Shown here: in pieces, positions 1-55,036 of the stretch
Layout of the letters: every line of letters begins with the position of its first letter
How positions within the stretch are numbered: the first letter of the stretch is position 1
NCBI GenBank assembly: GCA_964632175.1
Contig: CAZWBJ010000006.1
Location: forward strand, 1-55,036
Direction of reading: 5' to 3'
Length of the DNA stretch: 55,036 nt
Origin: Candidatus Hadarchaeota archaeon
GTDB lineage: Archaea > Hadarchaeota > Hadarchaeia > Hadarchaeales > JAWBSP01
Translations under genes and position numbers: made by a program
Notes under the pieces: model-generated
Databases searched by the model: none
The model's input: the letters and a program-made list of their open reading frames with translations, nothing else
What the model was told of the DNA's origin: nothing

Positions 1-246
1 GGTGAGTATGGAGAAGAAGGCCGAGAGGGAATCCATGTATACTTCAAAGTTCAGGCCGAGTTCCTTGGCCCAGGAATAAACCCGGTGGACGTTCTCCCCC
101 CCGAGCACTGGAAGGGAAGCCCAGACGAGGGAGAGCAGGGTGAGGAAGAGCACGGATGCGGTGAAATGCGGTTTATATTTTCCTGTGAGGGGAACGAGGA
201 AGGCCCCAACGAGCGGCAGAAAAGATAGGAGTACAGGATCGATCAT
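1..246 (-). CDS. MrpA/D (NuoL/M/N-like) antiporter subunit, N-terminal part only (runs off window)
   Basis: Not in ORF track. Hand translation from ATG at 246: MIDPVLLSFLPLVGAFLVPLTGK...VHRVYSWAKELGLNFEVYMDSLSAFFSILT. ATGA overlap with the stop of the mnhG-like gene. Confidence 0.8.
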   Translation of the reverse strand, partial: MIDPVLLSFLPLVGAFLVPLTGKYKPHFTASVLFLTLLSLVWASLPVLGGENVHRVYSWAKELGLNFEVYMDSLSAFFSILT

Positions 247-581
247 TTTCTAAACCTTTTCGCGAAAGGCGAGTACTCATCCACCACACTTTTTTCCCAC
301 TGCTTCACCCCCCAGAGATATCCTGCTCTTCCTATAGCGTGGGAGGCGACCGGGGCTGTCAGAAGGGTGAAAACAATTATGAGGAGGGCTTTAGCAGACA
401 GGGGGGAAGGTATGCTGGCTATCATCACCCCGAAGGCGATGCTCAACATCCCCAAGGTACAGAGGGTGCTCGCCTGAATTCTTGTATAAAGGTCGGGAAA
501 TCTTACGATACCGAGCGCCCCGATCAGGGATAGGAATCCGCCGAGAACCATGAAAAATTGGGAAAAGATCTCAACCAGCAA
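243..581 (-). CDS. mnhG: Mrp/Mnh subunit G (MbhC-like)
   Basis: IGALGIVRFPDLYTRIQAST and TAPVASHAIGRA motifs. Likely TTG start at 581 after GGAGGGGAGG. Confidence 0.88.
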   Translation of the reverse strand: MLVEIFSQFFMVLGGFLSLIGALGIVRFPDLYTRIQASTLCTLGMLSIAFGVMIASIPSPLSAKALLIIVFTLLTAPVASHAIGRAGYLWGVKQWEKSVVDEYSPFAKRFRK

Positions 582-837
582 TTTTGATCCTCCCCTCCAG
601 ATATCTGCAAACCATGAGCACGCTAACGATGGCCAACAGCACAAGCGGGATGGCAACGTCTATAAAGAGCTCATGAACGTACCTCGCCAGCATCAAGAGC
701 ATTCCCACTCCCAGCGTTCCGAGCACGTTGAGAGCGAGTAGCATGTCCCCCGGCGAGGGTCCTCTGAGCAGTCTCCAAACCACAAGGGCGAAGGAGACCG
801 AAAGCAGGCCCATCACGAGAGGATATACCTCTATCAT
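571..837 (-). CDS. mnhF: Mrp/Mnh subunit F (MbhB-like)
   Basis: 88 aa hydrophobic protein with RLLRGPSPGDMLLALN and FIDVAI motifs. Confidence 0.88.
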   Translation of the reverse strand: MIEVYPLVMGLLSVSFALVVWRLLRGPSPGDMLLALNVLGTLGVGMLLMLARYVHELFIDVAIPLVLLAIVSVLMVCRYLEGRIKIAG

Positions 838-1331
838 TCTATCCTCCTCAAGAGTTGCTCGAATTTACCCGAAACCGCCCTGACGATGGATTCTCTCTCC
901 TTCTCTGTCACGTTGACCCAGTGTACGTACAGGTCGCGCCCGCGCTCGTCTACGTCCACAACGAACGTCCCTGGAGTCATGGTGATGGTGTTAGATAGTA
1001 TCATTATTGCCCACTCTTTCCTCAGAAGGGTGGGGACCCTTACCATTCCCGGCCTTATCCTCAACCGAGGTCGGAGAATTTCAAGGGTAAGGACGACCGA
1101 GGCTTTGATTGCCGCCGCGCAGTAGAGGAGGAAATAGACAAACATGGATGCCCAGATCTTCGGGTTGAGCGGATCCCTTCCCGTGCCCCTAACCGAGAAT
1201 TCGCTCCAAAGTGTCGCTCCGACCAAGGAGATGAGTGCCGAGGCTATCAGGATCTGAAGGTCCAAGGAGAAGAACAGGAGCAGACAAGTCAGGAATAAGC
1301 AGAGGAAAACTGCGGCGAATCTTGCACTCAT
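834..1331 (-). CDS. mnhE: Mrp/Mnh subunit E (MbhA-like)
   Basis: IRPGMVRVP, LSNTITMTPGTFVVDVD, LYVHWV motifs. Confidence 0.9.
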   Translation of the reverse strand: MSARFAAVFLCLFLTCLLLFFSLDLQILIASALISLVGATLWSEFSVRGTGRDPLNPKIWASMFVYFLLYCAAAIKASVVLTLEILRPRLRIRPGMVRVPTLLRKEWAIMILSNTITMTPGTFVVDVDERGRDLYVHWVNVTEKERESIVRAVSGKFEQLLRRIE

Positions 1332-2815
1332 GGACCCACCCCCAACACTGTTTGCGTGTACAAGGTCCTACTGAGCATCTGCTCCGCCGCTTTTTGTGTG
1401 AAATCCAGGGGCATGCCGGGGAAAATCCCGATGAGAAGCGTAAGAACGCACAGGGCGACCACGGGGGCTAGCATGAGCTTCGGAATTCCGGCCGTGCGAG
1501 GGGTGCCCCTCCCAAGGAAGATGAGTTTGAAGGCTCTCAGGTAGATCGCCAGGAAGAGAAGGCTGGTACCTATGGCGATGGCGAGCGGGAGGTACATGCC
1601 GGATTCGTAAAGCCCTATGTATATGAGGAGCTTGCTCCAAAAGCCGTTAAGAGGAGGGACACCGGACACTGCCAGCCCCCCCAGCAGAAAGGCGGTTGCT
1701 TCGATCGGTGCCTCTCCCATCAGCCCACCCATTTTTCTCATGTCCCTCGTTCCCAATCTGTGGATCAAACAGCCTGCGACCAGGAAGAGCATGGCCTTCG
1801 CGAGAGCATGGTTGATCACGTGGAAAGTTGACCCCTGAATCCCCATCGTAGTCCCCGAGCCGATCCCGGCAAGGATGAATCCCATGGAACCGATGGTGGA
1901 GTAGGCAAGGAGCCTTTTTATATCCGTTTGGACCAGAGCAAGGAAGGCGCCAGTCAGCATGGTCAGGAGCCCCAAAGCCACGAGCAGCGGACCGAGCACT
2001 TTTGAAAATGTCAGCCCATAAACCGTGCAAACGATCCTGGCCATGCTGTACGCACTGACCTTGACGACTAGGCCGGAGAGCACGGCACTCATGGGCGATG
2101 GTGCGGCGGGGTGGGCATCTGGGAGCCAGGTGTGCAGGGGGGCCACCGCGGAGTTGACCAAGAGCCCCGCCATTATGCATATTAGGGCATAGGAAAGCAC
2201 GACGGAGTTTGCGGTTCCAGCTTGGATGATCCTCCCCGCGTCTGCCATGTTCAGGGTTCCGGTGGAGTTGTAGAGGAAGCCCACACCCAGCAGGAAGAAG
2301 GACATCCCGACCATGCTCAAAAACGCGTACTTGAGGCCTGCCCTTAGCTCAGTCGAACCGCATCGAAAGGCCACCAAGGGGTAGGAGCAGATGGAGACGA
2401 TCTCCAAGAAGACATACATGTTAAAAACGTCCCCCGTCACAACCACCCCGTTCATCCCTGCCACGAGGAACATGAAAAGGGAGTCATACAAATGAACTCC
2501 TGTTTCCCCTTTCAGGTAGGAAATGGAATAAACGACACAGAGAAGGGAGACAAACGAGATGACGAGGAGCAGCAGTGCGCTCATGGTGTCAACTGCCAGA
2601 CAAATTCCGGTGGGCGGAGGCCAGCCACCCAGCCTGTACGAAAGGACCTCCCCCCCGAAAGTGATGCGCAGGATGATCGACGCAATTCCAATCAACAGAA
2701 GCGAGGAGCCGATGGAAATCCCATATCTCAGCCTGTCGGAAAACTTCCCGATCAGTGCGTTGAGCGCACCAGCGAAAAGGGGGATAACCACCGGTAGAAC
2801 GAGAAGCTCACTCAT
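1328..2815 (-). CDS. mnhD: Mrp/Mnh subunit D (MbhH-like) proton-translocating antiporter subunit
   Basis: 495 aa polytopic protein with GDVFNMYVFLEI, PLHTWLPDAHPAAPSPMSA, DIKRLLAYST, NHALAKAMLFL, PPLNGFWSK. Confidence 0.92.
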   Translation of the reverse strand: MSELLVLPVVIPLFAGALNALIGKFSDRLRYGISIGSSLLLIGIASIILRITFGGEVLSYRLGGWPPPTGICLAVDTMSALLLLVISFVSLLCVVYSISYLKGETGVHLYDSLFMFLVAGMNGVVVTGDVFNMYVFLEIVSICSYPLVAFRCGSTELRAGLKYAFLSMVGMSFFLLGVGFLYNSTGTLNMADAGRIIQAGTANSVVLSYALICIMAGLLVNSAVAPLHTWLPDAHPAAPSPMSAVLSGLVVKVSAYSMARIVCTVYGLTFSKVLGPLLVALGLLTMLTGAFLALVQTDIKRLLAYSTIGSMGFILAGIGSGTTMGIQGSTFHVINHALAKAMLFLVAGCLIHRLGTRDMRKMGGLMGEAPIEATAFLLGGLAVSGVPPLNGFWSKLLIYIGLYESGMYLPLAIAIGTSLLFLAIYLRAFKLIFLGRGTPRTAGIPKLMLAPVVALCVLTLLIGIFPGMPLDFTQKAAEQMLSRTLYTQTVLGVGP

Positions 2816-3158
2816 TTATTGACGTCGCCACCAAATTTCCATCTGTGCTCTTCTCAATCTGGAACAACCGAATCACCATGCAGATCATCAGCATCACGAT
2901 GGCAAACTCAATGACGATAGCCGTCAGGATGAGGGCCTGCACGAGCGGGTCGACCGCTACTACGATCGGGTGGCCGGCCGTTTCGATGGGAACCGAGCCC
3001 CCCTCCACGAAGCCCAAGAGCACCAAGAAGATGTTGGTGGAGTACCCGATGAGGCAGATGCCGAAAATCATCTTGAAGAGGTCTTTCTTCACGAGGATGC
3101 CGTACACCCCGAGGGCAAAGAAGATTATTCCGAACAGGAAGGGATAGTTTGCCGTCAT
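2808..3158 (-). CDS. mnhC: Mrp/Mnh subunit C (MbhG-like)
   Basis: DPLVQALILTAIVI motif. Start trimmed to MTANY (ATGA overlap with the upstream gene). Confidence 0.9.
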   Translation of the reverse strand: MTANYPFLFGIIFFALGVYGILVKKDLFKMIFGICLIGYSTNIFLVLLGFVEGGSVPIETAGHPIVVAVDPLVQALILTAIVIEFAIVMLMICMVIRLFQIEKSTDGNLVATSINE

Positions 3159-3574
3159 TCTCCCCCGGGCCTCCTTTCGAAAAGGTAATATACTATAAGA
3201 GAGGTCTCGTAACCGACTATGACTCCTATGCAAACGTACAGCGGAACTATCAGTCCCGCCATGCTAAATGGGCCGCCGACCTTGGGTGGGAAGTTTCTCA
3301 GGAAGAATCCGGTGATTAGTAGCCCCATCGTGCCGAGCGCAAGGAGACAGAGGAGACCCAGCACTCTCCCTATGTGGGCGGTGGTTGGATTGATCCTTTC
3401 CTCGGAGATTCCGACCTCGAAAGCGGAGGTGAGGAGGGCAACGATCAGTCCCACCACGACCCCTCCGGCGAATCCCCCTCCTGGGGAGAGGTGCCCTGTC
3501 AACACAAGACAGATGGCGTAGGCGAAGGCGGGGATTGCAATCCACCTGGCGGCAGTCCTACTTATCAAAGACAT
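3155..3574 (-). CDS. mnhB: Mrp/Mnh subunit B (MbhF-like)
   Basis: GHLSPGGGFAGG signature. Confidence 0.9.
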   Translation of the reverse strand: MSLISRTAARWIAIPAFAYAICLVLTGHLSPGGGFAGGVVVGLIVALLTSAFEVGISEERINPTTAHIGRVLGLLCLLALGTMGLLITGFFLRNFPPKVGGPFSMAGLIVPLYVCIGVIVGYETSLIVYYLFERRPGGE

Positions 3575-4101
3575 TCCGAAACCCTCCTTTTCGGCAACTT
3601 CCGGAGAACCACAGAGATGCCGAGAACGGCCGTGAAAAGAACGACAACCTCTCCCAGTGTATCGTAGCCGCGGTAGTCTAGGACCACGCTTGTAACGAGG
3701 CTTTTAGACCCCGTCTCCCCTATCCCGTTCTCAACATAGTGGCCGTAGACCTTGGGGGAAAAACCGGGATGCCCAAAGGGAGTCATGAGGGGGACGACAA
3801 CTAGGAAGAGTATGAACGAGAACCCTAGGAGGGCACCAAGGGCAAGGGTGGTGCGAGGGGATTCCGGCTCTGTAGATCTGCGGTGGGTTCTGGCTATGGC
3901 CACCACCAATACTGCCGTCATGAGCGTTTCAACGAGGAACTGAACTAGGGCAAGGTCGGGTGCCATCCAGAGGGCGAAGAGGATGCCGACAAGGAAGCCG
4001 GAGGCCCCTAGGGCGAGGGCGGCAGCGAGCAGATCCCTCAATTCCAGTGCAGCGATGGCGCACACCGTCGAAAGTACAAAGATGGGGAGGAAAAGCTCCA
4101 T
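3565..4101 (-). CDS. MbhD/E-like fused subunit (DUF4040 + MnhB N-terminal domain)
   Basis: APDLALVQFLV and VTSVVLDYRGYDTLGEVVVLF motifs. Confidence 0.85.
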   Translation of the reverse strand: MELFLPIFVLSTVCAIAALELRDLLAAALALGASGFLVGILFALWMAPDLALVQFLVETLMTAVLVVAIARTHRRSTEPESPRTTLALGALLGFSFILFLVVVPLMTPFGHPGFSPKVYGHYVENGIGETGSKSLVTSVVLDYRGYDTLGEVVVLFTAVLGISVVLRKLPKRRVSECL

Positions 4102-4102
4102 T

Positions 4103-4540
4103 CTATTTCAGGAGGGAGAGGGCCTTGACCACCCCATCAATTATTGCCTGGGGTCTTGGGGGGCACCCGGCGACATAGACATCCACAGGTATGACCTTGT
4201 CTAGAGGACCCGCGAAATGATACCCCTCCCTGAAAATCCCCCCAGAGACCGCGCAAGTCCCAACCGCTATCACTGCCTTGGGGTCTGGGGTCTGCTCATA
4301 GATTCTTCTGACTCTCGGGGCTGTCTGCTTGTTTACGGGTCCCGTGACCAGCAGGACATCAGCGTGTCTTGGGCTTCCCTGGAGCAGGATTCCGAACCTC
4401 TCCACGTCGAACCTGGGGGTGAGGGCGTCCACGATCTCTATGTCGCAGTTGTTGCAGGACCCGGTGTTGACATGGAAGACCCAAGGGGATTTCTTCAACC
4501 CCCAGAGGGCGAGCCTTCGGACTAGAGGGTTTGGCATCAC
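4103..4540 (-). CDS. Group 4 [NiFe] hydrogenase small subunit (MbhJ/NuoB-like)
   Basis: GSCNNCDIE, SPRHADVLLVTG, AVGTCAVSGG and GCPPRP [4Fe-4S] ligand motifs. Confidence 0.92.
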   Translation of the reverse strand: MMPNPLVRRLALWGLKKSPWVFHVNTGSCNNCDIEIVDALTPRFDVERFGILLQGSPRHADVLLVTGPVNKQTAPRVRRIYEQTPDPKAVIAVGTCAVSGGIFREGYHFAGPLDKVIPVDVYVAGCPPRPQAIIDGVVKALSLLK

Positions 4541-4636
4541 ATTTATCCCTCGATTTTAAAAAGGGGTTAGGTCCCTGGATGAGCAATTACCTTGCAGAGA
4601 AGAGGGCGACCCGGCGATTCTTACCTTCAGTCACTT

Positions 4637-6913
4637 TCAGGAATGCGTGTGGACCCTTGTGAGTTCCGCGGCGGCGAGGAGAGCCTGTCCGACCGAGATT
4701 CCACCGTCGCCCGGTGGCACGCTTTCGTGCATCCAGAAGCGCAGGCCATTCCTTTCCACCTCCTCCCTTGCAGCTCGGGTGAGGAAATCGTTGTAGAAAG
4801 CGCCCCCAGATACCCCGATATTCTTTATCCCCCTCTCTAGCGCCTGTTCAACGGCCAAGCTCGCAAGGGCTTTCCCGAGCACGGTTTGGAACCAAGCCGC
4901 CAAGTGTCTCTTCCCGATTCTACTCCGAATGCCATCGAGCAGGGAAAGAAGCAGGGCGGAGGTGTCCACCAAATGGCCCCGCACGAATTTGGAGGGCTCG
5001 TCGGGCAGGCAGCGGGGATCCCCACCCCGGGCCGCCGCCTCCAGCTTCATCGCCGGCTCCCCTTCGTAGGTCCTGAGGTCGCAGATTCCTAGGAGGCAGG
5101 AGGCCGCATCCAGAACCCTCCCGCAGCTTGAAGTGAGGGGCGTGTTGAGGCCGGTTTCGAGCTGGCGGAAGATCATTTCAATCTCCTCGCTTGACAGCCC
5201 ACAGCTGGCCAAAATTTCCTCCAACCCGTCGGCGCCCCAGAGGATTCCAGCCACCATTCTAGCCGGGCGAAGGGTCGCGAGGTCTCCACCGGGCATGGGC
5301 TTGGGTTCCAGCCAGGCGAGCCTTTCGTGTCTCCCCTCCTCCAGTAGCAGAACTTCCCCTCCCCACACCGTCCCATCCTCCCCATACCCCACCCCGTCGG
5401 CCGCTATCCCCACCAAGCTATCCAACCCCTTCTCCGCCATCAGCCCCGCGAGATGCGCCGCGTGGTGCTGCACCCTCACCAGCCTGCACCCGAGCTCACC
5501 AGCAAGCCTCTCCGCCTCAAGGGTTGAGAGGAGCTGGGGATGGAGGTCGCAGGCCACGGCGTCAAAGCTCTCGACCCTCAGAAGCCTCCTCCACTTTCCC
5601 ATGGCCTCCCTCAGGTACAGAAGGACCTCATACTTGTTGAGGTCGCCTATGTGTTGGCTGGTGAAGCAGTAACCGCCCTTAACGATCGAAAAGGTCAAAT
5701 TCAGCTCCGCACCGAGGGCCAGAATTCTCAGGTCTTTGTTTGCGTTGAGTTTGAGGGGAACCGGAACATATCCGCGAGATCTCCTGAGGAAAACGGGTTT
5801 CCCGTCCGTCAGCCTGATCACCGAGTCGTCGCACCTGTTCTCTATTTTCCGATTGTGTAGGAGGAAGTAGTCCGCCTTCAACCTGAGGGCATCCGAGTTC
5901 CGAATGGCCATGGGAAGGCCGGGCAGGTTTCCGCTCGTCATGACGTACGCGGGATCCTTTCCGTAGCCCAGCAAGAGGAAGTGCAGGGGGGAGTATGGGA
6001 GCATGACCCCTATTGTGTCAAGGCCGGGGGAGAGGAGTGGGGAGAGGAAAAAGCTGGAGGATTTTTTGAGGCAGACTATCGGTTTGGCGCGGGAGAGCAG
6101 GAGTTTTTCCTCGACCTCCCCCACCTCGGCGAACTCCCTAACCTTCTCTAGGTTGGGGGACATGACGGCGAAGGGTTGCTGGGGTCTATGGTAAAGTTCC
6201 CTCAGCCTCCTGATGGGTTCGTCCTCCGTGGTTTTCACTGCTAGATGAGTCCCCCCGATTCCCTTCACTGCCAGTATGTGCCCCTCGTCCAGGAGCTTCG
6301 CGGCCTCGGCCAGGGGGTTCTCAACTGGGAGGGGTGTTCCATCGGGCAGAAAGAGTCTGACCACGGGACCGCAGGAAGGGCAACACACGGGCTCGGCCCT
6401 GAACCTCCTGTCGGTGGGGTTCAGATACTCCTCCTTGCACCTCTCGCAGAGAGGGAACTCGCGCATGGTGGTGAGCTCCCTGTCGTAGGGAAGGCCGAGC
6501 AGGATGGTGAACCTGGGCCCGCAGTTCATGCAGGTGATGAAGGGATGGAGATACCTTCTGTTGGAGGGATCTTTCAGCTCTCGCAGGCACTCGGGACAGA
6601 CATCTAGGTCGGGCGGTGGGGGGGAGAGAGATCCCCCGCTCTCGGAGCTTTCGAGGACACGGAAGTCAGTGCGCTGCTCTGGTGTGGCTTCCTCCACTTC
6701 CACCCCCCAGACCTGGATGGGCGGGGGGAGATTCCTGAGCCCTTCGATGAACTCCTCCACTTTTTCCCCTTCCACGAAGATCTCCACGCTCGCATCCCCC
6801 AGATTTCTGACATAACCGGCCAGGTCCAGCTCCTTCGCGAGCCGGTAGCAGGCCGGTCTGAAACCAACTCCCTGGACTATCCCTCTGACTAAGAGCCTTG
6901 TCGCCCGCCTCAC
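4637..6913 (-). CDS. hypF: Carbamoyltransferase HypF
   Basis: Acylphosphatase GIVQGVGFRP, two Zn fingers (CPEC/CMNC, CERC/CPSC), DLHP, QHHAAH, DGVGYG, PPGDGGISVGQ. GTG start at 6913 overlaps the idsA stop. Confidence 0.96.
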   Translation of the reverse strand: MRRATRLLVRGIVQGVGFRPACYRLAKELDLAGYVRNLGDASVEIFVEGEKVEEFIEGLRNLPPPIQVWGVEVEEATPEQRTDFRVLESSESGGSLSPPPPDLDVCPECLRELKDPSNRRYLHPFITCMNCGPRFTILLGLPYDRELTTMREFPLCERCKEEYLNPTDRRFRAEPVCCPSCGPVVRLFLPDGTPLPVENPLAEAAKLLDEGHILAVKGIGGTHLAVKTTEDEPIRRLRELYHRPQQPFAVMSPNLEKVREFAEVGEVEEKLLLSRAKPIVCLKKSSSFFLSPLLSPGLDTIGVMLPYSPLHFLLLGYGKDPAYVMTSGNLPGLPMAIRNSDALRLKADYFLLHNRKIENRCDDSVIRLTDGKPVFLRRSRGYVPVPLKLNANKDLRILALGAELNLTFSIVKGGYCFTSQHIGDLNKYEVLLYLREAMGKWRRLLRVESFDAVACDLHPQLLSTLEAERLAGELGCRLVRVQHHAAHLAGLMAEKGLDSLVGIAADGVGYGEDGTVWGGEVLLLEEGRHERLAWLEPKPMPGGDLATLRPARMVAGILWGADGLEEILASCGLSSEEIEMIFRQLETGLNTPLTSSCGRVLDAASCLLGICDLRTYEGEPAMKLEAAARGGDPRCLPDEPSKFVRGHLVDTSALLLSLLDGIRSRIGKRHLAAWFQTVLGKALASLAVEQALERGIKNIGVSGGAFYNDFLTRAAREEVERNGLRFWMHESVPPGDGGISVGQALLAAAELTRVHTHS

Positions 6914-7851
6914 TTTTCTCTGGCCACCGCGTGTTCTACGAGGGAAAGCAGGACGCTCTTTCCCCTGCCCTCCCTGAGACCGGAGAGCGAGCGTTTGGCC
7001 CTCTCCGCGAAATCCTTGGCAATTTCGGTGCACTCCTCCAAGATTCCCGCCCGTTCCATATGCTTCTTTATTTCCTCAATCTCGGACGCCGTCAGATCCC
7101 TCTTGCCGATTTTTAAGAAAACGCCCCCTGCCTTGACCGCCTTGAGTATGGGCAGGCTAGGCTTGCCCAGCCTTATGTCGGAATCCGTTGATTTTCCGAC
7201 CTGACCGATAATCCCCAGACTCAGAACATCATCCCTTATCTGGAAGGAGATCCCGAGCAACCTGCCGTATTTTGAGAGCGCCTTCACCTCCTCGGGCTTC
7301 CCCTCCCCCATCATCGCACCGATTTGCACGGCGGCCGCCATAAGAGAGCCTGTTTTTTTCTCCACCATTTTCAGGTATTCTGCCTCGGTAACGGAGGAAA
7401 GCCTTCGGGACATCAGAACATCCATGGCTTGCCCCTCGCACACCTCCTGGATGGAGGAGGCTAAAATGGTTGAGGCAGGGGAGCCCGAACCCAGCATTTC
7501 GAAGGCTCGGGCGAGGAGAAAATCCCCAGCCGTTATGGCTATGGGTATCCCCCAAACCGTGTGGACGGTCTTGAGCCCCCTCCTCTCCTCCGATTCATCC
7601 ATGATATCATCGTGGATGAGAGTGAAGAGGTGAACGATCTCGACCGCAGCAGCGGCCCTCAGGGCCCTTAGGGGTTTGCCCCCCACCGCTTCACACGAGG
7701 CCAAGACCAGCAGGGGTCTGAGGAGCTTGCCCCCCTTCGTCAAATGTAGGCATGCCTCCTTGAGCTCCGGCGGCTGGATGCGGGACAGGCCTTTGGAGAT
7801 TTCCTCCCTTATCCTCCTCTCATATCTTGAGAGGTATTCCTGGACATCCAT
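6910..7851 (-). CDS. idsA: Short-chain polyprenyl (geranylgeranyl) diphosphate synthase
   Basis: GGKLLRP, FTLIHDDIMD (first Asp-rich motif), RRG, GQAMD, KKTG, FQIRDD. Confidence 0.9.
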   Translation of the reverse strand: MDVQEYLSRYERRIREEISKGLSRIQPPELKEACLHLTKGGKLLRPLLVLASCEAVGGKPLRALRAAAAVEIVHLFTLIHDDIMDESEERRGLKTVHTVWGIPIAITAGDFLLARAFEMLGSGSPASTILASSIQEVCEGQAMDVLMSRRLSSVTEAEYLKMVEKKTGSLMAAAVQIGAMMGEGKPEEVKALSKYGRLLGISFQIRDDVLSLGIIGQVGKSTDSDIRLGKPSLPILKAVKAGGVFLKIGKRDLTASEIEEIKKHMERAGILEECTEIAKDFAERAKRSLSGLREGRGKSVLLSLVEHAVAREK

Positions 7852-7897
7852 TCCTCCCTCGGCTTTCAATTCTAATAATCGGGAAGTCTTTCTTTGG

Positions 7898-8296
7898 ATG
7901 GCCCTTACTAGGATAAGCCTGACCCTACCGGAGGAGCTCCTGAAGCAGCTTGATTCTTACCTGAGCCGCACCGGGTATCCCAGCAGGTCAGAAGCGGTCA
8001 GGGATGCTCTTCTGGCGTTTCTCTCCGAGCAGAGGGAGCTGAGAAGCATGAGAGGCGAGGGTGTGGGGGTACTCGTACTCGTCTATGATCACGAAACGCG
8101 GGGACTGGTTGACCAGCTGATAGACCTTCAGCATGAGTGCAGGGAGCTGATAATCTCGAGCCAGCATGTGCATTTGGATGCTAGAACGTGCCTAGAGATC
8201 TTGGTTCTGAGAGGACGGGGCGAGAAGATTGCGCAGAGCGTTGAAAGGCTGGGTTCACTGAGAGGGGTGAAAATGGCTAGGCTGGTTAAGATTTAG
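7898..8296 (+). CDS. nikR: Nickel-responsive transcriptional regulator NikR
   Basis: RHH N-terminus RISLTLPEELL...SRSEAVRDA; Ni ligands in LQHE...SQHVHLDARTCLE. Start at ATG 7898. Confidence 0.95.
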   Translation: MALTRISLTLPEELLKQLDSYLSRTGYPSRSEAVRDALLAFLSEQRELRSMRGEGVGVLVLVYDHETRGLVDQLIDLQHECRELIISSQHVHLDARTCLEILVLRGRGEKIAQSVERLGSLRGVKMARLVKI

Positions 8297-8308
8297 CCAC
8301 TATCGGGA

Positions 8309-8338
8309 GGTAATATTTAAATAGGAAAAAGTAATACC
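8309..8338. promoter_or_regulatory. Putative NikR operator overlapping a TATA box
   Basis: GGTAATA-N16-TAATACC imperfect inverted repeat with the same 6-16-6 geometry as the E. coli NikR site GTATGA-N16-TCATAC. The spacer contains TTTAAATA (8316-8323). Confidence 0.75.
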
Positions 8339-8341
8339 AAA

Positions 8342-8680
8342 ATGGCATGCTTTCTCGTTCCCATGGGTCTCGCCCTTGTGACTACCGCCCTGAGGAAGAG
8401 GTTCCCCGAGAACCTGCAGATAAGTTGGCTGAACGCCCTCCTTTGGGGTGCAGTGCTCATGCTGGCGGTGGAACACCTAGCGCACGGAGAGGTCGTGCCC
8501 TATCCTCCCTTTCTTACCAAGGGGATCTCTGAGGTGTTGCCCGAGATGCTCCAGGTGGGGTTCCCGATGACGCTTTCGATGGTGGGAGTATGGGGGGGCA
8601 TGCTCGCGGTCGACCGCCGCTTCAGAATAACAGATAGGATAAGGGCAATAGGCCCTCGGACAGGTGTTATCGGGCGCTGA
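8342..8680 (+). CDS. Small membrane protein A of unknown function (candidate Ni uptake)
   Basis: 112 aa, about 3 hydrophobic segments, N-terminal MACF, WGAVLMLAVEHLAHGE motif. Confidence 0.75.
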   Translation: MACFLVPMGLALVTTALRKRFPENLQISWLNALLWGAVLMLAVEHLAHGEVVPYPPFLTKGISEVLPEMLQVGFPMTLSMVGVWGGMLAVDRRFRITDRIRAIGPRTGVIGR

Positions 8681-8949
8681 TGTGGCTCATAACAACTCTG
8701 GGGCTGGCGGTCGTCGCATCTCTCGCCACTATTGTCTTCAGGTGGAGATATCGTCTTTCACTGTTGGCTCTCATGTTTTGGGGCGCCACGGTCGCGATTT
8801 TTGTGGATCATCTAATTGGGTGGTGGGAGGAGGGTGGCAGTTTCCTTCAGGCTCGGACGGAGGGATGGGTTGGGAGCGGGCCCCTCCTTGGCCTCCTCAT
8901 GGCCGTCCCAGTCTTGGTTGTGTGGATCGCTCTTGTGATCCGGCGGTAG
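8680..8949 (+). CDS. Small membrane protein B of unknown function, paralog of A
   Basis: 89 aa, about 3 TM segments, WGATVAIFVDHL motif, TGATG coupling to gene A. Confidence 0.75.
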   Translation: MWLITTLGLAVVASLATIVFRWRYRLSLLALMFWGATVAIFVDHLIGWWEEGGSFLQARTEGWVGSGPLLGLLMAVPVLVVWIALVIRR

Positions 8950-9005
8950 CAGCTCAAGCCCATCTCTAACTGATATTTCCCCCCAAGCGATGACTTGAGA
9001 ATCGG

Positions 9006-10013
9006 ATGCAGGGGGAGAGGATAACTTGGGTGCAGGGGGCGGGAGGGAGGCTCATGGCCGAACTCATTCGCCGGACCGTTCTGCAGGAGTTCTCCCTCCG
9101 GAGGGCCGGAAAAGTTGGGCTGGATGAACTGGAGGACGGTGCCACGGTGGATGTAGACGGGAAAACTCTCGTATTCACCACCGATTCCTACACCGTCAGA
9201 CCACCGATCTTCCCGGGAGGGGACATTGGAAGTCTCTCCATTTCGGGAACGATAAACGATCTAGCCGTGATGGGTGCCCAACCTCTCGCCATCGCCTGCT
9301 CGGTAGTCTTGCCTGAGGGGATGGGGGTAGAAGAATTCCGACAAATCCTGCGTTCAGCGAATGAGGTCTCCAGAGAGGTGGGCGTCCCCATAATAACCGG
9401 GGATCTGAAGGTGACCGAGAAAGGGGCCCTGGACGGTCCAATCATAACTACGGCAGGGGTCGGTTTGGCGCACAGGCTTGTCAGAAACTCGGGCCTCCAA
9501 CCGGGGGATAAAATTCTGGTCAGCGGAAGCGTGGGCGAGCACGGGGCCTGTATCCTTGCATGCCGGCACGGGATGGGAACCATCTCCTCCGATGCCGCCC
9601 CCGTTCTCCCCGTCGTTAGGGCGGCCATGGCTTCAGGCGAGGTAACGGCCATGAAGGATCCAACGAGGGGGGGTTTGGCAGCGGCCCTCAACGAGCTGGC
9701 GGAAAAATCAGGGGTTGGAATAGAGCTGGAGGAGGGGGCCATCCCAGTTTCCGAGCCTGTCAGGGGGCTCTGCGACCTGCTGGGTTTGGATGTGCTCGGC
9801 CTCGCCTGCGAGGGGAGAGTGGTGATGGGAGTGAGGGGGGAGGACAGCGAAAACGTGCTGAGGGAAATCAGACGGGTAAAGGGCGGCGAGGGGGCGGCGA
9901 TAATAGGGGAGGCGGTGCGGGAGCATCCCGGAATGGTGGTTATGAGGACGTGTGTAGGGGGGAGAAGGGTGATCCCAATGCCGGCAGGGGATCCCGTACC
10001 GAGGATATGCTAG
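9006..10013 (+). CDS. hypE: Hydrogenase maturation protein HypE
   Basis: TTDSYTVRPPIFPGGDIG, GTINDLAV, MKDPTRGG, C-terminal PRIC. Confidence 0.96.
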   Translation: MQGERITWVQGAGGRLMAELIRRTVLQEFSLRRAGKVGLDELEDGATVDVDGKTLVFTTDSYTVRPPIFPGGDIGSLSISGTINDLAVMGAQPLAIACSVVLPEGMGVEEFRQILRSANEVSREVGVPIITGDLKVTEKGALDGPIITTAGVGLAHRLVRNSGLQPGDKILVSGSVGEHGACILACRHGMGTISSDAAPVLPVVRAAMASGEVTAMKDPTRGGLAAALNELAEKSGVGIELEEGAIPVSEPVRGLCDLLGLDVLGLACEGRVVMGVRGEDSENVLREIRRVKGGEGAAIIGEAVREHPGMVVMRTCVGGRRVIPMPAGDPVPRIC

Positions 10014-11143
10014 GGGAAGTGGTGAAGCCCTTCAGAGACAATCCGGAGCTAGCCAAATCTCTGTGCTCTAGGATCCGCTTGCTTGCCTCCCGGGTCGGTC
10101 ATGTAAAGTTCATGAACTTTTGCGGGACCCACGAGTGGACCACGGTTCACTTCGGGATAAGGAGTCTCCTTCCCCCCAACGTAGAGCTGGTGGCCGGCCC
10201 AGGCTGCCCGGTCTGCGTTACACCCTCTTACTTTGTCGAACAGGCCATCCGTCTGGCCTTGGAGGGCGTGACTGTTTACACTTACGGGGACTCTTACAGA
10301 CTGCCAGCCCTGAGGGCGGTTGATGGCTGTCGGTCGCTCGAGGAGGCCAGAGCCCTAGGTGGAAAGGTGAGGCTCGTCTACAGCTTCCTGGAGTCCGCAA
10401 AGGAGGCAAGGGAAGAATCTCTCTTTTTTGGTATAGGCTTCGAAACCCTAGCTCCTATCTATTCCTCCCTTCTGGTAAGCGGAAAGGTCCCGAGGAATTT
10501 AAAGCTGCTGAGTCTGGTAAAACTCACCCCACCCGCAGCCAGGTTTGCCATAAAATACCACATGGATAGAGGGCTCCTTCCCCTCAGCGGCGTGATCGCA
10601 CCGGGTCACGTCTCAACGGTAATAGGCGCCAGTTCTTGGGAGTTTCTCCCCAAGGAGTTCGGTCTCCCCACGGTGGTTGCGGGTTTTGAGCCCATTGACG
10701 TCTTGGCCGCCGTCCTGCTCCTGCTCGAGATGCTCGTGGAAAAAAAACCGCGGGTGGTGACAGAGTACAGGAGGGCGGTGCGGTGGGAGGGAAACCTTCC
10801 GGCCAAGGAGAGCATGGGGGAGGTCTTCGAAAGTTCCGATTCGTCCTGGAGGGGGATTGGGGTGATCCCGAAGAGCGGATTGTTTCTGAAGGAGGAATTT
10901 TCAGATTTCGATGCCTACAGGCATTTTAACCTGGAGAAGGTGCCGCGCTCCGAAAGGGATCTGGAGCCGGGTTGCAGATGCGGCGAGATAATCGTGGGGG
11001 CGGCCAGACCGACCGATTGCCCCCTGTTCGGAAAGAAATGCACTCCGGGCTCTCCGGTGGGCCCATGTATGGTCTCAGTGGAGGGCCCCTGCAATATTTG
11101 GGCGAGATTTGGTGGTGGGGATGTGCCTGGGAACGGTAGGTAG
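10007..11143 (+). CDS. hypD: Hydrogenase maturation protein HypD
   Basis: CGTH, GPGCPVC, GFET, PGHVS and C-terminal Cys cluster GPCMVSVEGPC. Confidence 0.96.
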   Translation: MLGEVVKPFRDNPELAKSLCSRIRLLASRVGHVKFMNFCGTHEWTTVHFGIRSLLPPNVELVAGPGCPVCVTPSYFVEQAIRLALEGVTVYTYGDSYRLPALRAVDGCRSLEEARALGGKVRLVYSFLESAKEAREESLFFGIGFETLAPIYSSLLVSGKVPRNLKLLSLVKLTPPAARFAIKYHMDRGLLPLSGVIAPGHVSTVIGASSWEFLPKEFGLPTVVAGFEPIDVLAAVLLLLEMLVEKKPRVVTEYRRAVRWEGNLPAKESMGEVFESSDSSWRGIGVIPKSGLFLKEEFSDFDAYRHFNLEKVPRSERDLEPGCRCGEIIVGAARPTDCPLFGKKCTPGSPVGPCMVSVEGPCNIWARFGGGDVPGNGR

Positions 11144-11339
11144 GGTACAGAAGGTGGAAGGGGGGGAGATCCTTGTGGACTTTGGGGGAATCCAGCGGCG
11201 CGTGGTCTGTTTAGAGGAGGTGAGGGAGGGCGAGCTGGTCGTGGTACACGCCGGGCTCGTTATAGGAAAGATGAGAGAGGAGGATTACAGAAGAAACATC
11301 GAGGAGATTCAACTCTTGCTTGGGGAGACAGGAAAATAG
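11121..11339 (+). CDS. hypC: Hydrogenase maturation chaperone HypC
   Basis: N-terminal MCLG, VDFGG, VVVHAG. Confidence 0.93.
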   Translation: MCLGTVGRVQKVEGGEILVDFGGIQRRVVCLEEVREGELVVVHAGLVIGKMREEDYRRNIEEIQLLLGETGK

Positions 11340-11351
11340 GTAGTGGAATTT

Positions 11352-11367
11352 TTTAGGCGAGCCTAAA
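11352..11367. promoter_or_regulatory. Putative DtxR-family operator
   Basis: Perfect inverted repeat TTTAGGC-GA-GCCTAAA ending 6 nt before the dtxR-like ATG; has the TTAGG/CCTAA core typical of DtxR-family boxes. Confidence 0.75.
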
Positions 11368-11373
11368 TTCAGG

Positions 11374-11979
11374 ATGAGGGAGCGGATCGAGGAGTACTTG
11401 GAGGCGATGGTGCGGCTGAAAGAAGTGGGCAGAGAGCTCACCACCACCAATCTCGCCAAGCTGTTGAAAGTGGCACCCGCCACCGTTACTGAGATGTTGA
11501 GAAAGCTCGCTAAGGGTGGGTATGTCTCCTACTCTCCCTACCGGGAGATCTCGCTCACCGCGAAGGGCGAGGCCGCTGGGAAGAAGGTCCTGAGGAAGCA
11601 CAGGGTGGCGGAGGGCTTCCTGAGACAGATGGGGATTCCGGAAGAAAGGGTTCACGAGCATGCCTGCGGGCTGGAGCACCACCTCTCGGACGAGCTAGAG
11701 GAGGCGATCCACCGCAGGGTTGAGAGGGAAAGGTTGGGTGCGCCCGAAAACATGCTCCCCTTAACCGCCTTGCTGGAGGGGGAGGAAGGAGCGGTAGAGA
11801 AGATTATGGGGGGAAGGAGCGCCTGCCAGAGGCTTTCCGCAATGGGCCTGACTCCCGGTACCCGCGTTAAAGTTGTCAAATCCTCACTCTTCGGCGGGCC
11901 GATGCTGATTTCCGTGCGGGGAACGACTCTTGCGCTCGGAAGGGGGATAGCGGAGAAGGTCCTGGTCAGGAGGGACTGA
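11374..11979 (+). CDS. DtxR/MntR-family metal-dependent repressor with C-terminal FeoA domain
   Basis: EEYLEAM, HTH VAPATVTEML, RKHRVAE, ACGLEH, followed by FeoA-like RLSAMGLTPG...LALGRGIAEKV. Confidence 0.92.
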   Translation: MRERIEEYLEAMVRLKEVGRELTTTNLAKLLKVAPATVTEMLRKLAKGGYVSYSPYREISLTAKGEAAGKKVLRKHRVAEGFLRQMGIPEERVHEHACGLEHHLSDELEEAIHRRVERERLGAPENMLPLTALLEGEEGAVEKIMGGRSACQRLSAMGLTPGTRVKVVKSSLFGGPMLISVRGTTLALGRGIAEKVLVRRD

Positions 11980-13853
11980 TGGGGGGGATTCTCCGAGTCG
12001 CTCTCGCTGGTCAGCCCAATGTGGGAAAATCGGTGATTTTCAATCAACTGACGGGTCTCCACCAGCACATCGGGAACTGGCCTGGTAAGACGGTGGAAAA
12101 GGCTGAAGGGACCCTCCACTTCGGGGGATATACCGTGGATATCATCGACCTCCCCGGTACCTACTCCCTCAGTGCTTTCACCATCGAGGAGAGAATCGCC
12201 CGTGACTACATCGCGCTGGAAAGGCCGGACGTGGTGGTCAACGTTGTCGATGCCTCCTCCCTCGAGAGGAACCTTTTCTTGACCCTGCAGGTTCTTGAGC
12301 TTGAGGCCCCAACAGTGGTGGCGCTTAACCAGTGGGACGTGGCCAAAAAGAGGGGTTTACAAATCGACGTCCGAAAGCTGGAGGAAAGCCTAGGAGTCCC
12401 TGTCGTCCCCACGGTTGCGGTCACCGGGTCGGGTCTCCACCGTCTGCTGGAGAGGGTAATAGAGCAAAGGGGCAAGAAATCCAGCTTTCCGAGGTACGGC
12501 AGGGAGGTGGAGAAAAAGGTCAGGATTTTGGAAAAGTGGCTGGGAGGGTTGGAGTACCCGCCGAGATGGCTGGCCCTGAAACTGCTGGAGGAGGATGAGG
12601 AGGTTGAAGAGCTTGTGGGGGAGGCAAGACCAGAGGTGTTGTCCCACGTGAGGAAAATGAGAAGGGAGCTAGAGAAAACCCACGGTGAACGTCCCACGGT
12701 GGTTGTAGCAGCCGAGCGGTATTCCCTTGCGGGAAGGATCGCCCGTGAAGTCCAGACAGCCGTTCCGGCGGGGGAGAGGCTTTCGGACAGGCTAGACAGG
12801 ATTACTACCAGCCCCCTCACCGCCTACCCCATTCTAGCCTTGGTGATGCTCTCGCTCTTCCTCGTGGTTTTTCAGGTGGGCGGCAGGTTCACCTGGTTTT
12901 TTGACTCTTTGGCCGGGCGGTTGGAGGGTCTGCACTGGTTGCCCAGAAGTGCCCTCGGGGGGATCCTTGCGGCAGCCTCTGTCGCCCTCCCTTACATCAT
13001 CCCTTTCTATCTTCTCCTCCATCTTCTGGAGGATTCGGGCTACCTCCCGCGTGCCGCCTTCGCGATGGACGCCATTATGCACAAGATGGGCCTGCACGGG
13101 AAGGCTTTCATTCCCGCCGTGCTCGGCTTCGGGTGCGATGTTCCCGCCTGCCTGGGGTGCAGGATCATGGAAACAGAGAGGGAGAAGACTCTAGCCGCCA
13201 TAGTGGTTACCATGATCCCCTGTGCGGCAACCACCGCCGTGATTCTGGGGCTGGTTGGGAAATTTGTGGGTGTGCCAGCCGCAGTGGCGCTCTACGTCCT
13301 TCATTTCAGCATCGTCCTAGCGCTCGGCAGGCTTCTGTTCAAACTCCTGCCTGGGGAACCGGTGGGGCTGATAATGGAGATGCCCTCCTACAGGATCCCC
13401 CATCTTCCGACCGTGCTCAAGGAGACCTGGGGGAGGACGATGGAATTCCTGAAGATCGCTCTCCCCCTGGTGGTGCTGGGAAACGTGGCACTGTCAGCCC
13501 TGTATGAGACCGGAGCGACAGGCGCGCTGAACACTGTGCTCTCTCCCCTTACGGTGGGGTGGCTGGGTCTCCCCGCCATGGCCGGTACCGTGCTCTTGTT
13601 GGGGATTCTCAGGAAGGAAATGATTCTGATCCTACTCGCCACTACTCTGGGAACCGCCAACTTTTCCTCCGTACTGAGTACTCCCCAGATGATGGTTTTG
13701 GGCATGGTGTCCATGCTCTACCTGCCCTGCATCTCGACCTTTGTGGCCTTGGGGAAGGAAGTGGGCTGGCGGAGGGCAGTTTATGTGGCTTTCCTGAGGG
13801 TACTCCTCGCCATTTTCATCGGGGGGCTCCTGTACCGGGCGCTGTCGCTTTAG
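11979..13853 (+). CDS. feoB: Ferrous iron transport protein B
   Basis: [52 protein letters not shown]. Confidence 0.95.
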
Positions 13854-13875
13854 CTTCACCGCCACTATAGGTTAA

Positions 13876-15321
13876 ATGGTGGAGGTCAAGCAGATCGACG
13901 AAGTCAGATGGGAGATCCCGCTCGGCTACAAGCCCTGGATGAAGGTGCCCGCCAGAATCTACGCGGACTCCAAGATGATTGCCGAAATGCAGAAGGATCT
14001 CACGCTTCAGCAGGGGGTGAACGTCACCTCGCTGGGAGGGATTTACAAATATTCCATAACCCTTCCGGATGGTCATCAGGGATATGGATTCCCAATCGGC
14101 GGTGTGGCGGCAACCGATGCCGAAACTGGTGTAATAAGTCCGGGTGGAATCGGTTATGACCAAAATTGCGGGGTGCGTCTCCTTGCCACGAACATGACAG
14201 AGACCGACGTTCGGCCGGTTCTTAACGAGCTCGTTTCTACTCTTTTCCGAAACGTCCCCTCGGGCCTCGGCAGCACGGGGCACATCAGGCTTTCCCTTCA
14301 GCAACTCGACGAGGTCTTGAAGCACGGAGCGAGGTGGGCAGTCGAGAATGGGTTCGGCTGGGAAAGAGACCTCGAGCGGACGGAAGAGGGCGGTTGTATG
14401 GCTGCGGCCGACCCGTCCTGCGTGAGCGTGGAGGCAAAGAGAAGGGGATTTCCGCAGCTCGGGAGTCTGGGGAGCGGAAATCATTTCCTGGAGGTCCAGA
14501 AGGTGGAAAAGATATACGAGCCGGAGATCGCAAAGGCTTTCGGAATAACCCACGAGGGTCAGGTCACCGTCATGATTCACACGGGATCTCGCGGACTGGG
14601 ACACCAGGTATGCTCGGATTACCTCAGGACCATGGAAAGGGTTATCCATCGGTACAACATCTACTTGCCGGATCGAGAACTTGTCAATGTGCCCTTCAGC
14701 TCCCCCGAGGGTCAAGCCTTCTTCAAGGCCATGTGCTGCTCGGCAAACTACGCCTGGGCGAACAGGCAGATGATAACCCACTGGGTGAGGCAGTCCTTCG
14801 AGCAGGTCTTCCATAAGGATGCGGAGGCCCTTGGGCTTGAGATGGTGTACGATGTGGCGCACAATATAGCGAAGGTTGAGACTCACCGAGTAAACGGTGA
14901 AAAAAAGACTGTGGTGGTTCACAGGAAGGGGGCGACCAGGGCCTTCCCGGCTGGACATCCCGATCTTCCACCCGTTTACAAGGGGGTTGGGCAGCCCGTT
15001 CTAATCCCGGGGGACATGGGAAGAGCGAGTTACGTGCTGGTGGGCACGGATCGGGCCATGGAAGAGACCTTCGGCTCCACGGCTCACGGGTCGGGGAGGC
15101 ATCTGAGCCGAGCGGCCGCGCTCCGGCAGTTTTCCGGGCACGAGGTCAGGCGCAGGCTGGAACAAAGAGGGATCGTGGTGAGGGCCGCGAGCGTTTCCGT
15201 GATTGCGGAGGAAACCCCGGAGGCATACAAGTGCGTGGACGATGTTGTCGAGGTGACCCATCGGGCGGGGATTTCCAGAAAGGTCGCTAGGCTCGTGCCG
15301 ATGGGGGTTGCGAAGGGATGA
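13876..15321 (+). CDS. rtcB: tRNA-splicing ligase RtcB
   Basis: PDGHQGYGFPIGG, GYDQNCGVR, GSGNHFLE, HTGSRG, HRKGAT, AHGSGR. Confidence 0.97.
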   Translation: MVEVKQIDEVRWEIPLGYKPWMKVPARIYADSKMIAEMQKDLTLQQGVNVTSLGGIYKYSITLPDGHQGYGFPIGGVAATDAETGVISPGGIGYDQNCGVRLLATNMTETDVRPVLNELVSTLFRNVPSGLGSTGHIRLSLQQLDEVLKHGARWAVENGFGWERDLERTEEGGCMAAADPSCVSVEAKRRGFPQLGSLGSGNHFLEVQKVEKIYEPEIAKAFGITHEGQVTVMIHTGSRGLGHQVCSDYLRTMERVIHRYNIYLPDRELVNVPFSSPEGQAFFKAMCCSANYAWANRQMITHWVRQSFEQVFHKDAEALGLEMVYDVAHNIAKVETHRVNGEKKTVVVHRKGATRAFPAGHPDLPPVYKGVGQPVLIPGDMGRASYVLVGTDRAMEETFGSTAHGSGRHLSRAAALRQFSGHEVRRRLEQRGIVVRAASVSVIAEETPEAYKCVDDVVEVTHRAGISRKVARLVPMGVAKG

Positions 15322-16136
15322 GGCTCTCTGTCCTGCTCCCCGGATCGCTGGTGTCAGACGCACCCGGGCTCCTCCAAAAAACGGTGAAGGTAGGTTGGGT
15401 GGGCAGGACGCTGGCGGTCTTCAGGGTGAACAGGGTGATAGTTTACGGCGACAGCCACACACGCTCCAAGGAGGATCTCGATCTCATCTGCACGCTTCTC
15501 CAGTACATGGAGACCCCCCAGTACCTCCGGAAGCTCCTTTTCCCCTCCCTCCCCCTCCTCCGGTACGCGGGGACCCTTCCACCCCTCCGAACCCCTCACC
15601 ATCCCCTGCGCGGGGAAAGAGAGGAGGTCGGGGACATGAGGGAGGCGGTCGTGGTGAAGGTTGAGAAAGAGGGGAGCATTTTGGAACTTGGGATGTCCCA
15701 AAAGGGTTACCTACCCGAAAAGGCCAAGGTGGGGGAGAGGATGACGGTCAGGCTGGTGGAGAAGAAAAAGGATAGAATCATCGTGTCAAGGTCGTCCCCT
15801 TCCGAATACTGGGGGTTCAGGGTGGAGAAAAGGGCGGATCTACGGGAGGCGCTCGAAGCGGTTAAGGGTGACTTGAGGGTGGGAACCTCCAGGTACGGGA
15901 AGCCCCTCTCCGAGGTTCAGTCCAGGTTGGTGGAGGAGGCGAGGAAGAGGGGAGGGATGGCGGTGGCCTTCGGGGGGCCCTATGCGGGGCTCTTTGAGGT
16001 ATGCTCTGCTCAGTCCCTCGACCCCTCCTGCTTCGATTTCATGGTGAACACCATACCCCAACAAGGAACCTCCACCGTGAGAACGGAGGAGGCCCTTTCG
16101 GCCACCCTTGCTATTTTCAATGTCCTTCTGAGTTAG
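15318..16136 (+). CDS. SPOUT-family RNA methyltransferase (DUF171/C9orf114-like)
   Basis: YMETPQYLRK, GTLPPLRTPHH, NTIPQQGTSTVRTEEA; conserved position upstream of rpl3. Confidence 0.9.
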   Translation: MRLSVLLPGSLVSDAPGLLQKTVKVGWVGRTLAVFRVNRVIVYGDSHTRSKEDLDLICTLLQYMETPQYLRKLLFPSLPLLRYAGTLPPLRTPHHPLRGEREEVGDMREAVVVKVEKEGSILELGMSQKGYLPEKAKVGERMTVRLVEKKKDRIIVSRSSPSEYWGFRVEKRADLREALEAVKGDLRVGTSRYGKPLSEVQSRLVEEARKRGGMAVAFGGPYAGLFEVCSAQSLDPSCFDFMVNTIPQQGTSTVRTEEALSATLAIFNVLLS

Positions 16137-16138
16137 GA

Positions 16139-17140
16139 ATGCCAAGGGCACACCGTCCGAGAAGGGGATCTCTAGCCTACAGTCCTAGGGTGAGGGCGGC
16201 GGCTCCCATCCCGCACGTGAGGGGATGGCCTAGCGTGCCCTCTCCATGTTTGCTCGGGACGGCAGGCTACAAGGTGGGCATGACCCATGTGCTCATGATA
16301 GATGACAGAAAGACGAGTCTAACCTCAGGGCAGAACCTCGCGGTCCCCGTGACAGTGGTGGAGGCCCCACCGGTTTTTGTTTTCGGGCTTCGCCTCTACA
16401 CCAAAGGGGAAAGAGGGCTCAGGGTGATGAAGGAGGTGTGGGCGAAGGATTTGCCCAAGTACTTGGACAGGGTTCTCAACCTCCCCAAGCAGAAGGATCC
16501 TAGTGAGGGACTTGCAGAGGCAGATAAGCTGGTACAGGGGGGAAAGGTGAGCGAGGTGAGGGTCCTCTGCTGTACCCAACCCCATCTGATCAAGCTCAAG
16601 AAGACTCCCGAGGTTTTTGAAATCCCCCTCGGCGGGAGCACCGCGGCGGAGAAGTTAGAGTTTGCAAAGAGAATACTGGGGAAGGAGGTGCGTGTTTCAG
16701 AGGTTTTCAAGGCTGGGGAATACATCGATGTCGTCTCCATCACCAAGGGGAAGGGGTTTCAGGGACCAGTTAAGCGTTGGGGAGTAAAAATTCTCCCTAG
16801 GAAGACGGAAGGTGGAACGAGGCAGGTGGGAACGCTGGGCCCGTGGAAGCCTTCCAAGGTGATGTGGTCCGTTCCCCAGGCTGGCCAGATGGGGTATCAC
16901 CAGAGGACGGAATATAACAAGAGGATTCTGAAGTTGGGTGAGAATGGAGCGGAGGTCACGGTGGAGGGAGGTTTCCTGAGGTACGGTCCGGTGAGGGGAG
17001 ATTATGTGCTGATTTCCGGGTCGATCCCAGGCCCTTCCAAGCGCTTTGTTTTGCTGAAGAAGGCCTCCCGCATGCCATCCCAGTCCCCCGTTGCTCCCAC
17101 CCTCACCTATATTTCTCTCTCTTCCAAGCAGGGGAAGTGA
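16139..17140 (+). CDS. rpl3: 50S ribosomal protein L3 (uL3)
   Basis: MPRAHRPRRGSL, GYKVGMTH, TKGKGFQGPVKRWG, GQMGYHQRTEYNKR. Confidence 0.97.
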   Translation: MPRAHRPRRGSLAYSPRVRAAAPIPHVRGWPSVPSPCLLGTAGYKVGMTHVLMIDDRKTSLTSGQNLAVPVTVVEAPPVFVFGLRLYTKGERGLRVMKEVWAKDLPKYLDRVLNLPKQKDPSEGLAEADKLVQGGKVSEVRVLCCTQPHLIKLKKTPEVFEIPLGGSTAAEKLEFAKRILGKEVRVSEVFKAGEYIDVVSITKGKGFQGPVKRWGVKILPRKTEGGTRQVGTLGPWKPSKVMWSVPQAGQMGYHQRTEYNKRILKLGENGAEVTVEGGFLRYGPVRGDYVLISGSIPGPSKRFVLLKKASRMPSQSPVAPTLTYISLSSKQGK

Positions 17141-17910
17141 TGGTGGGAGTTTACTCGTTGGAAGGGGAAAAGGTGCGAGAGCTCCTACTGCCGCCTATCT
17201 TCGGGGTGGAGCCCAGGTCAGACCTTGTGCGGAGGGCTTTCCTGTTCGAGGTTTCCAGAAGACTCCAGCCCAAGGGAGTGGATCCGATGGCAGGGAAGAG
17301 AACCTCGGCTGAGACCTGGGGAAAGGGTTTTGGAGTGGCTAGAGTCAGGCGGGTGAAGGGAAGCAGGTATCCGGCCGCCGGCAGGGGTGCCTTCGCTCCC
17401 TTCACGGTTGGCGGCAGGAGAGCCCATCCTCCAAAGACGGAGAAGAAGCTAGTGGAGAAGATGAACAGGAAGGAGTATCTTTCCGCGTTGAAGTCGGCAA
17501 TCGCCTCCACGGCCAGGGAGAAACTCGTGGCTGACAGGGGGCACAAGTTTGAGGTCAAGGAGCTTCCCGTAGTGGTGGTTGGGGAACTTGAAGGGCTGAA
17601 AAAGACCAAAGAGGTAAGGGAAGTTTTTCAGAAGCTGGGTGTTTTACAAGATGTGGAGCGGGCAAAGAGCGGGAGGAAAATCAGAGCGGGGAAGGGGAAG
17701 AGGAGGGGGAGGAAGTACAGGCAGCCCAAGGGTCCACTGGTGGTGGTGGCGGAGGATCGAGGCATAGGTCTAGCCTCTAGGAATCTGCCAGGTGTGGATG
17801 TGGTGAGGGTGGAGGAGCTCTCGGTGGAGAAGCTGGCTCCCGGGGGCGTGCCAGGGAGGCTCACTATCTGGTCCGAGCCGGCTATCCGCAGGCTGGAGGA
17901 GGTATTATGA
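17140..17910 (+). CDS. rpl4: 50S ribosomal protein L4 (uL4)
   Basis: TSAETWGKGFGVARV, GGRRAHPPK, RAGKGKRRGR, LAPGGVPGRLTIW. Confidence 0.97.
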   Translation: MVGVYSLEGEKVRELLLPPIFGVEPRSDLVRRAFLFEVSRRLQPKGVDPMAGKRTSAETWGKGFGVARVRRVKGSRYPAAGRGAFAPFTVGGRRAHPPKTEKKLVEKMNRKEYLSALKSAIASTAREKLVADRGHKFEVKELPVVVVGELEGLKKTKEVREVFQKLGVLQDVERAKSGRKIRAGKGKRRGRKYRQPKGPLVVVAEDRGIGLASRNLPGVDVVRVEELSVEKLAPGGVPGRLTIWSEPAIRRLEEVL

Positions 17911-18170
17911 AGGATCCACAGAAGGTCATCCTGTTTCCGCTCACCTCGGAGAAGGCCGTGGCGATGGTTGAATCCCTGAACACTATCACCTTTGTGGTCG
18001 CGGCGGACGCCGGCAAACAGGATATCAAGAGGGCGGTGGAGGCCCTGTATGGGGTGAAGGTTAAAGAAGTACGAACTCTAAAAACCCCTGATGGGAGGAA
18101 GAAGGCCTATGTCAGGCTCGCGGAGGGGTTTTCAGCAGATGAACTGGCAGCGAAGCTTGGGGTGATCTGA
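17907..18170 (+). CDS. rpl23: 50S ribosomal protein L23 (uL23)
   Basis: PLTSEKA, GRKKAYVRL. Confidence 0.96.
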   Translation: MKDPQKVILFPLTSEKAVAMVESLNTITFVVAADAGKQDIKRAVEALYGVKVKEVRTLKTPDGRKKAYVRLAEGFSADELAAKLGVI

Positions 18171-18883
18171 TGGGAAAGCGCATAAGAGCAACCAGGATTG
18201 GGAGGGGGTCGATGACCTACCGGGCCAAGTCCTGGAGGAGGTTGGGAAGGGCACGGTTTCCTCCTTCTGGGGGAACCCTCCAGGGAGAGGTCCTAGAGCT
18301 TCTCCACAATCCCGGGCTCTCCACCCCGTACGCTAGGGTTAGGTTGAAAGACGGTACTACTTTTTACCTTCCCGCCTGCGAGGGGATGAAGGTTGGGCAG
18401 ACTGTGGTTTTGGGGCCAGATGCGCCGGTGGCTCCCGGGAATATCCTCCCCCTTTCCCGGTTACCCGAGGGGACGAAGGTTTACATGATCGAGTCCAAGC
18501 CCGGGGACGGTGGGAAATTCGTGAGGGCCACCGGAGCCTCAGCCACCGTGGTGGGGAGGGAGGGGAACAATGTGGTGGTTCAGCTCCCATCCGGCAAGGT
18601 CCGTGCTTTCCATCCCGATTGCAGAGCAGTAGTGGGGGTAGTGGGAGGAAGAGGGAGGAAGGAGAAGCCTTTCGTGAAGGCTGGGACCAGATATCTTCGC
18701 ATGAAGGCGCGCGGTAAGCCCTATCCGCGGGTGAGAGGGGTGGCCATGAACATCGTGGATCATCCCTTTGGGGGAGGGAGGAGAAAGCATGCCGGCAGGC
18801 CGAAGATAGTGCGGAGAGGGGCTCCGCCAGGTCAGAAGGTGGGACTGATAGCAGCTAGAAGAACGGGGACTAGGAAGGGGTAG
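18170..18883 (+). CDS. rpl2: 50S ribosomal protein L2 (uL2)
   Basis: PGDGGKFVRA, PRVRGVAMNIVDHPFGGG, APPGQKVGLIAARRTG. Confidence 0.97.
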   Translation: MGKRIRATRIGRGSMTYRAKSWRRLGRARFPPSGGTLQGEVLELLHNPGLSTPYARVRLKDGTTFYLPACEGMKVGQTVVLGPDAPVAPGNILPLSRLPEGTKVYMIESKPGDGGKFVRATGASATVVGREGNNVVVQLPSGKVRAFHPDCRAVVGVVGGRGRKEKPFVKAGTRYLRMKARGKPYPRVRGVAMNIVDHPFGGGRRKHAGRPKIVRRGAPPGQKVGLIAARRTGTRKG

Positions 18884-19279
18884 ATGCCGAAGAAGTTCAC
18901 CTACAGGGGGTATACTCTAGAGGAGCTCCAGAAGATGCCGTTAGAAAAGGTTGCGGAGCTCCTTCCCTCAAGACAGCGGAGGAGCTTGTTGAGGGGTCTC
19001 ACGCCGGAAGAGAAGAAGCTGCTGGAGAAAATCAGAGAGTACAAGGAGAAAAAGATGGAGAGCCCCATAAAGACCCACTGCAGGGACATGATCATCCTCC
19101 CAGAGATGGTGGGCGTCAAGGTGGCAGTTCACAACGGCAAGGAGTTCACGGTTTTTGAAATCCTCCCGGAAATGATCGGGCACAGGTTGGGGGAGTTCTC
19201 CCAGACGAGGAAGAAGGTGACGCATGGCACGCCTGGTATCGGAGCCACGAGGAGCTCCATGTTCATCCCCCTGAAGTAA
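18884..19279 (+). CDS. rps19: 30S ribosomal protein S19 (uS19)
   Basis: [39 protein letters not shown]. Confidence 0.97.
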
Positions 19280-19731
19280 TGCCTCACCACCGCTATTCGT
19301 TCAAAGTTGAAGGTCCCTGTGCCAGAGCCTATGGCAGGGAGCTGAGGATTTCCCGCAAGCATGCTGAGGAGCTCTGCAGGGCCATAAAAGGTATGGGTTT
19401 GGAGGAGTCCAAGAGGTTTCTGGAGGGGGTAGCTTCAGGGGAGATCCCGGTGCCCTTTAGGCGGCACAGCAAGAAGCTTGGTCATAGGAGGGGATGCGGG
19501 GGGGCGGGCAGGTTTCCGAGAAAGGCAGCCAAAGAATTTTTGAAGCTCCTGCGGAACGCGGAAGCCAACGCGGTCTATAAGGGACTGGCGGTGGAAAGGC
19601 TCCGGATCGTTCACGCCTGTGCCAAGAAGGGGATGGTGATTCCAGGCTACCTGCCCCGCGCCTTCGCCAGGGCCACCCCCTTCCATCAGGAGCTGACCAA
19701 TGTGGAGATGGTGTTGAAAGAGGTGAGCTGA
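19279..19731 (+). CDS. rpl22: 50S ribosomal protein L22 (uL22)
   Basis: ISRKHAEELCRAIKGM, GRFPRKAA, PRAFARATP. Confidence 0.95.
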   Translation: MPHHRYSFKVEGPCARAYGRELRISRKHAEELCRAIKGMGLEESKRFLEGVASGEIPVPFRRHSKKLGHRRGCGGAGRFPRKAAKEFLKLLRNAEANAVYKGLAVERLRIVHACAKKGMVIPGYLPRAFARATPFHQELTNVEMVLKEVS

Positions 19732-20357
19732 TGCCCTCTTCCTCGGAACTCTGGTTTGTCAGTTACGGCTTTGAGAGAGCCAAGCTGGAGGAGTTCCTGG
19801 CGAGAAAGCTGGAAAGAGCAGGTTATGGCGGGGTTGAGATTCAGAGGACACCCACAGGAACCAAGCTCACGCTCTATGTGGAGAGGCCGGGGATCGTCAT
19901 CGGGAAGGGAGGGGAGAGCATAAGGGAACTTGAGGAAATCTTGCAAAAGACGTACAGGATAGAGAAGCCGCAGGTGGAGGTCCTGGAGCTGAAGAATCCG
20001 GATCTGTGCGCCCCCATCATGGCTAGGAGGATAGCCTCCGCCTTGGAGCGCGGGGTGAGCGTTAGGCGGATAGGGCACATCTATATGAAAAGAATTATGG
20101 CAGCGGGGGCTAGGGGGGTGGAGATAAGGATCTCTGGGAAGATTGCTGGGGATAGAGCGAGGAGCGAGAGGTTCTTCCAGGGCTACCTCAGCAAAGCGGG
20201 AGAGTATTCGGAGAAGTTCGTGAGCACCGGTTATGCTCAGGCAATGCTGAGGCCCGGGGTGGTTGGGGTGAAGGTGAAAATCATGCTGCCGCAGGAACCG
20301 ACTTTATCTGGGGTAGGGAAGGAGGAGGCGGAGGAAGTTGGCGAGGCTGAGAGCTGA
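19731..20357 (+). CDS. rps3: 30S ribosomal protein S3 (uS3)
   Basis: RAGYGG, RPGIVIGKGG (KH domain), GARGVEIRISGK. Confidence 0.96.
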   Translation: MPSSSELWFVSYGFERAKLEEFLARKLERAGYGGVEIQRTPTGTKLTLYVERPGIVIGKGGESIRELEEILQKTYRIEKPQVEVLELKNPDLCAPIMARRIASALERGVSVRRIGHIYMKRIMAAGARGVEIRISGKIAGDRARSERFFQGYLSKAGEYSEKFVSTGYAQAMLRPGVVGVKVKIMLPQEPTLSGVGKEEAEEVGEAES

Positions 20358-20556
20358 CGAACTGAGGGGGATGGGGATAGGGGAGTTGAGGGAGAAGCTA
20401 AGGGAATTAAGGACCGAGCTGGCGAGGGAAAGGGCCGCAGCGGCAGCTGGTACTTCTGCGGAGAACCCCATGAGGATTAGGGAGCTCAGGAGGGCGATAG
20501 CAAGGGTGCTCACAGTTATAAAAGAGGAGCAGTTGAGAAAAGAGAGAAGGAGCTGA
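20338..20556 (+). CDS. rpl29: 50S ribosomal protein L29 (uL29)
   Basis: ENPMRIRELRRAIARVLT. Confidence 0.94.
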   Translation: MARLRADELRGMGIGELREKLRELRTELARERAAAAAGTSAENPMRIRELRRAIARVLTVIKEEQLRKERRS

Positions 20557-20864
20557 TGCCTGAAGTCTGCAAGATCTGCGGTCTCCCCAAAGAGCTCTGC
20601 ATTTGCGAGGGGATAGCTAGGGAGCAGCAGAGAATAAACATCTACACAGAGGAAAGGAAGTTCGGGAAAAAGGTGGTCATCGTGGAGGGGCTCGATCCGA
20701 AATCGATAGACCTCAAGAGCCTGCTGAAGGAACTCAAGTCCAGACTCGCCTGCGGTGGAACCTTCAAAAACAACCTGCTGGAACTCCAGGGTGGGAACAA
20801 GGAGAAGGTGAGGGAGCTGCTGCTGGAGATGGGATTTCCAGAGGGATCCATAAACGTAAGGTAG
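20556..20864 (+). CDS. sui1: Translation initiation factor aIF1 (SUI1)
   Basis: CKICGLPKELCIC, LKSRLACGGT, ELQG. Confidence 0.95.
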   Translation: MPEVCKICGLPKELCICEGIAREQQRINIYTEERKFGKKVVIVEGLDPKSIDLKSLLKELKSRLACGGTFKNNLLELQGGNKEKVRELLLEMGFPEGSINVR

Positions 20865-20872
20865 GTGGTTCC

Positions 20873-21163
20873 ATCCCCATCACCAGATCGAACCTGTTGA
20901 GGCACGAGTGGATAGGCTTGAGAGTAGAGGTCGTGCGAAGTGCCGACCCCGGGCTCACAGGGAGAGGTGGGGTGGTGGTGGACGAAACTCAGAAGATGCT
21001 TGTGCTGGAGGAGGAGGGAAGGGTGGTGAAGATTCCCAAGGCACTATGTGTCCTCCGCTTCACCCTTCCCAACGGGGAGAAGGTGGAGGTGGATGGGAGG
21101 AAAACCGTTATGAGACCGGAGGAGAGGATTAAAATATATGAAAGACATCGGGCTGAACGTTAG
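20873..21163 (+). CDS. rnp1: Ribonuclease P protein component 1 (Rpp29/POP4)
   Basis: (I)[19 protein letters not shown]...[11 protein letters not shown]...RPEERI. Conserved N-terminus extends upstream of the track start (20897) to an ATC codon at 20873. Confidence 0.9.
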
Positions 21164-21458
21164 AGCACCCGAGGGCACCTGCACCGACCCCCGTTGCCCC
21201 TTTCACGGGGGGCTTAAGGTGAGGGGGAGGATACTGGAGGGGGTGGTGGTGAGTGATAGGATGCATAGAACGGTGACGGTGGCCGTGGAGAGGTTGCATT
21301 TCGTGAGGAAGTACGAGAGGTACGAGAGGAGGACCGCGAAGCTCCACGCCCATAACCCACCCTGCATCGGGGCGAAGGCAGGGGACAAGGTGAAGATAGC
21401 CGAATGCAGAAGGCTGAGTAAAACCAAGTCCTTTGTGGTGGTGGAGAAGGGGGGATGA
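21138..21458 (+). CDS. rps17: 30S ribosomal protein S17 (uS17)
   Basis: [29 protein letters not shown]. Confidence 0.97.
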
Positions 21459-21461
21459 GGA

Positions 21462-21887
21462 GTGGGTAAGAAGGGAGCAGGTGAAGCCTTTGGAATTTCT
21501 CCTGTTACCCCCGTCCGCGTGCTTCCTGTGGGGGCGAGGCTTTTCTGTGCCGATAACACTGGGGTCAAGGAGCTGCAGATAGTTTCGGTGGTGGGGTATA
21601 AGGGCTCAAGGCGCAGGATGGGGAAAGCGGGGGTGGGGGATCAGGTGGTGGGCGCGGTGAAGAAGGGGACGCCGGAGTTCAAGAAAAAGCTGGTGAGGGC
21701 GGTGATAGTGAGGCAGAAGAAAGAATACAGGAGGACCGATGGGATAAGGATAAAGTTTGAGGACAATGCCGCGGTGCTGATCAACCCGGACGGCAGCCCG
21801 CGCGGAACGCAGGTGAGGGGGGCCGTCGCTAGGGAGGCGGCCGAGAGGTGGCCAAAGATAGCGGGAATCTCTTCCATAGTGGTCTGA
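21462..21887 (+). CDS. rpl14: 50S ribosomal protein L14 (uL14)
   Basis: [27 protein letters not shown]. Confidence 0.97.
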
Positions 21888-22237
21888 TGGTCAGCGCCCA
21901 ACCTCGAAAGCAGAGGCTTCTTCATTACCGGGCTCCTCTTCACCGGAGGGGGAAATTTTTGGGCGCCCACTTGAGCAAGGAGTTGAGAGAAAGACTCGGG
22001 AAGAGGCACCTGAGGGTAAGAAGGGGGGACAGGGTTAGAATACTCAGGGGGGACTTCAAAGGGCTTGAGGGAGAGGTGCTTTCGGTTGATACTAAGCGCG
22101 AGAGAGTGTACGTACAGGGTGCCTCCATAAGGAAAGCCGATGGAACGGAGGTGCCGATGGGTATCCATCCCTCCAACCTTCTCATCCTCAAGCTGGCGGA
22201 AGACAAGAGACGGGTGAAACGGAAGAAAGAGGGATGA
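21887..22237 (+). CDS. rpl24: 50S ribosomal protein L24 (uL24)
   Basis: SAQPRKQR, APLHRR, KOW motif VRRGDRVRILRGDFKG, IHPSN. Confidence 0.96.
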   Translation: MVSAQPRKQRLLHYRAPLHRRGKFLGAHLSKELRERLGKRHLRVRRGDRVRILRGDFKGLEGEVLSVDTKRERVYVQGASIRKADGTEVPMGIHPSNLLILKLAEDKRRVKRKKEG

Positions 22238-22842
22238 GGAGATGGATATCCATTCTGCTTGTGGTGGTTTTCTTGGTGCAGATTTTGGCTATGGGGATAT
22301 TATACAGAAGGGAGGAGGTGGTCTGGGTGCCTGGGAAAAAGGTTCTGATGGTGGTGGCGCCTGAGAATTTTAGGGACGAGGAACTCTTCGACACACGGAG
22401 GGAGCTGGAAAAAGCCGGGATCGAGGTAGGGGTAGCTAGTGCTAAGAAGGGGACGATTCGGGGAATGCTCGGCGGCACGGTGAGGCCCGATTTCACCTTG
22501 GAGGAGGTTGAGGTGGAGGACTGGGATGCCATAGTATTCGTGGGGGGAACGGGTTGCCAGGTTTACTTTGAGAACGAGAAGGTCTTGTCTCTGGCTAAAG
22601 CGGCGGCGGAGCGGGGGAAGAAGGTTTGCGCCATTTGCATCGCGCCCGTGATCTTGGCTAATGCGGGCCTGCTTGAAAACAGGAAAGCCACGGTGTGGGA
22701 TGGGGAGTTCAGAGAGATGCTCGAGAACAAGGGGGCCCACTACGTGAGCAAATCAGTGGTAGTGGACGGAAACTTCATCACCGCGAACGGGCCGGCGGCG
22801 GCCGGAGAGTTCGGGCGCACCATCGCCAAGCAGCTTAAGTGA
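22234..22842 (+). CDS. DJ-1/PfpI family protein with N-terminal hydrophobic anchor
   Basis: FRDEE, DAIVFVGG, nucleophile elbow AICIAP, ITANGP; residues 4-23 are hydrophobic. Confidence 0.88.
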   Translation: MRRWISILLVVVFLVQILAMGILYRREEVVWVPGKKVLMVVAPENFRDEELFDTRRELEKAGIEVGVASAKKGTIRGMLGGTVRPDFTLEEVEVEDWDAIVFVGGTGCQVYFENEKVLSLAKAAAERGKKVCAICIAPVILANAGLLENRKATVWDGEFREMLENKGAHYVSKSVVVDGNFITANGPAAAGEFGRTIAKQLK

Positions 22843-24116
22843 TGGATCTCCTGATTCGGGGGGGCCTTGTTCTAACGCCCAGGTTTGAGGCGGTTAGGGC
22901 AGACGTGGCCATCGAGGGAAACAGGATAGTGGCTGTGGGCGAGGTCAAGGGCACCGCCGATGTAGTTCTTGAGGCGAGGAAGAAGCTGGTCATGCCCGGG
23001 CTGGTAAATGCCCACACGCACCTCTCCATGTGCCTGCTGAGGGGTCAGGCAGAGGATCTTCCTCTTAGGCGGTGGCTGGAGGAGAAGATATGGCCGGTGG
23101 AGCGCAGGCTGAAGCCCGAGCACGTGTACGCCGGGGCGCTGCTGGGTTGCCTTGAAATGATAAGGTCCGGCACCACCTGCTTTTCCGACATGTACTTCCA
23201 CATGGAGGAAGTGGCGAGAGCGGTTAGGGAGTCGGGGCTCAGAGCTTCCCTCTCTTACGGTATCATCGAACTCGGGGATCCGGGACGGAGGAAGGCTGAG
23301 CTAAGGAAGGCGGTGGAACTTTTGGCGGAGAGAAATGACAGAATAGAGGTCATGCTTGGTCCCCACGCACCCTATACTTGTTCGGATGAGTGTCTTCTAG
23401 AGGTCAAGGAGTTGTCGGAGAAGCACGGGCTGGGGATTCACATCCATCTCTCGGAAACGAGGGAAGAGGTCACGGAATCGATTAAAAGGACGGGAAAGCC
23501 CCCCGTTCTCCACTTAGAGGAGATAGGTTTTCTTGGCCCTAGACTTCTGGCGGCTCACTGCGTCCATGTGAGCAGGGAAGAGGTCAAGACTCTGGCGAAG
23601 CATGGGGCGAAGGTGGTGCACAACCCGGCGAGCAACCTCAAGCTGGCATCGGGCGTGGCGCCGGTGAGGGAGATGCTGGACGAAGGAGTGGAGGTGGCCC
23701 TAGGCACGGACGGCCCAGCGAGCAACAACAGTTTGGACATGTTCAGGGAGATGAGGCTCTGTGCTCTGCTTCAGAAATGGAGGACGGGGGATCCCTCCCG
23801 TATGAAGGCAGAGGAAGTCCTTAGGATGGCGACACTCGGCGGGGCAAGAGCGCTGGGAATCGAAGGGGTGGGGACAGTCGAACCGGGCAGGAAGGCAGAC
23901 TTGATTCTAGTCGATCTCACCTCTCCTCACTTGGTTCCTCCTCCCAAGACCATCTCCAACATAATTTACTCGGCAGTGGGGGCCGACGTGGACACCGTGA
24001 TCGTTGACGGGAAAATTCTGATGCAGAACAGGAAGGTCCTAACCCTTTCGGAAGAAGAGGTGATGAGGCGGGCAGAGAAGGCGTCCGAGGAGCTTGGAGG
24101 CGATGTCGCGGGTTAG
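22842..24116 (+). CDS. Amidohydrolase, MtaD/DadD-like (MTA/SAH/5'-deoxyadenosine deaminase)
   Basis: PGLVNAHTH, PHAPYTCS, HIHLSET, AHCV, HNPASNLKLASG, GTDGPASNN; adjacent to ahcY. Confidence 0.85.
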   Translation: MDLLIRGGLVLTPRFEAVRADVAIEGNRIVAVGEVKGTADVVLEARKKLVMPGLVNAHTHLSMCLLRGQAEDLPLRRWLEEKIWPVERRLKPEHVYAGALLGCLEMIRSGTTCFSDMYFHMEEVARAVRESGLRASLSYGIIELGDPGRRKAELRKAVELLAERNDRIEVMLGPHAPYTCSDECLLEVKELSEKHGLGIHIHLSETREEVTESIKRTGKPPVLHLEEIGFLGPRLLAAHCVHVSREEVKTLAKHGAKVVHNPASNLKLASGVAPVREMLDEGVEVALGTDGPASNNSLDMFREMRLCALLQKWRTGDPSRMKAEEVLRMATLGGARALGIEGVGTVEPGRKADLILVDLTSPHLVPPPKTISNIIYSAVGADVDTVIVDGKILMQNRKVLTLSEEEVMRRAEKASEELGGDVAG

Positions 24117-25350
24117 GGATTTAAGCTTGGCCCCCGCGGGCAGGGCGCGGATAGAGTGGGCTTCCCATCACATGCCAGTCCTCGCCCAGATACGGGAGGA
24201 ATTTGGGAGGGAGAAACCGCTGAAGGGGCTGAGAATTGGGATGGCTCTCCACGTGGAGGCCAAAACCGCGGTGTTGGCGAGGACGTTGAGGGAAGGGGGG
24301 GCGAAAGTCGCGATAGCAGGATGCAATCCTCTCTCCACCAAGGACGAATGCGCGGCAGCCCTAGCCGAGGAGGGATTCGAGGTCTTTGCTTGGAGGGGTG
24401 AAACGGAGGAGGAATATTTTTCCAACCTGCGGAGCGTCCTAGAGACGAATCCCAACCTGCTGGTGGATGACGGGGGCGACCTGGTTTCCCTGGCTCACCA
24501 GCTGGGGGTAGAGGGCGTTCTGGGGGCCTGCGAGGAGACCACCACCGGGGTGAACAGGCTCAGGAGAATGGAGGAGGAGCACATTCTGAGGTTCCCGGTC
24601 ATTGCCGTGAACGACTCGCCCTCCAAGAGGCTCTTCGACAACCGCTTTGGAACTGCCGAGTCCACTCTCCAGGCCCTCATGGGTCTCACCAACCTCCAAG
24701 TCTCCGGGAAGAAGGTGGTGGTAGTGGGATACGGTTACGTGGGCAGGGGCATCGCTTCCAGGTTGAAGGGGATGGGCGCCGTAGTCAGTGTTGTTGAGAC
24801 GGACCCTGTCAGGGCCCTCGAGGCGGCGATGGATGGGTTTCAGGTTGCGGACATGCAGGAGGCTGCCAGCAGAGGGGAGGTTTTCATAACCTGCACGGGC
24901 AGCATACGGGTGATCAGGGGGGAGCACTTCGAGCGGATGCGCGACGGGGTGATTCTAGCAAATGCGGGGCACTTCGATGTTGAAATAGACCTACCTTCTT
25001 TGGAGGCTCTCTCAGCGTCTAGAAGGGAAATTCTCCCAGATGTGGAGGAGTTCAAGCTCAAAGACGGGAGGAGGATTTTTCTGCTCTGCCGGGGGAGGCT
25101 CGTGAACTTGGCAGGCGAGCGCTCACTGGGTCACCCGGCGGAGATCATGGACATGAGCTTCTCTCTCCAGGCCCTCTCCCTCCGGTACTTGGCACGGCAC
25201 GCGGGCGAAATGCGGCCGGGTGTCTACCGGGTCCCGGAGGAGATTGATAGGAGGGTGGCCGAGCTGAAACTCCGCTCTCTCGGCGGAAAGCTCGAAAGGG
25301 AAACGGAGGAGCAGGTGAGGTACAGGTCACACTGGCGTCCCGGGGTCTAG
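24103..25350 (+). CDS. ahcY: Adenosylhomocysteinase (possibly S-inosylhomocysteine-preferring)
   Basis: CNPLST, DDGGD, EETTTGV, FDNRFGT, GYGYVGRG, NAGHFDVEI, GHPAEIMDMSF. Confidence 0.95.
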   Translation: MSRVRDLSLAPAGRARIEWASHHMPVLAQIREEFGREKPLKGLRIGMALHVEAKTAVLARTLREGGAKVAIAGCNPLSTKDECAAALAEEGFEVFAWRGETEEEYFSNLRSVLETNPNLLVDDGGDLVSLAHQLGVEGVLGACEETTTGVNRLRRMEEEHILRFPVIAVNDSPSKRLFDNRFGTAESTLQALMGLTNLQVSGKKVVVVGYGYVGRGIASRLKGMGAVVSVVETDPVRALEAAMDGFQVADMQEAASRGEVFITCTGSIRVIRGEHFERMRDGVILANAGHFDVEIDLPSLEALSASRREILPDVEEFKLKDGRRIFLLCRGRLVNLAGERSLGHPAEIMDMSFSLQALSLRYLARHAGEMRPGVYRVPEEIDRRVAELKLRSLGGKLERETEEQVRYRSHWRPGV

Positions 25351-26877
25351 CACCCAGCTGAACTTTCTCAGCAGACTCCGGGTGTATATCTTTCTGATGT
25401 CCAGCTCCACCTCTTTTGCCCATTTTGCATAAATCTCAGGGTTGATGTAACTCCTGAGGGAGGTTCCGAGGTTGTAATTCTTGACGCTTTTCATCAGCTC
25501 CAGCCTTCGCCTCTGCTCCCTGAGTTTCTCCCTCAATTTTTTCAACCTCTCCCTCTGTTTCTTGGTTTTTGCCTCCTGTTGGAGTAGCCGGATTTTTTCC
25601 TTCAATAGCTTTATCTTTTCCTCCCGCTTTTCTAGTCTCTCCTTCCAGTTCTTCGGCGGGGTCTTCTTGTGGTTCAGAATTTGTGCAGCCCTCAGGTTGG
25701 CGATCTTGGCCGCGAAAACCTTTTCGAACTCCGCATCATCCCTGCCAACCCCGGCCTCCTTCAGAGCCTTTTCAACCTCTGCGCTGGCGGAGTAGGTTCG
25801 GAAGACCTTGGCGGTTATCCCAGGAACGATTCTCCCTAGGAACTCGTTTACCTGCTCGCACCTTATCTCAGGGAACAGCCTGTCAGTGGAATTGTTCATG
25901 AACTCCCTCAGGTTCTTGACTACCTGTGGGTGAACTTCGATGGTCTTGTGGAACCTGACCGCCCCCTTTCCGAGGAAGTCGAACTCAACCTTGTTTTCCC
26001 CGACGATTTTGACGTTGGATTTTCGGAGAGTGGTCGCTCCAATGGTGTCAAGTTCATCGGGGTCCTTTTCATCCCCCACCCTTATCTTCAGGAGGTCGAT
26101 GAGGTAGGCGACGGTGGCGATTTTCCTCAGGAGGGGGTCGGGGGAGCTGAGCCCCTTCTCCACATGTCTCTTTATTTCAGGCAGTTTCTGGCCTAGTTTC
26201 TTCGCCAGTTCAAATTTTTGTCTCTCCCGCTCCTGTTTGAGGGGGGCAGTGTCGGAGATCCAGACGTATTTCATTTTTTCCGTCAGCTTATCCCTCCACC
26301 GGGCAATCCAAAGGGAATCCGGATCCCAGACTCTTCCCCCCCACGCTGTTCCATCCGGTACCGGCGGGGTGGGGGCGTCGGGAGAGAGATTCAGGGTGAT
26401 ATCGGAGTAGTTTATCCTGGGTTTCCATCTCCCCCTGAGCGGGTGCCTCCCACGCCCCACAAAGATGCAGGGAGGTTCCACCATGAAGTTCACCTCAACC
26501 TTCTGCCCGTCGATGATGGCAAACCCGTATTTTTCCCGCCTCTCCTCCCTCTCCCGCTTGCGGGCCTCGGAGAGGAGCTTCTTTTCCTCACGGCTCATGG
26601 TCTCCTTCTTGAGTTTCTCCTCTTCGAGCCATCTCCGGATCTCGCTGAAGTCAAAATCCTCCAGCTTTCCCTCCACTCCTAGTGCCGAGCAGAAGTCTCT
26701 CAGGAAGTTTCTGACGAAGACGGGATCCTGCAGGCGCTCGGGTGGGCACTTGCATAGGGCCACCGCCATTTCCTCCTGCTCGGGGGTTAGGGCGAGCACC
26801 TGTCCGCGATACCTGATTTTGAAACCCTTTGGCTGGTAGGGCGGGATGAAAACCCCGTTGTGAATGAGCTGCTTCAT
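25327..26877 (-). CDS. DNA topoisomerase IB (eukaryote/Thaumarchaeota long type)
   Basis: HNGVFIPP, EPPCIFVGRGRHPLRGRWK, KMKYV; catalytic pentad R (IRVG), K (FLGK), R (AKVFRTY), H (LNHK), Y (LGTSLRSYINP); coiled-coil linker. Confidence 0.95.
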   Translation of the reverse strand: MKQLIHNGVFIPPYQPKGFKIRYRGQVLALTPEQEEMAVALCKCPPERLQDPVFVRNFLRDFCSALGVEGKLEDFDFSEIRRWLEEEKLKKETMSREEKKLLSEARKREREERREKYGFAIIDGQKVEVNFMVEPPCIFVGRGRHPLRGRWKPRINYSDITLNLSPDAPTPPVPDGTAWGGRVWDPDSLWIARWRDKLTEKMKYVWISDTAPLKQERERQKFELAKKLGQKLPEIKRHVEKGLSSPDPLLRKIATVAYLIDLLKIRVGDEKDPDELDTIGATTLRKSNVKIVGENKVEFDFLGKGAVRFHKTIEVHPQVVKNLREFMNNSTDRLFPEIRCEQVNEFLGRIVPGITAKVFRTYSASAEVEKALKEAGVGRDDAEFEKVFAAKIANLRAAQILNHKKTPPKNWKERLEKREEKIKLLKEKIRLLQQEAKTKKQRERLKKLREKLREQRRRLELMKSVKNYNLGTSLRSYINPEIYAKWAKEVELDIRKIYTRSLLRKFSWVLDPGTPV

Positions 26878-26901
26878 TCTACAACTGATTCGGTAAGCGT
26901 T

Positions 26902-27342
26902 TTAGGCCACTTTAACGTACCTGAGGGTTTGTCCTGTGGGCTTCCAAGCGATGCTGATGACACTCCCAAACGAGAGCGACTTGGGAAGTTGCACCTGCAG
27001 GTAGTCCCCCGGCTCGAAGTCGCTCTTCAGCTCGCCGCCGTTGAGTATGAGGGACTTGGGGGTTTTACCGTCGATTCTTATAATCAAATTTTTCAGCGTT
27101 ATGGCCCCCCCCGTCGTCGTAAAGGCGTCGCGTAGGTTATCCCCCGTCGAGAAGTAGACCGTTATAAATTCGTTGTCCGCCTGGCCAGCGTAGTAGTTCT
27201 CCACCGTCAAATCCGCAAAAACAGGGGGGGTGATCCTCCCCACCATTCCCATGGCGACAACAGCCACCACGCTGACGAGCAGGACGGTAACCACTATAAG
27301 CAAAACTGTCGCAATTACTGGCGATACCCCCTTAACCTCCAT
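26902..27342 (-). CDS. Archaeal type IV pilin (class III signal peptide)
   Basis: MEVKG|VSPVIATVLLIVVTV: KG cleavage motif followed by a hydrophobic helix. Confidence 0.9.
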   Translation of the reverse strand: MEVKGVSPVIATVLLIVVTVLLVSVVAVVAMGMVGRITPPVFADLTVENYYAGQADNEFITVYFSTGDNLRDAFTTTGGAITLKNLIIRIDGKTPKSLILNGGELKSDFEPGDYLQVQLPKSLSFGSVISIAWKPTGQTLRYVKVA

Positions 27343-27396
27343 CAAACCTTATTTTGTTTAAAGGATTTTATTCACAGCACCGTAAGTGCTGAGAGG

Positions 27397-28185
27397 TTGC
27401 CGAGGGAGGAAGGGTTGGTGATACCAACGGGGGTGAAGTCTATCGATTTGTTAGCCGGAGGTGGAATCGCTGCCGGTTCTCTCATCCTGCTCTATGGCCC
27501 CGCTCAGACCTTCAAGTCGGAGTTCCTCGCCACGACCGCCTTTGTCAATGCCGCACTCAGGGAAGGCCATCTCACCCCTCCGAGAAGAGTGAAGGTGCCA
27601 AAGGAGACATGGTATGTGAGCTTTTCCAAAACCCCGCAGGAGATCCTCTCCTCCGTCAGAGCCACCTTCAGCAAGAGGTTTTTCGAGATTTTCAAGAGGA
27701 ACGTGAAGTTTCTTGATCAGAGTAAAGAGTATCTCTCCTTGGTGGGGTCCATGTGGGAGAAAAAGAAGATCCCGGACACGAGGAAGTTTCTCCTGCAGCT
27801 CGTGAATTCGCTCAAAAAAATTGGACCAGATTCACAGATTTTCCTTTACACCCTCACCGACATCGCCAGACTTCTCCAAGATAAGCCCTTGGAGTTTCTC
27901 TCCTTCATGGAGGGCCTTCGCAGCGCCTCTCACGGCTGGAAGGGCCTAGTCGCCGGTATTCTGAGAAAGGGTGTCCTACCCCCCGCGCTGGAGGAAGACA
28001 TCCTCTCCGCTTCGGATGGCACCTTCTATTTTGATGTGGAGAGGGTTGGAGGAGCCGACAGGTACACCTTAACGGTTCTGGCACTTGCAGGGGTTCCCGC
28101 CTCCGCGCTGGGTCAGGTTTTTGAAGTCTCGGTGGGCCCAGATGGGTTCCATGCGGAGGCCGTAAAGTCTGTCCTCGGGATTTAG
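27397..28185 (+). CDS. KaiC/RecA-superfamily ATPase-like protein, degenerate motifs
   Basis: IPTGVKSIDLLAGGGI..GSLILLYG; Walker A reads GPAQTFKS; C-terminal SDGTFYF. Confidence 0.75.
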   Translation: MPREEGLVIPTGVKSIDLLAGGGIAAGSLILLYGPAQTFKSEFLATTAFVNAALREGHLTPPRRVKVPKETWYVSFSKTPQEILSSVRATFSKRFFEIFKRNVKFLDQSKEYLSLVGSMWEKKKIPDTRKFLLQLVNSLKKIGPDSQIFLYTLTDIARLLQDKPLEFLSFMEGLRSASHGWKGLVAGILRKGVLPPALEEDILSASDGTFYFDVERVGGADRYTLTVLALAGVPASALGQVFEVSVGPDGFHAEAVKSVLGI

Positions 28186-28322
28186 GACGGTTCGATTTCT
28201 CTTGAGTTGCAGAAGGGGCAGAGGAGGAGTTTCTCTCCCTTCTCTAGGAAGAGGGCGGGCTCAGAGAAGATGTAGGAGCAGTTCTTGCACCTGAATTCTT
28301 TCTTCTTCTCCTTCCCTGCCAT
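28182..28322 (-). CDS. 46-aa zinc-ribbon microprotein
   Basis: Not in ORF track. MAGKEKKKEFRCKNCSYIFSEPALFLEKGEKLLLCPFCNSREIEPS*, with CxxC and CPxC. Confidence 0.75.
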   Translation of the reverse strand: MAGKEKKKEFRCKNCSYIFSEPALFLEKGEKLLLCPFCNSREIEPS

Positions 28323-28456
28323 CGATTCCTAGACGGTGGATAAATTACTTACAGTAAACACCACACAAGTTGGTGACTTGTCGGACACTTTGAGTTCAGT
28401 GGGTAACTACCCAGTTAGGGCTGCATGTTTGTATAAGAGCGGGTGCCAAAAAAGTG

Positions 28457-29176
28457 ATGATTTATGCCATCCTCTCAGGGAAGGGGGGCGTGGGCAAGAC
28501 CACCCTCACCGCCAACCTGGGCATCTTGGCATCGCGGTTGGGTAAGAGAACCCTTCTCGTAGACGCTGATCTCGCCTCCGGTAATCTCGCCCTCTATCTG
28601 GGGGTTAAAGAACCAAGGAAGACTCTCCATGAACTCCTCGCTGGGGGGAAGGATTTCAATTCCTGCATCTACAGCCTCAGCGAAAAGCTGGACCTCCTCC
28701 CCTCCGGTCTCTCGCTTAAGGGATTTCTGAAAGCGGAGGTGGGTGACCTTCCCAAGGTGCTGAAAAAAGTCTCGAAGGGTTACGAGGTAGTTTTTCTGGA
28801 TACTCCCCCAGGCATCAGTAGGAACACCATCATTCCCCTGCGGTGCGCGGAGAGCGTGATCCTCGTCACCACTCCTGATACCCCCTCCGTCACCGTGACA
28901 CTCAAGGCGAAGGCTATTGCCTCCATGCTGGACAAGAACATTGCTGGGGCAGTGGTGAATAGAGTACGAAGGGGGCTTTTTGGGGAGAGGGATCAGCCCC
29001 TGCAGACCGCCAAGCAACTCGGAACGGAGATATTGGGGGTTCTGCCCGAGGAGCCCAAAATGAGGGATTTGGTGGAGAGGGGCAAGCCCATAGTGCTCGC
29101 GGATCCCAAATCGCCCGCCTCGAGGGCGCTCAGGGAGATATCCCTCAAGCTGCTGGGTGCGAAGAAAGGCGGCTGA
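28457..29176 (+). CDS. MinD/ParA-family ATPase
   Basis: SGKGGVGKTT, LLVDAD, LDTPPG, VVNRV. Confidence 0.92.
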   Translation: MIYAILSGKGGVGKTTLTANLGILASRLGKRTLLVDADLASGNLALYLGVKEPRKTLHELLAGGKDFNSCIYSLSEKLDLLPSGLSLKGFLKAEVGDLPKVLKKVSKGYEVVFLDTPPGISRNTIIPLRCAESVILVTTPDTPSVTVTLKAKAIASMLDKNIAGAVVNRVRRGLFGERDQPLQTAKQLGTEILGVLPEEPKMRDLVERGKPIVLADPKSPASRALREISLKLLGAKKGG

Positions 29177-29221
29177 AGCGGTTCGGTTAGAGAAGATAAT
29201 AGTTTTCGGAGCTATTCTTAG

Positions 29222-30838
29222 ATGGCCAAAAAGCTTGGCCCGGTGCTGGAAGAAGATGAGGAGCTGAAAAAATTGAGGGAGGAATATGGAGAGAAAATAA
29301 TGGGGGAGGGTTCCCAGGCACCTCCCTCTCAAGTGTACGACCCCGTTAAATTCGGTCCCCTGGTCTCCTTCCAGGTACCCGAGGGCTACCGGGAGGTGGA
29401 GAGATACTGGCTTCACTCACCCTACGCTTTTGCCGTGGTGCTGGAGGATATAGCCACGGGAAAGCTACTCTACCAGGTGGTGGAACCACAGCTTACCCCC
29501 TTCGAACGAGCCCTCTTGGCGAAAATAAGGGATGAGTTGTCCGACAGCTTGCCCTACCAAGGGGGGGAGGAGCCGGAAAAAGTTCTGGAGAAAGAATTTG
29601 AAAGGCTATCCCACCAGCTGAAGGTGAATGACTGGAGGATGTATCACAAGCTACTTTACTTTCTGAAGCGGGAGATCCTGGGCTTCGGTAAGCTCGATCC
29701 GATCTTTAGAGACCAGCAAGTGGAGGACATCTCCTGCGATGCCCCCCACGTCCCCGTTTTCCTGTATCATAGGAAGTACTATAACCTGGAGACCAACCTC
29801 TCCTTCGAGGAAGGGGAGCTAAGCACCTATGTGATGAGACTGGTGGAGCGGAGCGGGAAGCACATCTCCCTCTCCAAGCCTATAGTGGATGCGACTCTCC
29901 CCGGTGGGCACAGGCTGGAGGCCACCTTCGAAACGGAAATCAGCAGCAAGGGCAGTTCCCTCTCCATAAGAAAGTTCATGGGGGGAACCTTCACGCCTGT
30001 GGATCTCATTAAGTACGGGACCTTCAGCCCCAAGATGCTTTCCTACCTCTGGATTGCGGCAGAGAACAGGAAGAGCATAATGGTGATTGGGGGCACGGCG
30101 GCCGGCAAGACCTCCACCCTGAACGCCCTCGCCTTCTTCATCCCCCCGGATGCAAAAATAGTCTCCATTGAGGACACGCGGGAGCTCTCGCTCTACCAGA
30201 AAAACTGGATACCGATGGTCACGAGAGAGGCCCCAGGCACCCTGAGCATCGACATGCATGAGCTCGTGAGACAGGCCGTCCGGCAAAGACCAGAGTGCAT
30301 CATCGTGGGGGAGGTGAGGGGGAAGGAGGCCATGGCCATGTTCCAGGCTCTTTCCATCGGTCACACAGCCTACTCCACCATGCACGCCGGCACCATTCAG
30401 GAAGCTATCCTCAGGCTGGAGAGCGATCCCATGAACGTACCTCACACCATGATTTCAGCACTGGACACGGTTTGCGTGCAGACCCTCACTTATCTAGGCA
30501 GAAAGAGGGTCAGGAGGAATCTCTTGATCGCAGAAATTGTAGGGGTGAGCCCACATACTAGGGAGGTGAAGTTAGTGGAACTCTTCTCGTGGGATCCGAG
30601 CACCGATTCCTTCAGGGAGCTGGCTGAACCCCCAAGCTGGAGGGAGATATGCAAGATGAGAAACATGGATAGACTTCAGCTGGAGAAGGAGTACGAGAGA
30701 AGAGCCAGGTTCCTCCAGCTCATGGCAGCTCGCGGAGTAACCGACTACGGTGAGGTTTCGAGACTTATCAACTTGTACTTCTATAATCCAGAAAGGGCGT
30801 TCCAAGAGCTCAAGAGAAGTGCCCAGAAGGAAGACTGA
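29222..30838 (+). CDS. Type IV pilus assembly ATPase (FlaI/VirB11 family)
   Basis: VEDISCD, GGTAAGKTS, SIEDTREL, RQRPECIIVGEVRG, GHTAYSTMHA. Confidence 0.93.
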   Translation: MAKKLGPVLEEDEELKKLREEYGEKIMGEGSQAPPSQVYDPVKFGPLVSFQVPEGYREVERYWLHSPYAFAVVLEDIATGKLLYQVVEPQLTPFERALLAKIRDELSDSLPYQGGEEPEKVLEKEFERLSHQLKVNDWRMYHKLLYFLKREILGFGKLDPIFRDQQVEDISCDAPHVPVFLYHRKYYNLETNLSFEEGELSTYVMRLVERSGKHISLSKPIVDATLPGGHRLEATFETEISSKGSSLSIRKFMGGTFTPVDLIKYGTFSPKMLSYLWIAAENRKSIMVIGGTAAGKTSTLNALAFFIPPDAKIVSIEDTRELSLYQKNWIPMVTREAPGTLSIDMHELVRQAVRQRPECIIVGEVRGKEAMAMFQALSIGHTAYSTMHAGTIQEAILRLESDPMNVPHTMISALDTVCVQTLTYLGRKRVRRNLLIAEIVGVSPHTREVKLVELFSWDPSTDSFRELAEPPSWREICKMRNMDRLQLEKEYERRARFLQLMAARGVTDYGEVSRLINLYFYNPERAFQELKRSAQKED

Positions 30839-30844
30839 GAGTCG

Positions 30845-32593
30845 ATGCTTCCCCCCAGTCCCGAAAAGTATCCCGATCTTCGCCTGACCCTTAAGAAGCT
30901 CAGAAAGCCTATCTCGGTACGCCAGTACCTTTCACGAGCTTCTGTAGTTTCCGTCTTAGCCGGGGTTCTTGAGTTCGTGGTTGGATTCCTCCTTTTGACC
31001 CTAGCGGGGGCAGGATGGTGGCCCAGGCTTTTGCTCGTTCCTCTCTCCCCTCTAACCACCTACATGGTGTGGAGGCTTTTTTTGTGGTACCCGTGGAGCG
31101 CCGCAAAGGGGAGGGAGGCGAAAATTGATGCGATGCTGCCTTCTGCTGTATCTTTCATGTACGCCCTCAGCAAGGGGGGACTGGGCGTGGTCGAGATCTT
31201 CAGGGCGCTAGCTCAAGAGAAGGAGGACTATGGGGAGGTCGCTTCTGAGGCCGCCGCGTTCATCCGGGAGATAGAGTACCTCGGAAATGATCCCCTCACC
31301 GCTCTCAGGAACTTGGCCAAGACCACGCCCTCTGAAAAATTTAGGAGGCTCATCGAGTTTCTCATCCCAGTCGTCCAGACGGGGGCGAGCCTTCCAGACT
31401 ACTTCTCCCAGAAATGTAGGGAACTCTACCAAGCAGCCGAGGTGGATCAGAGGAAGTATTTGGACTCTCTGGCCTTCTTCGCCGAGTTTTACGTAATTCT
31501 GATGTTGTTCGCGCCTCTCATCCTCATGGTAACTTTCATGGCCGTGAGAGCCTTCTACGGGGCATCCATGCTTATCCTTTACATTCTGGCGTACCTCCTG
31601 ATTCCCCTCGGCTCCATCTTCTTCATAGTGCTCCTGAGCATGAGGAGTCTTGGAACGGTGGCAAGTAAAAAAGTGGAGAGGAGGAGGTACTTCACCAAGA
31701 TTAGGCCAACAACTCCACAGGAGAAGAAAATGCTGCGCTCGCTCCTCACTAGGGAGGTCATGCCGGAGCTCTTTAGGAACCCCCTTCGCTCCTTGAGGGA
31801 TCAGCCCTATCAAGTGGCATACTTCAGCGGGGGGGCCTCCTTGATTTTTCTTGTTCTCCACCTCGGGTCCTTGAGCCTACAGATTCTTTTCTTTGCCTTC
31901 CTCATTCTTTGCGTTCCCTTGGCCGTCACTTACTGGTTTTGGGAAAGGAGGCTGGAGAAAACGCTGGATGCGATGCCCGAGTTCCTTCACTCCTTTTCCA
32001 GCTCGGTATCTTCGGGGCTTACCCCAGCCCATGCCATCAAGCTCATCCCTCTAAGGGAATTGGGCCCCCTGAGTGAGGAAGTGGAGCGGCTGGTGAGAAC
32101 GGTGAGCTGGGGGGAGCCGGTGGCTTCGGGGTTTTCGAAGGTCGAGAGGGAGTGCGGGAACAGCTATCTCTCCAGAACCATGTCGGTGGTGAGGAGGGCA
32201 TGCATGGCTAGGGACGACGTGGGGGACGTGCTGCAAATACTGGCGGCCGATGCCACCCAGCTCAGAAACTTGAAGAGGGAGAGGTGGGCGTCGATGTTCT
32301 CCTATGCCCTGATCGTTTACATCTCCTTCGTCGTTTTCCTCTTCTGCATGGTGATGTTGACGAGATTTTCTTCAATGGGCGTACTGGGAGGGGTCTCGAC
32401 CGAAGTTCCTGGTCTGCCCGTCCTTCAGTACCAAGCAGGCGTGCCCTCAGTGGTTTGGCATGCCACCCTTCTCCAGGCATTCTTTTCTGGCTTGATAGCG
32501 GGGCAGTTCTCAACCGGGCGCCTCCTGTCAGGGCTGAAGCACTCAATAATAATGATGGTAGTTGCGTTCTGTGTTCTTTCTTTTCTCGCCTAA
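30845..32593 (+). CDS. Type IV pilus membrane platform protein (FlaJ/TadC, duplicated T2SSF)
   Basis: IDAMLPSAVSFMYALS, YGEVASE, TTPSEKF, second repeat with GRLLSGLKH; follows the ATPase. Confidence 0.88.
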   Translation: MLPPSPEKYPDLRLTLKKLRKPISVRQYLSRASVVSVLAGVLEFVVGFLLLTLAGAGWWPRLLLVPLSPLTTYMVWRLFLWYPWSAAKGREAKIDAMLPSAVSFMYALSKGGLGVVEIFRALAQEKEDYGEVASEAAAFIREIEYLGNDPLTALRNLAKTTPSEKFRRLIEFLIPVVQTGASLPDYFSQKCRELYQAAEVDQRKYLDSLAFFAEFYVILMLFAPLILMVTFMAVRAFYGASMLILYILAYLLIPLGSIFFIVLLSMRSLGTVASKKVERRRYFTKIRPTTPQEKKMLRSLLTREVMPELFRNPLRSLRDQPYQVAYFSGGASLIFLVLHLGSLSLQILFFAFLILCVPLAVTYWFWERRLEKTLDAMPEFLHSFSSSVSSGLTPAHAIKLIPLRELGPLSEEVERLVRTVSWGEPVASGFSKVERECGNSYLSRTMSVVRRACMARDDVGDVLQILAADATQLRNLKRERWASMFSYALIVYISFVVFLFCMVMLTRFSSMGVLGGVSTEVPGLPVLQYQAGVPSVVWHATLLQAFFSGLIAGQFSTGRLLSGLKHSIIMMVVAFCVLSFLA

Positions 32594-33807
32594 GTCACCA
32601 TTTCCTGTGAGATTCTTCGCCTGAGGATGAGGATGATCGCGAGTATCGCTACAACTAGCCCCACCGCAACCAAAATCATGTTGATCCTCCCAACTCCTTC
32701 CTCCTTTGGCGGCAGCGGGGCGGCTTGGAAGAAATACACCTTGTGCTCGGTATCGGATCTGGAGGTGCAGGCGATCATATACTGACCAGCGTCGGAGAGG
32801 TCCACGCACTCGATGTTTCCATCCCATCCCTTTACCACCTTGCACCTCCAGATGAGCTGATCATTCTCGAAGAAATAAACGTTCTGGGCATCGGCGGCAA
32901 ACACCCTCAGGCCATCGGAACTTATGCTCACGGCCGAAGCGGGGAGATCGGTTTCCGCGAGCACCGACGGCTCACCCTCCAGCGCGCATTTGAGGATCTT
33001 TCCGGTCTGCTCTCCAATGGCCGCGACGAGGTATCGACCGTCCGAACTCATATCGAGGGACCATATGCACCTTTCTAAGGAGAGGTCCTCTCTTTTCGTC
33101 TGCCCCGATGGATCTAGAATCCGGAGCTTCCCCTCCCGGTTCCCCACCGCAATTACAGATCCGTCATCGGAGATCGCCGTTGCGGTGGTGAATCCTGTTC
33201 GGCTGGAGAAAATTCTGCCCGTGCTATCGAAGACAAAGGCCCCGTTGTCGGTCGCCGCCACCACGTACCTCCCGTTTCTCGAGATGGAGACGGAGATGAC
33301 CTGCCGCCCGCATTTTTCCATCCAGACGGGCGTGCTGTTATCCTTTGAGAAGAGAGCAACTTCTCCGCTCGCCATCCCCACCGCCACCCAAGATCCATCT
33401 CCCGAGATCGCAACAGCCCTAGGATAGGGTGAGACTTTCTCCCTCCCGCTGTATGTCCAAACAAGCTCTGCAGTCCCCGCCTTCCACTGGTAAAGGGCCA
33501 CCCTGCCGTCGTTGCAGCCCACCGCGAAATACAACCCGTCGCTGGAAATGGCAAGCGAATTGATGTAGGAATACTCCTCCCCTATCCTGCTCCTCCAAGC
33601 TGGCTCCCCGGTATCATTTCTGAAGACCCAAACGTACCTTTCAAACCCCCCCGCAATTGCCAATTTCCCATCGCCCGAGATGGATACTGAGTTTATCCCG
33701 TCCTCGGCCCTGTAGGTCCACACCGGAGAGGATTTCTGCTCGGCTGAAAGGATGGGTGATAGAGGCAGAAAGACGACTAAGAAGGCAACGATCCACTCTC
33801 GCATCAT
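32590..33807 (-). CDS. Secreted, C-terminally membrane-anchored WD40/PQQ-like beta-propeller protein
   Basis: Signal peptide MREWIVAFLVVFLPLSPILSA, about 8 repeats of [VL][SA]ISxDG, C-terminal TM followed by RRR. Confidence 0.85.
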   Translation of the reverse strand: MMREWIVAFLVVFLPLSPILSAEQKSSPVWTYRAEDGINSVSISGDGKLAIAGGFERYVWVFRNDTGEPAWRSRIGEEYSYINSLAISSDGLYFAVGCNDGRVALYQWKAGTAELVWTYSGREKVSPYPRAVAISGDGSWVAVGMASGEVALFSKDNSTPVWMEKCGRQVISVSISRNGRYVVAATDNGAFVFDSTGRIFSSRTGFTTATAISDDGSVIAVGNREGKLRILDPSGQTKREDLSLERCIWSLDMSSDGRYLVAAIGEQTGKILKCALEGEPSVLAETDLPASAVSISSDGLRVFAADAQNVYFFENDQLIWRCKVVKGWDGNIECVDLSDAGQYMIACTSRSDTEHKVYFFQAAPLPPKEEGVGRINMILVAVGLVVAILAIILILRRRISQEMVT

Positions 33808-33854
33808 ATGGATTGTCGAGAAATATAAAACTCCAGACAGCGTGGCGGGATTTC

Positions 33855-34295
33855 CTACAGGGGACACCAGCGTGGTTTTCCCGTGTGAGTGAGGGAAAAG
33901 TAACCCCCGGCGAGCAAGAGGAGTGCGGCGGGAGCGTACAGAAGGAGTGCGGTTGCAGCCCCACCTACTGCACTTACGATCATGAACTTGCCAGCGGTTC
34001 TTGGATTGTCTAGTGAGGCGGCCCCAGCCACGATTCCCAGCAGAGCGAAGAGCACACCCAGAGCCGGAAAGACGATGTGTTTGGGGACGAGCAGGGAGAC
34101 GTATTTCTCTGGGATCAGGCCACTTTCCCCAACCATATAGGTCACGAAGCCACCCAGCGCCCCCACTATCCCGAAAAGGCCCCCGAGCACTCCTAAAATA
34201 CAGCCAATGGTTCTTCTCCTTTCATTCTGCTCGGAAGGAGGCACTTTAGTTGGCGCCACGGGAGGCTTTGCCCCCGGGCTGGGCATTCGTGGCAT
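33855..34295 (-). CDS. Hypothetical membrane protein
   Basis: Pro-rich N-terminus followed by 3-4 Gly/Ala-rich hydrophobic segments. Confidence 0.6.
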   Translation of the reverse strand: MPRMPSPGAKPPVAPTKVPPSEQNERRRTIGCILGVLGGLFGIVGALGGFVTYMVGESGLIPEKYVSLLVPKHIVFPALGVLFALLGIVAGAASLDNPRTAGKFMIVSAVGGAATALLLYAPAALLLLAGGYFSLTHTGKPRWCPL

Positions 34296-34446
34296 TCTGT
34301 TTTTTCCCCCGGGGTTTAAAAGCCCAGTCACGGTTCAGAGCTTACTTGTACCTCCTGCTGGGTGACCTTACCTAAAAGCGGAGAGAGTGATGGGAAATGA
34401 ACTCGTCGCACCAGAATTCCAAGCTATTGCGGAGGGGACCTCTTCC

Positions 34447-34992
34447 ATGGTCAAGAACCTGCTTCTCACAGGAAGACCGGGATCTGGGAAGAGCACCGTA
34501 ATCCGTGAGGTGGTGAATGAGCTGAGCTCTCAAGGAGTGAAGGTGGGGGGGCTTCACTGTCCCGAGATAAGAGGCCCGCTGGGCAGGCTGGGCTTCAAGA
34601 TAGTTGAGCTGGCGACTGGCGAGGAGAAGATTTTGGCGCGCGTCGGTCATGCTGGGCCGAGGGTGAGCAGGTACGGGGTGGATCTCACCAATTTGGGAGA
34701 AATGAGCAAAAAAGCCCTTGAGGTTCTTCCCTCGGTGGATGTAGTGGTTATCGACGAAATCGGCCCCATGGAGGTGATGAGTCCCGTTTTTCGGGAATTT
34801 GTCCTGCAGGCACTAGAGTCACCCAAGCCCGTTCTCGCAGCGGTTCACAAGAAGACGGAGGGCGGCTTCATAGGAGGGATAAAAAAGCGACCCGATGTGG
34901 CAATTTTCGAAGTGGTTTCTGAGAACCGGGAGAGACTTCTGGTGGAGGTGAAGGAGAGGATGAAAGCTCTTTTGGGCATTGGGAAAAGATAA
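34447..34992 (+). CDS. THEP1-family nucleoside triphosphatase (NTPase_1)
   Basis: LTGRPGSGKST, RLGFKI, VSRYGV, VIDEIGPME. Confidence 0.92.
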   Translation: MVKNLLLTGRPGSGKSTVIREVVNELSSQGVKVGGLHCPEIRGPLGRLGFKIVELATGEEKILARVGHAGPRVSRYGVDLTNLGEMSKKALEVLPSVDVVVIDEIGPMEVMSPVFREFVLQALESPKPVLAAVHKKTEGGFIGGIKKRPDVAIFEVVSENRERLLVEVKERMKALLGIGKR

Positions 34993-34994
34993 AG

Positions 34995-35273
34995 ATGAAA
35001 ATACCACCAACCCTCAGGACCTACTGTCCCCACTGCAGAAAGCATACCGAGCATGAGGTCTCAACCCAGAAAAAGAGACCCGCCCGTGCCCTGAGTCTAG
35101 GGCAGAGGCAGTTCGCCAGGATAATGAGGGGGTACGGAAGTCAGCCCCGCTCGGAGCAGCGGGAATTCTCCAAAACCTCCAAGAAGGTCGCTCTACTTCT
35201 CAAGTGTAAGGAGTGTAAAAAGTCTCACCAGCGGAAGGGGTTCAGGTCGAAGAAGTTTGAGATTAAAGTCTGA
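34995..35273 (+). CDS. rpl44e: 50S ribosomal protein L44e (eL42)
   Basis: [22 protein letters not shown]. Confidence 0.96.
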
Positions 35274-35428
35274 TGACCGGTAAGTTCCTTCTCGTCAAGT
35301 GCGAGTGCGGGAACGAGCAGAGAATCTTCAGCCACGCGTCCACTGAAGTGAAATGTCAGGTTTGTGGCAGGCTTCTGGCCACCCCAACGGGCGGCAAGGC
35401 AACTATCTGGGGTGTGGTGAAGTGGTAA
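35273..35428 (+). CDS. rps27e: 30S ribosomal protein S27e
   Basis: Not in ORF track. [51 protein letters not shown], in the conserved operon position. Confidence 0.95.
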
Positions 35429-36207
35429 GAAAGGAGGCAGAGTTCCCCTCCCCCAATGAACTCGTGGTGGGCACAGTTGTGAAGGTCTTTGATCAGGGGG
35501 CGTTCGTCAGCCTAGAGGAGTACGGTGGGAAGGAGGGGATGGTTTATCTCAAGGAGGTGGCTTCGGGCTGGATAAAGAACATTAGGGATCACGTTAAGGA
35601 GAACCAGCGGGTGGTTTGTAAGGTTTTGGCCGTGGACAAACAGAAGGGTTCCATCGATCTCTCTCTCCGAAGGGTGACGGTGGGGGAGAGGAAGCAAAAA
35701 CTGGCAGAGTTCGAAGCCGAGAGGAGGGCGGAGAAGCTTCTCCTGCTTGTGGCGAAGAAGCTTAAAAGGGGGGAGGAAAAGGCCTACGAGGAAGCGGGGT
35801 TTCCCCTTTTGAGGAAGTTCGGCTCTTTGCACCGGGCCTTCAGCGAGATAGCAAGAGAGGGCCCCGCCTGCCTGGAGGACTTGGAACTGGGGAAGAGCTG
35901 GGTGAAGGCCCTCTGCTCCGCATCTCAGGCGCTGGTAAAGCAGAAGGTTTGCACCGTGGAGGGATATCTCTCGCTAGTTTGCCCCGTTTCCAACGGTGTG
36001 GAAATCATACGAAACTCGATGGTGTCGGCTAAAGAGGCGATGGCTTCGAAGGTGAGGTTCTACTCAGCGGGTTCACCTCTCTACCGTGTGGTGGTCACCG
36101 GATCCTCCTACAAGGAGGCAGAGGATCTCTTGGAGAAGGCGGCGAAAATGGTGATAGAGAAGGTGGAGGAGGCTGGGGGAAAGGGGGAGTTCCTCCGCAA
36201 AAGATGA
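35422..36207 (+). CDS. eif2a: Translation initiation factor 2 alpha subunit (aIF2a)
   Basis: S1 domain ELVVGTV...[24 protein letters not shown]; GTG start at 35422. Confidence 0.95.
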
Positions 36208-36362
36208 GGCTTAGGAAGTGCAGGGGGTGCGGTGTTTACACCCTCCGAGAGGAATGCCCGAACTGCGGGAAAAAGACGAGCTCTCCCCACCCCCCGAGGT
36301 TTTCCCCCGAGGACCGCTATGGAAAGTATCGAAGGCTTATGAGGATGGAGGCTGGAGAATAG
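36204..36362 (+). CDS. nop10: H/ACA RNP protein Nop10
   Basis: Not in ORF track. [44 protein letters not shown]... Confidence 0.95.
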   Translation: MRLRKCRGCGVYTLREECPNCGKKTSSPHPPRFSPEDRYGKYRRLMRMEAGE

Positions 36363-37088
36363 ATGGACTCGGAGGTTAGGTTCCTCTTCAAACCGGAGGT
36401 GAAGGATCCCGTTCTCATCGGGGGTCTGCCAGGGGTGGGTCAGGTGGGGAAATTGGCTTCCGAGTTCCTTATTTCAAAGCTATCTGCCAAGAAAATCGCG
36501 GAGCAGCTCTCCCCCCACTTTCCGCACTATACCATTCTGGGGGAAGACGGGATTCTTAGACCGGCGAAGCATGAGTTTTACTGGGCCAGGGCGGGAGGCA
36601 GGGATCTGGTGATTTTGACGGGTGACTGCCCCGTCACCACCCCCGAGGGGCATTACGAGGTGGTTTCAAAAATCCTAGATGCCATGGAGGGCTTGGGAGT
36701 AAAGGAGATTTACATGATCGGGGGATTTCTCTCTTCCCAACCCCGGGGCTCGAAGGTGGTAGTGATCCCCAACCAGCCTGGGCTCCCATACAAGCCTTCG
36801 AAGATTGAAACCGGTCCTATTGTGGGTGTTACAGGTCTGCTGGTTTCGCTGGCCAGGTTGAGGGGCATCGGGGGGGCCTGCCTGCTTGCCGAAGCGGGAG
36901 ATCCTGGGGTAGACAGCCACTCCGCCAAGATGGCTCTAGAACTTCTCTCAGAGCAACTTGGGCTGAAGCTCGATCTGAGCGCGCTGGAGGAGCAGGCCGC
37001 GGCCCTCAAAGAGTGGGTGGAAAGAATGAAGAAAGAGATGAAGCGGAGGGAGCCCCCCCAGCCCGAGGAAACCTGGTACATCGGATGA
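36363..37088 (+). CDS. PAC2-family proteasome assembly chaperone-like protein
   Basis: GLPGVGQVGKLA, SPHFP, ILTGD, C-terminal YIG; conserved position after nop10. Confidence 0.88.
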   Translation: MDSEVRFLFKPEVKDPVLIGGLPGVGQVGKLASEFLISKLSAKKIAEQLSPHFPHYTILGEDGILRPAKHEFYWARAGGRDLVILTGDCPVTTPEGHYEVVSKILDAMEGLGVKEIYMIGGFLSSQPRGSKVVVIPNQPGLPYKPSKIETGPIVGVTGLLVSLARLRGIGGACLLAEAGDPGVDSHSAKMALELLSEQLGLKLDLSALEEQAAALKEWVERMKKEMKRREPPQPEETWYIG

Positions 37089-38402
37089 TCAGGGCACCAG
37101 CCGGTGGCGATCCCTGGGGAAGAGCACGCACTCGCGTATGTTCTCCTGGCCGGTGAGGACCATAAGCAGGCGCTCCAAGCCTAGGCCCCATCCAGCGTGG
37201 GGAGGGACGAGTCCCCACCTGAAGTGTCTGAGGTGTGGCTCGAAGCTCTCGGGATTCAGTCCCTTGGCACGGAGCCTCTCTTCAAGTAGTTCGGGCTGGT
37301 GAATTCTCGTTCCCCCGGAGGCGAGTTCCAGATCTTTCCACATAAGATCAAAGGTTTCGGTGCAGGAGGGGTCGTGTTGGCATGGCATGGCGTAGAAAGG
37401 TTTGCACTCGGCTGGCCAATGGGTTATAAAGTAAAACCCCCTTCCTTCCCCGAGTATCCTCTCGGCTGGCGTGGGGAGGTCGCTTCCCCACGGGATCTTG
37501 TATCCTTTCTTCTCGAGGGCTTCCAACACCTCTGCGTAGGTCAATCTCTCAAAAGGAGGTCGCGGGGTCAGCTGCTCGAGGAGTGGCAGCTCCTTCCCCA
37601 TCTTCTCCTTCAGAGACCCGACGATGTTGTCGATGAGCTCCTCCAAGAGTTTCATGACGTCCTCGCAATCGGCAAATGCCACCTCGATGTCGACGGAGAT
37701 GGCCTCGTTCAGGTGTTTGGGCGTGTTGAATTCCTCCGCCCTGAAGATCGGCCCGATTTCAAGGACCTTTTGGAAGCAGCCGGTCAGTACTTCCTTGTAG
37801 AGCTGGGGACTCTGACTGAGAAAGGCCTCTTTCTCAAAATAGGCCACTGGGAAGAGCGCGGAACCGCTCTCCGTGGCCGTGGCGACGATTTTTGGTGTGT
37901 GCACCTCCAGAAAGCCCCTGGATGAGAAAAACTCCCTGATGGAATTCAGAACCATGTGCCGCACCTTGAAGATGGTCCTCCTCTGGGCATGCCTGAGATC
38001 CAGCACCCTGGCGTTCAGTCTGGTCTCGAGGGTTGACTTGATTCTTCCCGTGGGGTCGAGCGGGAGGGGAACGGCCGCGCGACTCAGCACCTCCACCGCT
38101 TTCGGTAGAACCTCCACACCTCCCGGCGCCTGTTCCGCCACTTTCACGGTGCCCTTTACCAGAACTGCGCTCTCTGGCGTGAGGGAAGGGAGCAGGGCGA
38201 ACACCTCAGGGGGAGTGAGGGATCTGGGAGCCGTGATCTGAACCTCTCCCCAAACGTCGTACAGCAGAAAGAACCTTATCCCTCCAAGATCCCTCACGTT
38301 TTTGACGAATCCGGCCAGAATGACTTCTCTTCCTTCTAGGGCAGGGGTAATTTCACCGCACGAGTGCGTGATGCTAACCCTTTCTCCCTTTAGCCGCATC
38401 AC
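37089..38402 (-). CDS. aspS: Aspartyl-tRNA synthetase (archaeal type)
   Basis: RDLGGIRF, QSPQLYK, FRAE, ELASGGTRIH, PPHAGWGLGLERL, LFPRD. Confidence 0.95.
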   Translation of the reverse strand: MMRLKGERVSITHSCGEITPALEGREVILAGFVKNVRDLGGIRFFLLYDVWGEVQITAPRSLTPPEVFALLPSLTPESAVLVKGTVKVAEQAPGGVEVLPKAVEVLSRAAVPLPLDPTGRIKSTLETRLNARVLDLRHAQRRTIFKVRHMVLNSIREFFSSRGFLEVHTPKIVATATESGSALFPVAYFEKEAFLSQSPQLYKEVLTGCFQKVLEIGPIFRAEEFNTPKHLNEAISVDIEVAFADCEDVMKLLEELIDNIVGSLKEKMGKELPLLEQLTPRPPFERLTYAEVLEALEKKGYKIPWGSDLPTPAERILGEGRGFYFITHWPAECKPFYAMPCQHDPSCTETFDLMWKDLELASGGTRIHQPELLEERLRAKGLNPESFEPHLRHFRWGLVPPHAGWGLGLERLLMVLTGQENIRECVLFPRDRHRLVP

Positions 38403-38433
38403 TCCAGGCGAGTAGCGACAGAAAAGCCTGGCG

Positions 38434-38733
38434 TTACTTGGCCTTTGCCAGCGTGATCTCTATCGTGGAGACGTTCAGCTTGCTCCCGTCCTCCGCCTGC
38501 ACCGTTTCTGTTCCTATGGAGATGTTCTTGACCACCGTATCCGGTAGGAATCTCTGTCTCACCACCTCGGCCGTATCCACGGCACGGCTTATCGCTTTTC
38601 CCCTGGCTTTGATGCACACCTCTGGTGCCCCTTCGTTGAACTGCGTTATCACTGCCAGCACGTAGTTCATCACGGGCTTCGTCCCCACGAAGACCGCGTT
38701 CTCCTGCCTAGGTTTTTGTTGTTCCGCTGCCAT
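38434..38733 (-). CDS. albA: DNA/RNA-binding protein Alba
   Basis: [35 protein letters not shown]. Confidence 0.97.
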
Positions 38734-38960
38734 TTATTACCTCCGAGACCTCTTTAAATACCCGTTCCGCCCCAGCTGGCCTGGCGTTAACGGCATAACC
38801 CCTATAACAAAAGAGCGAACGGGAGGTAAACCGCTAGGAGTTCGTCATCCACCGAGTCAATTCGGGCAAATTTCCGAACCGTTCAGTCTCCCTCTTCAAG
38901 GTTCATGCATGGACGTTTAACCGAAAAGGCTAAAAGGGAAAATCACAATAAGTCGACGAT

Positions 38961-40613
38961 ATGGCAGTGGCGCAACTCGGCGGGAGGCCAATTTTGGTGC
39001 TCCCGGAAGGGTCTAGGCGACTGGTGGGAAGGGACGCGAGGAGGATGAACATCATGGCTGCAAGGGTGGTAGCGGAGGCCGTCAGGAGTACCCTCGGTCC
39101 CAAGGGAATGGACAAAATGATGGTGGACAATCTCGGCGATGTGGTGATCACCAACGACGGTGCGACCATCCTCAAGGAGATGGAGGTGGAACACCCGGCC
39201 GCCAAGATGATGGTTGAGGTCGCCAAGACCCAAGATGATGAAGTGGGGGATGGAACCACCACTGCAGTGGTGCTTGCCGGAGAACTCTTGAAGGAAGCGG
39301 AGAATCTTCTGGATCAAGGAATTCATCCCACCATCGTCGCTAAGGGCTACCGCCTCGCCGCAGGAAAGGCCCAAGAACTCCTCCAGCAGATGGCCGACCC
39401 AGTCTCCTTCGAAGACGATGCCCTGCTGAAGAAGGTGGCCGTCACTTCCATGACGGGCAAGAAGGCGGAGGCGGGCAGGGAGTTCCTGGCAGAACTGGTG
39501 GTTAAGGCCGTGAAGAGAATCGCCGATCGAGTGGATGGGGGATACAAGGTGGACATTGACTACATCGGTGTGGAGAAGAGGCCCGGCGGCGGCCTCATGA
39601 ACACCGAGCTGATCGAGGGCGTGATAATCGACAAGGAGGTGGTTAGACCGGGAATGCCAAAATCGGTGAGGGACGCCAAGATAGCTCTGCTTGACTGTGC
39701 GCTGGAGATAAAGAAAACCGAGACCGATGCGGAGATCAGAGTGGCGAGGCCCGAGCAGCTCCGAAGCTTCCTAGAGGAGGAGGAGAGAATACTCAAGAGC
39801 ATGGTGGACAAAATCGCGGCCACCGGTGCCAACGTGGTCTTCTGCCAGAAGGGAATCGACGATGTGGCCCAGTACTACCTCGCCAAAGCAGGCATCCTAG
39901 CAGCCAGAAGGGTGAAAAAGTCAGACATGGAGAAGCTTGCAAGAGCCACAGGAGGGAAAATCGTAACCTCCCTCGACGATCTCACCCCCGCCGAGCTGGG
40001 ATATGCAGGCCTCGTGGAGGAGAGAAAGGTGGGGGAGGAGAAGCTCATCTTTGTAACCCAGTGCAAGGACCCCAAGGCGGTCGGTCTTCTCCTGAGGGGA
40101 GGTTCCGAGCACGTGGTGGATGAAATAGAAAGGGCAGTCCATGATGCGCTGTGCGTGGTAGCTAGGTGCCTGGAGGACGGGAAGGTGGTTCCTGGAGGCG
40201 GGGCGATGGAGATTGAGCTCGCCAAGCATCTGAGGAAGTATTCGGAAACGGTGGGTGGGAGGGAAGCGCTAGCCGTTCGGGCCTTCGCCAACGCACTGGA
40301 AATCATACCCCAGTCGCTTGCAGAAAATGCGGGGATGGACGCTGTGGATACCCTAGTAGAGCTGAGAGCTGCCCATGCTAGGCCAGAAGGGAAGTACATG
40401 GGGGTGGACGTTTTCGGCGGAAAGGTGGGAGACATGAGAGAACTTTCCGTCTACGAGCCGCTGCGGGTGAAGCTCCAAGCCATAAAATCGGCGAGCGAGG
40501 CCGCCATCATGATCCTGAGAATTGACGATGTGATAGCCGCAGCCAAGAAGGAATTGAAGGGCCCGCCTGAGAAGAAAGAGGAAGAAGAGGGCGAGACCAG
40601 CACAGAAGATTAG
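38961..40613 (+). CDS. ths: Thermosome (group II chaperonin) subunit
   Basis: [30 protein letters not shown]; acidic C-terminal tail. Confidence 0.97.
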
Positions 40614-40686
40614 GTTTTGCCGTTAGGCAATTCAGTACCGCTGTAGTGTGGTTCGACAAAAGGAAAGGTTAGTACCCGATAAAACG

Positions 40687-41169
40687 CTACGGTAGGAAGA
40701 CCACCGCGGCGAGGGCGGCACCGTGGGTTTTCACGATATGGCCCGCCGAGATAGACAGAACCCTTTTAGGAACAAGCCCACGGTTTTCCATCATGTATTT
40801 CACCATGGCTTCAACGGTTTTGGCGGCGGTTCTTTCGGTGACCCCGATATCGTGGTACTCCGAGATCATCCCGTGAGAGTTCTCACCGATGGCGATTCCA
40901 AGGGCAGCAGCAATTTTTTGCCCGGGTGTTGAGCTTGAGATTTTTGCCATCACCACCGGCACCACTGTTCCCGGCTCGATGTAGGGCAGCTGGGAGTTTT
41001 CAATGATTTCACAGTTTTGCGGCAGGATGCTCGAGACTTGGACCAAGTTCAACTCTGCAATTCCCGCTTTTCTCAGGGCATTGTCGAAAGCAACGAGCTC
41101 GAAGGGCCCCTCAGCGGAGGCGGCCACAAGGACGGCCTTTCTGGGGGTTGACCAGAAGGGAGCGCTCAT
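40687..41169 (-). CDS. pdaD: Pyruvoyl-dependent arginine decarboxylase
   Basis: AFDNALRKAGIAELNLVQVSSILP self-cleavage motif; start uncertain (41169 or 41190). Confidence 0.9.
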   Translation of the reverse strand: MSAPFWSTPRKAVLVAASAEGPFELVAFDNALRKAGIAELNLVQVSSILPQNCEIIENSQLPYIEPGTVVPVVMAKISSSTPGQKIAAALGIAIGENSHGMISEYHDIGVTERTAAKTVEAMVKYMMENRGLVPKRVLSISAGHIVKTHGAALAAVVFLP

Positions 41170-41218
41170 TCCTCTCTCAGTGTTTTCCACAATGGAATGT
41201 TAGTTACCTTTTTTAACT

Positions 41219-42049
41219 TTAACTCTCGAGTCCAGAGCTTCGGGGAAGATTTTTGACCGTGGCACGCTTGAGCTGCGAGACGAAATCCTCCAGATATTTG
41301 AGCATCCGGTGGGGGGAATGGAGGTTCTTTGCCATGCACTCGATCAGCGAGCTCCCCACAACTACTCCGTCCGCTCCCCACGCGAGGATTTCCCTGACGT
41401 GTTGCGGTCGAGAAACGCCAAACCCCACAGCCACGGGAACTTTCGAGAAGCTTTTGATCCTTCGGATTAGTCCCCTGAGTCCCTTTGAGAGCTTCTCCCT
41501 TGCCCCAGTTACACCCAGAACCGAAACCAGGTATACAAAACCTCTGGAGCTCTCACAGATCTTCCGCAGTCTGGGTGCGGGGCTGGTGGGCGCGGCGAGG
41601 AGCACAAGGTCAAGATTCAGGAAGGAGAGGGTTTCCGAGAGTTCGCCTGCCTCCTCCACCGGAAGGTCGGGGACGATGAGCCCGTCCCCACCCGCCCTTG
41701 ACAGTTCCTCCGCGAACCTCTTTGGGCCGAACCGGAGAACAGGATTATAGTAGGAGAGGACTAGAAGTGGTGTTTCCTTCCCCTTCCTAAACTCCTTGAT
41801 GATTTTGAAGAGGAGTGCGGTGTTCATGCCCCCCTCGAGCGCTTTCTGGCTTGAGGCCTGGATGGTGGGTCCGTCGGCGATGGGGTCTGAAAAGGGCAGT
41901 CCTAGCTCAAGAATATCGGCATGCTTTGAAAGGACGCGGAGTACTGGCAACGTGAGGTCTGGGCGAGGGTATCCGGCCGTAGTGAAGCAGATGAGGGCTC
42001 CTTCTCCCCTCCGCCTTAGCTCCTCGAACTTTTCGGCTATCCTCCCCAT
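41219..42049 (-). CDS. trpA: Tryptophan synthase alpha
   Basis: [29 protein letters not shown]. Confidence 0.97.
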
Positions 42050-43230
42050 TTTCCCCCCAGATAGTTGGCCACGACTTCTACGTCCTTGTCCCCCCTCCCA
42101 GAGAGGTTGACCACCACTAGGGCACCCTCCCCCAATCTTCTCTTGATCTCCGGGAGGTAGGCCAAGGCGTGTGCGCTCTCCAACGCCGGGAGAATCCCTT
42201 CGGTCCTCGCCAGCAGGAGGAAGGCCTCTACGGCTTCCCGGTCGGTCACGGCCGAAACCTTAATCCTCCCCCTCTCTTTCAAGAACGCCAGCTCCGGCCC
42301 CACTCCTGGGTAGTCCAGTCCCGCGGCAATACTGTGGGTCTCCAAGATCTGCCCGAACCTGTCCTGAAGTACGTAGCTCATACAGCCGTGGAGCACACCC
42401 TCTGAGCCCGCCACCAGAGAGGCGGCATGTCTTCCTGTGCGCAGACCCAGACCCCCAGCCTCCACCCCGAAGAGCTCAACGTCCTCGTCTAGGAATTCGT
42501 AAAAAATCCCCATGGCGTTGCTGCCTCCCCCCACGCAGGCAACGATGGCATCGGGCAGCCTGCCTTCTCGCCTCAGCAGTTGTTCCCTCGTTTCCTCCCC
42601 GATGATCCTCTGAAAATCCCGGACCATCATGGGGTAGGGGTGTGGGCCCACCACCGAGCCGAGCAGGTAGTGGGTGGTCAGGACGTTCGTGGTCCAGTCT
42701 CGGAGGGCCTCGTTGATGGCATCCTTCAGGGTTTGTGATCCGGAGGAAACTTTTCTAACCTCCGCTCCCAGCAGTCTCATCCGGAAAACGTTCAGCCTCT
42801 GCCTCTCCATGTCTCTTTTCCCCATGTAGATGGTGCACTCCAGACCGAAGCTAGCGGCAGCGGAGGCGGTGGCCACGCCGTGCTGGCCGGCCCCTGTTTC
42901 GGCGATGATTCGCTTTTTCCTCATGAACTTCGCCAGCAGGCACTGACCCACCGCATTGTTCACCTTGTGGGCTCCCCCGAAGGCCAGATCCTCCCTCTTC
43001 AGGTAGATCCTCAGCCCTAGTTTTTCGGAGAGTCTCCCGGCGAAGGTGAGGGGGGTGGGCCTTCCGGCATCGTGCAAAATCCCTCGGAGCTCCTTTTGGA
43101 GCTTTTGATTCCTCTTAAACCTGAGATAGGCCTCTTCAAGCTCTTGGAGGGCGGGCATCAGGGTCTCCGGGACGTACTGTCCTCCGAATCTGCCGAATCT
43201 TCCATCTCTCGGATACTGGTCTTTATACAT
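42037..43230 (-). CDS. trpB: Tryptophan synthase beta (TrpB1)
   Basis: [41 protein letters not shown]. Confidence 0.97.
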
Positions 43231-43867
43231 GCCCAACGGCCTCGAGAAAGCGCTTCATTTTCTCCACACTCTTCCTCCCCGGGGCAACCTCTATCCCCGT
43301 TGAGACGTCCACCCCGTCTGGGTTCACGATCTCTATGGCTTCCCTCACGTTCTCGGGGTTTAGCCCCCCGGCCAGGAACACCGGCTTTCGGAGGGACTTC
43401 CTTATCTCCCTGCTGATCCTCCAATCGTGTGGGACTCCTGTACCCCCTCCCGTCGGTCCTTTCGTGTCCAGCAGCACGATGTCGGCAACCTCCTCGTACA
43501 GCTTGATTGAGCTTACGATGTCTTCAGCGCCCCGGCACTCGGGGGGGATGGAGAACACAAGGATCAATCCAGCGTGGGGTTTCAGCCTCCGCATTTCTTC
43601 CGGGGATAGATCCGGATGCAGTTGCAGGTAATCGGGATGTAAGGTCTCCGTCAGCCTGAGTACCCCGTTCAGATCCCTCGCCCGCGTGACGCAAACGCGC
43701 TGTATGGTTCGCGGAACTCTTTGCAGGAGCTCGGCAGCTTTGCTCGCGTCTAGGTTTCTGGGTGACTGCGGTATGCCCACAATCACACCCAGCAGATCGG
43801 GATGGAGGTGGCAGGCTGCCTCGACATCTGATGCCAGAGTGAAGCCGCAGAACTTAACCCTTACCAA
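43223..43867 (-). CDS. trpF: Phosphoribosylanthranilate isomerase
   Basis: [29 protein letters not shown]. Confidence 0.95.
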
Positions 43868-44600
43868 TCCTCACCATCTCCTCCACCGCTTTCTTCACGT
43901 CTGGGGAGCGCATGATGGCGGTGCCGACGAGCACGGCATCGGCCCCCGCTTCCAGCATTCTTTTAGCGTCGGAGGAAGAAGAAATTCCACTTTCGCTTAT
44001 CACCGTCACGTTCTCCGGAACCAGCGGTGCCAGCTCTATCGTGTGATTCAGGTCGACTTGAAGAGTTCTTAGATCCCGATTGTTGATCCCGAGCACCTCG
44101 GCACCGGCCTCAATGGCTAGTTCGAGTTCAGGCTTGTTGCATACCTCAACCACCGGCGTCATCCCCAAGTCTCTTGCCAGCTCAATGAAGGCCTTCAGTT
44201 TGTCTCCCAAGGCGGCCGCAATGAGGAGAACGGCGTCGGCCTTTAGCTCAGAAGACTCGTAAAGCTGGCTTTCGTATACGATAAAATCCTTCCGCAATAC
44301 TGGGACCCCAGTACGTCGTCTGACAAGGGGAATGAAGGAGGGATGACCCCCGAAGTACTTTTCTTCCGTGAGTACGGAGAGGGCAATGGCGCCGCCGCTG
44401 ACCATTTGCTCTGCCAGCGCTCCTGGGTCGGTTGGCTCCCTCAGCACCCCGGAAGGGGATCGGAACTTGATCTCGGCGATCAGCGGTATCCTATCTCGAG
44501 TGGATAGTATGGCTTTCCGGAGATCCCTTGCCCGAAAAGGCGAGGGTTTTGCCTGCTGGGGTGGCCTGATTTCGCTTATAATCCTTTCCAAGAAATTCAT
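43854..44600 (-). CDS. trpC: Indole-3-glycerol phosphate synthase
   Basis: IAEIKFRSPS, LSVLTE, LRKDF, GINNRDL, SESGI. Confidence 0.96.
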   Translation of the reverse strand: MNFLERIISEIRPPQQAKPSPFRARDLRKAILSTRDRIPLIAEIKFRSPSGVLREPTDPGALAEQMVSGGAIALSVLTEEKYFGGHPSFIPLVRRRTGVPVLRKDFIVYESQLYESSELKADAVLLIAAALGDKLKAFIELARDLGMTPVVEVCNKPELELAIEAGAEVLGINNRDLRTLQVDLNHTIELAPLVPENVTVISESGISSSSDAKRMLEAGADAVLVGTAIMRSPDVKKAVEEMVRIGKG

Positions 44601-45643
44601 GGGGTCAATCTCCGCGCCACGCTCGCGTCGCCACCCGTGGCTTCGATAAAGTCGATCAGTTTTCGGTAGGCTGCACCGGAGTCAATCGCCTCCCCTGCCG
44701 CTTCCAATGCATCTTTCATGTCATGAGAAATCCCGCCCACGACTATGGCGGCAGCAGCATTCAGCAGAACGATATCTCTCCTTGGGCCCTCCTTCCCCTT
44801 CAGGACCTCCAGCAGGAGCTTGGCGTTCTCCTCCAGATTCCCCCCGAGCAGATCCCCCGCTTTCGCCCTAGGGATCCCGAATTGCTCCGGTGTCAGTTCG
44901 AAGGTCTCCACATGGGAATCCTTCAGTTCGGAGACCTTGGTGGCCCCTAAGGTTGAGATTTCGTCTAGACCATCCATACCGTGGACGACCATTACCCTTT
45001 CCGAGCCAAGCCTCTTCAGAACCTGGCAGAGGGTCTCGGTGAGGGAAGGGTCGAACACACCCAGCAGCTGGGCTTTGGCTCCGGCCGGGTTGGTGAGCGG
45101 GCCTAGGATGTTGAAGACAGTTCTTATTCCCATCTCTCTTCTCGGCTGGAGCGCGTGCTTCATGCTTGGGTGGAAAACCGGTGCGAACATGAAGCCTATC
45201 CCCACCTCCTCTATGCAGCGCTCCACCTCCGCTGGTCCCAGATCTATCCTCGCGCCTAGGAACTCTAGGACATCCGCGCTTCCAGCTTTGCTGGTGACCG
45301 ACCGATTCCCGTGCTTCGCCACCCGCACGTTGGCCGCCGCCGCCACGAACATGGCCGCGGTGCTTATGTTAAAGGTCTTGATTCGGTCTCCCCCCGTTCC
45401 GCACGTGTCCACCAGCCTGCCCCCGACCCTAGGATTCACCTTCAGGCAGAACTCCCGCATGACGCTCGCGAGGGAGGTGATTTCCTCCACGGTCTCCCCC
45501 TTCATTCTGAGGCCCGTGAGGAAGGAAGCAACTTGGGCGGGGGTGGCTGAACCGCTCATGATGTCCCGCATGGCCTCCCCTGCTTCCTCCGGAGTGAGGT
45601 CTTGGAACTCCACCAGTTTCCTTATGGCTTCCTGGATTCCCAC
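44597..45643 (-). CDS. trpD: Anthranilate phosphoribosyltransferase
   Basis: DTCGTGGD, NIST, KHGNRS, GSAD, NILGPLTNP, GLDEIS. Confidence 0.97.
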   Translation of the reverse strand: MGIQEAIRKLVEFQDLTPEEAGEAMRDIMSGSATPAQVASFLTGLRMKGETVEEITSLASVMREFCLKVNPRVGGRLVDTCGTGGDRIKTFNISTAAMFVAAAANVRVAKHGNRSVTSKAGSADVLEFLGARIDLGPAEVERCIEEVGIGFMFAPVFHPSMKHALQPRREMGIRTVFNILGPLTNPAGAKAQLLGVFDPSLTETLCQVLKRLGSERVMVVHGMDGLDEISTLGATKVSELKDSHVETFELTPEQFGIPRAKAGDLLGGNLEENAKLLLEVLKGKEGPRRDIVLLNAAAAIVVGGISHDMKDALEAAGEAIDSGAAYRKLIDFIEATGGDASVARRLTP

Positions 45644-46212
45644 CTTTCCACCACCTCCAAAAAGTTCCTGAGAATCGTGCCCCCGCAGGCGGTGAGGATG
45701 GATTCGGGGTGAAATTGGAGGCCAAAAATGGGCTTCGTCCGGTGTCTCAGCCCCATGATCTCCCCGTCCTCGCTCTCCGCGCTGATCAGCAGGCAGCTCG
45801 GCAGGCTCTTCCCGTCCACGACCAAGGAATGATATCTAGTGGCCTGGAAGGGGTTTGGAACCCCCTTGAACAGCTCGCTCCCGTCGTGTTTGATGGTGGA
45901 GGTTTTTCCATGGACGAGCCTTTTTGCTTGGATGATCCTTCCCCCGAACGCGTAGGCAATGCTCTGGTGTCCGAGGCACACGCCCAGAATTGGAATTCTA
46001 CCGCTGAATCTCCTGACGGCCTCCACCGAGATCCCTGCCTCGGCGGGGGTCTTCGGGCCGGGGGAGATGACGAGGGCTTCCGGCATACTTTCCACCACTC
46101 TCTCCAGCGGCACGTCGTTTCTGAAGACCAACGGCTCGGCACCTAGCTCGCCCAACATCTGTACCAGATTGTAGACGAAGCTGTCGTAGTTGTCAATAAC
46201 CGCGACCCTCAT
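45622..46212 (-). CDS. trpG: Anthranilate synthase component II
   Basis: IDNYDSF, ISPGP, GVCLGHQ, RYHSL, QFHPES. Confidence 0.96.
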   Translation of the reverse strand: MRVAVIDNYDSFVYNLVQMLGELGAEPLVFRNDVPLERVVESMPEALVISPGPKTPAEAGISVEAVRRFSGRIPILGVCLGHQSIAYAFGGRIIQAKRLVHGKTSTIKHDGSELFKGVPNPFQATRYHSLVVDGKSLPSCLLISAESEDGEIMGLRHRTKPIFGLQFHPESILTACGGTILRNFLEVVERWESRKP

Positions 46213-47515
46213 CCCCTATCCCCGCGGCCTCTAGGAGGGCAGCAGCTTTGTTTTTGGTTTCCAGATACTCCTTCCACGGTACCGAGTCCGCGACCACTCC
46301 CGCCCCCACTTGGAGGTGAGCGCCCGAGTCCTGCGCCACGAGCGTGCGGATGGTGATGGCAAGGTTGAGCTCGCCACGGTAGCCTATGAACCCCACCCCG
46401 CCGGCGTAGATCCCCCTCCTTGTTGGCTCTAGTTCTTCGATTATCTCCATCGCCCTGAACTTGGGGGCCCCGGTCACGGTCCCGGCTGGGAAGGTTGCAC
46501 GAATCACATCAAAGACATCCTTGCCCGCCTGCAGCCTGCCCGTGACATCGCTCACGAGGTGCTGGACGTGACTGTATTTCTCAACCTTCATGAACTCCCC
46601 GACCCTCACGGAGCCGAAGCTACACACCCGCCCCAGGTCGTTCCTGGCGAGATCCACCAGCATCACATGCTCCGCCCTCTCCTTCTCGTCACGGCTCAGC
46701 TCCTCCTCCAGCCTCCGGTCCTCCTCTTCGGTTTTCCCCCTTCTCCTCGTGCCCGCGATGGGCCGGGTGAGAACTTCCCTTCCGTTAACTTGGACCAGCA
46801 TCTCCGGGCTGGAACCCACGATGGCCTTTCCAGGGAGATCCAGAAAGTACATGTAGGGGGAGGGGTTGATTTTCCTCAAACGGAGATAGAACGCCTCAAG
46901 CGGGGGGCATGGGCTGAGGGAAATTCTCCTCGAAAGCACGACCTGAATGATGTCCCCTTTCCTGATGTACCCCTTGGCCCTCTCGACCGCTGTCTCAAAG
47001 GATCGTCTCGTCATATTGGAGGTCACTCGGGAGGGGTGGCCGATTTTGGGTTTGCCCCCCTCCGGAGGCGGACTCCCCGCGCCTTCAAGGCTGTGTCTGC
47101 ACCTGATCACCTGGTTGGAGTAGTGATCGAAGACGAGGAGATTTCTGGGGAGGAAGAACTCCACCACTGGGTGATGGAGATCGTCTCTGGCCTTACTTTC
47201 AAGGGCGTGCAGGTGGCGCACGTAGTCGTATCCTATATAGCCAAAGACGCCTGCCACGTAAGGCGGCAGCTCGTCCTGGAATTTAAGCGTGTCCAGTTCC
47301 AGCTCTTTTCTCATCCTCTGGAGCGGGTCCTCCTCGGTCCCCTCATCACGAAAATAGAGAAGGGGGTCCCACCCAACTATGGAATATCTCCCAGACCTTC
47401 CCTTTTCCGCCGATTCCAGCAGAAAAGAAGCTCTAGCCCTCTTTCGCACCCTAAAGAAAATTCGCGCCGGGTCTGCGATAAGTTTTGAAACCTCGATTTT
47501 CGTTTCTACCTGCAT
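46193..47515 (-). CDS. trpE: Anthranilate synthase component I
   Basis: LLES, NPSPYM, SSPE, PIAGT, EHVMLVDLARND, FPAGTVTGAPK. Confidence 0.96.
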   Translation of the reverse strand: MQVETKIEVSKLIADPARIFFRVRKRARASFLLESAEKGRSGRYSIVGWDPLLYFRDEGTEEDPLQRMRKELELDTLKFQDELPPYVAGVFGYIGYDYVRHLHALESKARDDLHHPVVEFFLPRNLLVFDHYSNQVIRCRHSLEGAGSPPPEGGKPKIGHPSRVTSNMTRRSFETAVERAKGYIRKGDIIQVVLSRRISLSPCPPLEAFYLRLRKINPSPYMYFLDLPGKAIVGSSPEMLVQVNGREVLTRPIAGTRRRGKTEEEDRRLEEELSRDEKERAEHVMLVDLARNDLGRVCSFGSVRVGEFMKVEKYSHVQHLVSDVTGRLQAGKDVFDVIRATFPAGTVTGAPKFRAMEIIEELEPTRRGIYAGGVGFIGYRGELNLAITIRTLVAQDSGAHLQVGAGVVADSVPWKEYLETKNKAAALLEAAGIGDEGRGY

Positions 47516-47550
47516 CAGTTTTTAGTGCTTTTGACAATTAAATACCTTAA

Positions 47551-47566
47551 TGTACAAAAATGTTCA
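47551..47566. promoter_or_regulatory. Paired TRP boxes (putative TrpY operator) upstream of the trpE TATA box
   Basis: TGTACA-AAAA-TGTTCA. TGTACA is the Methanothermobacter TRP-box consensus. Minus-strand TATTTAAT lies at about 47538-47545. Confidence 0.75.
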
Positions 47567-48361
47567 ATAAATCAGAACCGAGTAAACCGAGGGGAGTTTG
47601 CGGATTTCCTCGATTACCTTGCCGGGGATGGGTCGGTCGGTGATGATGGTGAGTTTGGGCTGCGTGGTGAGATGCGGGTCATCGGCCACCGCCTGCCGGA
47701 TGTTTATTCCCCTGCTCGAGATGGCTCCCACAAGCTCTTTCAGAACTCCCGGCCGGCTGGCGTCTTTGGGGATTATCTCCAAGACTCCCCATCCCAGCTC
47801 TTTCCCCACGTCCCGGAGGTAGGGCAGGGGGCGGAGGTTGGTGAACACGGTACGTAGCTTTTCATCGCCTAGGATCCTCTTGACGGTCGCTGCCACCGTT
47901 CTCCTGTCCGTCCCGGCCGCCTTGGCGAGGGAAAGGGAGGTAATGCGCATATCCCCGCACTTTATCCTTCCCCTTTCATCGACCCTCAGCCCGTGGAGGA
48001 AGAGGGTCCTCGCCACTGCCAGCTCCCCCGGGTAACCCTTGAAGGCCTCCTCGATCTGGCTCCAGAACCTCACCCCCCCAATTCTTTTCGTTTCCTCCCC
48101 CAAACCTCCGCTGATGACCACCCTCATGAAGGTCTCCACAAAGTTTGGGTCGAGCCCCAGCCTCCCGCCCTCGATCCTGGCCCTCCTCAGCACCTCCCTC
48201 TCCCTTCTTTCGTCCCTCAGCTCTTTTCCGAGTTTTTTCTTGAGGCGTGCCGTTTCCCCCGCCAGCTTCACCCGTTCCGCCAGTAATTGTAGAAGTTCCC
48301 CGTCAATCTCGTCAATCCGCTTTCTTATCCTCACCAGCGTCTCCTCACTCAATCCTGGCAC
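47564..48361 (-). CDS. Chorismate mutase (AroQ) :: TrpY-family (HTH+ACT) regulator fusion
   Basis: N-terminal IRKRIDEID..LLAERV..K..RDERRE (AroQ); C-terminal FWSQIEEAFKGYP..GTDRRTV..INIRQAVADDP..KLTIITDRPIPG (TrpY/COG2150). Confidence 0.88.
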   Translation of the reverse strand: MPGLSEETLVRIRKRIDEIDGELLQLLAERVKLAGETARLKKKLGKELRDERREREVLRRARIEGGRLGLDPNFVETFMRVVISGGLGEETKRIGGVRFWSQIEEAFKGYPGELAVARTLFLHGLRVDERGRIKCGDMRITSLSLAKAAGTDRRTVAATVKRILGDEKLRTVFTNLRPLPYLRDVGKELGWGVLEIIPKDASRPGVLKELVGAISSRGINIRQAVADDPHLTTQPKLTIITDRPIPGKVIEEIRKLPSVYSVLIY

Positions 48362-49199
48362 CCCCCCTCGACGGGCACGTGACGATGATTCTCCCTTCTC
48401 TTTTGCCCCACACCTCTTTTATCTCCTCCACATCTCGGGGGTGGGCGATGGCGGCAACGGCCGGCCCCTTTCCCGTGAGTCCAGCCGCGACTGCCCCCTT
48501 TGAAATGGCTTCTAGGGCGATCCTATGATCCTGGTTGAGGGCGTGTGAGTAGAGCAAGCCGTTGAGGGTCATGGCCCCGAAAATGTTTCCAAGAAGGGCC
48601 TGTTTGTGGGCCACCTCCACCAGGTCTGCTATGCTCCGGAAGGAAGAGGGGCGCACCTTGGAGGTGTAGAGCTTCGAGGGAGGGACGAAGATCACCACCC
48701 TGTAGGAGGGCGGAAGCTCGAATCTCCTGAGGATCCTCCTCCTAAGGTTGTCGGTGATCACCCCGCAGCCCAGCAAGGAGGCGGCGGCGTCATCGAAGGC
48801 GCCCGTGAGGGTCACACCCGCCTCGAAGGATGCCTCAATCCCGAGCCTCAGGACCTCCCTCCATTCAGGCTCCACGCCCAAACTCGCCAGCGTGGCCAGA
48901 ACCGCCGCGTTCGCCGCCGCGCTGCTGCTGGAGAGCCCAACCGCAACTGGAATTTCGGAGTAGGTCCTAATTCTTGCCCCGCACCTCTTCCCGTACTTCT
49001 GGAGGACTTTCCTGACGCACAGCTCCACGAGCTTCGGGCTCTCTCGATGTCCCACCACCTCTCCTCTAACCTTGGTACCGGTGGGGTCGAGTTCAACCTC
49101 TGCTCTCAGCCTGAGCTCCACGCCGAAGGCTGCGCCCTTGCCCGTTGCCATGGCGTTAACGACGGTGACGGAGGCGCAGGAGGAAGCGGTTCCCTTCAA
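48345..49199 (-). CDS. aroK: Archaeal (GHMP-type) shikimate kinase
   Basis: [39 protein letters not shown]. Confidence 0.93.
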
Positions 49200-50290
49200 G
49201 CGAAGCGGTCAGGGTTTACCTTTCCAGCCCTCAGCAGGTGATCCGCAAGCACCAGGGCCAGCATGGCCTCTGCGACCGGCACGATTCTGGGGCAAAGGTT
49301 GGGGTCGAAGCGTCCCTTCAGCCTTATCTCCGTCTCCTTCATGGTGGACAGGTCCACCGTCCGCTGGGGCAGTGAGATGGATGGGGTGGGCTTGACGGCC
49401 AGCCTGACCCTGATGGGGCCGCCCACGCTTATCCCGCCGAGAATTCCTCCCGCCCGGTTTCCCCCAAGGGCGGGTTTACCCCCCACGAGGACGATGGGGT
49501 CGTTCGCCTGGGACCCCCGCATGCGGGCGACGGAGAACCCGGCCCCTATCTCCACACCCTTCACCCCCCCGATGGACATCATGGCCTTCGCAATGTCGGC
49601 GTCGAGCTTGTCGAAAACCGGCTCCCCCAGTCCGGGCGGAACGTTTACGGCTACGACCTCCACAATTCCTCCCGTGCTGTCCCCCTCCTTCCAAGCCTTT
49701 AGAACCTCCTCCTCCATTTTTTTTGCCACCTCCGGGTCGGCACACCTCATAGGGTTGGTTTCCGCGTTTCTCCGGATCTCCTCCCAGCTCACCTCCCTGC
49801 CAACCGAGATTCCCGCGGCCTCAACAGTGTGGGCGGCGATCTCCACCCCTTGGCTGACGAGGAGTTTCTTCGCCACGGCACCGGCGGCAACCCTCCCAAC
49901 CGTCTCTCTCCCCGCTGCCCTCCCCCCGCCCCGGTAGTCCACGTGACCGTACTTCAGCCAGTAGGAGAGGTCGGCGTGTCCCGGTCTCGGCTTATACTTG
50001 AACTTTTCGTAGTCCTCCGACCTCGCCTCCACGTTCTCCACCACCATGCAGATGGGGGTTCCAAGGGTTCTTCCCTCAAAGACGCCAGACAGTATCCTCA
50101 CACGGTCCGGTTCCCTCCTCGGGCTCGTTACCTTCGACTGCCCCGGTCTCCTCCTGTCCAGCTCCCTTTGAATCTCCTCCTCGCTCAGGGGCATCCCTGC
50201 TGGGACTCCTTCGACTACCACCCCAACGGCTGGACCATGGGACTCCCCAAAGGTTGTGACGCGAAACACCTTCCCAAAGGAGCTTCCCAT
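49196..50290 (-). CDS. aroC: Chorismate synthase
   Basis: [38 protein letters not shown]; start trimmed to MGSSFG. Confidence 0.97.
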
Positions 50291-50384
50291 CTCAAAATCC
50301 ACCAGAGCTATAACCTGTTTTTTCTGAAATTCGCCGGACAGATCAGTTTTCTCCTTTATAAGCGGGCTCCCACCAAGAGACGGG

Positions 50385-51512
50385 ATGCAAAGGTACGATA
50401 TCGTGGTGGTGGGGGCGGGTCCCGCTGGCCTCTCCTTCGCTCGAGCAGCGTCGGCCGAGGCGAGGGTTCTTGTGTGCGAGATGCAGGCCTCGGTTGGCGG
50501 AAACACTTTCTCCACTTGGCTGCCGAGGGACGCCCTGCCGGGGGAACTGGCGAGGGCGGTGGTTCAGAGGACCAAGGAGGTCAAAGTGAGGGGACCGAAA
50601 TCCGAACTGGCTTCTAGGGTGGAGGGTGTGGTTCTGGACTGGAAGTGGGTGGTCAGGCTCCTCGCGCTCGAGGCGAGAAGGAGGGGGGCGGAGATATGGA
50701 CAAGCAGCCCCGCCAAGGAGCTCCTCCTGAAGGAGGGGAAGGCGGTGGGGGTGCGGCTGGAGGCAGGCTCGTGGAGGGAGGAGGTCAGGAGCGAGGTCGT
50801 GGTGGACGCGAGCGGCTGCTCCAGCGAATGGTCGGGCCTCTTCCCCCGGCTGCTCGGGAGAAAGCCCAAGCCGGAGGAAACGGTCTTCTCGGGGGAGCAC
50901 CTCCTAGCAGGCGCCGACCCTGAGGACTCGGTGGAGTTCCACTTCGGTTCCTACCTCGCGCCGCTGGGGAACGGCTGGGTTCACCCTTTTGGCAGCGGCT
51001 TCGCTGTTGCAGGAATTCAGGGCCTGAGAATTCACCCCGAAGCCTCGCTGGACGAGTTTGTCGCCAAGGTCCGGAGGCTCGGCCGGGCGGCACCCGTTGC
51101 CTCCACTAGGGGCATGGCGGTGGATGTCTCCTTGGAGAGTTTCTGCTCGGACGGGATCTTGGCGATTGGGGGGGCAGGCTGGCAGGTGCTGGCCCTATCC
51201 CGCGGCGGTCTCCTTCAGGCCATGAAGGCGGGGGAGATGGCCGCAAAGGTGGTCTTGGAGGCGCTGACCGAGGGAGATGTTTCCAAGGAGGGTCTCTCGG
51301 AGTACGAGAGGCTCTGGAGGAGGGAGCTCGGTCCGGACTTCGAGCTTGAGAGGGCGCTTTACTCCGCCCTGTCGCGGTCTTGGGATCAGAACGTGGAGAG
51401 GCTGCTGGAAGGGATGGAGAGGGAGCCGGCTCTCCTCAGGGACTTTGCAGCGCTTCTCGCAGGGGTGGAGCCGGGAAGGGCAGCGAAGAAGCTTCTAGAA
51501 GTGCTGGGCTGA
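50385..51512 (+). CDS. Geranylgeranyl reductase-family flavoprotein, degenerate
   Basis: VVVGAGPAG Rossmann motif, [23 protein letters not shown]; the GDAAG motif is altered. Confidence 0.75.
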
Positions 51513-51516
51513 GAGG

Positions 51517-52365
51517 ATGCGGTGCCCCTCCTGCGGGTCGTCCGCAATCTTCCGCGATCTTGTCAGGGGGGAGGAGGTCTGCACGAGGTGCGGTCTGGTG
51601 ATCTTGGAGAAGCTCCCCGAGGCCAGGAGGGAGTTCCACGAGGTCAACCTCTGTGCAGATATCGGCATGGGGGAGGATCCCTCCGTTCACGATTTCGGTC
51701 TCGGGAGCCAGTTCAGCATCCCCAGAGAGCTGCCCCCCAGCACGAGGGCTAGGCTGAGAAGGATGAAGGGCCTTCAGTCCAGGCTGAGGGCCCCAACCTG
51801 GGAGGAGAGGACGCTCAGGGGCTCCCTGATCGTCATCAACCGCCTCTGCAAGGAACTCGGCCTACCCGGGGAGATGAAGAGGGAGGTCTGCTACCTCTAC
51901 CGGAAGGCTAGGTCGAAGGGGCTTACCGTAGGCAGGAACCATCTCGTGCTCTCCCTCGCCCTCTGCCACATCGTCTGCAGGCTCAGGGGCTTCCCGAGGA
52001 GGGAGCGGGACATGCTCGAATTCTTGGTTCAGAAGGGGATGGAGGAGAAGAGGGCACGCTGGACTTTTAGGAGGACCTTGAAAGCCCTGTGCACCGGCTT
52101 GGAGGTGAAGCTCCCCCGTTCTGTTGCATCCGAGTATGTGGACAGGTATGCCTCCCTCCTCAACCTTCCGCTGGAGGTCGCGGGCAGGGCGAGGCAGATA
52201 TGCTCGAGGACGAGGCTGACCAGATCCCCCCACGTGCTGGCCTGCGCCGCCATCTATAGGGCAGCCCGGGAAATGAACTATAAGCTGACCCTGCGCGAGC
52301 TGGAACAGCGGGTGGGGGTGAGTATTTCCAACCTCTCCCAGGCTGTAACGCTGCTTGAAGGTTGA
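51517..52365 (+). CDS. Divergent TFIIB/TFB-family protein
   Basis: Zn ribbon CPSC...GEEVCTRCGLV, HDFGLGS, cyclin repeats LYRKARSKGLTVGR and YVDRYASLL, RSPHVLACAAIY. Confidence 0.85.
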   Translation: MRCPSCGSSAIFRDLVRGEEVCTRCGLVILEKLPEARREFHEVNLCADIGMGEDPSVHDFGLGSQFSIPRELPPSTRARLRRMKGLQSRLRAPTWEERTLRGSLIVINRLCKELGLPGEMKREVCYLYRKARSKGLTVGRNHLVLSLALCHIVCRLRGFPRRERDMLEFLVQKGMEEKRARWTFRRTLKALCTGLEVKLPRSVASEYVDRYASLLNLPLEVAGRARQICSRTRLTRSPHVLACAAIYRAAREMNYKLTLRELEQRVGVSISNLSQAVTLLEG

Positions 52366-52899
52366 TTAACCTGGCCTAGGCAAGCGTGCCCCGAACTGCG
52401 GGATGACGATGTTTCCTACCTTTCTAGTTTTTCCCTCCAGCCAGAGCTTTCCCGTGAAGGCCGCGAGGGCCGCGTCGATTTCGTGCTCGCACGGGTTCTC
52501 CAGCGGGTATCCCGCCTCCCGTAGTTCCTCCACCCACCTCTCCCTCTCGCCGGTTCCGAAAAGAATGAGGCCCGAGGTCCGCGGGTGAACCTCGATGACC
52601 TTTGTCTTTTTCCTGAGCCGAGCCGCCAGTCTCATCCCCCTGCGCGTGAGGAGCCTCATTCCGGAGAAGAGCGGGGGAAAGACCCTGAAGCCTATTTGGA
52701 TGAGTTCCCTGTCCCCCTTCCGGAGCTTTCCCTTCCTGGGGAGGCTCAGCGGGGCATCGATGGCCACGAGTTCGGCCCCCTCGCAGGCGCGAAGGATTTC
52801 CTCGTCGGTGAAGAGGAGGCGGGCGCGAAGGGTGGGTCCCAAAAGGGCTATTCCGGTCGGTCTCTTCTCGTCTCCCGCCAGGTCTATGCCCACGATCAA
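52366..52899 (-). CDS. DUF429 RNase H-fold predicted nuclease
   Basis: GIDLAG, AIDAPL, IEVHP, HEIDA; TTG start at 52899 overlapping the tiaS stop. Confidence 0.85.
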   Translation of the reverse strand: MIVGIDLAGDEKRPTGIALLGPTLRARLLFTDEEILRACEGAELVAIDAPLSLPRKGKLRKGDRELIQIGFRVFPPLFSGMRLLTRRGMRLAARLRKKTKVIEVHPRTSGLILFGTGERERWVEELREAGYPLENPCEHEIDAALAAFTGKLWLEGKTRKVGNIVIPQFGARLPRPG

Positions 52900-54164
52900 T
52901 AAACTCGACCCATCCTGATGAGCGGCTTCGAGAGGTGTCTGCGAGCCCGCGGCGGTACCTCGTAGAGGCCGGCGGAGAGCTTCCTTTCCACCTCCACGAG
53001 TTCCTGCGAGCCGGCCCCGGCCTTCTCCCCGCACCTCGGGCAGGAGTAGCCTTTGTCCTTCCCCTCCGACTTCATCCTCTTCCCGCAACGGGGGCACCTG
53101 GGGTTAAGCTTCTTGAAAGCGGGGGAGAGCTGGAGGATCTCAAGCTTCTCGAGATTCACGGTCAGGGGAAGGCCGGCCCTCTGCTTGGCCGCCCCGTACA
53201 CCCTCACCCTGTCCCCCACCCTGAGCGAGGAGGCAACGAACCTGAAATCCCTAGTGGGCTCGTAAGCCGCACAGTCTACCTCCGCCGTCCCGTCGGAGAT
53301 GGAGAAGATCACATGGCCGCCGGGGAGGATGCGGGGAGGGCGGGAGACGATCCCCTCGGCCACGACGGAGAGGAGGGGCTTGATCTCTCTGAGGTTCGGA
53401 ATCCTGACAAGGTGCTCGTCCGTGGCCTGATTGGTCTGGTAGATCTGGTAGAAATCCACCGGCTCCAGCGCCCTCACCATGGAGTGGGCCTCCAGCACCG
53501 CCTCCGGGCTTTCCCCCCTTATCCCGTAGAGAACGGGGCAGGGGGTATGGGGCGTGATCCTGATCTCGCCTGTGGTGGGGTCCAAGTTGTCGAAGGTCCG
53601 GGGGGAGGTTCTTTTGTCGATTTCGACCACGGAAGAAGGATCCACCTTCCTCGGCTTCCCCCAGAACTCGGGCCTCCTGTAGGCGAGGAGCTCGAAGGTG
53701 AAATCCTTGAGGGGATGTCCAACCGCGGCCAGCGCCCCGATGATTCCCCTGCCCAGCTTGAACCTGTGGATCTCGGCTCCCACCCTCTCCGCCAGCTCCT
53801 CGGCCTCCTCCAGCGTCACCACCTCCTGCACGGTCTTTCTTGAGAATGCCTGGAGCTCGGGCGGGACTTCACCCCTGTAGAAGACCACGCCGGGGTTGGT
53901 GGATTCTACCTCCAGTTCGGCAAGCTCCTCTACGGTCTGAAGTGCGATTTCCTCGGCCGCCGGCGTGTCCTCGCAGAGGAGGCATATGGAGCAGTTTCCT
54001 CTCGTCTTCCAAGGTATGTTGGGGTTGAGGCGAATGAGACGGGGAAAACCGAAAACTGGGATGCCCCTCTCCCTCAGCCTTCTGACAATCACCGCCCCAA
54101 CATAAGTGGTGCACATGCCCTTGCGCGAATCCGTGTCGTCCAAGCCGATTCTGAGGACCCCCAT
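52896..54164 (-). CDS. tiaS: tRNA(Ile2) agmatinylcytidine synthase
   Basis: IGLDDTDSRKGMCTTY, RLNPNIPWKTRGN, PHTPCPVLYGIRG, TNQATD, Zn ribbon, RRHLSKP. Confidence 0.97.
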   Translation of the reverse strand: MGVLRIGLDDTDSRKGMCTTYVGAVIVRRLRERGIPVFGFPRLIRLNPNIPWKTRGNCSICLLCEDTPAAEEIALQTVEELAELEVESTNPGVVFYRGEVPPELQAFSRKTVQEVVTLEEAEELAERVGAEIHRFKLGRGIIGALAAVGHPLKDFTFELLAYRRPEFWGKPRKVDPSSVVEIDKRTSPRTFDNLDPTTGEIRITPHTPCPVLYGIRGESPEAVLEAHSMVRALEPVDFYQIYQTNQATDEHLVRIPNLREIKPLLSVVAEGIVSRPPRILPGGHVIFSISDGTAEVDCAAYEPTRDFRFVASSLRVGDRVRVYGAAKQRAGLPLTVNLEKLEILQLSPAFKKLNPRCPRCGKRMKSEGKDKGYSCPRCGEKAGAGSQELVEVERKLSAGLYEVPPRARRHLSKPLIRMGRVY

Positions 54165-54210
54165 CCCCTTTTTCTGCGTGGTGCGGAAAGGTCGTTTTTA
54201 ACAGGAGGCA

Positions 54211-55036
54211 AAGTACTTCGACGAGGCGCCCGAGAGCAGGCTGGAGGACATATACGATTTCGAGGGGCGGGTGAGACAGCTTCGGGCCGCGATAAAAGGG
54301 GGGAACAGGTTCATGGTGATCCGAGGATTGAGGAGGAGAGGAAAAACCTCTCTCCTCCAATCCTGCCTGAACACGGAGGGAATCCCCTATCTGCTGGTCA
54401 CGAAAGGGTCTTTGCTGGGCGCCCCGTGATCACCAGGAGGAGCTCCTACGCCAGTTCGAGGTCTCTGAACGATGGGCTCTCCCGGGCAAGCCTCCCGAAG
54501 AAGCTTTTGGGCGCCTTAAAGGGTCCAAAGGGGGTCGAGATCTTCGTGGCTCATCTGAGGGTCTCATTGAGGTGGGCGCCCTCCTCCCAAGCCGCGAGTC
54601 CCCTGGAGATAGTCGAATCCCTTGGCAGAAGGCAGGCTCATCCTCGCCATCGATGAGGCGCAGGAGTTCAGGAAGCCCGCCGGCTACGATCTCACGGGCC
54701 TCCTTCCACATTTACGATTGTGCGCCGAACGTCCAGGTCATCGTCACGGGTTCCAAGATTGGCCTGCTGAGGGACTTGGAGAGGAAAACCCCCAGGCCCA
54801 CCTTTATGGAGGTTCAAGGTGGAGATCGAGCTTCCTTACCTCGATGAAATTCTAGGGAATTTCTGGAAAAGGGGGCGGAGCAGGCCGGGCTGAGGATCCC
54901 CAAGGATCTGCAGAGAAGGTGGTACGGGAAATGGACAGCATCATCGGGTGGCTAACCTTCTTCGGCGAAGTACAGAGCTCTGGGGAGGGCTGACGAGCGG
55001 GTGCTCCAGCGCGCGGTGAGGGAGGGGGCGAGGATG
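54211..55036 (+). pseudogene. Fragmented archaeal AAA+ ATPase (ATPase_2 family)
   Basis: YFDEAP..IYDFE and Walker A GLRRRGKTSLL in one frame with no start codon and a stop near 54429; Walker B LAIDEAQ, VIVTGSKIGLL and IIGWLTFFG appear in separate frame segments. Confidence 0.8.

Follow-up and report, generated by a model that had tools for sequence, protein, structure and literature searches.

The 55,036-nucleotide stretch of Candidatus Hadarchaeota DNA analysed here (the window) carries two small open reading frames, A and B, between nikR and hypEDC (Table 1). The coordinates confirm an earlier claim, made from the letters alone, of two TGATG-coupled ORFs of 112 and 89 aa in this interval. 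The overlap is a single base, the final A of the TGA of A (8678-8680) opening the ATG of B, and the junction reads gcgctgatgtgg. The nikR product matches Pfam NikR_C (3.3e-27) and RHH_1 (4.9e-8) as well as NCBIfam NikR models (up to 6.4e-41), and contains an H-x-H-x5-C pattern with an upstream histidine, which we take to be its nickel ligands. Downstream, HypE was recognised by AIRS and AIRS_C domains, HypD at 2.4e-119 and HypC by HupF_HypC at 3.4e-13. A search for a terminator-like site between B and hypE found none, and A-B and hypEDC are possibly co-transcribed. Just downstream, the window also encodes FeoB and a DtxR-type repressor in fusion with FeoA.

Table 1. Genes and regulatory features at the A-B locus, numbered from the first base of the window
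Feature	Position	Strand	Remarks
hypF	4637-7033	-	Upstream; Pfam zf-HYPF, HypF_C, HypF_C_2, Sua5_yciO_yrdC, Acylphosphatase
nikR	7898-8296	+	132-aa nickel-responsive ribbon-helix-helix repressor; Pfam and NCBIfam
Predicted NikR-type operator GTAATAT-N14-GTAATAC	8310-8337		Half-sites 8310-8316 and 8331-8337
TATA-box-like TTTAAATA	8316-8323	+	Inside operator spacer; 18 nt before ATG of A
ORF A	8342-8680	+	112-aa predicted membrane protein (ORF list)
ORF B	8680-8949	+	89-aa paralogue of A (ORF list)
hypE-hypD-hypC	9006-11339	+	Downstream of B; Pfam

The sequence-only reading had placed a GTAATA-N16-TAATAC operator with 6-16-6 spacing directly upstream of A. The bases are present at that place, but in this parse they form an inverted repeat at only 5 of 6 positions; a 7-14-7 arrangement fits better, and the operator class is GTnnnAC-N13/14-GTnnnAC rather than the 6-16-6 of E. 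coli. The geometry matches that of the NikR box given in PMC545781, GTGTTAC-[N13/14]-GTAACAC. The claim of a TATA box within the operator spacer stood, and the operator, which brackets this TATA-like element, stops 4 nt short of the start codon of A. We infer promoter function for TTTAAATA together with the transcription start, and its position suggests a leaderless or near-leaderless A transcript. A search of the 1,079,354-base genome with GTAWTAY-N14-GTAWTAC returned one site without mismatch, which is the operator of the window, and one further site on another contig when one mismatch was allowed; the reversed control pattern gave no matches in the whole genome. Identical or near-identical boxes lie 5' of homologues at loci L005, L007, L010, L025, L031, L035, L040 and L083-L090, and an A/T-rich, TATA-like spacer recurs in the related archaeal boxes. 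The operator is thus predicted to be of NikR type, and together with the linked nikR it points to membership of the pair in the NikR regulon. It would provide a clean model of an archaeal NikR operator and promoter.

The proposed relationship between A and B was supported both by BLASTP (31% identity over 42 aa, E 1e-4) and by profile-profile comparison with hhalign (97.7% probability, E 2.5e-12). As the latter alignment covers 88 columns, the two proteins are paralogous over nearly their whole length, well beyond the short motif from which the relationship had been deduced. Three Kyte-Doolittle peaks in A and three in B agree with the approximately three hydrophobic segments ascribed to each. 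The AF2 model of A (pLDDT 84.3) has helices at residues 2-16, 27-47 and 62-94. The mean number of K+R in A is 3.7 in loop 1, 2.9 in the C-terminal tail and 0.3 in loop 2, and the corresponding values for B are 2.4 and 2.2 versus 0.9 in loop 2. On the basis of this charge bias both proteins are predicted to be N-out/C-in.

Several residues of the kinds that bind metals are conserved. C3, H45, E50 and E68 of A are found in 81/81 sequences and E44 and H48 in 80/81, and M76 is also invariant. The M-A-C start noted earlier is therefore a family trait as far as Cys3 is concerned, and an N-terminal MACF occurs in 173 of about 197 family members. In B, M1-W2-L3, W34, G35, D43 (78/78), M74 and P77 are invariant and H44 (76/78) nearly so. 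Within the predicted topology, Cys3, E44, H45, H48 and E50 of A and D43 and H44 of B would furnish the outer face with ligand-type residues, whereas E68 and M76 of A and M74 of B fall inside predicted helices. Complex prediction for A with B (alignments A1 + A2) gave a score of 0.10 against a mark of 0.32 and speaks neither for nor against binding.

Neither protein matched any Pfam family (hmmscan, E<=1) or NCBIfam model, PDB sequence searches with the A and B profiles yielded nothing meaningful, and in a Foldseek search the A model had no PDB match at E<=0.001. The absence of a confident match to a characterised family had been anticipated, and the Pfam, NCBIfam and PDB checks agree with it. 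The AF2 model of a natural A-B fusion, P0140 (pLDDT 85, pTM 0.74), retrieved generic helical bundles only in a wide VIA-align search (best Z 6.0). Fold scores of this order are compatible both with a fold shared with solved structures and with its absence. The ESM Atlas gave 'hypothetical' clusters only; one structural row to the FTR1 iron permease did not reach the bar set by the tool and was set aside. A description of the A/B family was not found in the literature searched, and NikR-regulon survey data outside that scope could mention such genes.

The family is widespread. A has 181 homologues at E<=0.01, and an exhaustive profile search collected 377 clusters at E<=1e-3. For B a word-index search returned 6 relatives only, whereas a six-frame HMM search of 80 loci related to that of the window located B in 78. 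At these 78 loci A and B are adjacent on the same strand, with the order B-A in 61 and A-B in 17. According to record titles, the loci span Hadarchaeales, Altiarchaeota, Thermoplasmatota, Thermoproteota, Asgard archaea, DPANN, Omnitrophota, Chloroflexota, WOR-3, Bacteroidota and others. The exhaustive profile search also revealed natural fusions in which A is joined to a B that lacks the first helix (P0140, P0156, P0201, P0239, P0149, P0176, P0217, P0199 and P0268); the word-index search for longer relatives gave none. A join that omits the first helix of B fits the predicted N-out/C-in topology, and adjacency in either gene order together with the natural fusions speaks indirectly for a putative A:B heteromer.

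A third, distant subfamily in Hadarchaeales consists of single, unpaired genes, an addition to the two-protein picture drawn from the window. In the eight loci examined nikR adjoins the gene in seven and an upstream box within one mismatch occurs in six, the other two having 2-mismatch variants that were judged by eye.

The gene context of the pair points to nickel. nikR is present at 45/80 loci and was not seen at the other 35 within the sequence covered, several loci being short. Exact GTnnnAC-N13/14-GTnnnAC boxes number 18 in 20.6 kb of regulatory DNA compared with 17 in 702 kb elsewhere (0.87/kb versus 0.024/kb, an enrichment of about 36-fold). A box with at most one mismatch was found at 52/78 loci and none at 26/78. 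In Omnitrophota the operons read nikR-(DUF2292)-OprB-family or MetA-type outer-membrane barrel-B-A; the barrel clusters comprise 21 and 6 loci, with one representative of each scanned. LarC adjoins the pair at 5 Thermoplasmatota loci. Of the 12 Hadarchaeales genomes that match A strongly, 6 have a [NiFe]-hydrogenase large-subunit gene within approximately 2-8 kb. Hence the expectation that homologues would keep company with nikR, with NikR boxes and with nickel genes held on all three counts, the last represented by LarC, HypF and [NiFe]-hydrogenase. The suggested tie to hydrogenase maturation fared less evenly: it holds in this lineage but not elsewhere, where porins or LarC are the neighbours of the pair, and homologues of hypE, hypD, hypC and hypF were detected at only 0, 1, 1 and 1 loci, respectively, out of 80. 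Recurrent neighbours across phyla are nikR, porins and DUF2292 only, with no third conserved membrane gene and no B12/cobalamin genes among the recurrent neighbour clusters, and at many archaeal loci the unit is nikR, B and A alone. In some organisms NikR also controls genes other than importers, as reported for outer-membrane proteins of H. pylori and for hydrogenases, and this counts against the import reading set out below.

[NiFe]-hydrogenase, CODH, urease and MCR depend on nickel, as does the pincer cofactor made by LarC. The genome to which the window belongs is 92.7% complete and encodes a [NiFe]-hydrogenase and hypCDEF. The earlier remark that the window lacks a known nickel importer extends to this whole genome for the families searched, namely CbiM/NikM (PF01891), NiCoT/NicO (PF03824), HupE_UreJ (PF04955), SBP_bac_5 (the NikA-type binding protein) and CbiQ (PF02361). 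Across the order Hadarchaeales, NiFe-hydrogenase is found in 57/65 genomes, CbiM in 13/65 and NicO (PF03824) in 0/65. The new family is found in 28/65, with strong matches in 12; 8 of the 16 weak matches were inspected. It coincides with CbiM in only one of these genomes (G038). The overlap with CbiM is 0 for strong A matches (P = 0.051) and 1 for any family member (P = 0.0034), but related genomes are not independent and the statistics for exclusivity are weak. Five Omnitrophota genomes have hydrogenase in 5/5, CbiM in 1/5 and NicO in 0/5, and one of them (G067) has both CbiM and the family, so that exclusivity is not strict. Organisms with nickel enzymes and no recognisable importer are left over in the comparative survey of PMC2667541.

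From this combination of operator, gene context and importer gap, the most likely role of the A/B pair is to import nickel in those anaerobes, archaeal and bacterial, that are without the known importers. More specifically, we consider that A and B probably constitute a Ni2+ uptake permease of two subunits that is repressed by NikR and belongs to a hitherto undescribed family. For its topology, assembly, nickel binding, transport direction and energy source we infer the following. When cytoplasmic nickel is sufficient, NikR would occupy GTAATAT-N14-GTAATAC and block transcription, because the box brackets the TATA-like element and ends so close to the ATG. When nickel is scarce, the A-B message would be made, possibly continuing into hypEDC. 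A and B would insert N-out/C-in and form a hetero-oligomer whose outer face gathers the free N-terminus of A (Ala2-Cys3 once Met is removed) and the ligand clusters of both subunits, E44-H45-x2-H48-x-E50 at the outer end of the second transmembrane helix of A and, in the corresponding position of B, D43-H44. Ni2+ captured outside would then pass along the helix bundle (E68 and M76 of A, M74 of B) to the cytoplasm, with no ATPase taking part. In the double-membraned Omnitrophota, the NikR-controlled porin of the same operon may pass nickel over the outer membrane. Six helices with no energising partner are very small for an active importer, which counts against a permease.

The small size of the two proteins and the absence of an energy module would also suit an accessory, and it is conceivable, if unlikely, that A/B is no transporter itself but captures or delivers nickel (like NikK/NikL/CbiN, or as a membrane metallochaperone or sensor) and feeds a non-specific or so far unrecognised cation channel. 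The clustering of the conserved ligand-type residues on one predicted face is in keeping with such a role, and PMC2667541 allows that metal may enter non-specifically via cation influx systems where known nickel transporters are missing. However, a constant partner for an accessory is not seen: no third membrane gene is conserved beside the pair in the various phyla, many archaeal loci contain nothing beyond nikR and the pair, and the own genome has no CbiQ (the ECF T component) or CbiM core. The invariant E68, M76 and M74 inside predicted helices are furthermore what would be expected of a conduction path.

Transport of a different NikR-controlled substrate, such as Co2+, another divalent metal or a Ni-chelate/metallophore complex, appears rather improbable. 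Nickel and cobalt importers are often cross-specific (PMC3945884, PMC2667541), and the DtxR-FeoA fusion and FeoB would make the surroundings a general metal-homeostasis island. Against this, the linked regulator is a NikR with its NikR_C domain at 45 of 80 loci, the adjoining genes are nickel-specific (hyp, LarC, [NiFe]-hydrogenase) and cobalamin genes are missing from the recurrent neighbours. That A/B serves efflux or tolerance of nickel (or cobalt), as a small membrane pair with acidic and histidine residues tied to a nickel regulator also might, is improbable to a still greater degree. A box placed around the TATA-like element and next to the start codon would have the geometry of repression, whereas efflux would need induction by metal; moreover, operons combine the pair with outer-membrane porins and the family fills the importer gap in hydrogenase-bearing genomes. 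A non-transport role in hydrogenase biogenesis, as membrane anchor or assembly factor, would agree with the position between nikR and hypEDC without a terminator-like site before hypE and with the hydrogenase genes nearby in 6/12 related genomes, but is very improbable given the near absence of hyp homologues from the 80 loci, the porin and LarC partners in Omnitrophota and Thermoplasmatota, and a constant partner that is nikR, not hyp.

To return to the two-subunit nickel permease, the family, present in 28/65 Hadarchaeales genomes, would close much of the gap between the distribution of hydrogenase and that of CbiM and NiCoT in the order. Metal permeases would gain a class with a new structure, which has a compact set of invariant ligand-type residues, and the annotation of a few hundred 'hypothetical' protein clusters would improve. 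A broader proposal, which we put forward tentatively, is that a new superfamily of minimal, ATP-independent nickel permeases unites A/B with its fused forms and with the unpaired C-type proteins. Their 3-helix modules would catch Ni2+ outside with a 'hook' of N-terminal amine and Cys3 thiolate and an [ED]-H-x2-H-x-E loop, by a chemistry perhaps analogous to that of the NikM N-terminal site and Ni-superoxide dismutase. Such thiolate-based chemistry would therefore be confined to anaerobes. If this is true, many uncultivated hydrogen-metabolising archaea, and Omnitrophota, would take up nickel mainly through this superfamily, and its homo-oligomeric, heterodimeric and fused forms would record its evolution.

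Among known systems, NiCoT (HoxN/NixA) and HupE/UreJ each consist of one polypeptide, with 8 or 6 helices, and carry acidic-His dyads in their HX4DH and HX5DH signatures. They share with A/B an acidic-His dyad at a helix end and the import of nickel for hydrogenase or urease independently of an ATPase, as proposed for A/B, but A/B has no PF03824 or PF04955 match and consists of two 3-helix paralogues. In the Ctr copper permeases, three-helix, N-out/C-in subunits oligomerise into an energy-independent pore; residues at their extracellular N-terminus bind the metal, and their helices contain conserved methionines. The likeness to A/B is one of architecture only (three helices, N-out/C-in, N-terminal ligands, helix Met); neither a sequence nor a fold match was detected, the two systems have different metals and taxa, and the assembly proposed for A/B is hetero-oligomeric.

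A further parallel is offered by NikM/CbiM and NikN/CbiN, likewise candidates for NikR-linked nickel uptake with a larger and a smaller membrane subunit. In the NikM2 structure Ni is bound by the extracellular N-terminus (Met1, His2) and His67 (PMC3945884); a strictly conserved extreme N-terminus, extracellular as shown for NikM2 and predicted for A, and histidine in the membrane domain are thus common to both. However, A/B has no PF01891 match and 3+3 helices instead of 7+2, and A starts M-A-C where NikM has M-H, so that the N-termini are analogous only. The CbiQ T component of ECF systems was also not found in the own 92.7%-complete genome. UPF0016 (GDT1/TMEM165), described in PMC4067407 as small 3-helix modules encoded by adjacent paralogous genes or fusions and proposed to transport cations, resembles A/B in its paired or fused 3-helix paralogues and an acidic motif. 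It differs in that A/B has no E-x-G-D-[KR]-[ST] or Pfam match and the two halves of A/B have the same predicted orientation. Finally, CbtA/CbtB, the predicted cobalt transporter pair of PMC2667541, belongs to the B12 regulon, handles another metal and has no detected sequence relation to A/B, but like A/B it is a two-gene membrane system predicted purely from its regulatory and genomic context.

The observation at the heart of the earlier sequence-only reading is confirmed: two coupled genes, A and B, lie between nikR and the hyp genes, with the TGA stop codon of A and the ATG start codon of B having one base in common. Three hydrophobic peaks are present in A and in B, in keeping with the roughly three segments reported for each, and Pfam bears out the identities of HypE, HypD, HypC and HypF. 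An AF2 model of A (pLDDT 84.3) has helices at residues 2-16, 27-47 and 62-94 and a short helix at 56-59. The alignment of A with B was reproduced by BLASTP (E 1e-4 across 42 residues) and by profile-profile comparison (97.7% probability, E 2.5e-12, 88 columns), and the two are paralogues. The pair had been placed in a family that could not be named, and HMM searches agree: no Pfam or NCBIfam model matched A or B at E<=1, none of the PDB sequences searched matched, and Pfam families were also absent for bacterial and archaeal homologues and for a third subfamily. The A/B family is without a name and without a solved relative, and no description of it was found in the literature searched. Directly after hypC come a DtxR/IdeR-type repressor-FeoA fusion and then FeoB, which makes the region a joint island of nickel and iron homeostasis.

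Coordinates of features in the window and in compared loci (L) or contigs (C)
Feature	Position	Strand	Remarks
nikR	7898-8296	+	Pfam NikR_C 3.3e-27; NCBIfam NikR models up to 6.4e-41
Operator, left half-site	8310-8316		GTAATAT
TTTAAATA	8316-8323		within operator spacer
Operator, right half-site	8331-8337		GTAATAC
ORF A	8342-8680	+	112 aa
ORF B	8680-8949	+	89 aa
hypE	9006-10013		identity via Pfam
Repressor-FeoA fusion, FeoB	11374-13853
DUF2292 protein	L009:400-567; L023:3973-4134
Second box, porin starts	L012:4220; L013:266; L015:522; L026:868; L030:4295; L041:4170
Deoxyhypusine synthase paralogues	L005:3854-5882; L017:3890-5867
nikR loci of genome G038	C130:1927-3029; C5:15270-16025

A word-indexed search with A returned 181 relatives at E<=0.01, every one labelled 'hypothetical' and, its own 99% cluster aside, 52-86% identical to the window protein; source names include Hadarchaeales, Altiarchaeota, Aenigmatarchaeota, Thermoproteota and Omnitrophota. 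An exhaustive profile search gave 377 clusters at E<=1e-3; tightening the cut-off to E<=1e-10 left 221. In a one-genome-per-species collection 223 stretches encode a relative, and 80 loci were retained for analysis. In 78 of these, six-frame HMM searches found B as the immediate same-strand neighbour of A, in the order B-A (61) or A-B (17); L033 and L066 have A with no B. Such constant pairing with free gene order is the hallmark of paired subunits within one putative unit. Natural fusions among the profile matches consist of A followed by B minus its first helix, as required by the predicted N-out/C-in topology of both proteins; they are full-length in P0140, P0156, P0201, P0239, P0149, P0176, P0217, P0199 and P0268 and truncated in P0130, P0135 and P0137. 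A divergent A subfamily (P0145, P0146, P0150, P0153, P0154, P0160, P0164 and others) keeps M-A-C-F and E-H-x-W-H-G-E, and has a conserved Glu in helix 1 and a low-complexity, charged insertion of 30-70 residues in predicted cytoplasmic loop 1.

The operator upstream of A was correctly positioned in the sequence-only reading but parsed as GTAATA-N16-TAATAC, and GTAATAT-N14-GTAATAC fits better. Because the half-site GTA-N-TAC is nearly palindromic by itself, direct and inverted arrangements differ at the central base alone. The right half-site ends 4 nt upstream of the ATG of A, which suggests that the A-B transcript may be of the leaderless or near-leaderless archaeal type and that repression may act by promoter occlusion. 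The pattern GTAWTAY-N14-GTAWTAC has a single site with 0 mismatches in the whole 1,079,354-base genome, namely this operator, and one site with 1 mismatch, on a different contig; a reversed control pattern gave 0 matches in the same genome.

The proposed co-occurrence with nikR and with NikR-type boxes is seen among the homologues, with a NikR homologue in 45 of the 80 loci (tblastn) and boxes at <=1 mismatch in the regulatory regions of 52 of 78 evaluable loci. Taking as regulatory the 20.6 kb upstream of the A-B pair or of nikR, and the remainder as 702 kb, we counted 18 exact GTnnnAC-N13/14-GTnnnAC boxes in the former (0.87/kb) versus 17 in the latter (0.024/kb); at <=1 mismatch the densities were 3.34/kb and 0.37/kb. 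The Hadarchaeales loci L025 and L035 have half-sites identical to those of the window operator, and L005, L007 and L010 have GTAATAT-N14-GTATTAC. Two Hadarchaeales loci, L005 and L017, carry two tandem deoxyhypusine synthase paralogues between nikR and A-B (PF01916, 7.7e-109 and 2.9e-97 in L005).

Neighbouring genes were grouped into clusters and one representative of each was scanned for families. In Omnitrophota a box lies upstream of nikR and the operon order is nikR, DUF2292 protein, outer-membrane barrel, B, A, the barrel being of an OprB-family type (21 loci; representative 3.1e-31) or a Phenol_MetA_deg type (6 loci; 2.2e-8). Five Thermoplasmatota loci have LarC (Ni_insertion, 6.9e-94) just downstream. 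In nine Omnitrophota loci (L009, L023 and seven others) the DUF2292 protein, identified in one representative (PF10055, 3.4e-15), is encoded after nikR and before the porin gene, and for this family of unknown function a nickel-related role is possible. A second box, GTAGCAC-N13-GTAGCAC or GTAACAC-N13-GTAGCAC, stands at the very start of porin genes; its presence before two unrelated porin families (OprB and MetA type) suggests that it is an internal NikR site and not a product of coding conservation. In one Omnitrophota assembly the complete nikR-DUF2292-porin-B-A operon occurs twice, on two contigs (L023 and L057).

No known nickel importer had been recognised in the window, and this extends to its whole genome (92.7% complete), which has a [NiFe]-hydrogenase large subunit and hypCDEF and in which CbiM/NikM, NicO, HupE_UreJ, SBP_bac_5 (NikA type) and CbiQ are all absent, as is any Prismane/CODH match. 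Across 65 genomes of the order, [NiFe]-hydrogenase occurs in 57, NikR_C in 49, CbiM in 13, NicO in 0 and the new family in 28. Of these 28, 12 have a strong match to profile A (E<1e-40) and, next to it, a weaker B match, and 16 have a weak match to profile A. CbiM is found in 0 of the 12 strong-A genomes (hypergeometric P = 0.051) and in 1 of the 28 family-positive genomes (P = 0.0034), values that overstate the case given the kinship of the genomes and the incompleteness of many. That one genome, G038, has two nikR copies, one beside CbiM and the other beside a gene of the third subfamily. Five Omnitrophota genomes with the operon have [NiFe]-hydrogenase in 5/5, CbiM in 1/5 and NicO in 0/5.

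This third, single-gene subfamily (C-type) was examined at 8 of the 16 weak-match places (L083-L090, in G011, G040, G022, G015, G038, G030, G021 and G029). Each encodes one protein of ~105 aa with the N-terminus M-V-C-Y and the motif D-H-x2-H-G-E, and none of the eight has a B partner. nikR adjoins the gene in seven, and the box type of the window, here GTAATA[TC]-N14-GTA[AT]TAC with a TATA-like spacer, is present upstream within 1 mismatch in six, the remaining two being 2-mismatch variants judged by eye. The C-type protein is probably the homo-oligomeric ancestor form behind the A/B pair.

Independent comparative evidence supports the earlier interpretation of A/B as a nickel permease or delivery unit. 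We hold with considerable confidence that A/B is a nickel-related, NikR-controlled membrane module, and the balance tilts towards A/B itself being the importer. Its most likely function, going by the sequence data, would be that of a NikR-repressed Ni2+ uptake permease with two paralogous three-helix subunits. Rival explanations are an accessory or capture role, another substrate, efflux, and a hydrogenase-assembly role. On the last of these, the window pair adjoins hypE, and hyp homologues are rare among the 80 loci (hypE 0, hypD 1, hypC 1, hypF 1), so that the hyp linkage is local to the window's lineage.

Conserved residues of the putative permease were counted in 81 A and 78 B sequences. 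C3, F4, P7, H45, E50, E68, M76 and W84 of A are invariant, H48 is kept in 80/81 and E44 in 80/81 plus one D; in B, W34, G35, D43, M74 and P77 are invariant, with H44 in 76/78 and T60 in 75/78. The M-A-C start pointed out for A recurs in the wider family, where MACF begins 173 of ~197 members and nearly all others have Cys at position 3; Cys3 is likewise kept throughout an alignment of 38 sequences, the divergent fusions among them. Some database entries have an apparent N-terminal extension with an internal M-A-C-F, which points to miscalled start codons. Mean K+R is 3.7 in loop 1, 2.9 in the C-tail and 0.3 in loop 2 of A, and 2.4, 2.2 and 0.9 in B, while loop 2 is acidic (D+E 3.1 in A, 3.4 in B). 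For A and B alike the positive-inside rule predicts an N-out/C-in topology, which would put the A N-terminus, E44-H45-x2-H48-x-E50 of A and D43-H44 of B all on the outer face.

The NikR boxes derived for delta-proteobacteria (PMC545781) read GTGTTAC-[N13/14]-GTAACAC, with the reversed orientation also found, and the window operator shares their 7-N13/14-7 geometry. The solved NikM2 structure (PMC3945884) shows that an importer's Ni site can be built from an extracellular N-terminus (Met1, His2) and a single further His, and by analogy Ala2-NH2 and Cys3 of A may form such a site.

Follow-up and report, generated by a model that had tools for sequence, protein, structure and literature searches.

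A predicted chorismate mutase–TrpY fusion protein in an order of Hadarchaeota, with candidate operators on trp promoters

Introduction

Trigger enzymes such as PutA, BirA and NadR unite, in one polypeptide, a metabolic enzyme and a DNA-binding regulator that serve the same part of metabolism, and the genes which they regulate belong to the pathway of the enzyme itself; no archaeal protein with this enzyme-repressor layout is known to us. The archaeal tryptophan regulator TrpY of Methanothermobacter thermautotrophicus (NF053754, COG2150) is a stand-alone protein of about 167 aa, composed of a helix-turn-helix (HTH) part and an ACT domain, whose gene is divergent from trpE and which autoregulates. 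Presumably, TGTACA is the published TRP-box consensus, and trpB2 is reportedly a TrpY target, to go by the title of a 2008 paper by Karr et al.

The characterised target of TrpY is trpEGCFBAD (PMC6737238). In the same paper, the TrpY homologue of Thermococcus kodakarensis is described as neither binding nor regulating its own trp promoter, so that membership of the TrpY family alone is no proof of trp regulation. The aromatic amino acid genes of this organism are regulated by Tar (TK0271), a MarR-like activator which is not fused to an enzyme, is encoded inside an aro operon and binds TGGACA-N8-TGTCCA upstream of BRE/TATA (PMC6737238). As for chorismate mutase (CM), a fusion survey lists the CM-PDT-ACT P-protein and CM-PDT-PDH fusions for archaea (PMC11237513).

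Here we describe a gene which joins a CM domain to a TrpY module, found in a 55,036-nucleotide stretch of DNA (the window) from a Candidatus Hadarchaeota archaeon (assembly GCA_964632175.1, contig CAZWBJ010000006.1, positions 1 to 55,036). No description of a CM-TrpY fusion was found in the literature searched, and the supplementary tables of the survey (PMC11237513) may list it.

Results

The fusion gene and its neighbours

The initial annotation of the window had proposed one 265-aa ORF at 47564..48361 and had placed it after aroC-aroK and before trpE. The ORF is present on the minus strand, with a GTG start and 265 codons followed by a stop, and the order on this strand is aroC, aroK, the fusion gene and, 48 nt further on, trpE, G, D, C, F, B and A. 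aroK (48345..49199, minus strand), encoding an archaeal GHMP-type shikimate kinase (TIGR01920, 267.6 bits), is immediately upstream of the fusion gene, whose start overlaps the aroK end by 17 nt. aroC, encoding chorismate synthase, lies upstream of aroK (49196..50290, minus strand); its ORF extends to 50515 and the family match begins only at residue 84-85, so that translation probably begins with the ATG at 50290. trpE, encoding anthranilate synthase component I (46193..47515, minus strand), heads the trpEGDCFBA cluster (41219-47515, minus strand), these genes being assigned by Pfam and NCBIfam profile matches. The fusion gene is thus co-directional with trpE and inside an aro operon, unlike the divergent trpY of M. 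thermautotrophicus. Its location inside an aro operon is shared with Tar, from which the protein differs by its TrpY-family module, its candidate GTACA boxes and its CM partner.

The genome, which is 92.7% complete, yields two CM/TrpY matches. The second, on contig C18 of the same assembly, is an identical fusion ORF, and C18 is 99.8% identical to C6 35286-54534; a gene duplication is thus rejected in favour of one locus assembled twice. The idea that a separate TrpY is made from an internal start was also abandoned, because W100 is preceded by F in this clade and by various residues elsewhere.

The chorismate mutase half

The CM domain covers residues 1-92 (48086..48361, minus strand), with helices at residues 6-44, 51-67 and from 72 onwards, as deduced from the CM_2 profile, the alignment with the E. 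coli enzyme (EcCM, 1ecm) and the AlphaFold2 model. Pfam CM_2 matches residues 12-84 over profile positions 1-73 of 80, with 71.9 bits for a cut-off of 27. We take the active site of E. coli CM to consist of R11', R28, K39, D48, R51, E52, S84 and Q88, and mapped these positions via the 1ecm alignment. R13, R30, K41, D50, R53 and E54 correspond, with a constant +2 offset, to R11, R28, K39, D48, R51 and E52 and are invariant across 32 aligned fusions; the AroQ catalytic-type residues which had been noticed in the N-terminal ~92 aa (R13, R30, K41 and D50-x-x-R53-E54) are therefore all there. The equivalent of Q88, position 90, is E or Q in 32/32 fusions (E90 here). In contrast with these similarities to AroQ-class CMs, the equivalent of S84 is G86 here and is not conserved among the 32 fusions, and the scores are below the NCBIfam CM equivalog cut-offs (PRK06285, 61.1 against 77; TIGR01791 CM_archaeal, 53.1 against 66.95). 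The model superposes on 1ecm_B with a target-normalised TM of 0.87 and an rmsd of 1.0 over 86 columns, and has the same three-helix AroQ fold; the end of helix 3 is Gly-rich and modelled with low confidence.

The C-terminal partner also sets this protein apart from AroQ-class CMs, as it is a transcription-factor module and not a prephenate dehydratase, a prephenate dehydrogenase or a DAHP synthase; no Pfam match to a PDT or PDH domain was found in the fusion protein. Like the P-protein it carries AroQ and ACT in one chain, but with an HTH between CM and ACT. CM_2 was detected in 61/66 genomes of the phylum, with one match over the cut-off in each, always at the coordinates of the fusion, and no CM_1 was found in its own genome at the completeness given above. 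Monofunctional tyrA and pheA are separate genes on another contig of this genome, clustered with the genes for ADH synthase and DHQ synthase II, aroD and aroE; the PDT gene is on contig C2. Judged from its sequence, the CM half looks catalytically competent.

The TrpY half and the domain junction

The two halves are linked by a Gly-rich junction (residues 90-97; 48071..48094, minus strand), which is the sole stretch with a pLDDT below 50 in the AlphaFold2 model and is variable among the 32 fusions. It is followed by a predicted DNA-binding part, residues 100-175 (47837..48064, minus strand), delimited by profile, model and alignments, and by a predicted ACT-type ligand-binding domain, residues 190-265 (47567..47794, minus strand), delimited by Pfam ACT (match at residues 203-257), the model and Foldseek.

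The likeness of the C-terminal part to TrpY, which the initial annotation had put forward, is borne out by a full-length match to NCBIfam TrpY_fam (NF053754; residues 100-262, profile 1-163 of 163, 193.2 bits for a cut-off of 180); the protein thus resembles M. thermautotrophicus TrpY in its full-length profile match and in having HTH and ACT, but here the module stands behind an enzyme. The motifs W100-x-Q-I, F107-x-GYP, D152-R-R-T-V, I221-RQA...DDP and L237-TIIT..PIPG are all in the sequence, the only correction being that 'IRQA..DP' had been written one dot short. The alignment of the fusions (A1) matches alignment A2 in hhalign with a probability of 100% over 169 columns. In the model, the predicted HTH consists of helices 142-149 and 153-165, and D152-R153-R154, which opens the recognition helix, is invariant, together with other motifs, in the 32 fusions and also in 20 stand-alone relatives. 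Residues 192-264 are modelled as beta-alpha-beta-beta-alpha-beta, and in Foldseek the C-terminal part matches phosphoglycerate dehydrogenase and IlvN in their ACT domains, and AsnC/Lrp weakly.

TrpY_fam was found at exactly one locus in each of 60/66 phylum genomes (over the cut-off in 58/66), and this locus is always the fusion. Outside the order, the TrpY relatives are 166-172 aa long. A contig scan gave 80 stand-alone TrpY loci of Halobacteriota, all from Methanophagales, Methanosarcinales and Methanocellales, and no trp genes were found within 2.5 kb of any of them. The ten nearest representatives bear generic names only, such as 'ACT domain-containing protein', and a homologue search with the TrpY part alone gave 25 matches and added little.

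A candidate operator at trpE and trpB2

The trpE promoter and a candidate operator occupy 47525..47568 on the minus strand and have the best matrix score of the genome, 29.5 bits. Read towards trpE, this region contains box 1, TGAACA (47561-47566), which has one mismatch and includes the TGA stop of the fusion gene, box 2, TGTACA (47551-47556), a TATA-like element (47537-47544), and a degenerate box 3 with two mismatches (47531-47536), and is followed by the trpE ATG (47513-47515), all on the minus strand. This is a form of a conserved layout, TGTACA-N4-TGTACA, BRE/TATA and GTACA, the boxes being spaced by 10 and 20 bp, and is the most degenerate of the set. The stretch 47520-47570, which had been suggested for gel-shift assays (EMSA), thus holds the best operator match of the genome.

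The score was obtained with a matrix derived from 39 sites in other genomes, to which the own site did not contribute, and the reversed-sequence control of the own genome gave 0 matches above 12 bits. The next independent site of this genome, with 13.2 bits, precedes trpB2 by 8 nt. On C6, the region in front of aroC included, nothing else scored above 12 bits. TGTACA is itself infrequent in the window (2 observed, 9.2 expected).

A strict pattern, GNACA-N4-TGTACA-N6-9-TTWAA, was searched in the 66 genomes of the phylum and found in 24 of them, the reversed-pattern control giving 0 in every genome; the 26 distinct loci are located upstream of trpE (21) or beside trpB2 (5). When the matrix was applied to fetched trpE-upstream regions, a site was found in 19/20 and then in 13/14 further regions, the maximum in 78 control chunks being 8.9 bits. 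Overall, the three-box operator is upstream of trpE in 52/53 genomes examined, whether or not the fusion is adjacent, a total which includes one genome (G009) read by eye. In G025, a genome 94% complete, the fusion is present and boxes 1 and 2 are missing at both trpE copies examined. Other genomes have the operator at the promoter of trpB2, in some cases beside a divergent gene for a LysE-type exporter. Many trpE matches carried a '1 TGA inside' flag; tblastn of three cases revealed no internal stop, and the flag probably reflects the gene's own stop.

Similar boxes are present in organisms with a stand-alone TrpY. In four such genomes, from Methanocella, Methanococcoides and two Methanosarcina, six regions have phased TGTACA-N4-TGTACA immediately before trp genes, namely trpB2, trpC-trpE, trpD-trpF, trpC-B-A and trpG-like genes.

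We infer that the boxes are a candidate operator of the TrpY half; on sequence alone, another transcription factor could also be their ligand. The predicted GTACA-type boxes are at trpE and trpB2, the two targets reported for M. thermautotrophicus TrpY. Unlike in that organism, autoregulation is not expected here, since the promoter of the fusion's own operon has no operator in this genome.

Distribution and origin of the fusion

The CM_2 plus TrpY architecture, a search for which had been advised, was followed across the phylum and among representative proteins. The fusion is uninterrupted (about residues 4-265, no stops) in 61/66 phylum genomes, all from one order labelled Hadesarchaea/Hadarchaeum and covering all five of its families. 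Outside its own genome, identity is 41-65% in phylum genomes and up to 92% for metagenome proteins; the alignment of 32 fusions spans 44-92% identity. An exhaustive search of representatives gave only one more full-length CM plus TrpY cluster (P0084), two other 'two-stretch' matches being tandem CM_2 proteins. No separate TrpY or CM_2 gene was found in the 61 fusion-bearing genomes, and hence no reversion to split genes. A 167-aa database entry with the appearance of a stand-alone TrpY has 80% identity with the TrpY part of the fusions of one family (f3), and is probably a truncated gene call.

These data also answer the objection that reads or relatives might reveal two genes, as one uninterrupted frame is found in the second contig and in 60 other genomes. 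An assembly or frameshift artefact joining two genes is refuted by this frame and by 50 protein clusters of 245-265 aa from several sources.

The gene order of the window is conserved only in part. aroK is directly upstream of the fusion at 30/30 loci and aroC upstream of aroK at 29/30, the remaining contig starting within aroK, whereas trpE adjoins the fusion, as it does in the window, in only about 11/61 genomes; in the two other genomes of the same genus it is on another contig. The conserved context is aroC-aroK-fusion, and trpE adjacency is not conserved. As four of the five families nevertheless have trpE after the fusion, aroQ beside trpY-trpE is the likely ancestral order; a single event in the ancestor of the order probably joined adjacent aroQ and trpY genes before trpE.

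Discussion

Our results are best explained by a bifunctional protein, and we consider it likely that a chorismate mutase and a trp repressor are united in one chain. The N-terminal AroQ domain would be the housekeeping chorismate mutase, converting chorismate to prephenate for Phe and Tyr, and the C-terminal TrpY module (HTH and ACT) would be the tryptophan-pathway repressor of the cell. With an amino acid in its ACT domain, most likely Trp, this module would bind the three in-phase GTACA boxes bracketing the BRE/TATA of the trpE promoter and would block TBP/TFB or RNA polymerase at the trpE and trpB2 operators, thereby shutting off the anthranilate branch in trans. The fusion would be co-transcribed with aroC-aroK, and since their promoter has no such operator we propose that CM is supplied constitutively along with chorismate synthesis. 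In most genomes of the order, the action, if any, would be exerted in trans on a distant trp operon. We infer CM activity, DNA binding, Trp as the ligand and repression rather than activation from the evidence above. We speculate that, with both AroQ and ACT dimerising in the same chain, higher oligomers are favoured which could span boxes 10, 20 and 30 bp apart. With the sole CM and the sole TrpY fused and a matching operator on trp promoters, a single protein is likely to act at both branches of the fork.

Could the C-terminal module be present only for the benefit of the enzyme? The HTH-ACT part would then have been recruited as an amino-acid sensor of the CM and would not bind DNA, another factor occupying the GTACA operator. 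ACT domains commonly regulate enzymes of the aromatic pathway, as in CM-PDT P-proteins, and the C-terminal part is structurally nearest to ACT domains that regulate enzymes; moreover, the conserved neighbours are aroC-aroK and not trpE, the 80 stand-alone homologue loci are not beside trp genes, and the T. kodakarensis homologue fails to bind its own trp promoter (PMC6737238). We nevertheless judge this explanation improbable, because the entire TrpY profile, including the HTH part, is matched above a curated cut-off and because D152-R153-R154, common to stand-alone relatives, is invariant in fusions as divergent as 44% identity, which is unexpected if the HTH were vestigial. A TRP-box-like operator is also kept on trpE and trpB2 where the fusion is the only TrpY-family protein, and organisms with a stand-alone TrpY have similar boxes on their trp promoters. 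The converse reading, a regulator whose CM domain is dead and serves as a chorismate or prephenate sensor or as a dimerisation module, is very improbable. The scores under the equivalog cut-offs, the non-conserved S84 equivalent and the uncertain end of helix 3 would fit it, but none of the aligned fusions departs from the six catalytic residues, only E or Q stands at the Q88 position and the model superposes closely on E. coli CM; furthermore, prephenate dehydrogenase and dehydratase are present in a genome that has no CM_1, the fusion holding the sole CM_2 in 61/66 genomes.

The two activities might also be independent, the fusion being a harmless, neutral 'Rosetta stone' of neighbouring genes devoid of regulatory meaning. 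This is possible, if on balance doubtful. An ancestral aroQ beside trpY-trpE, as suggested by the position of trpE in four of five families, would provide the neighbours, and the short, variable and poorly modelled junction is in keeping with it. On the other hand, the genes are fused in 61/66 genomes, none of which has a separate TrpY or CM_2, and the 167-aa 'stand-alone' entry is probably truncated (see above). It can be noted that this explanation overlaps the bifunctional protein which we favour, as the latter needs no coupling between the halves. A branch-point switch with cross-talking halves would go further, and we regard it as rather unlikely: Trp bound to ACT would lock the protein on the trpE/trpB2 operators and raise CM activity, and/or operator affinity would change when the CM site holds chorismate or prephenate. 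If so, a single protein would integrate precursor and end product, dividing chorismate between Trp and Phe/Tyr, and dimerisation through both AroQ and ACT could produce an oligomer that reaches across the three in-phase boxes.

Compared with PutA, BirA and NadR, the domain families of the bifunctional protein are unrelated, and its enzyme opens the Phe/Tyr branch while its regulator would close the competing Trp branch, which is an unusual layout. The system is tractable, as the protein is small (265 aa), likely thermostable to judge from the impression given by its charged, hyperthermophile-like composition, and its target can be confined to about 40 bp of DNA; the coupling of enzyme and repressor is thus testable in vitro. 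More generally, the operator is evidence from sequence analysis that TGTACA boxes mark trp promoters wherever TrpY-family proteins occur, which helps to sort out which homologues are trp regulators. Ligands and operators are known for very few transcription regulators of archaea. From sequence, a regulator can now be predicted for an entire order of uncultured subsurface archaea, together with its operator and a small regulon made of the trpE operon, trpB2 and a LysE-type exporter gene.

A single gene joins a chorismate mutase domain to a TrpY module

The open reading frame at 47564-48361 (minus strand) starts with GTG and encodes 265 aa. Pfam places a CM_2 domain at residues 12-84 (71.9 bits for a cut-off of 27) and an ACT domain at residues 203-257, and the NCBIfam TrpY family NF053754 is matched over its whole model (1-163/163) by residues 100-262, scoring 193.2 bits where the curated cut-off is 180. 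The initial annotation, which had read here a single 265-aa fusion of chorismate mutase (CM) and TrpY, is thereby borne out, and all the motifs it named are found in the sequence. The gene order also agrees with the proposed position after aroC-aroK and ahead of trpE, the minus strand carrying aroC, aroK, the fusion, a 48-nt gap and trpE-G-D-C-F-B-A. The start of the fusion overlaps by 17 nt the 3' end of aroK, which encodes an archaeal GHMP-type shikimate kinase.

The aroC frame (49196-50515, minus strand) has an N-terminal extension of ~75 codons that is judged spurious; the chorismate synthase match begins at residue 84-85, and translation probably starts at the ATG at 50290. With this start, a 94-nt divergent promoter region separates aroC from a FAD-dependent oxidoreductase gene (50385-51512, plus strand). 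The assembly (about 1.06-1.08 Mb, 54 contigs, 92.7% complete) includes a contig of 19,360 nt, C18, which is 99.8% identical, in reverse orientation, to positions 35286-54534 of the contig studied here. A paralogous fusion locus on C18 was considered and rejected: C18 is a second assembly of the same stretch, and for this reason single-copy genes appear doubled in whole-genome searches.

The fusion is found throughout the Hadarchaeales

The fusion is present in 61/66 genomes of the phylum, all within five families of one order, Hadarchaeales. Each gives a single unbroken match to about residues 4-265 with zero stops, and this uninterrupted frame in relatives indicates that the fusion is real and not two genes. 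In the search of the 66 genomes, it was not found in G001, the sole genome of another order, nor in G010, G019, G020 and G023, which are 56-89% complete. The protein database contains 50 clusters of 245-265 aa with 44-92% identity to the fusion, the named ones being labelled 'chorismate mutase [Hadesarchaea / Hadarchaeum]' or 'predicted regulator of amino acid metabolism with ACT domain/chorismate mutase'. How far the CM_2 plus TrpY architecture extends had been raised initially. It holds in all five families of the order, and when 1.84 billion representatives were searched exhaustively with HMMER, only one further full-length fusion cluster (P0084) was added to these, the remaining TrpY-like matches of full domain length being stand-alone proteins of ~166-172 aa.

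Two 'two-stretch' matches, considered as further CM plus TrpY fusions, were rejected, as both are tandem CM domains. One 167-aa entry of a Hadesarchaea MAG, P0051, looks like a stand-alone TrpY, but it shares 80% identity with the TrpY half of the fusions of one family (f3), and a truncated gene call is the most likely explanation. P0169, a 285-aa protein of the representative library, combines an N-terminal DeoC/LacD-type aldolase part (profile 3-147/229) with a stretch resembling TrpY residues 141-259, ACT included, and may be either a further aro-enzyme/TrpY fusion or the product of a chimeric contig.

aroK lies directly 5' of the fusion in 30/30 loci, and aroC is likewise kept upstream in 29/30. 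trpE adjoins the fusion in only ~11/61 genomes; in the two remaining members of the genus it is on a different contig. The genomes with adjacent trpE are scattered across four of the five families, which suggests that adjacency to trpE is ancestral and was frequently lost later. Where trpE is not adjacent (loci L010-L036), mostly a conserved opposite-strand gene converges on the 3' end of the fusion, a few nt past its stop.

Both halves keep the features of their families

When aligned with E. coli CM (1ecm), residues R13, R30, K41, D50, R53 and E54 of the fusion correspond, at a constant offset of +2, to R11', R28, K39, D48, R51 and E52. All six are invariant in 32 aligned fusions (44-92% identity to the window protein), so that the AroQ catalytic-type residues proposed at the N-terminus are confirmed. 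Opposite E. coli Q88 the fusion has E90, and 32/32 have E or Q there; S84 has no conserved counterpart. The AlphaFold2 model (mean pLDDT 79) contains the three AroQ helices, and its CM part fits 1ecm with an rmsd of 1.0 over 86 columns; residues 90-97, at the end of helix 3, are Gly-rich and modelled with low confidence. The CM part does not reach the NCBIfam CM equivalog cut-offs.

A single CM_2 domain is present in each of 61/66 genomes, invariably within the fusion, and no AroH-type CM was found in the genome under study; yet this genome encodes monofunctional forms of prephenate dehydrogenase (tyrA) and prephenate dehydratase (pheA), on contig C2, away from the fusion. Judged from gene content, the fusion is the sole candidate for the housekeeping CM. 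tyrA and pheA belong to a second aromatic cluster (C2, about 60300-65500; L175, 3297-8475), with genes for ADH synthase and DHQ synthase II, aroD and aroE. The cluster represents the archaeal DAHP-independent route, and no CM domain was found in it.

When compared profile to profile, the 32 fusions and 20 stand-alone relatives align over 169 columns with 100% probability, and D152-R153-R154 is invariant in both groups. In the model, this triplet is predicted to open the second of the two helices of a helix-turn-helix (142-149 and 153-165), and an ACT fold is predicted at residues 192-264. The TrpY likeness first noticed in the C-terminal part therefore stands, on the full NF053754 match, the shared motifs and the HTH plus ACT layout. 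A structure search returned no solved TrpY structure; the closest folds are those of ACT domains in enzymes, with AsnC/Lrp regulators as weak matches. The TrpY family is represented in 60/66 genomes by a single locus, always the fusion, and these genomes therefore contain no second TrpY-family protein.

A three-box operator precedes trpE

The spacers of loci in which trpE is next to the fusion all share (T)GTACA, N4, TGTACA, ~7 nt, (C/T)TTAAATA and GTACA. A strict pattern, GNACA-N4-TGTACA-N6-9-TTWAA, matches 24/66 genomes, and its reversed control gives 0 matches in each of the 66. Among the 26 distinct loci, 21 are 100-180 nt upstream of trpE, mostly distant from the fusion gene, and 5 adjoin trpB2, 3 of these also with a divergent LysE-type translocator gene; the strict operator is found at the trpB2 region in G010, G012, G053, G054 and G055. 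In 20 genomes without a strict match, a four-site matrix detects the element in 19/20 trpE-upstream regions at 26-48 bits; among 78 control pieces of sequence from this order, each of 900 nt, the maximum is 8.9 bits. A 39-site matrix detects it in 13/14 additional regions at 41.8-66.1 bits. The operator is thus ahead of trpE in 52/53 genomes examined (G009 read by eye), a count that leaves out seven genomes with TrpE-like matches, six in which these are only paralogues (<=47% identity) and one in which the gene starts at a contig end. The sole exception, G025 (94% complete, with the fusion), is a natural case of operator loss: boxes 1-2 are absent upstream of two trpE-like genes on contig C2 of that genome (L087, L187), the TATA-proximal box alone being kept at one copy and no box at the other. 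In the 39-site consensus, the boxes are spaced by 10 and 20 bp centre to centre around BRE/TATA, and therefore lie on one helix face.

With a matrix built without it, the window site (47525-47568, minus strand) is the top site of its whole genome, at 29.5 bits; the reversed-sequence control of this genome gives nothing above 12 bits. Box 1 (47561-47566, one mismatch) includes the TGA stop of the fusion, box 2 (47551-47556) is exact and box 3 is degenerate, all on the minus strand, as are the TATA-like element (47537-47544) and the trpE ATG (47513-47515). As this ATG follows closely behind the predicted promoter, the trpE mRNA would have little or no 5' leader. TGTACA occurs 2 times in the 55-kb window, for 9.2 expected by composition. 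Between boxes 1 and 2, right behind the fusion stop codon, the coding strand has a run of five T (47556-47560, minus strand). Archaeal transcription can end at oligo-T runs, so transcripts of the aro operon may stop within the trpE operator.

The second-best independent site of the genome, a weak one (13.2 bits), precedes by 8 nt a trpB2-type gene on contig C22 (L176, 8046-9449; NF009057, 747.8 bits). An exporter gene of LysE/RhtB type, which may belong to the Trp regulon, runs divergently from it. No site was found upstream of aroC in the matrix search of this genome, and the operon of the fusion is thus not expected to be autoregulated via this element.

TGTACA boxes and TrpY in other archaea

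We take the TRP-box consensus of M. thermautotrophicus TrpY to be TGTACA, and Karr et al. reportedly found in 2008 that trpB2 is also under TrpY control. Five named genomes with stand-alone TrpY were searched for TGTACA-N4-TGTACA with one mismatch allowed, and 20 loci were inspected (16 from the search and 4 fetched). In four of the genomes, phased boxes stand directly 5' of trp genes, at six regions in all: ahead of trpB2 and of trpC-trpE in Methanocella sp. MCL-LM, ahead of trpD-trpF and of trpC-trpB-trpA in Methanococcoides sp. FTZ1, and ahead of a trpG-like gene in both Methanosarcina hadiensis and Methanosarcina sp. T3. Each run has two to four TGTACA-type boxes in 10-bp phase (L194/L206, L198, L195/L199, L211, L196, L213). 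Most single matches are at chance level in these AT-richer genomes (9-12 forward vs 2-10 control per genome), and the fifth genome has no match to TGTACA-N4-TGTACA. The phased runs independently link the presence of TrpY in archaea with TGTACA boxes at their trp promoters. Within 2.5 kb of 80 stand-alone TrpY loci of Halobacteriota there are zero trp genes. In the Methanocella, Methanococcoides and Methanosarcina genomes, too, the TrpY genes lie away from trp genes, which suggests that TrpY acts in trans in these lineages as well.

In M. thermautotrophicus, as described in PMC6737238, the stretch separating trpY from trpE holds the 'TRP boxes' to which TrpY binds, and TrpY represses trpEGCFBAD when Trp is present. 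The same paper reports that in T. kodakarensis the homologue does not bind the trp promoter and has no part in its regulation; this organism relies instead on Tar, an activator that binds TGGACA-N8-TGTCCA.

Possible roles of the fusion

Taken together, the sequence data make it probable that the fusion is bifunctional, acting as the housekeeping AroQ CM and as the trp-pathway repressor of the Hadarchaeales. Three observations count against this reading: the reported failure of the T. kodakarensis homologue to bind its trp promoter, the 80 stand-alone TrpY loci without nearby trp genes, and the conserved neighbours of the fusion, which are aroC/aroK and rarely trpE. If they were given full weight, the protein could be an allosteric enzyme only; with the invariant D152-R153-R154 and an operator ahead of nearly every trpE, we consider this improbable. 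A regulator only, to which the scores below the equivalog cut-offs might point, is very improbable in genomes where CM_2 is confined to the fusion, and an artefact can practically be dismissed, given the intact frame in so many relatives.

It is a separate matter whether a bifunctional protein would connect its two activities. Both could be present but uncoupled, a possible though not favoured situation that overlaps the bifunctional reading, so that the probabilities given to all readings exceed unity together. Coupling between the CM and TrpY domains is slightly more doubtful still.

Both domain families, and the enzyme-repressor fusion as an idea, are already known. The pairing of CM with TrpY was not found in the searched literature; in the main-text passages on chorismate of a survey of archaeal fusions (PMC11237513), CM-PDT and CM-PDT-PDH are listed and a CM-TrpY fusion is not. 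The database label of the protein is plain 'chorismate mutase'. The three-box operator of the Hadarchaeales is new here.
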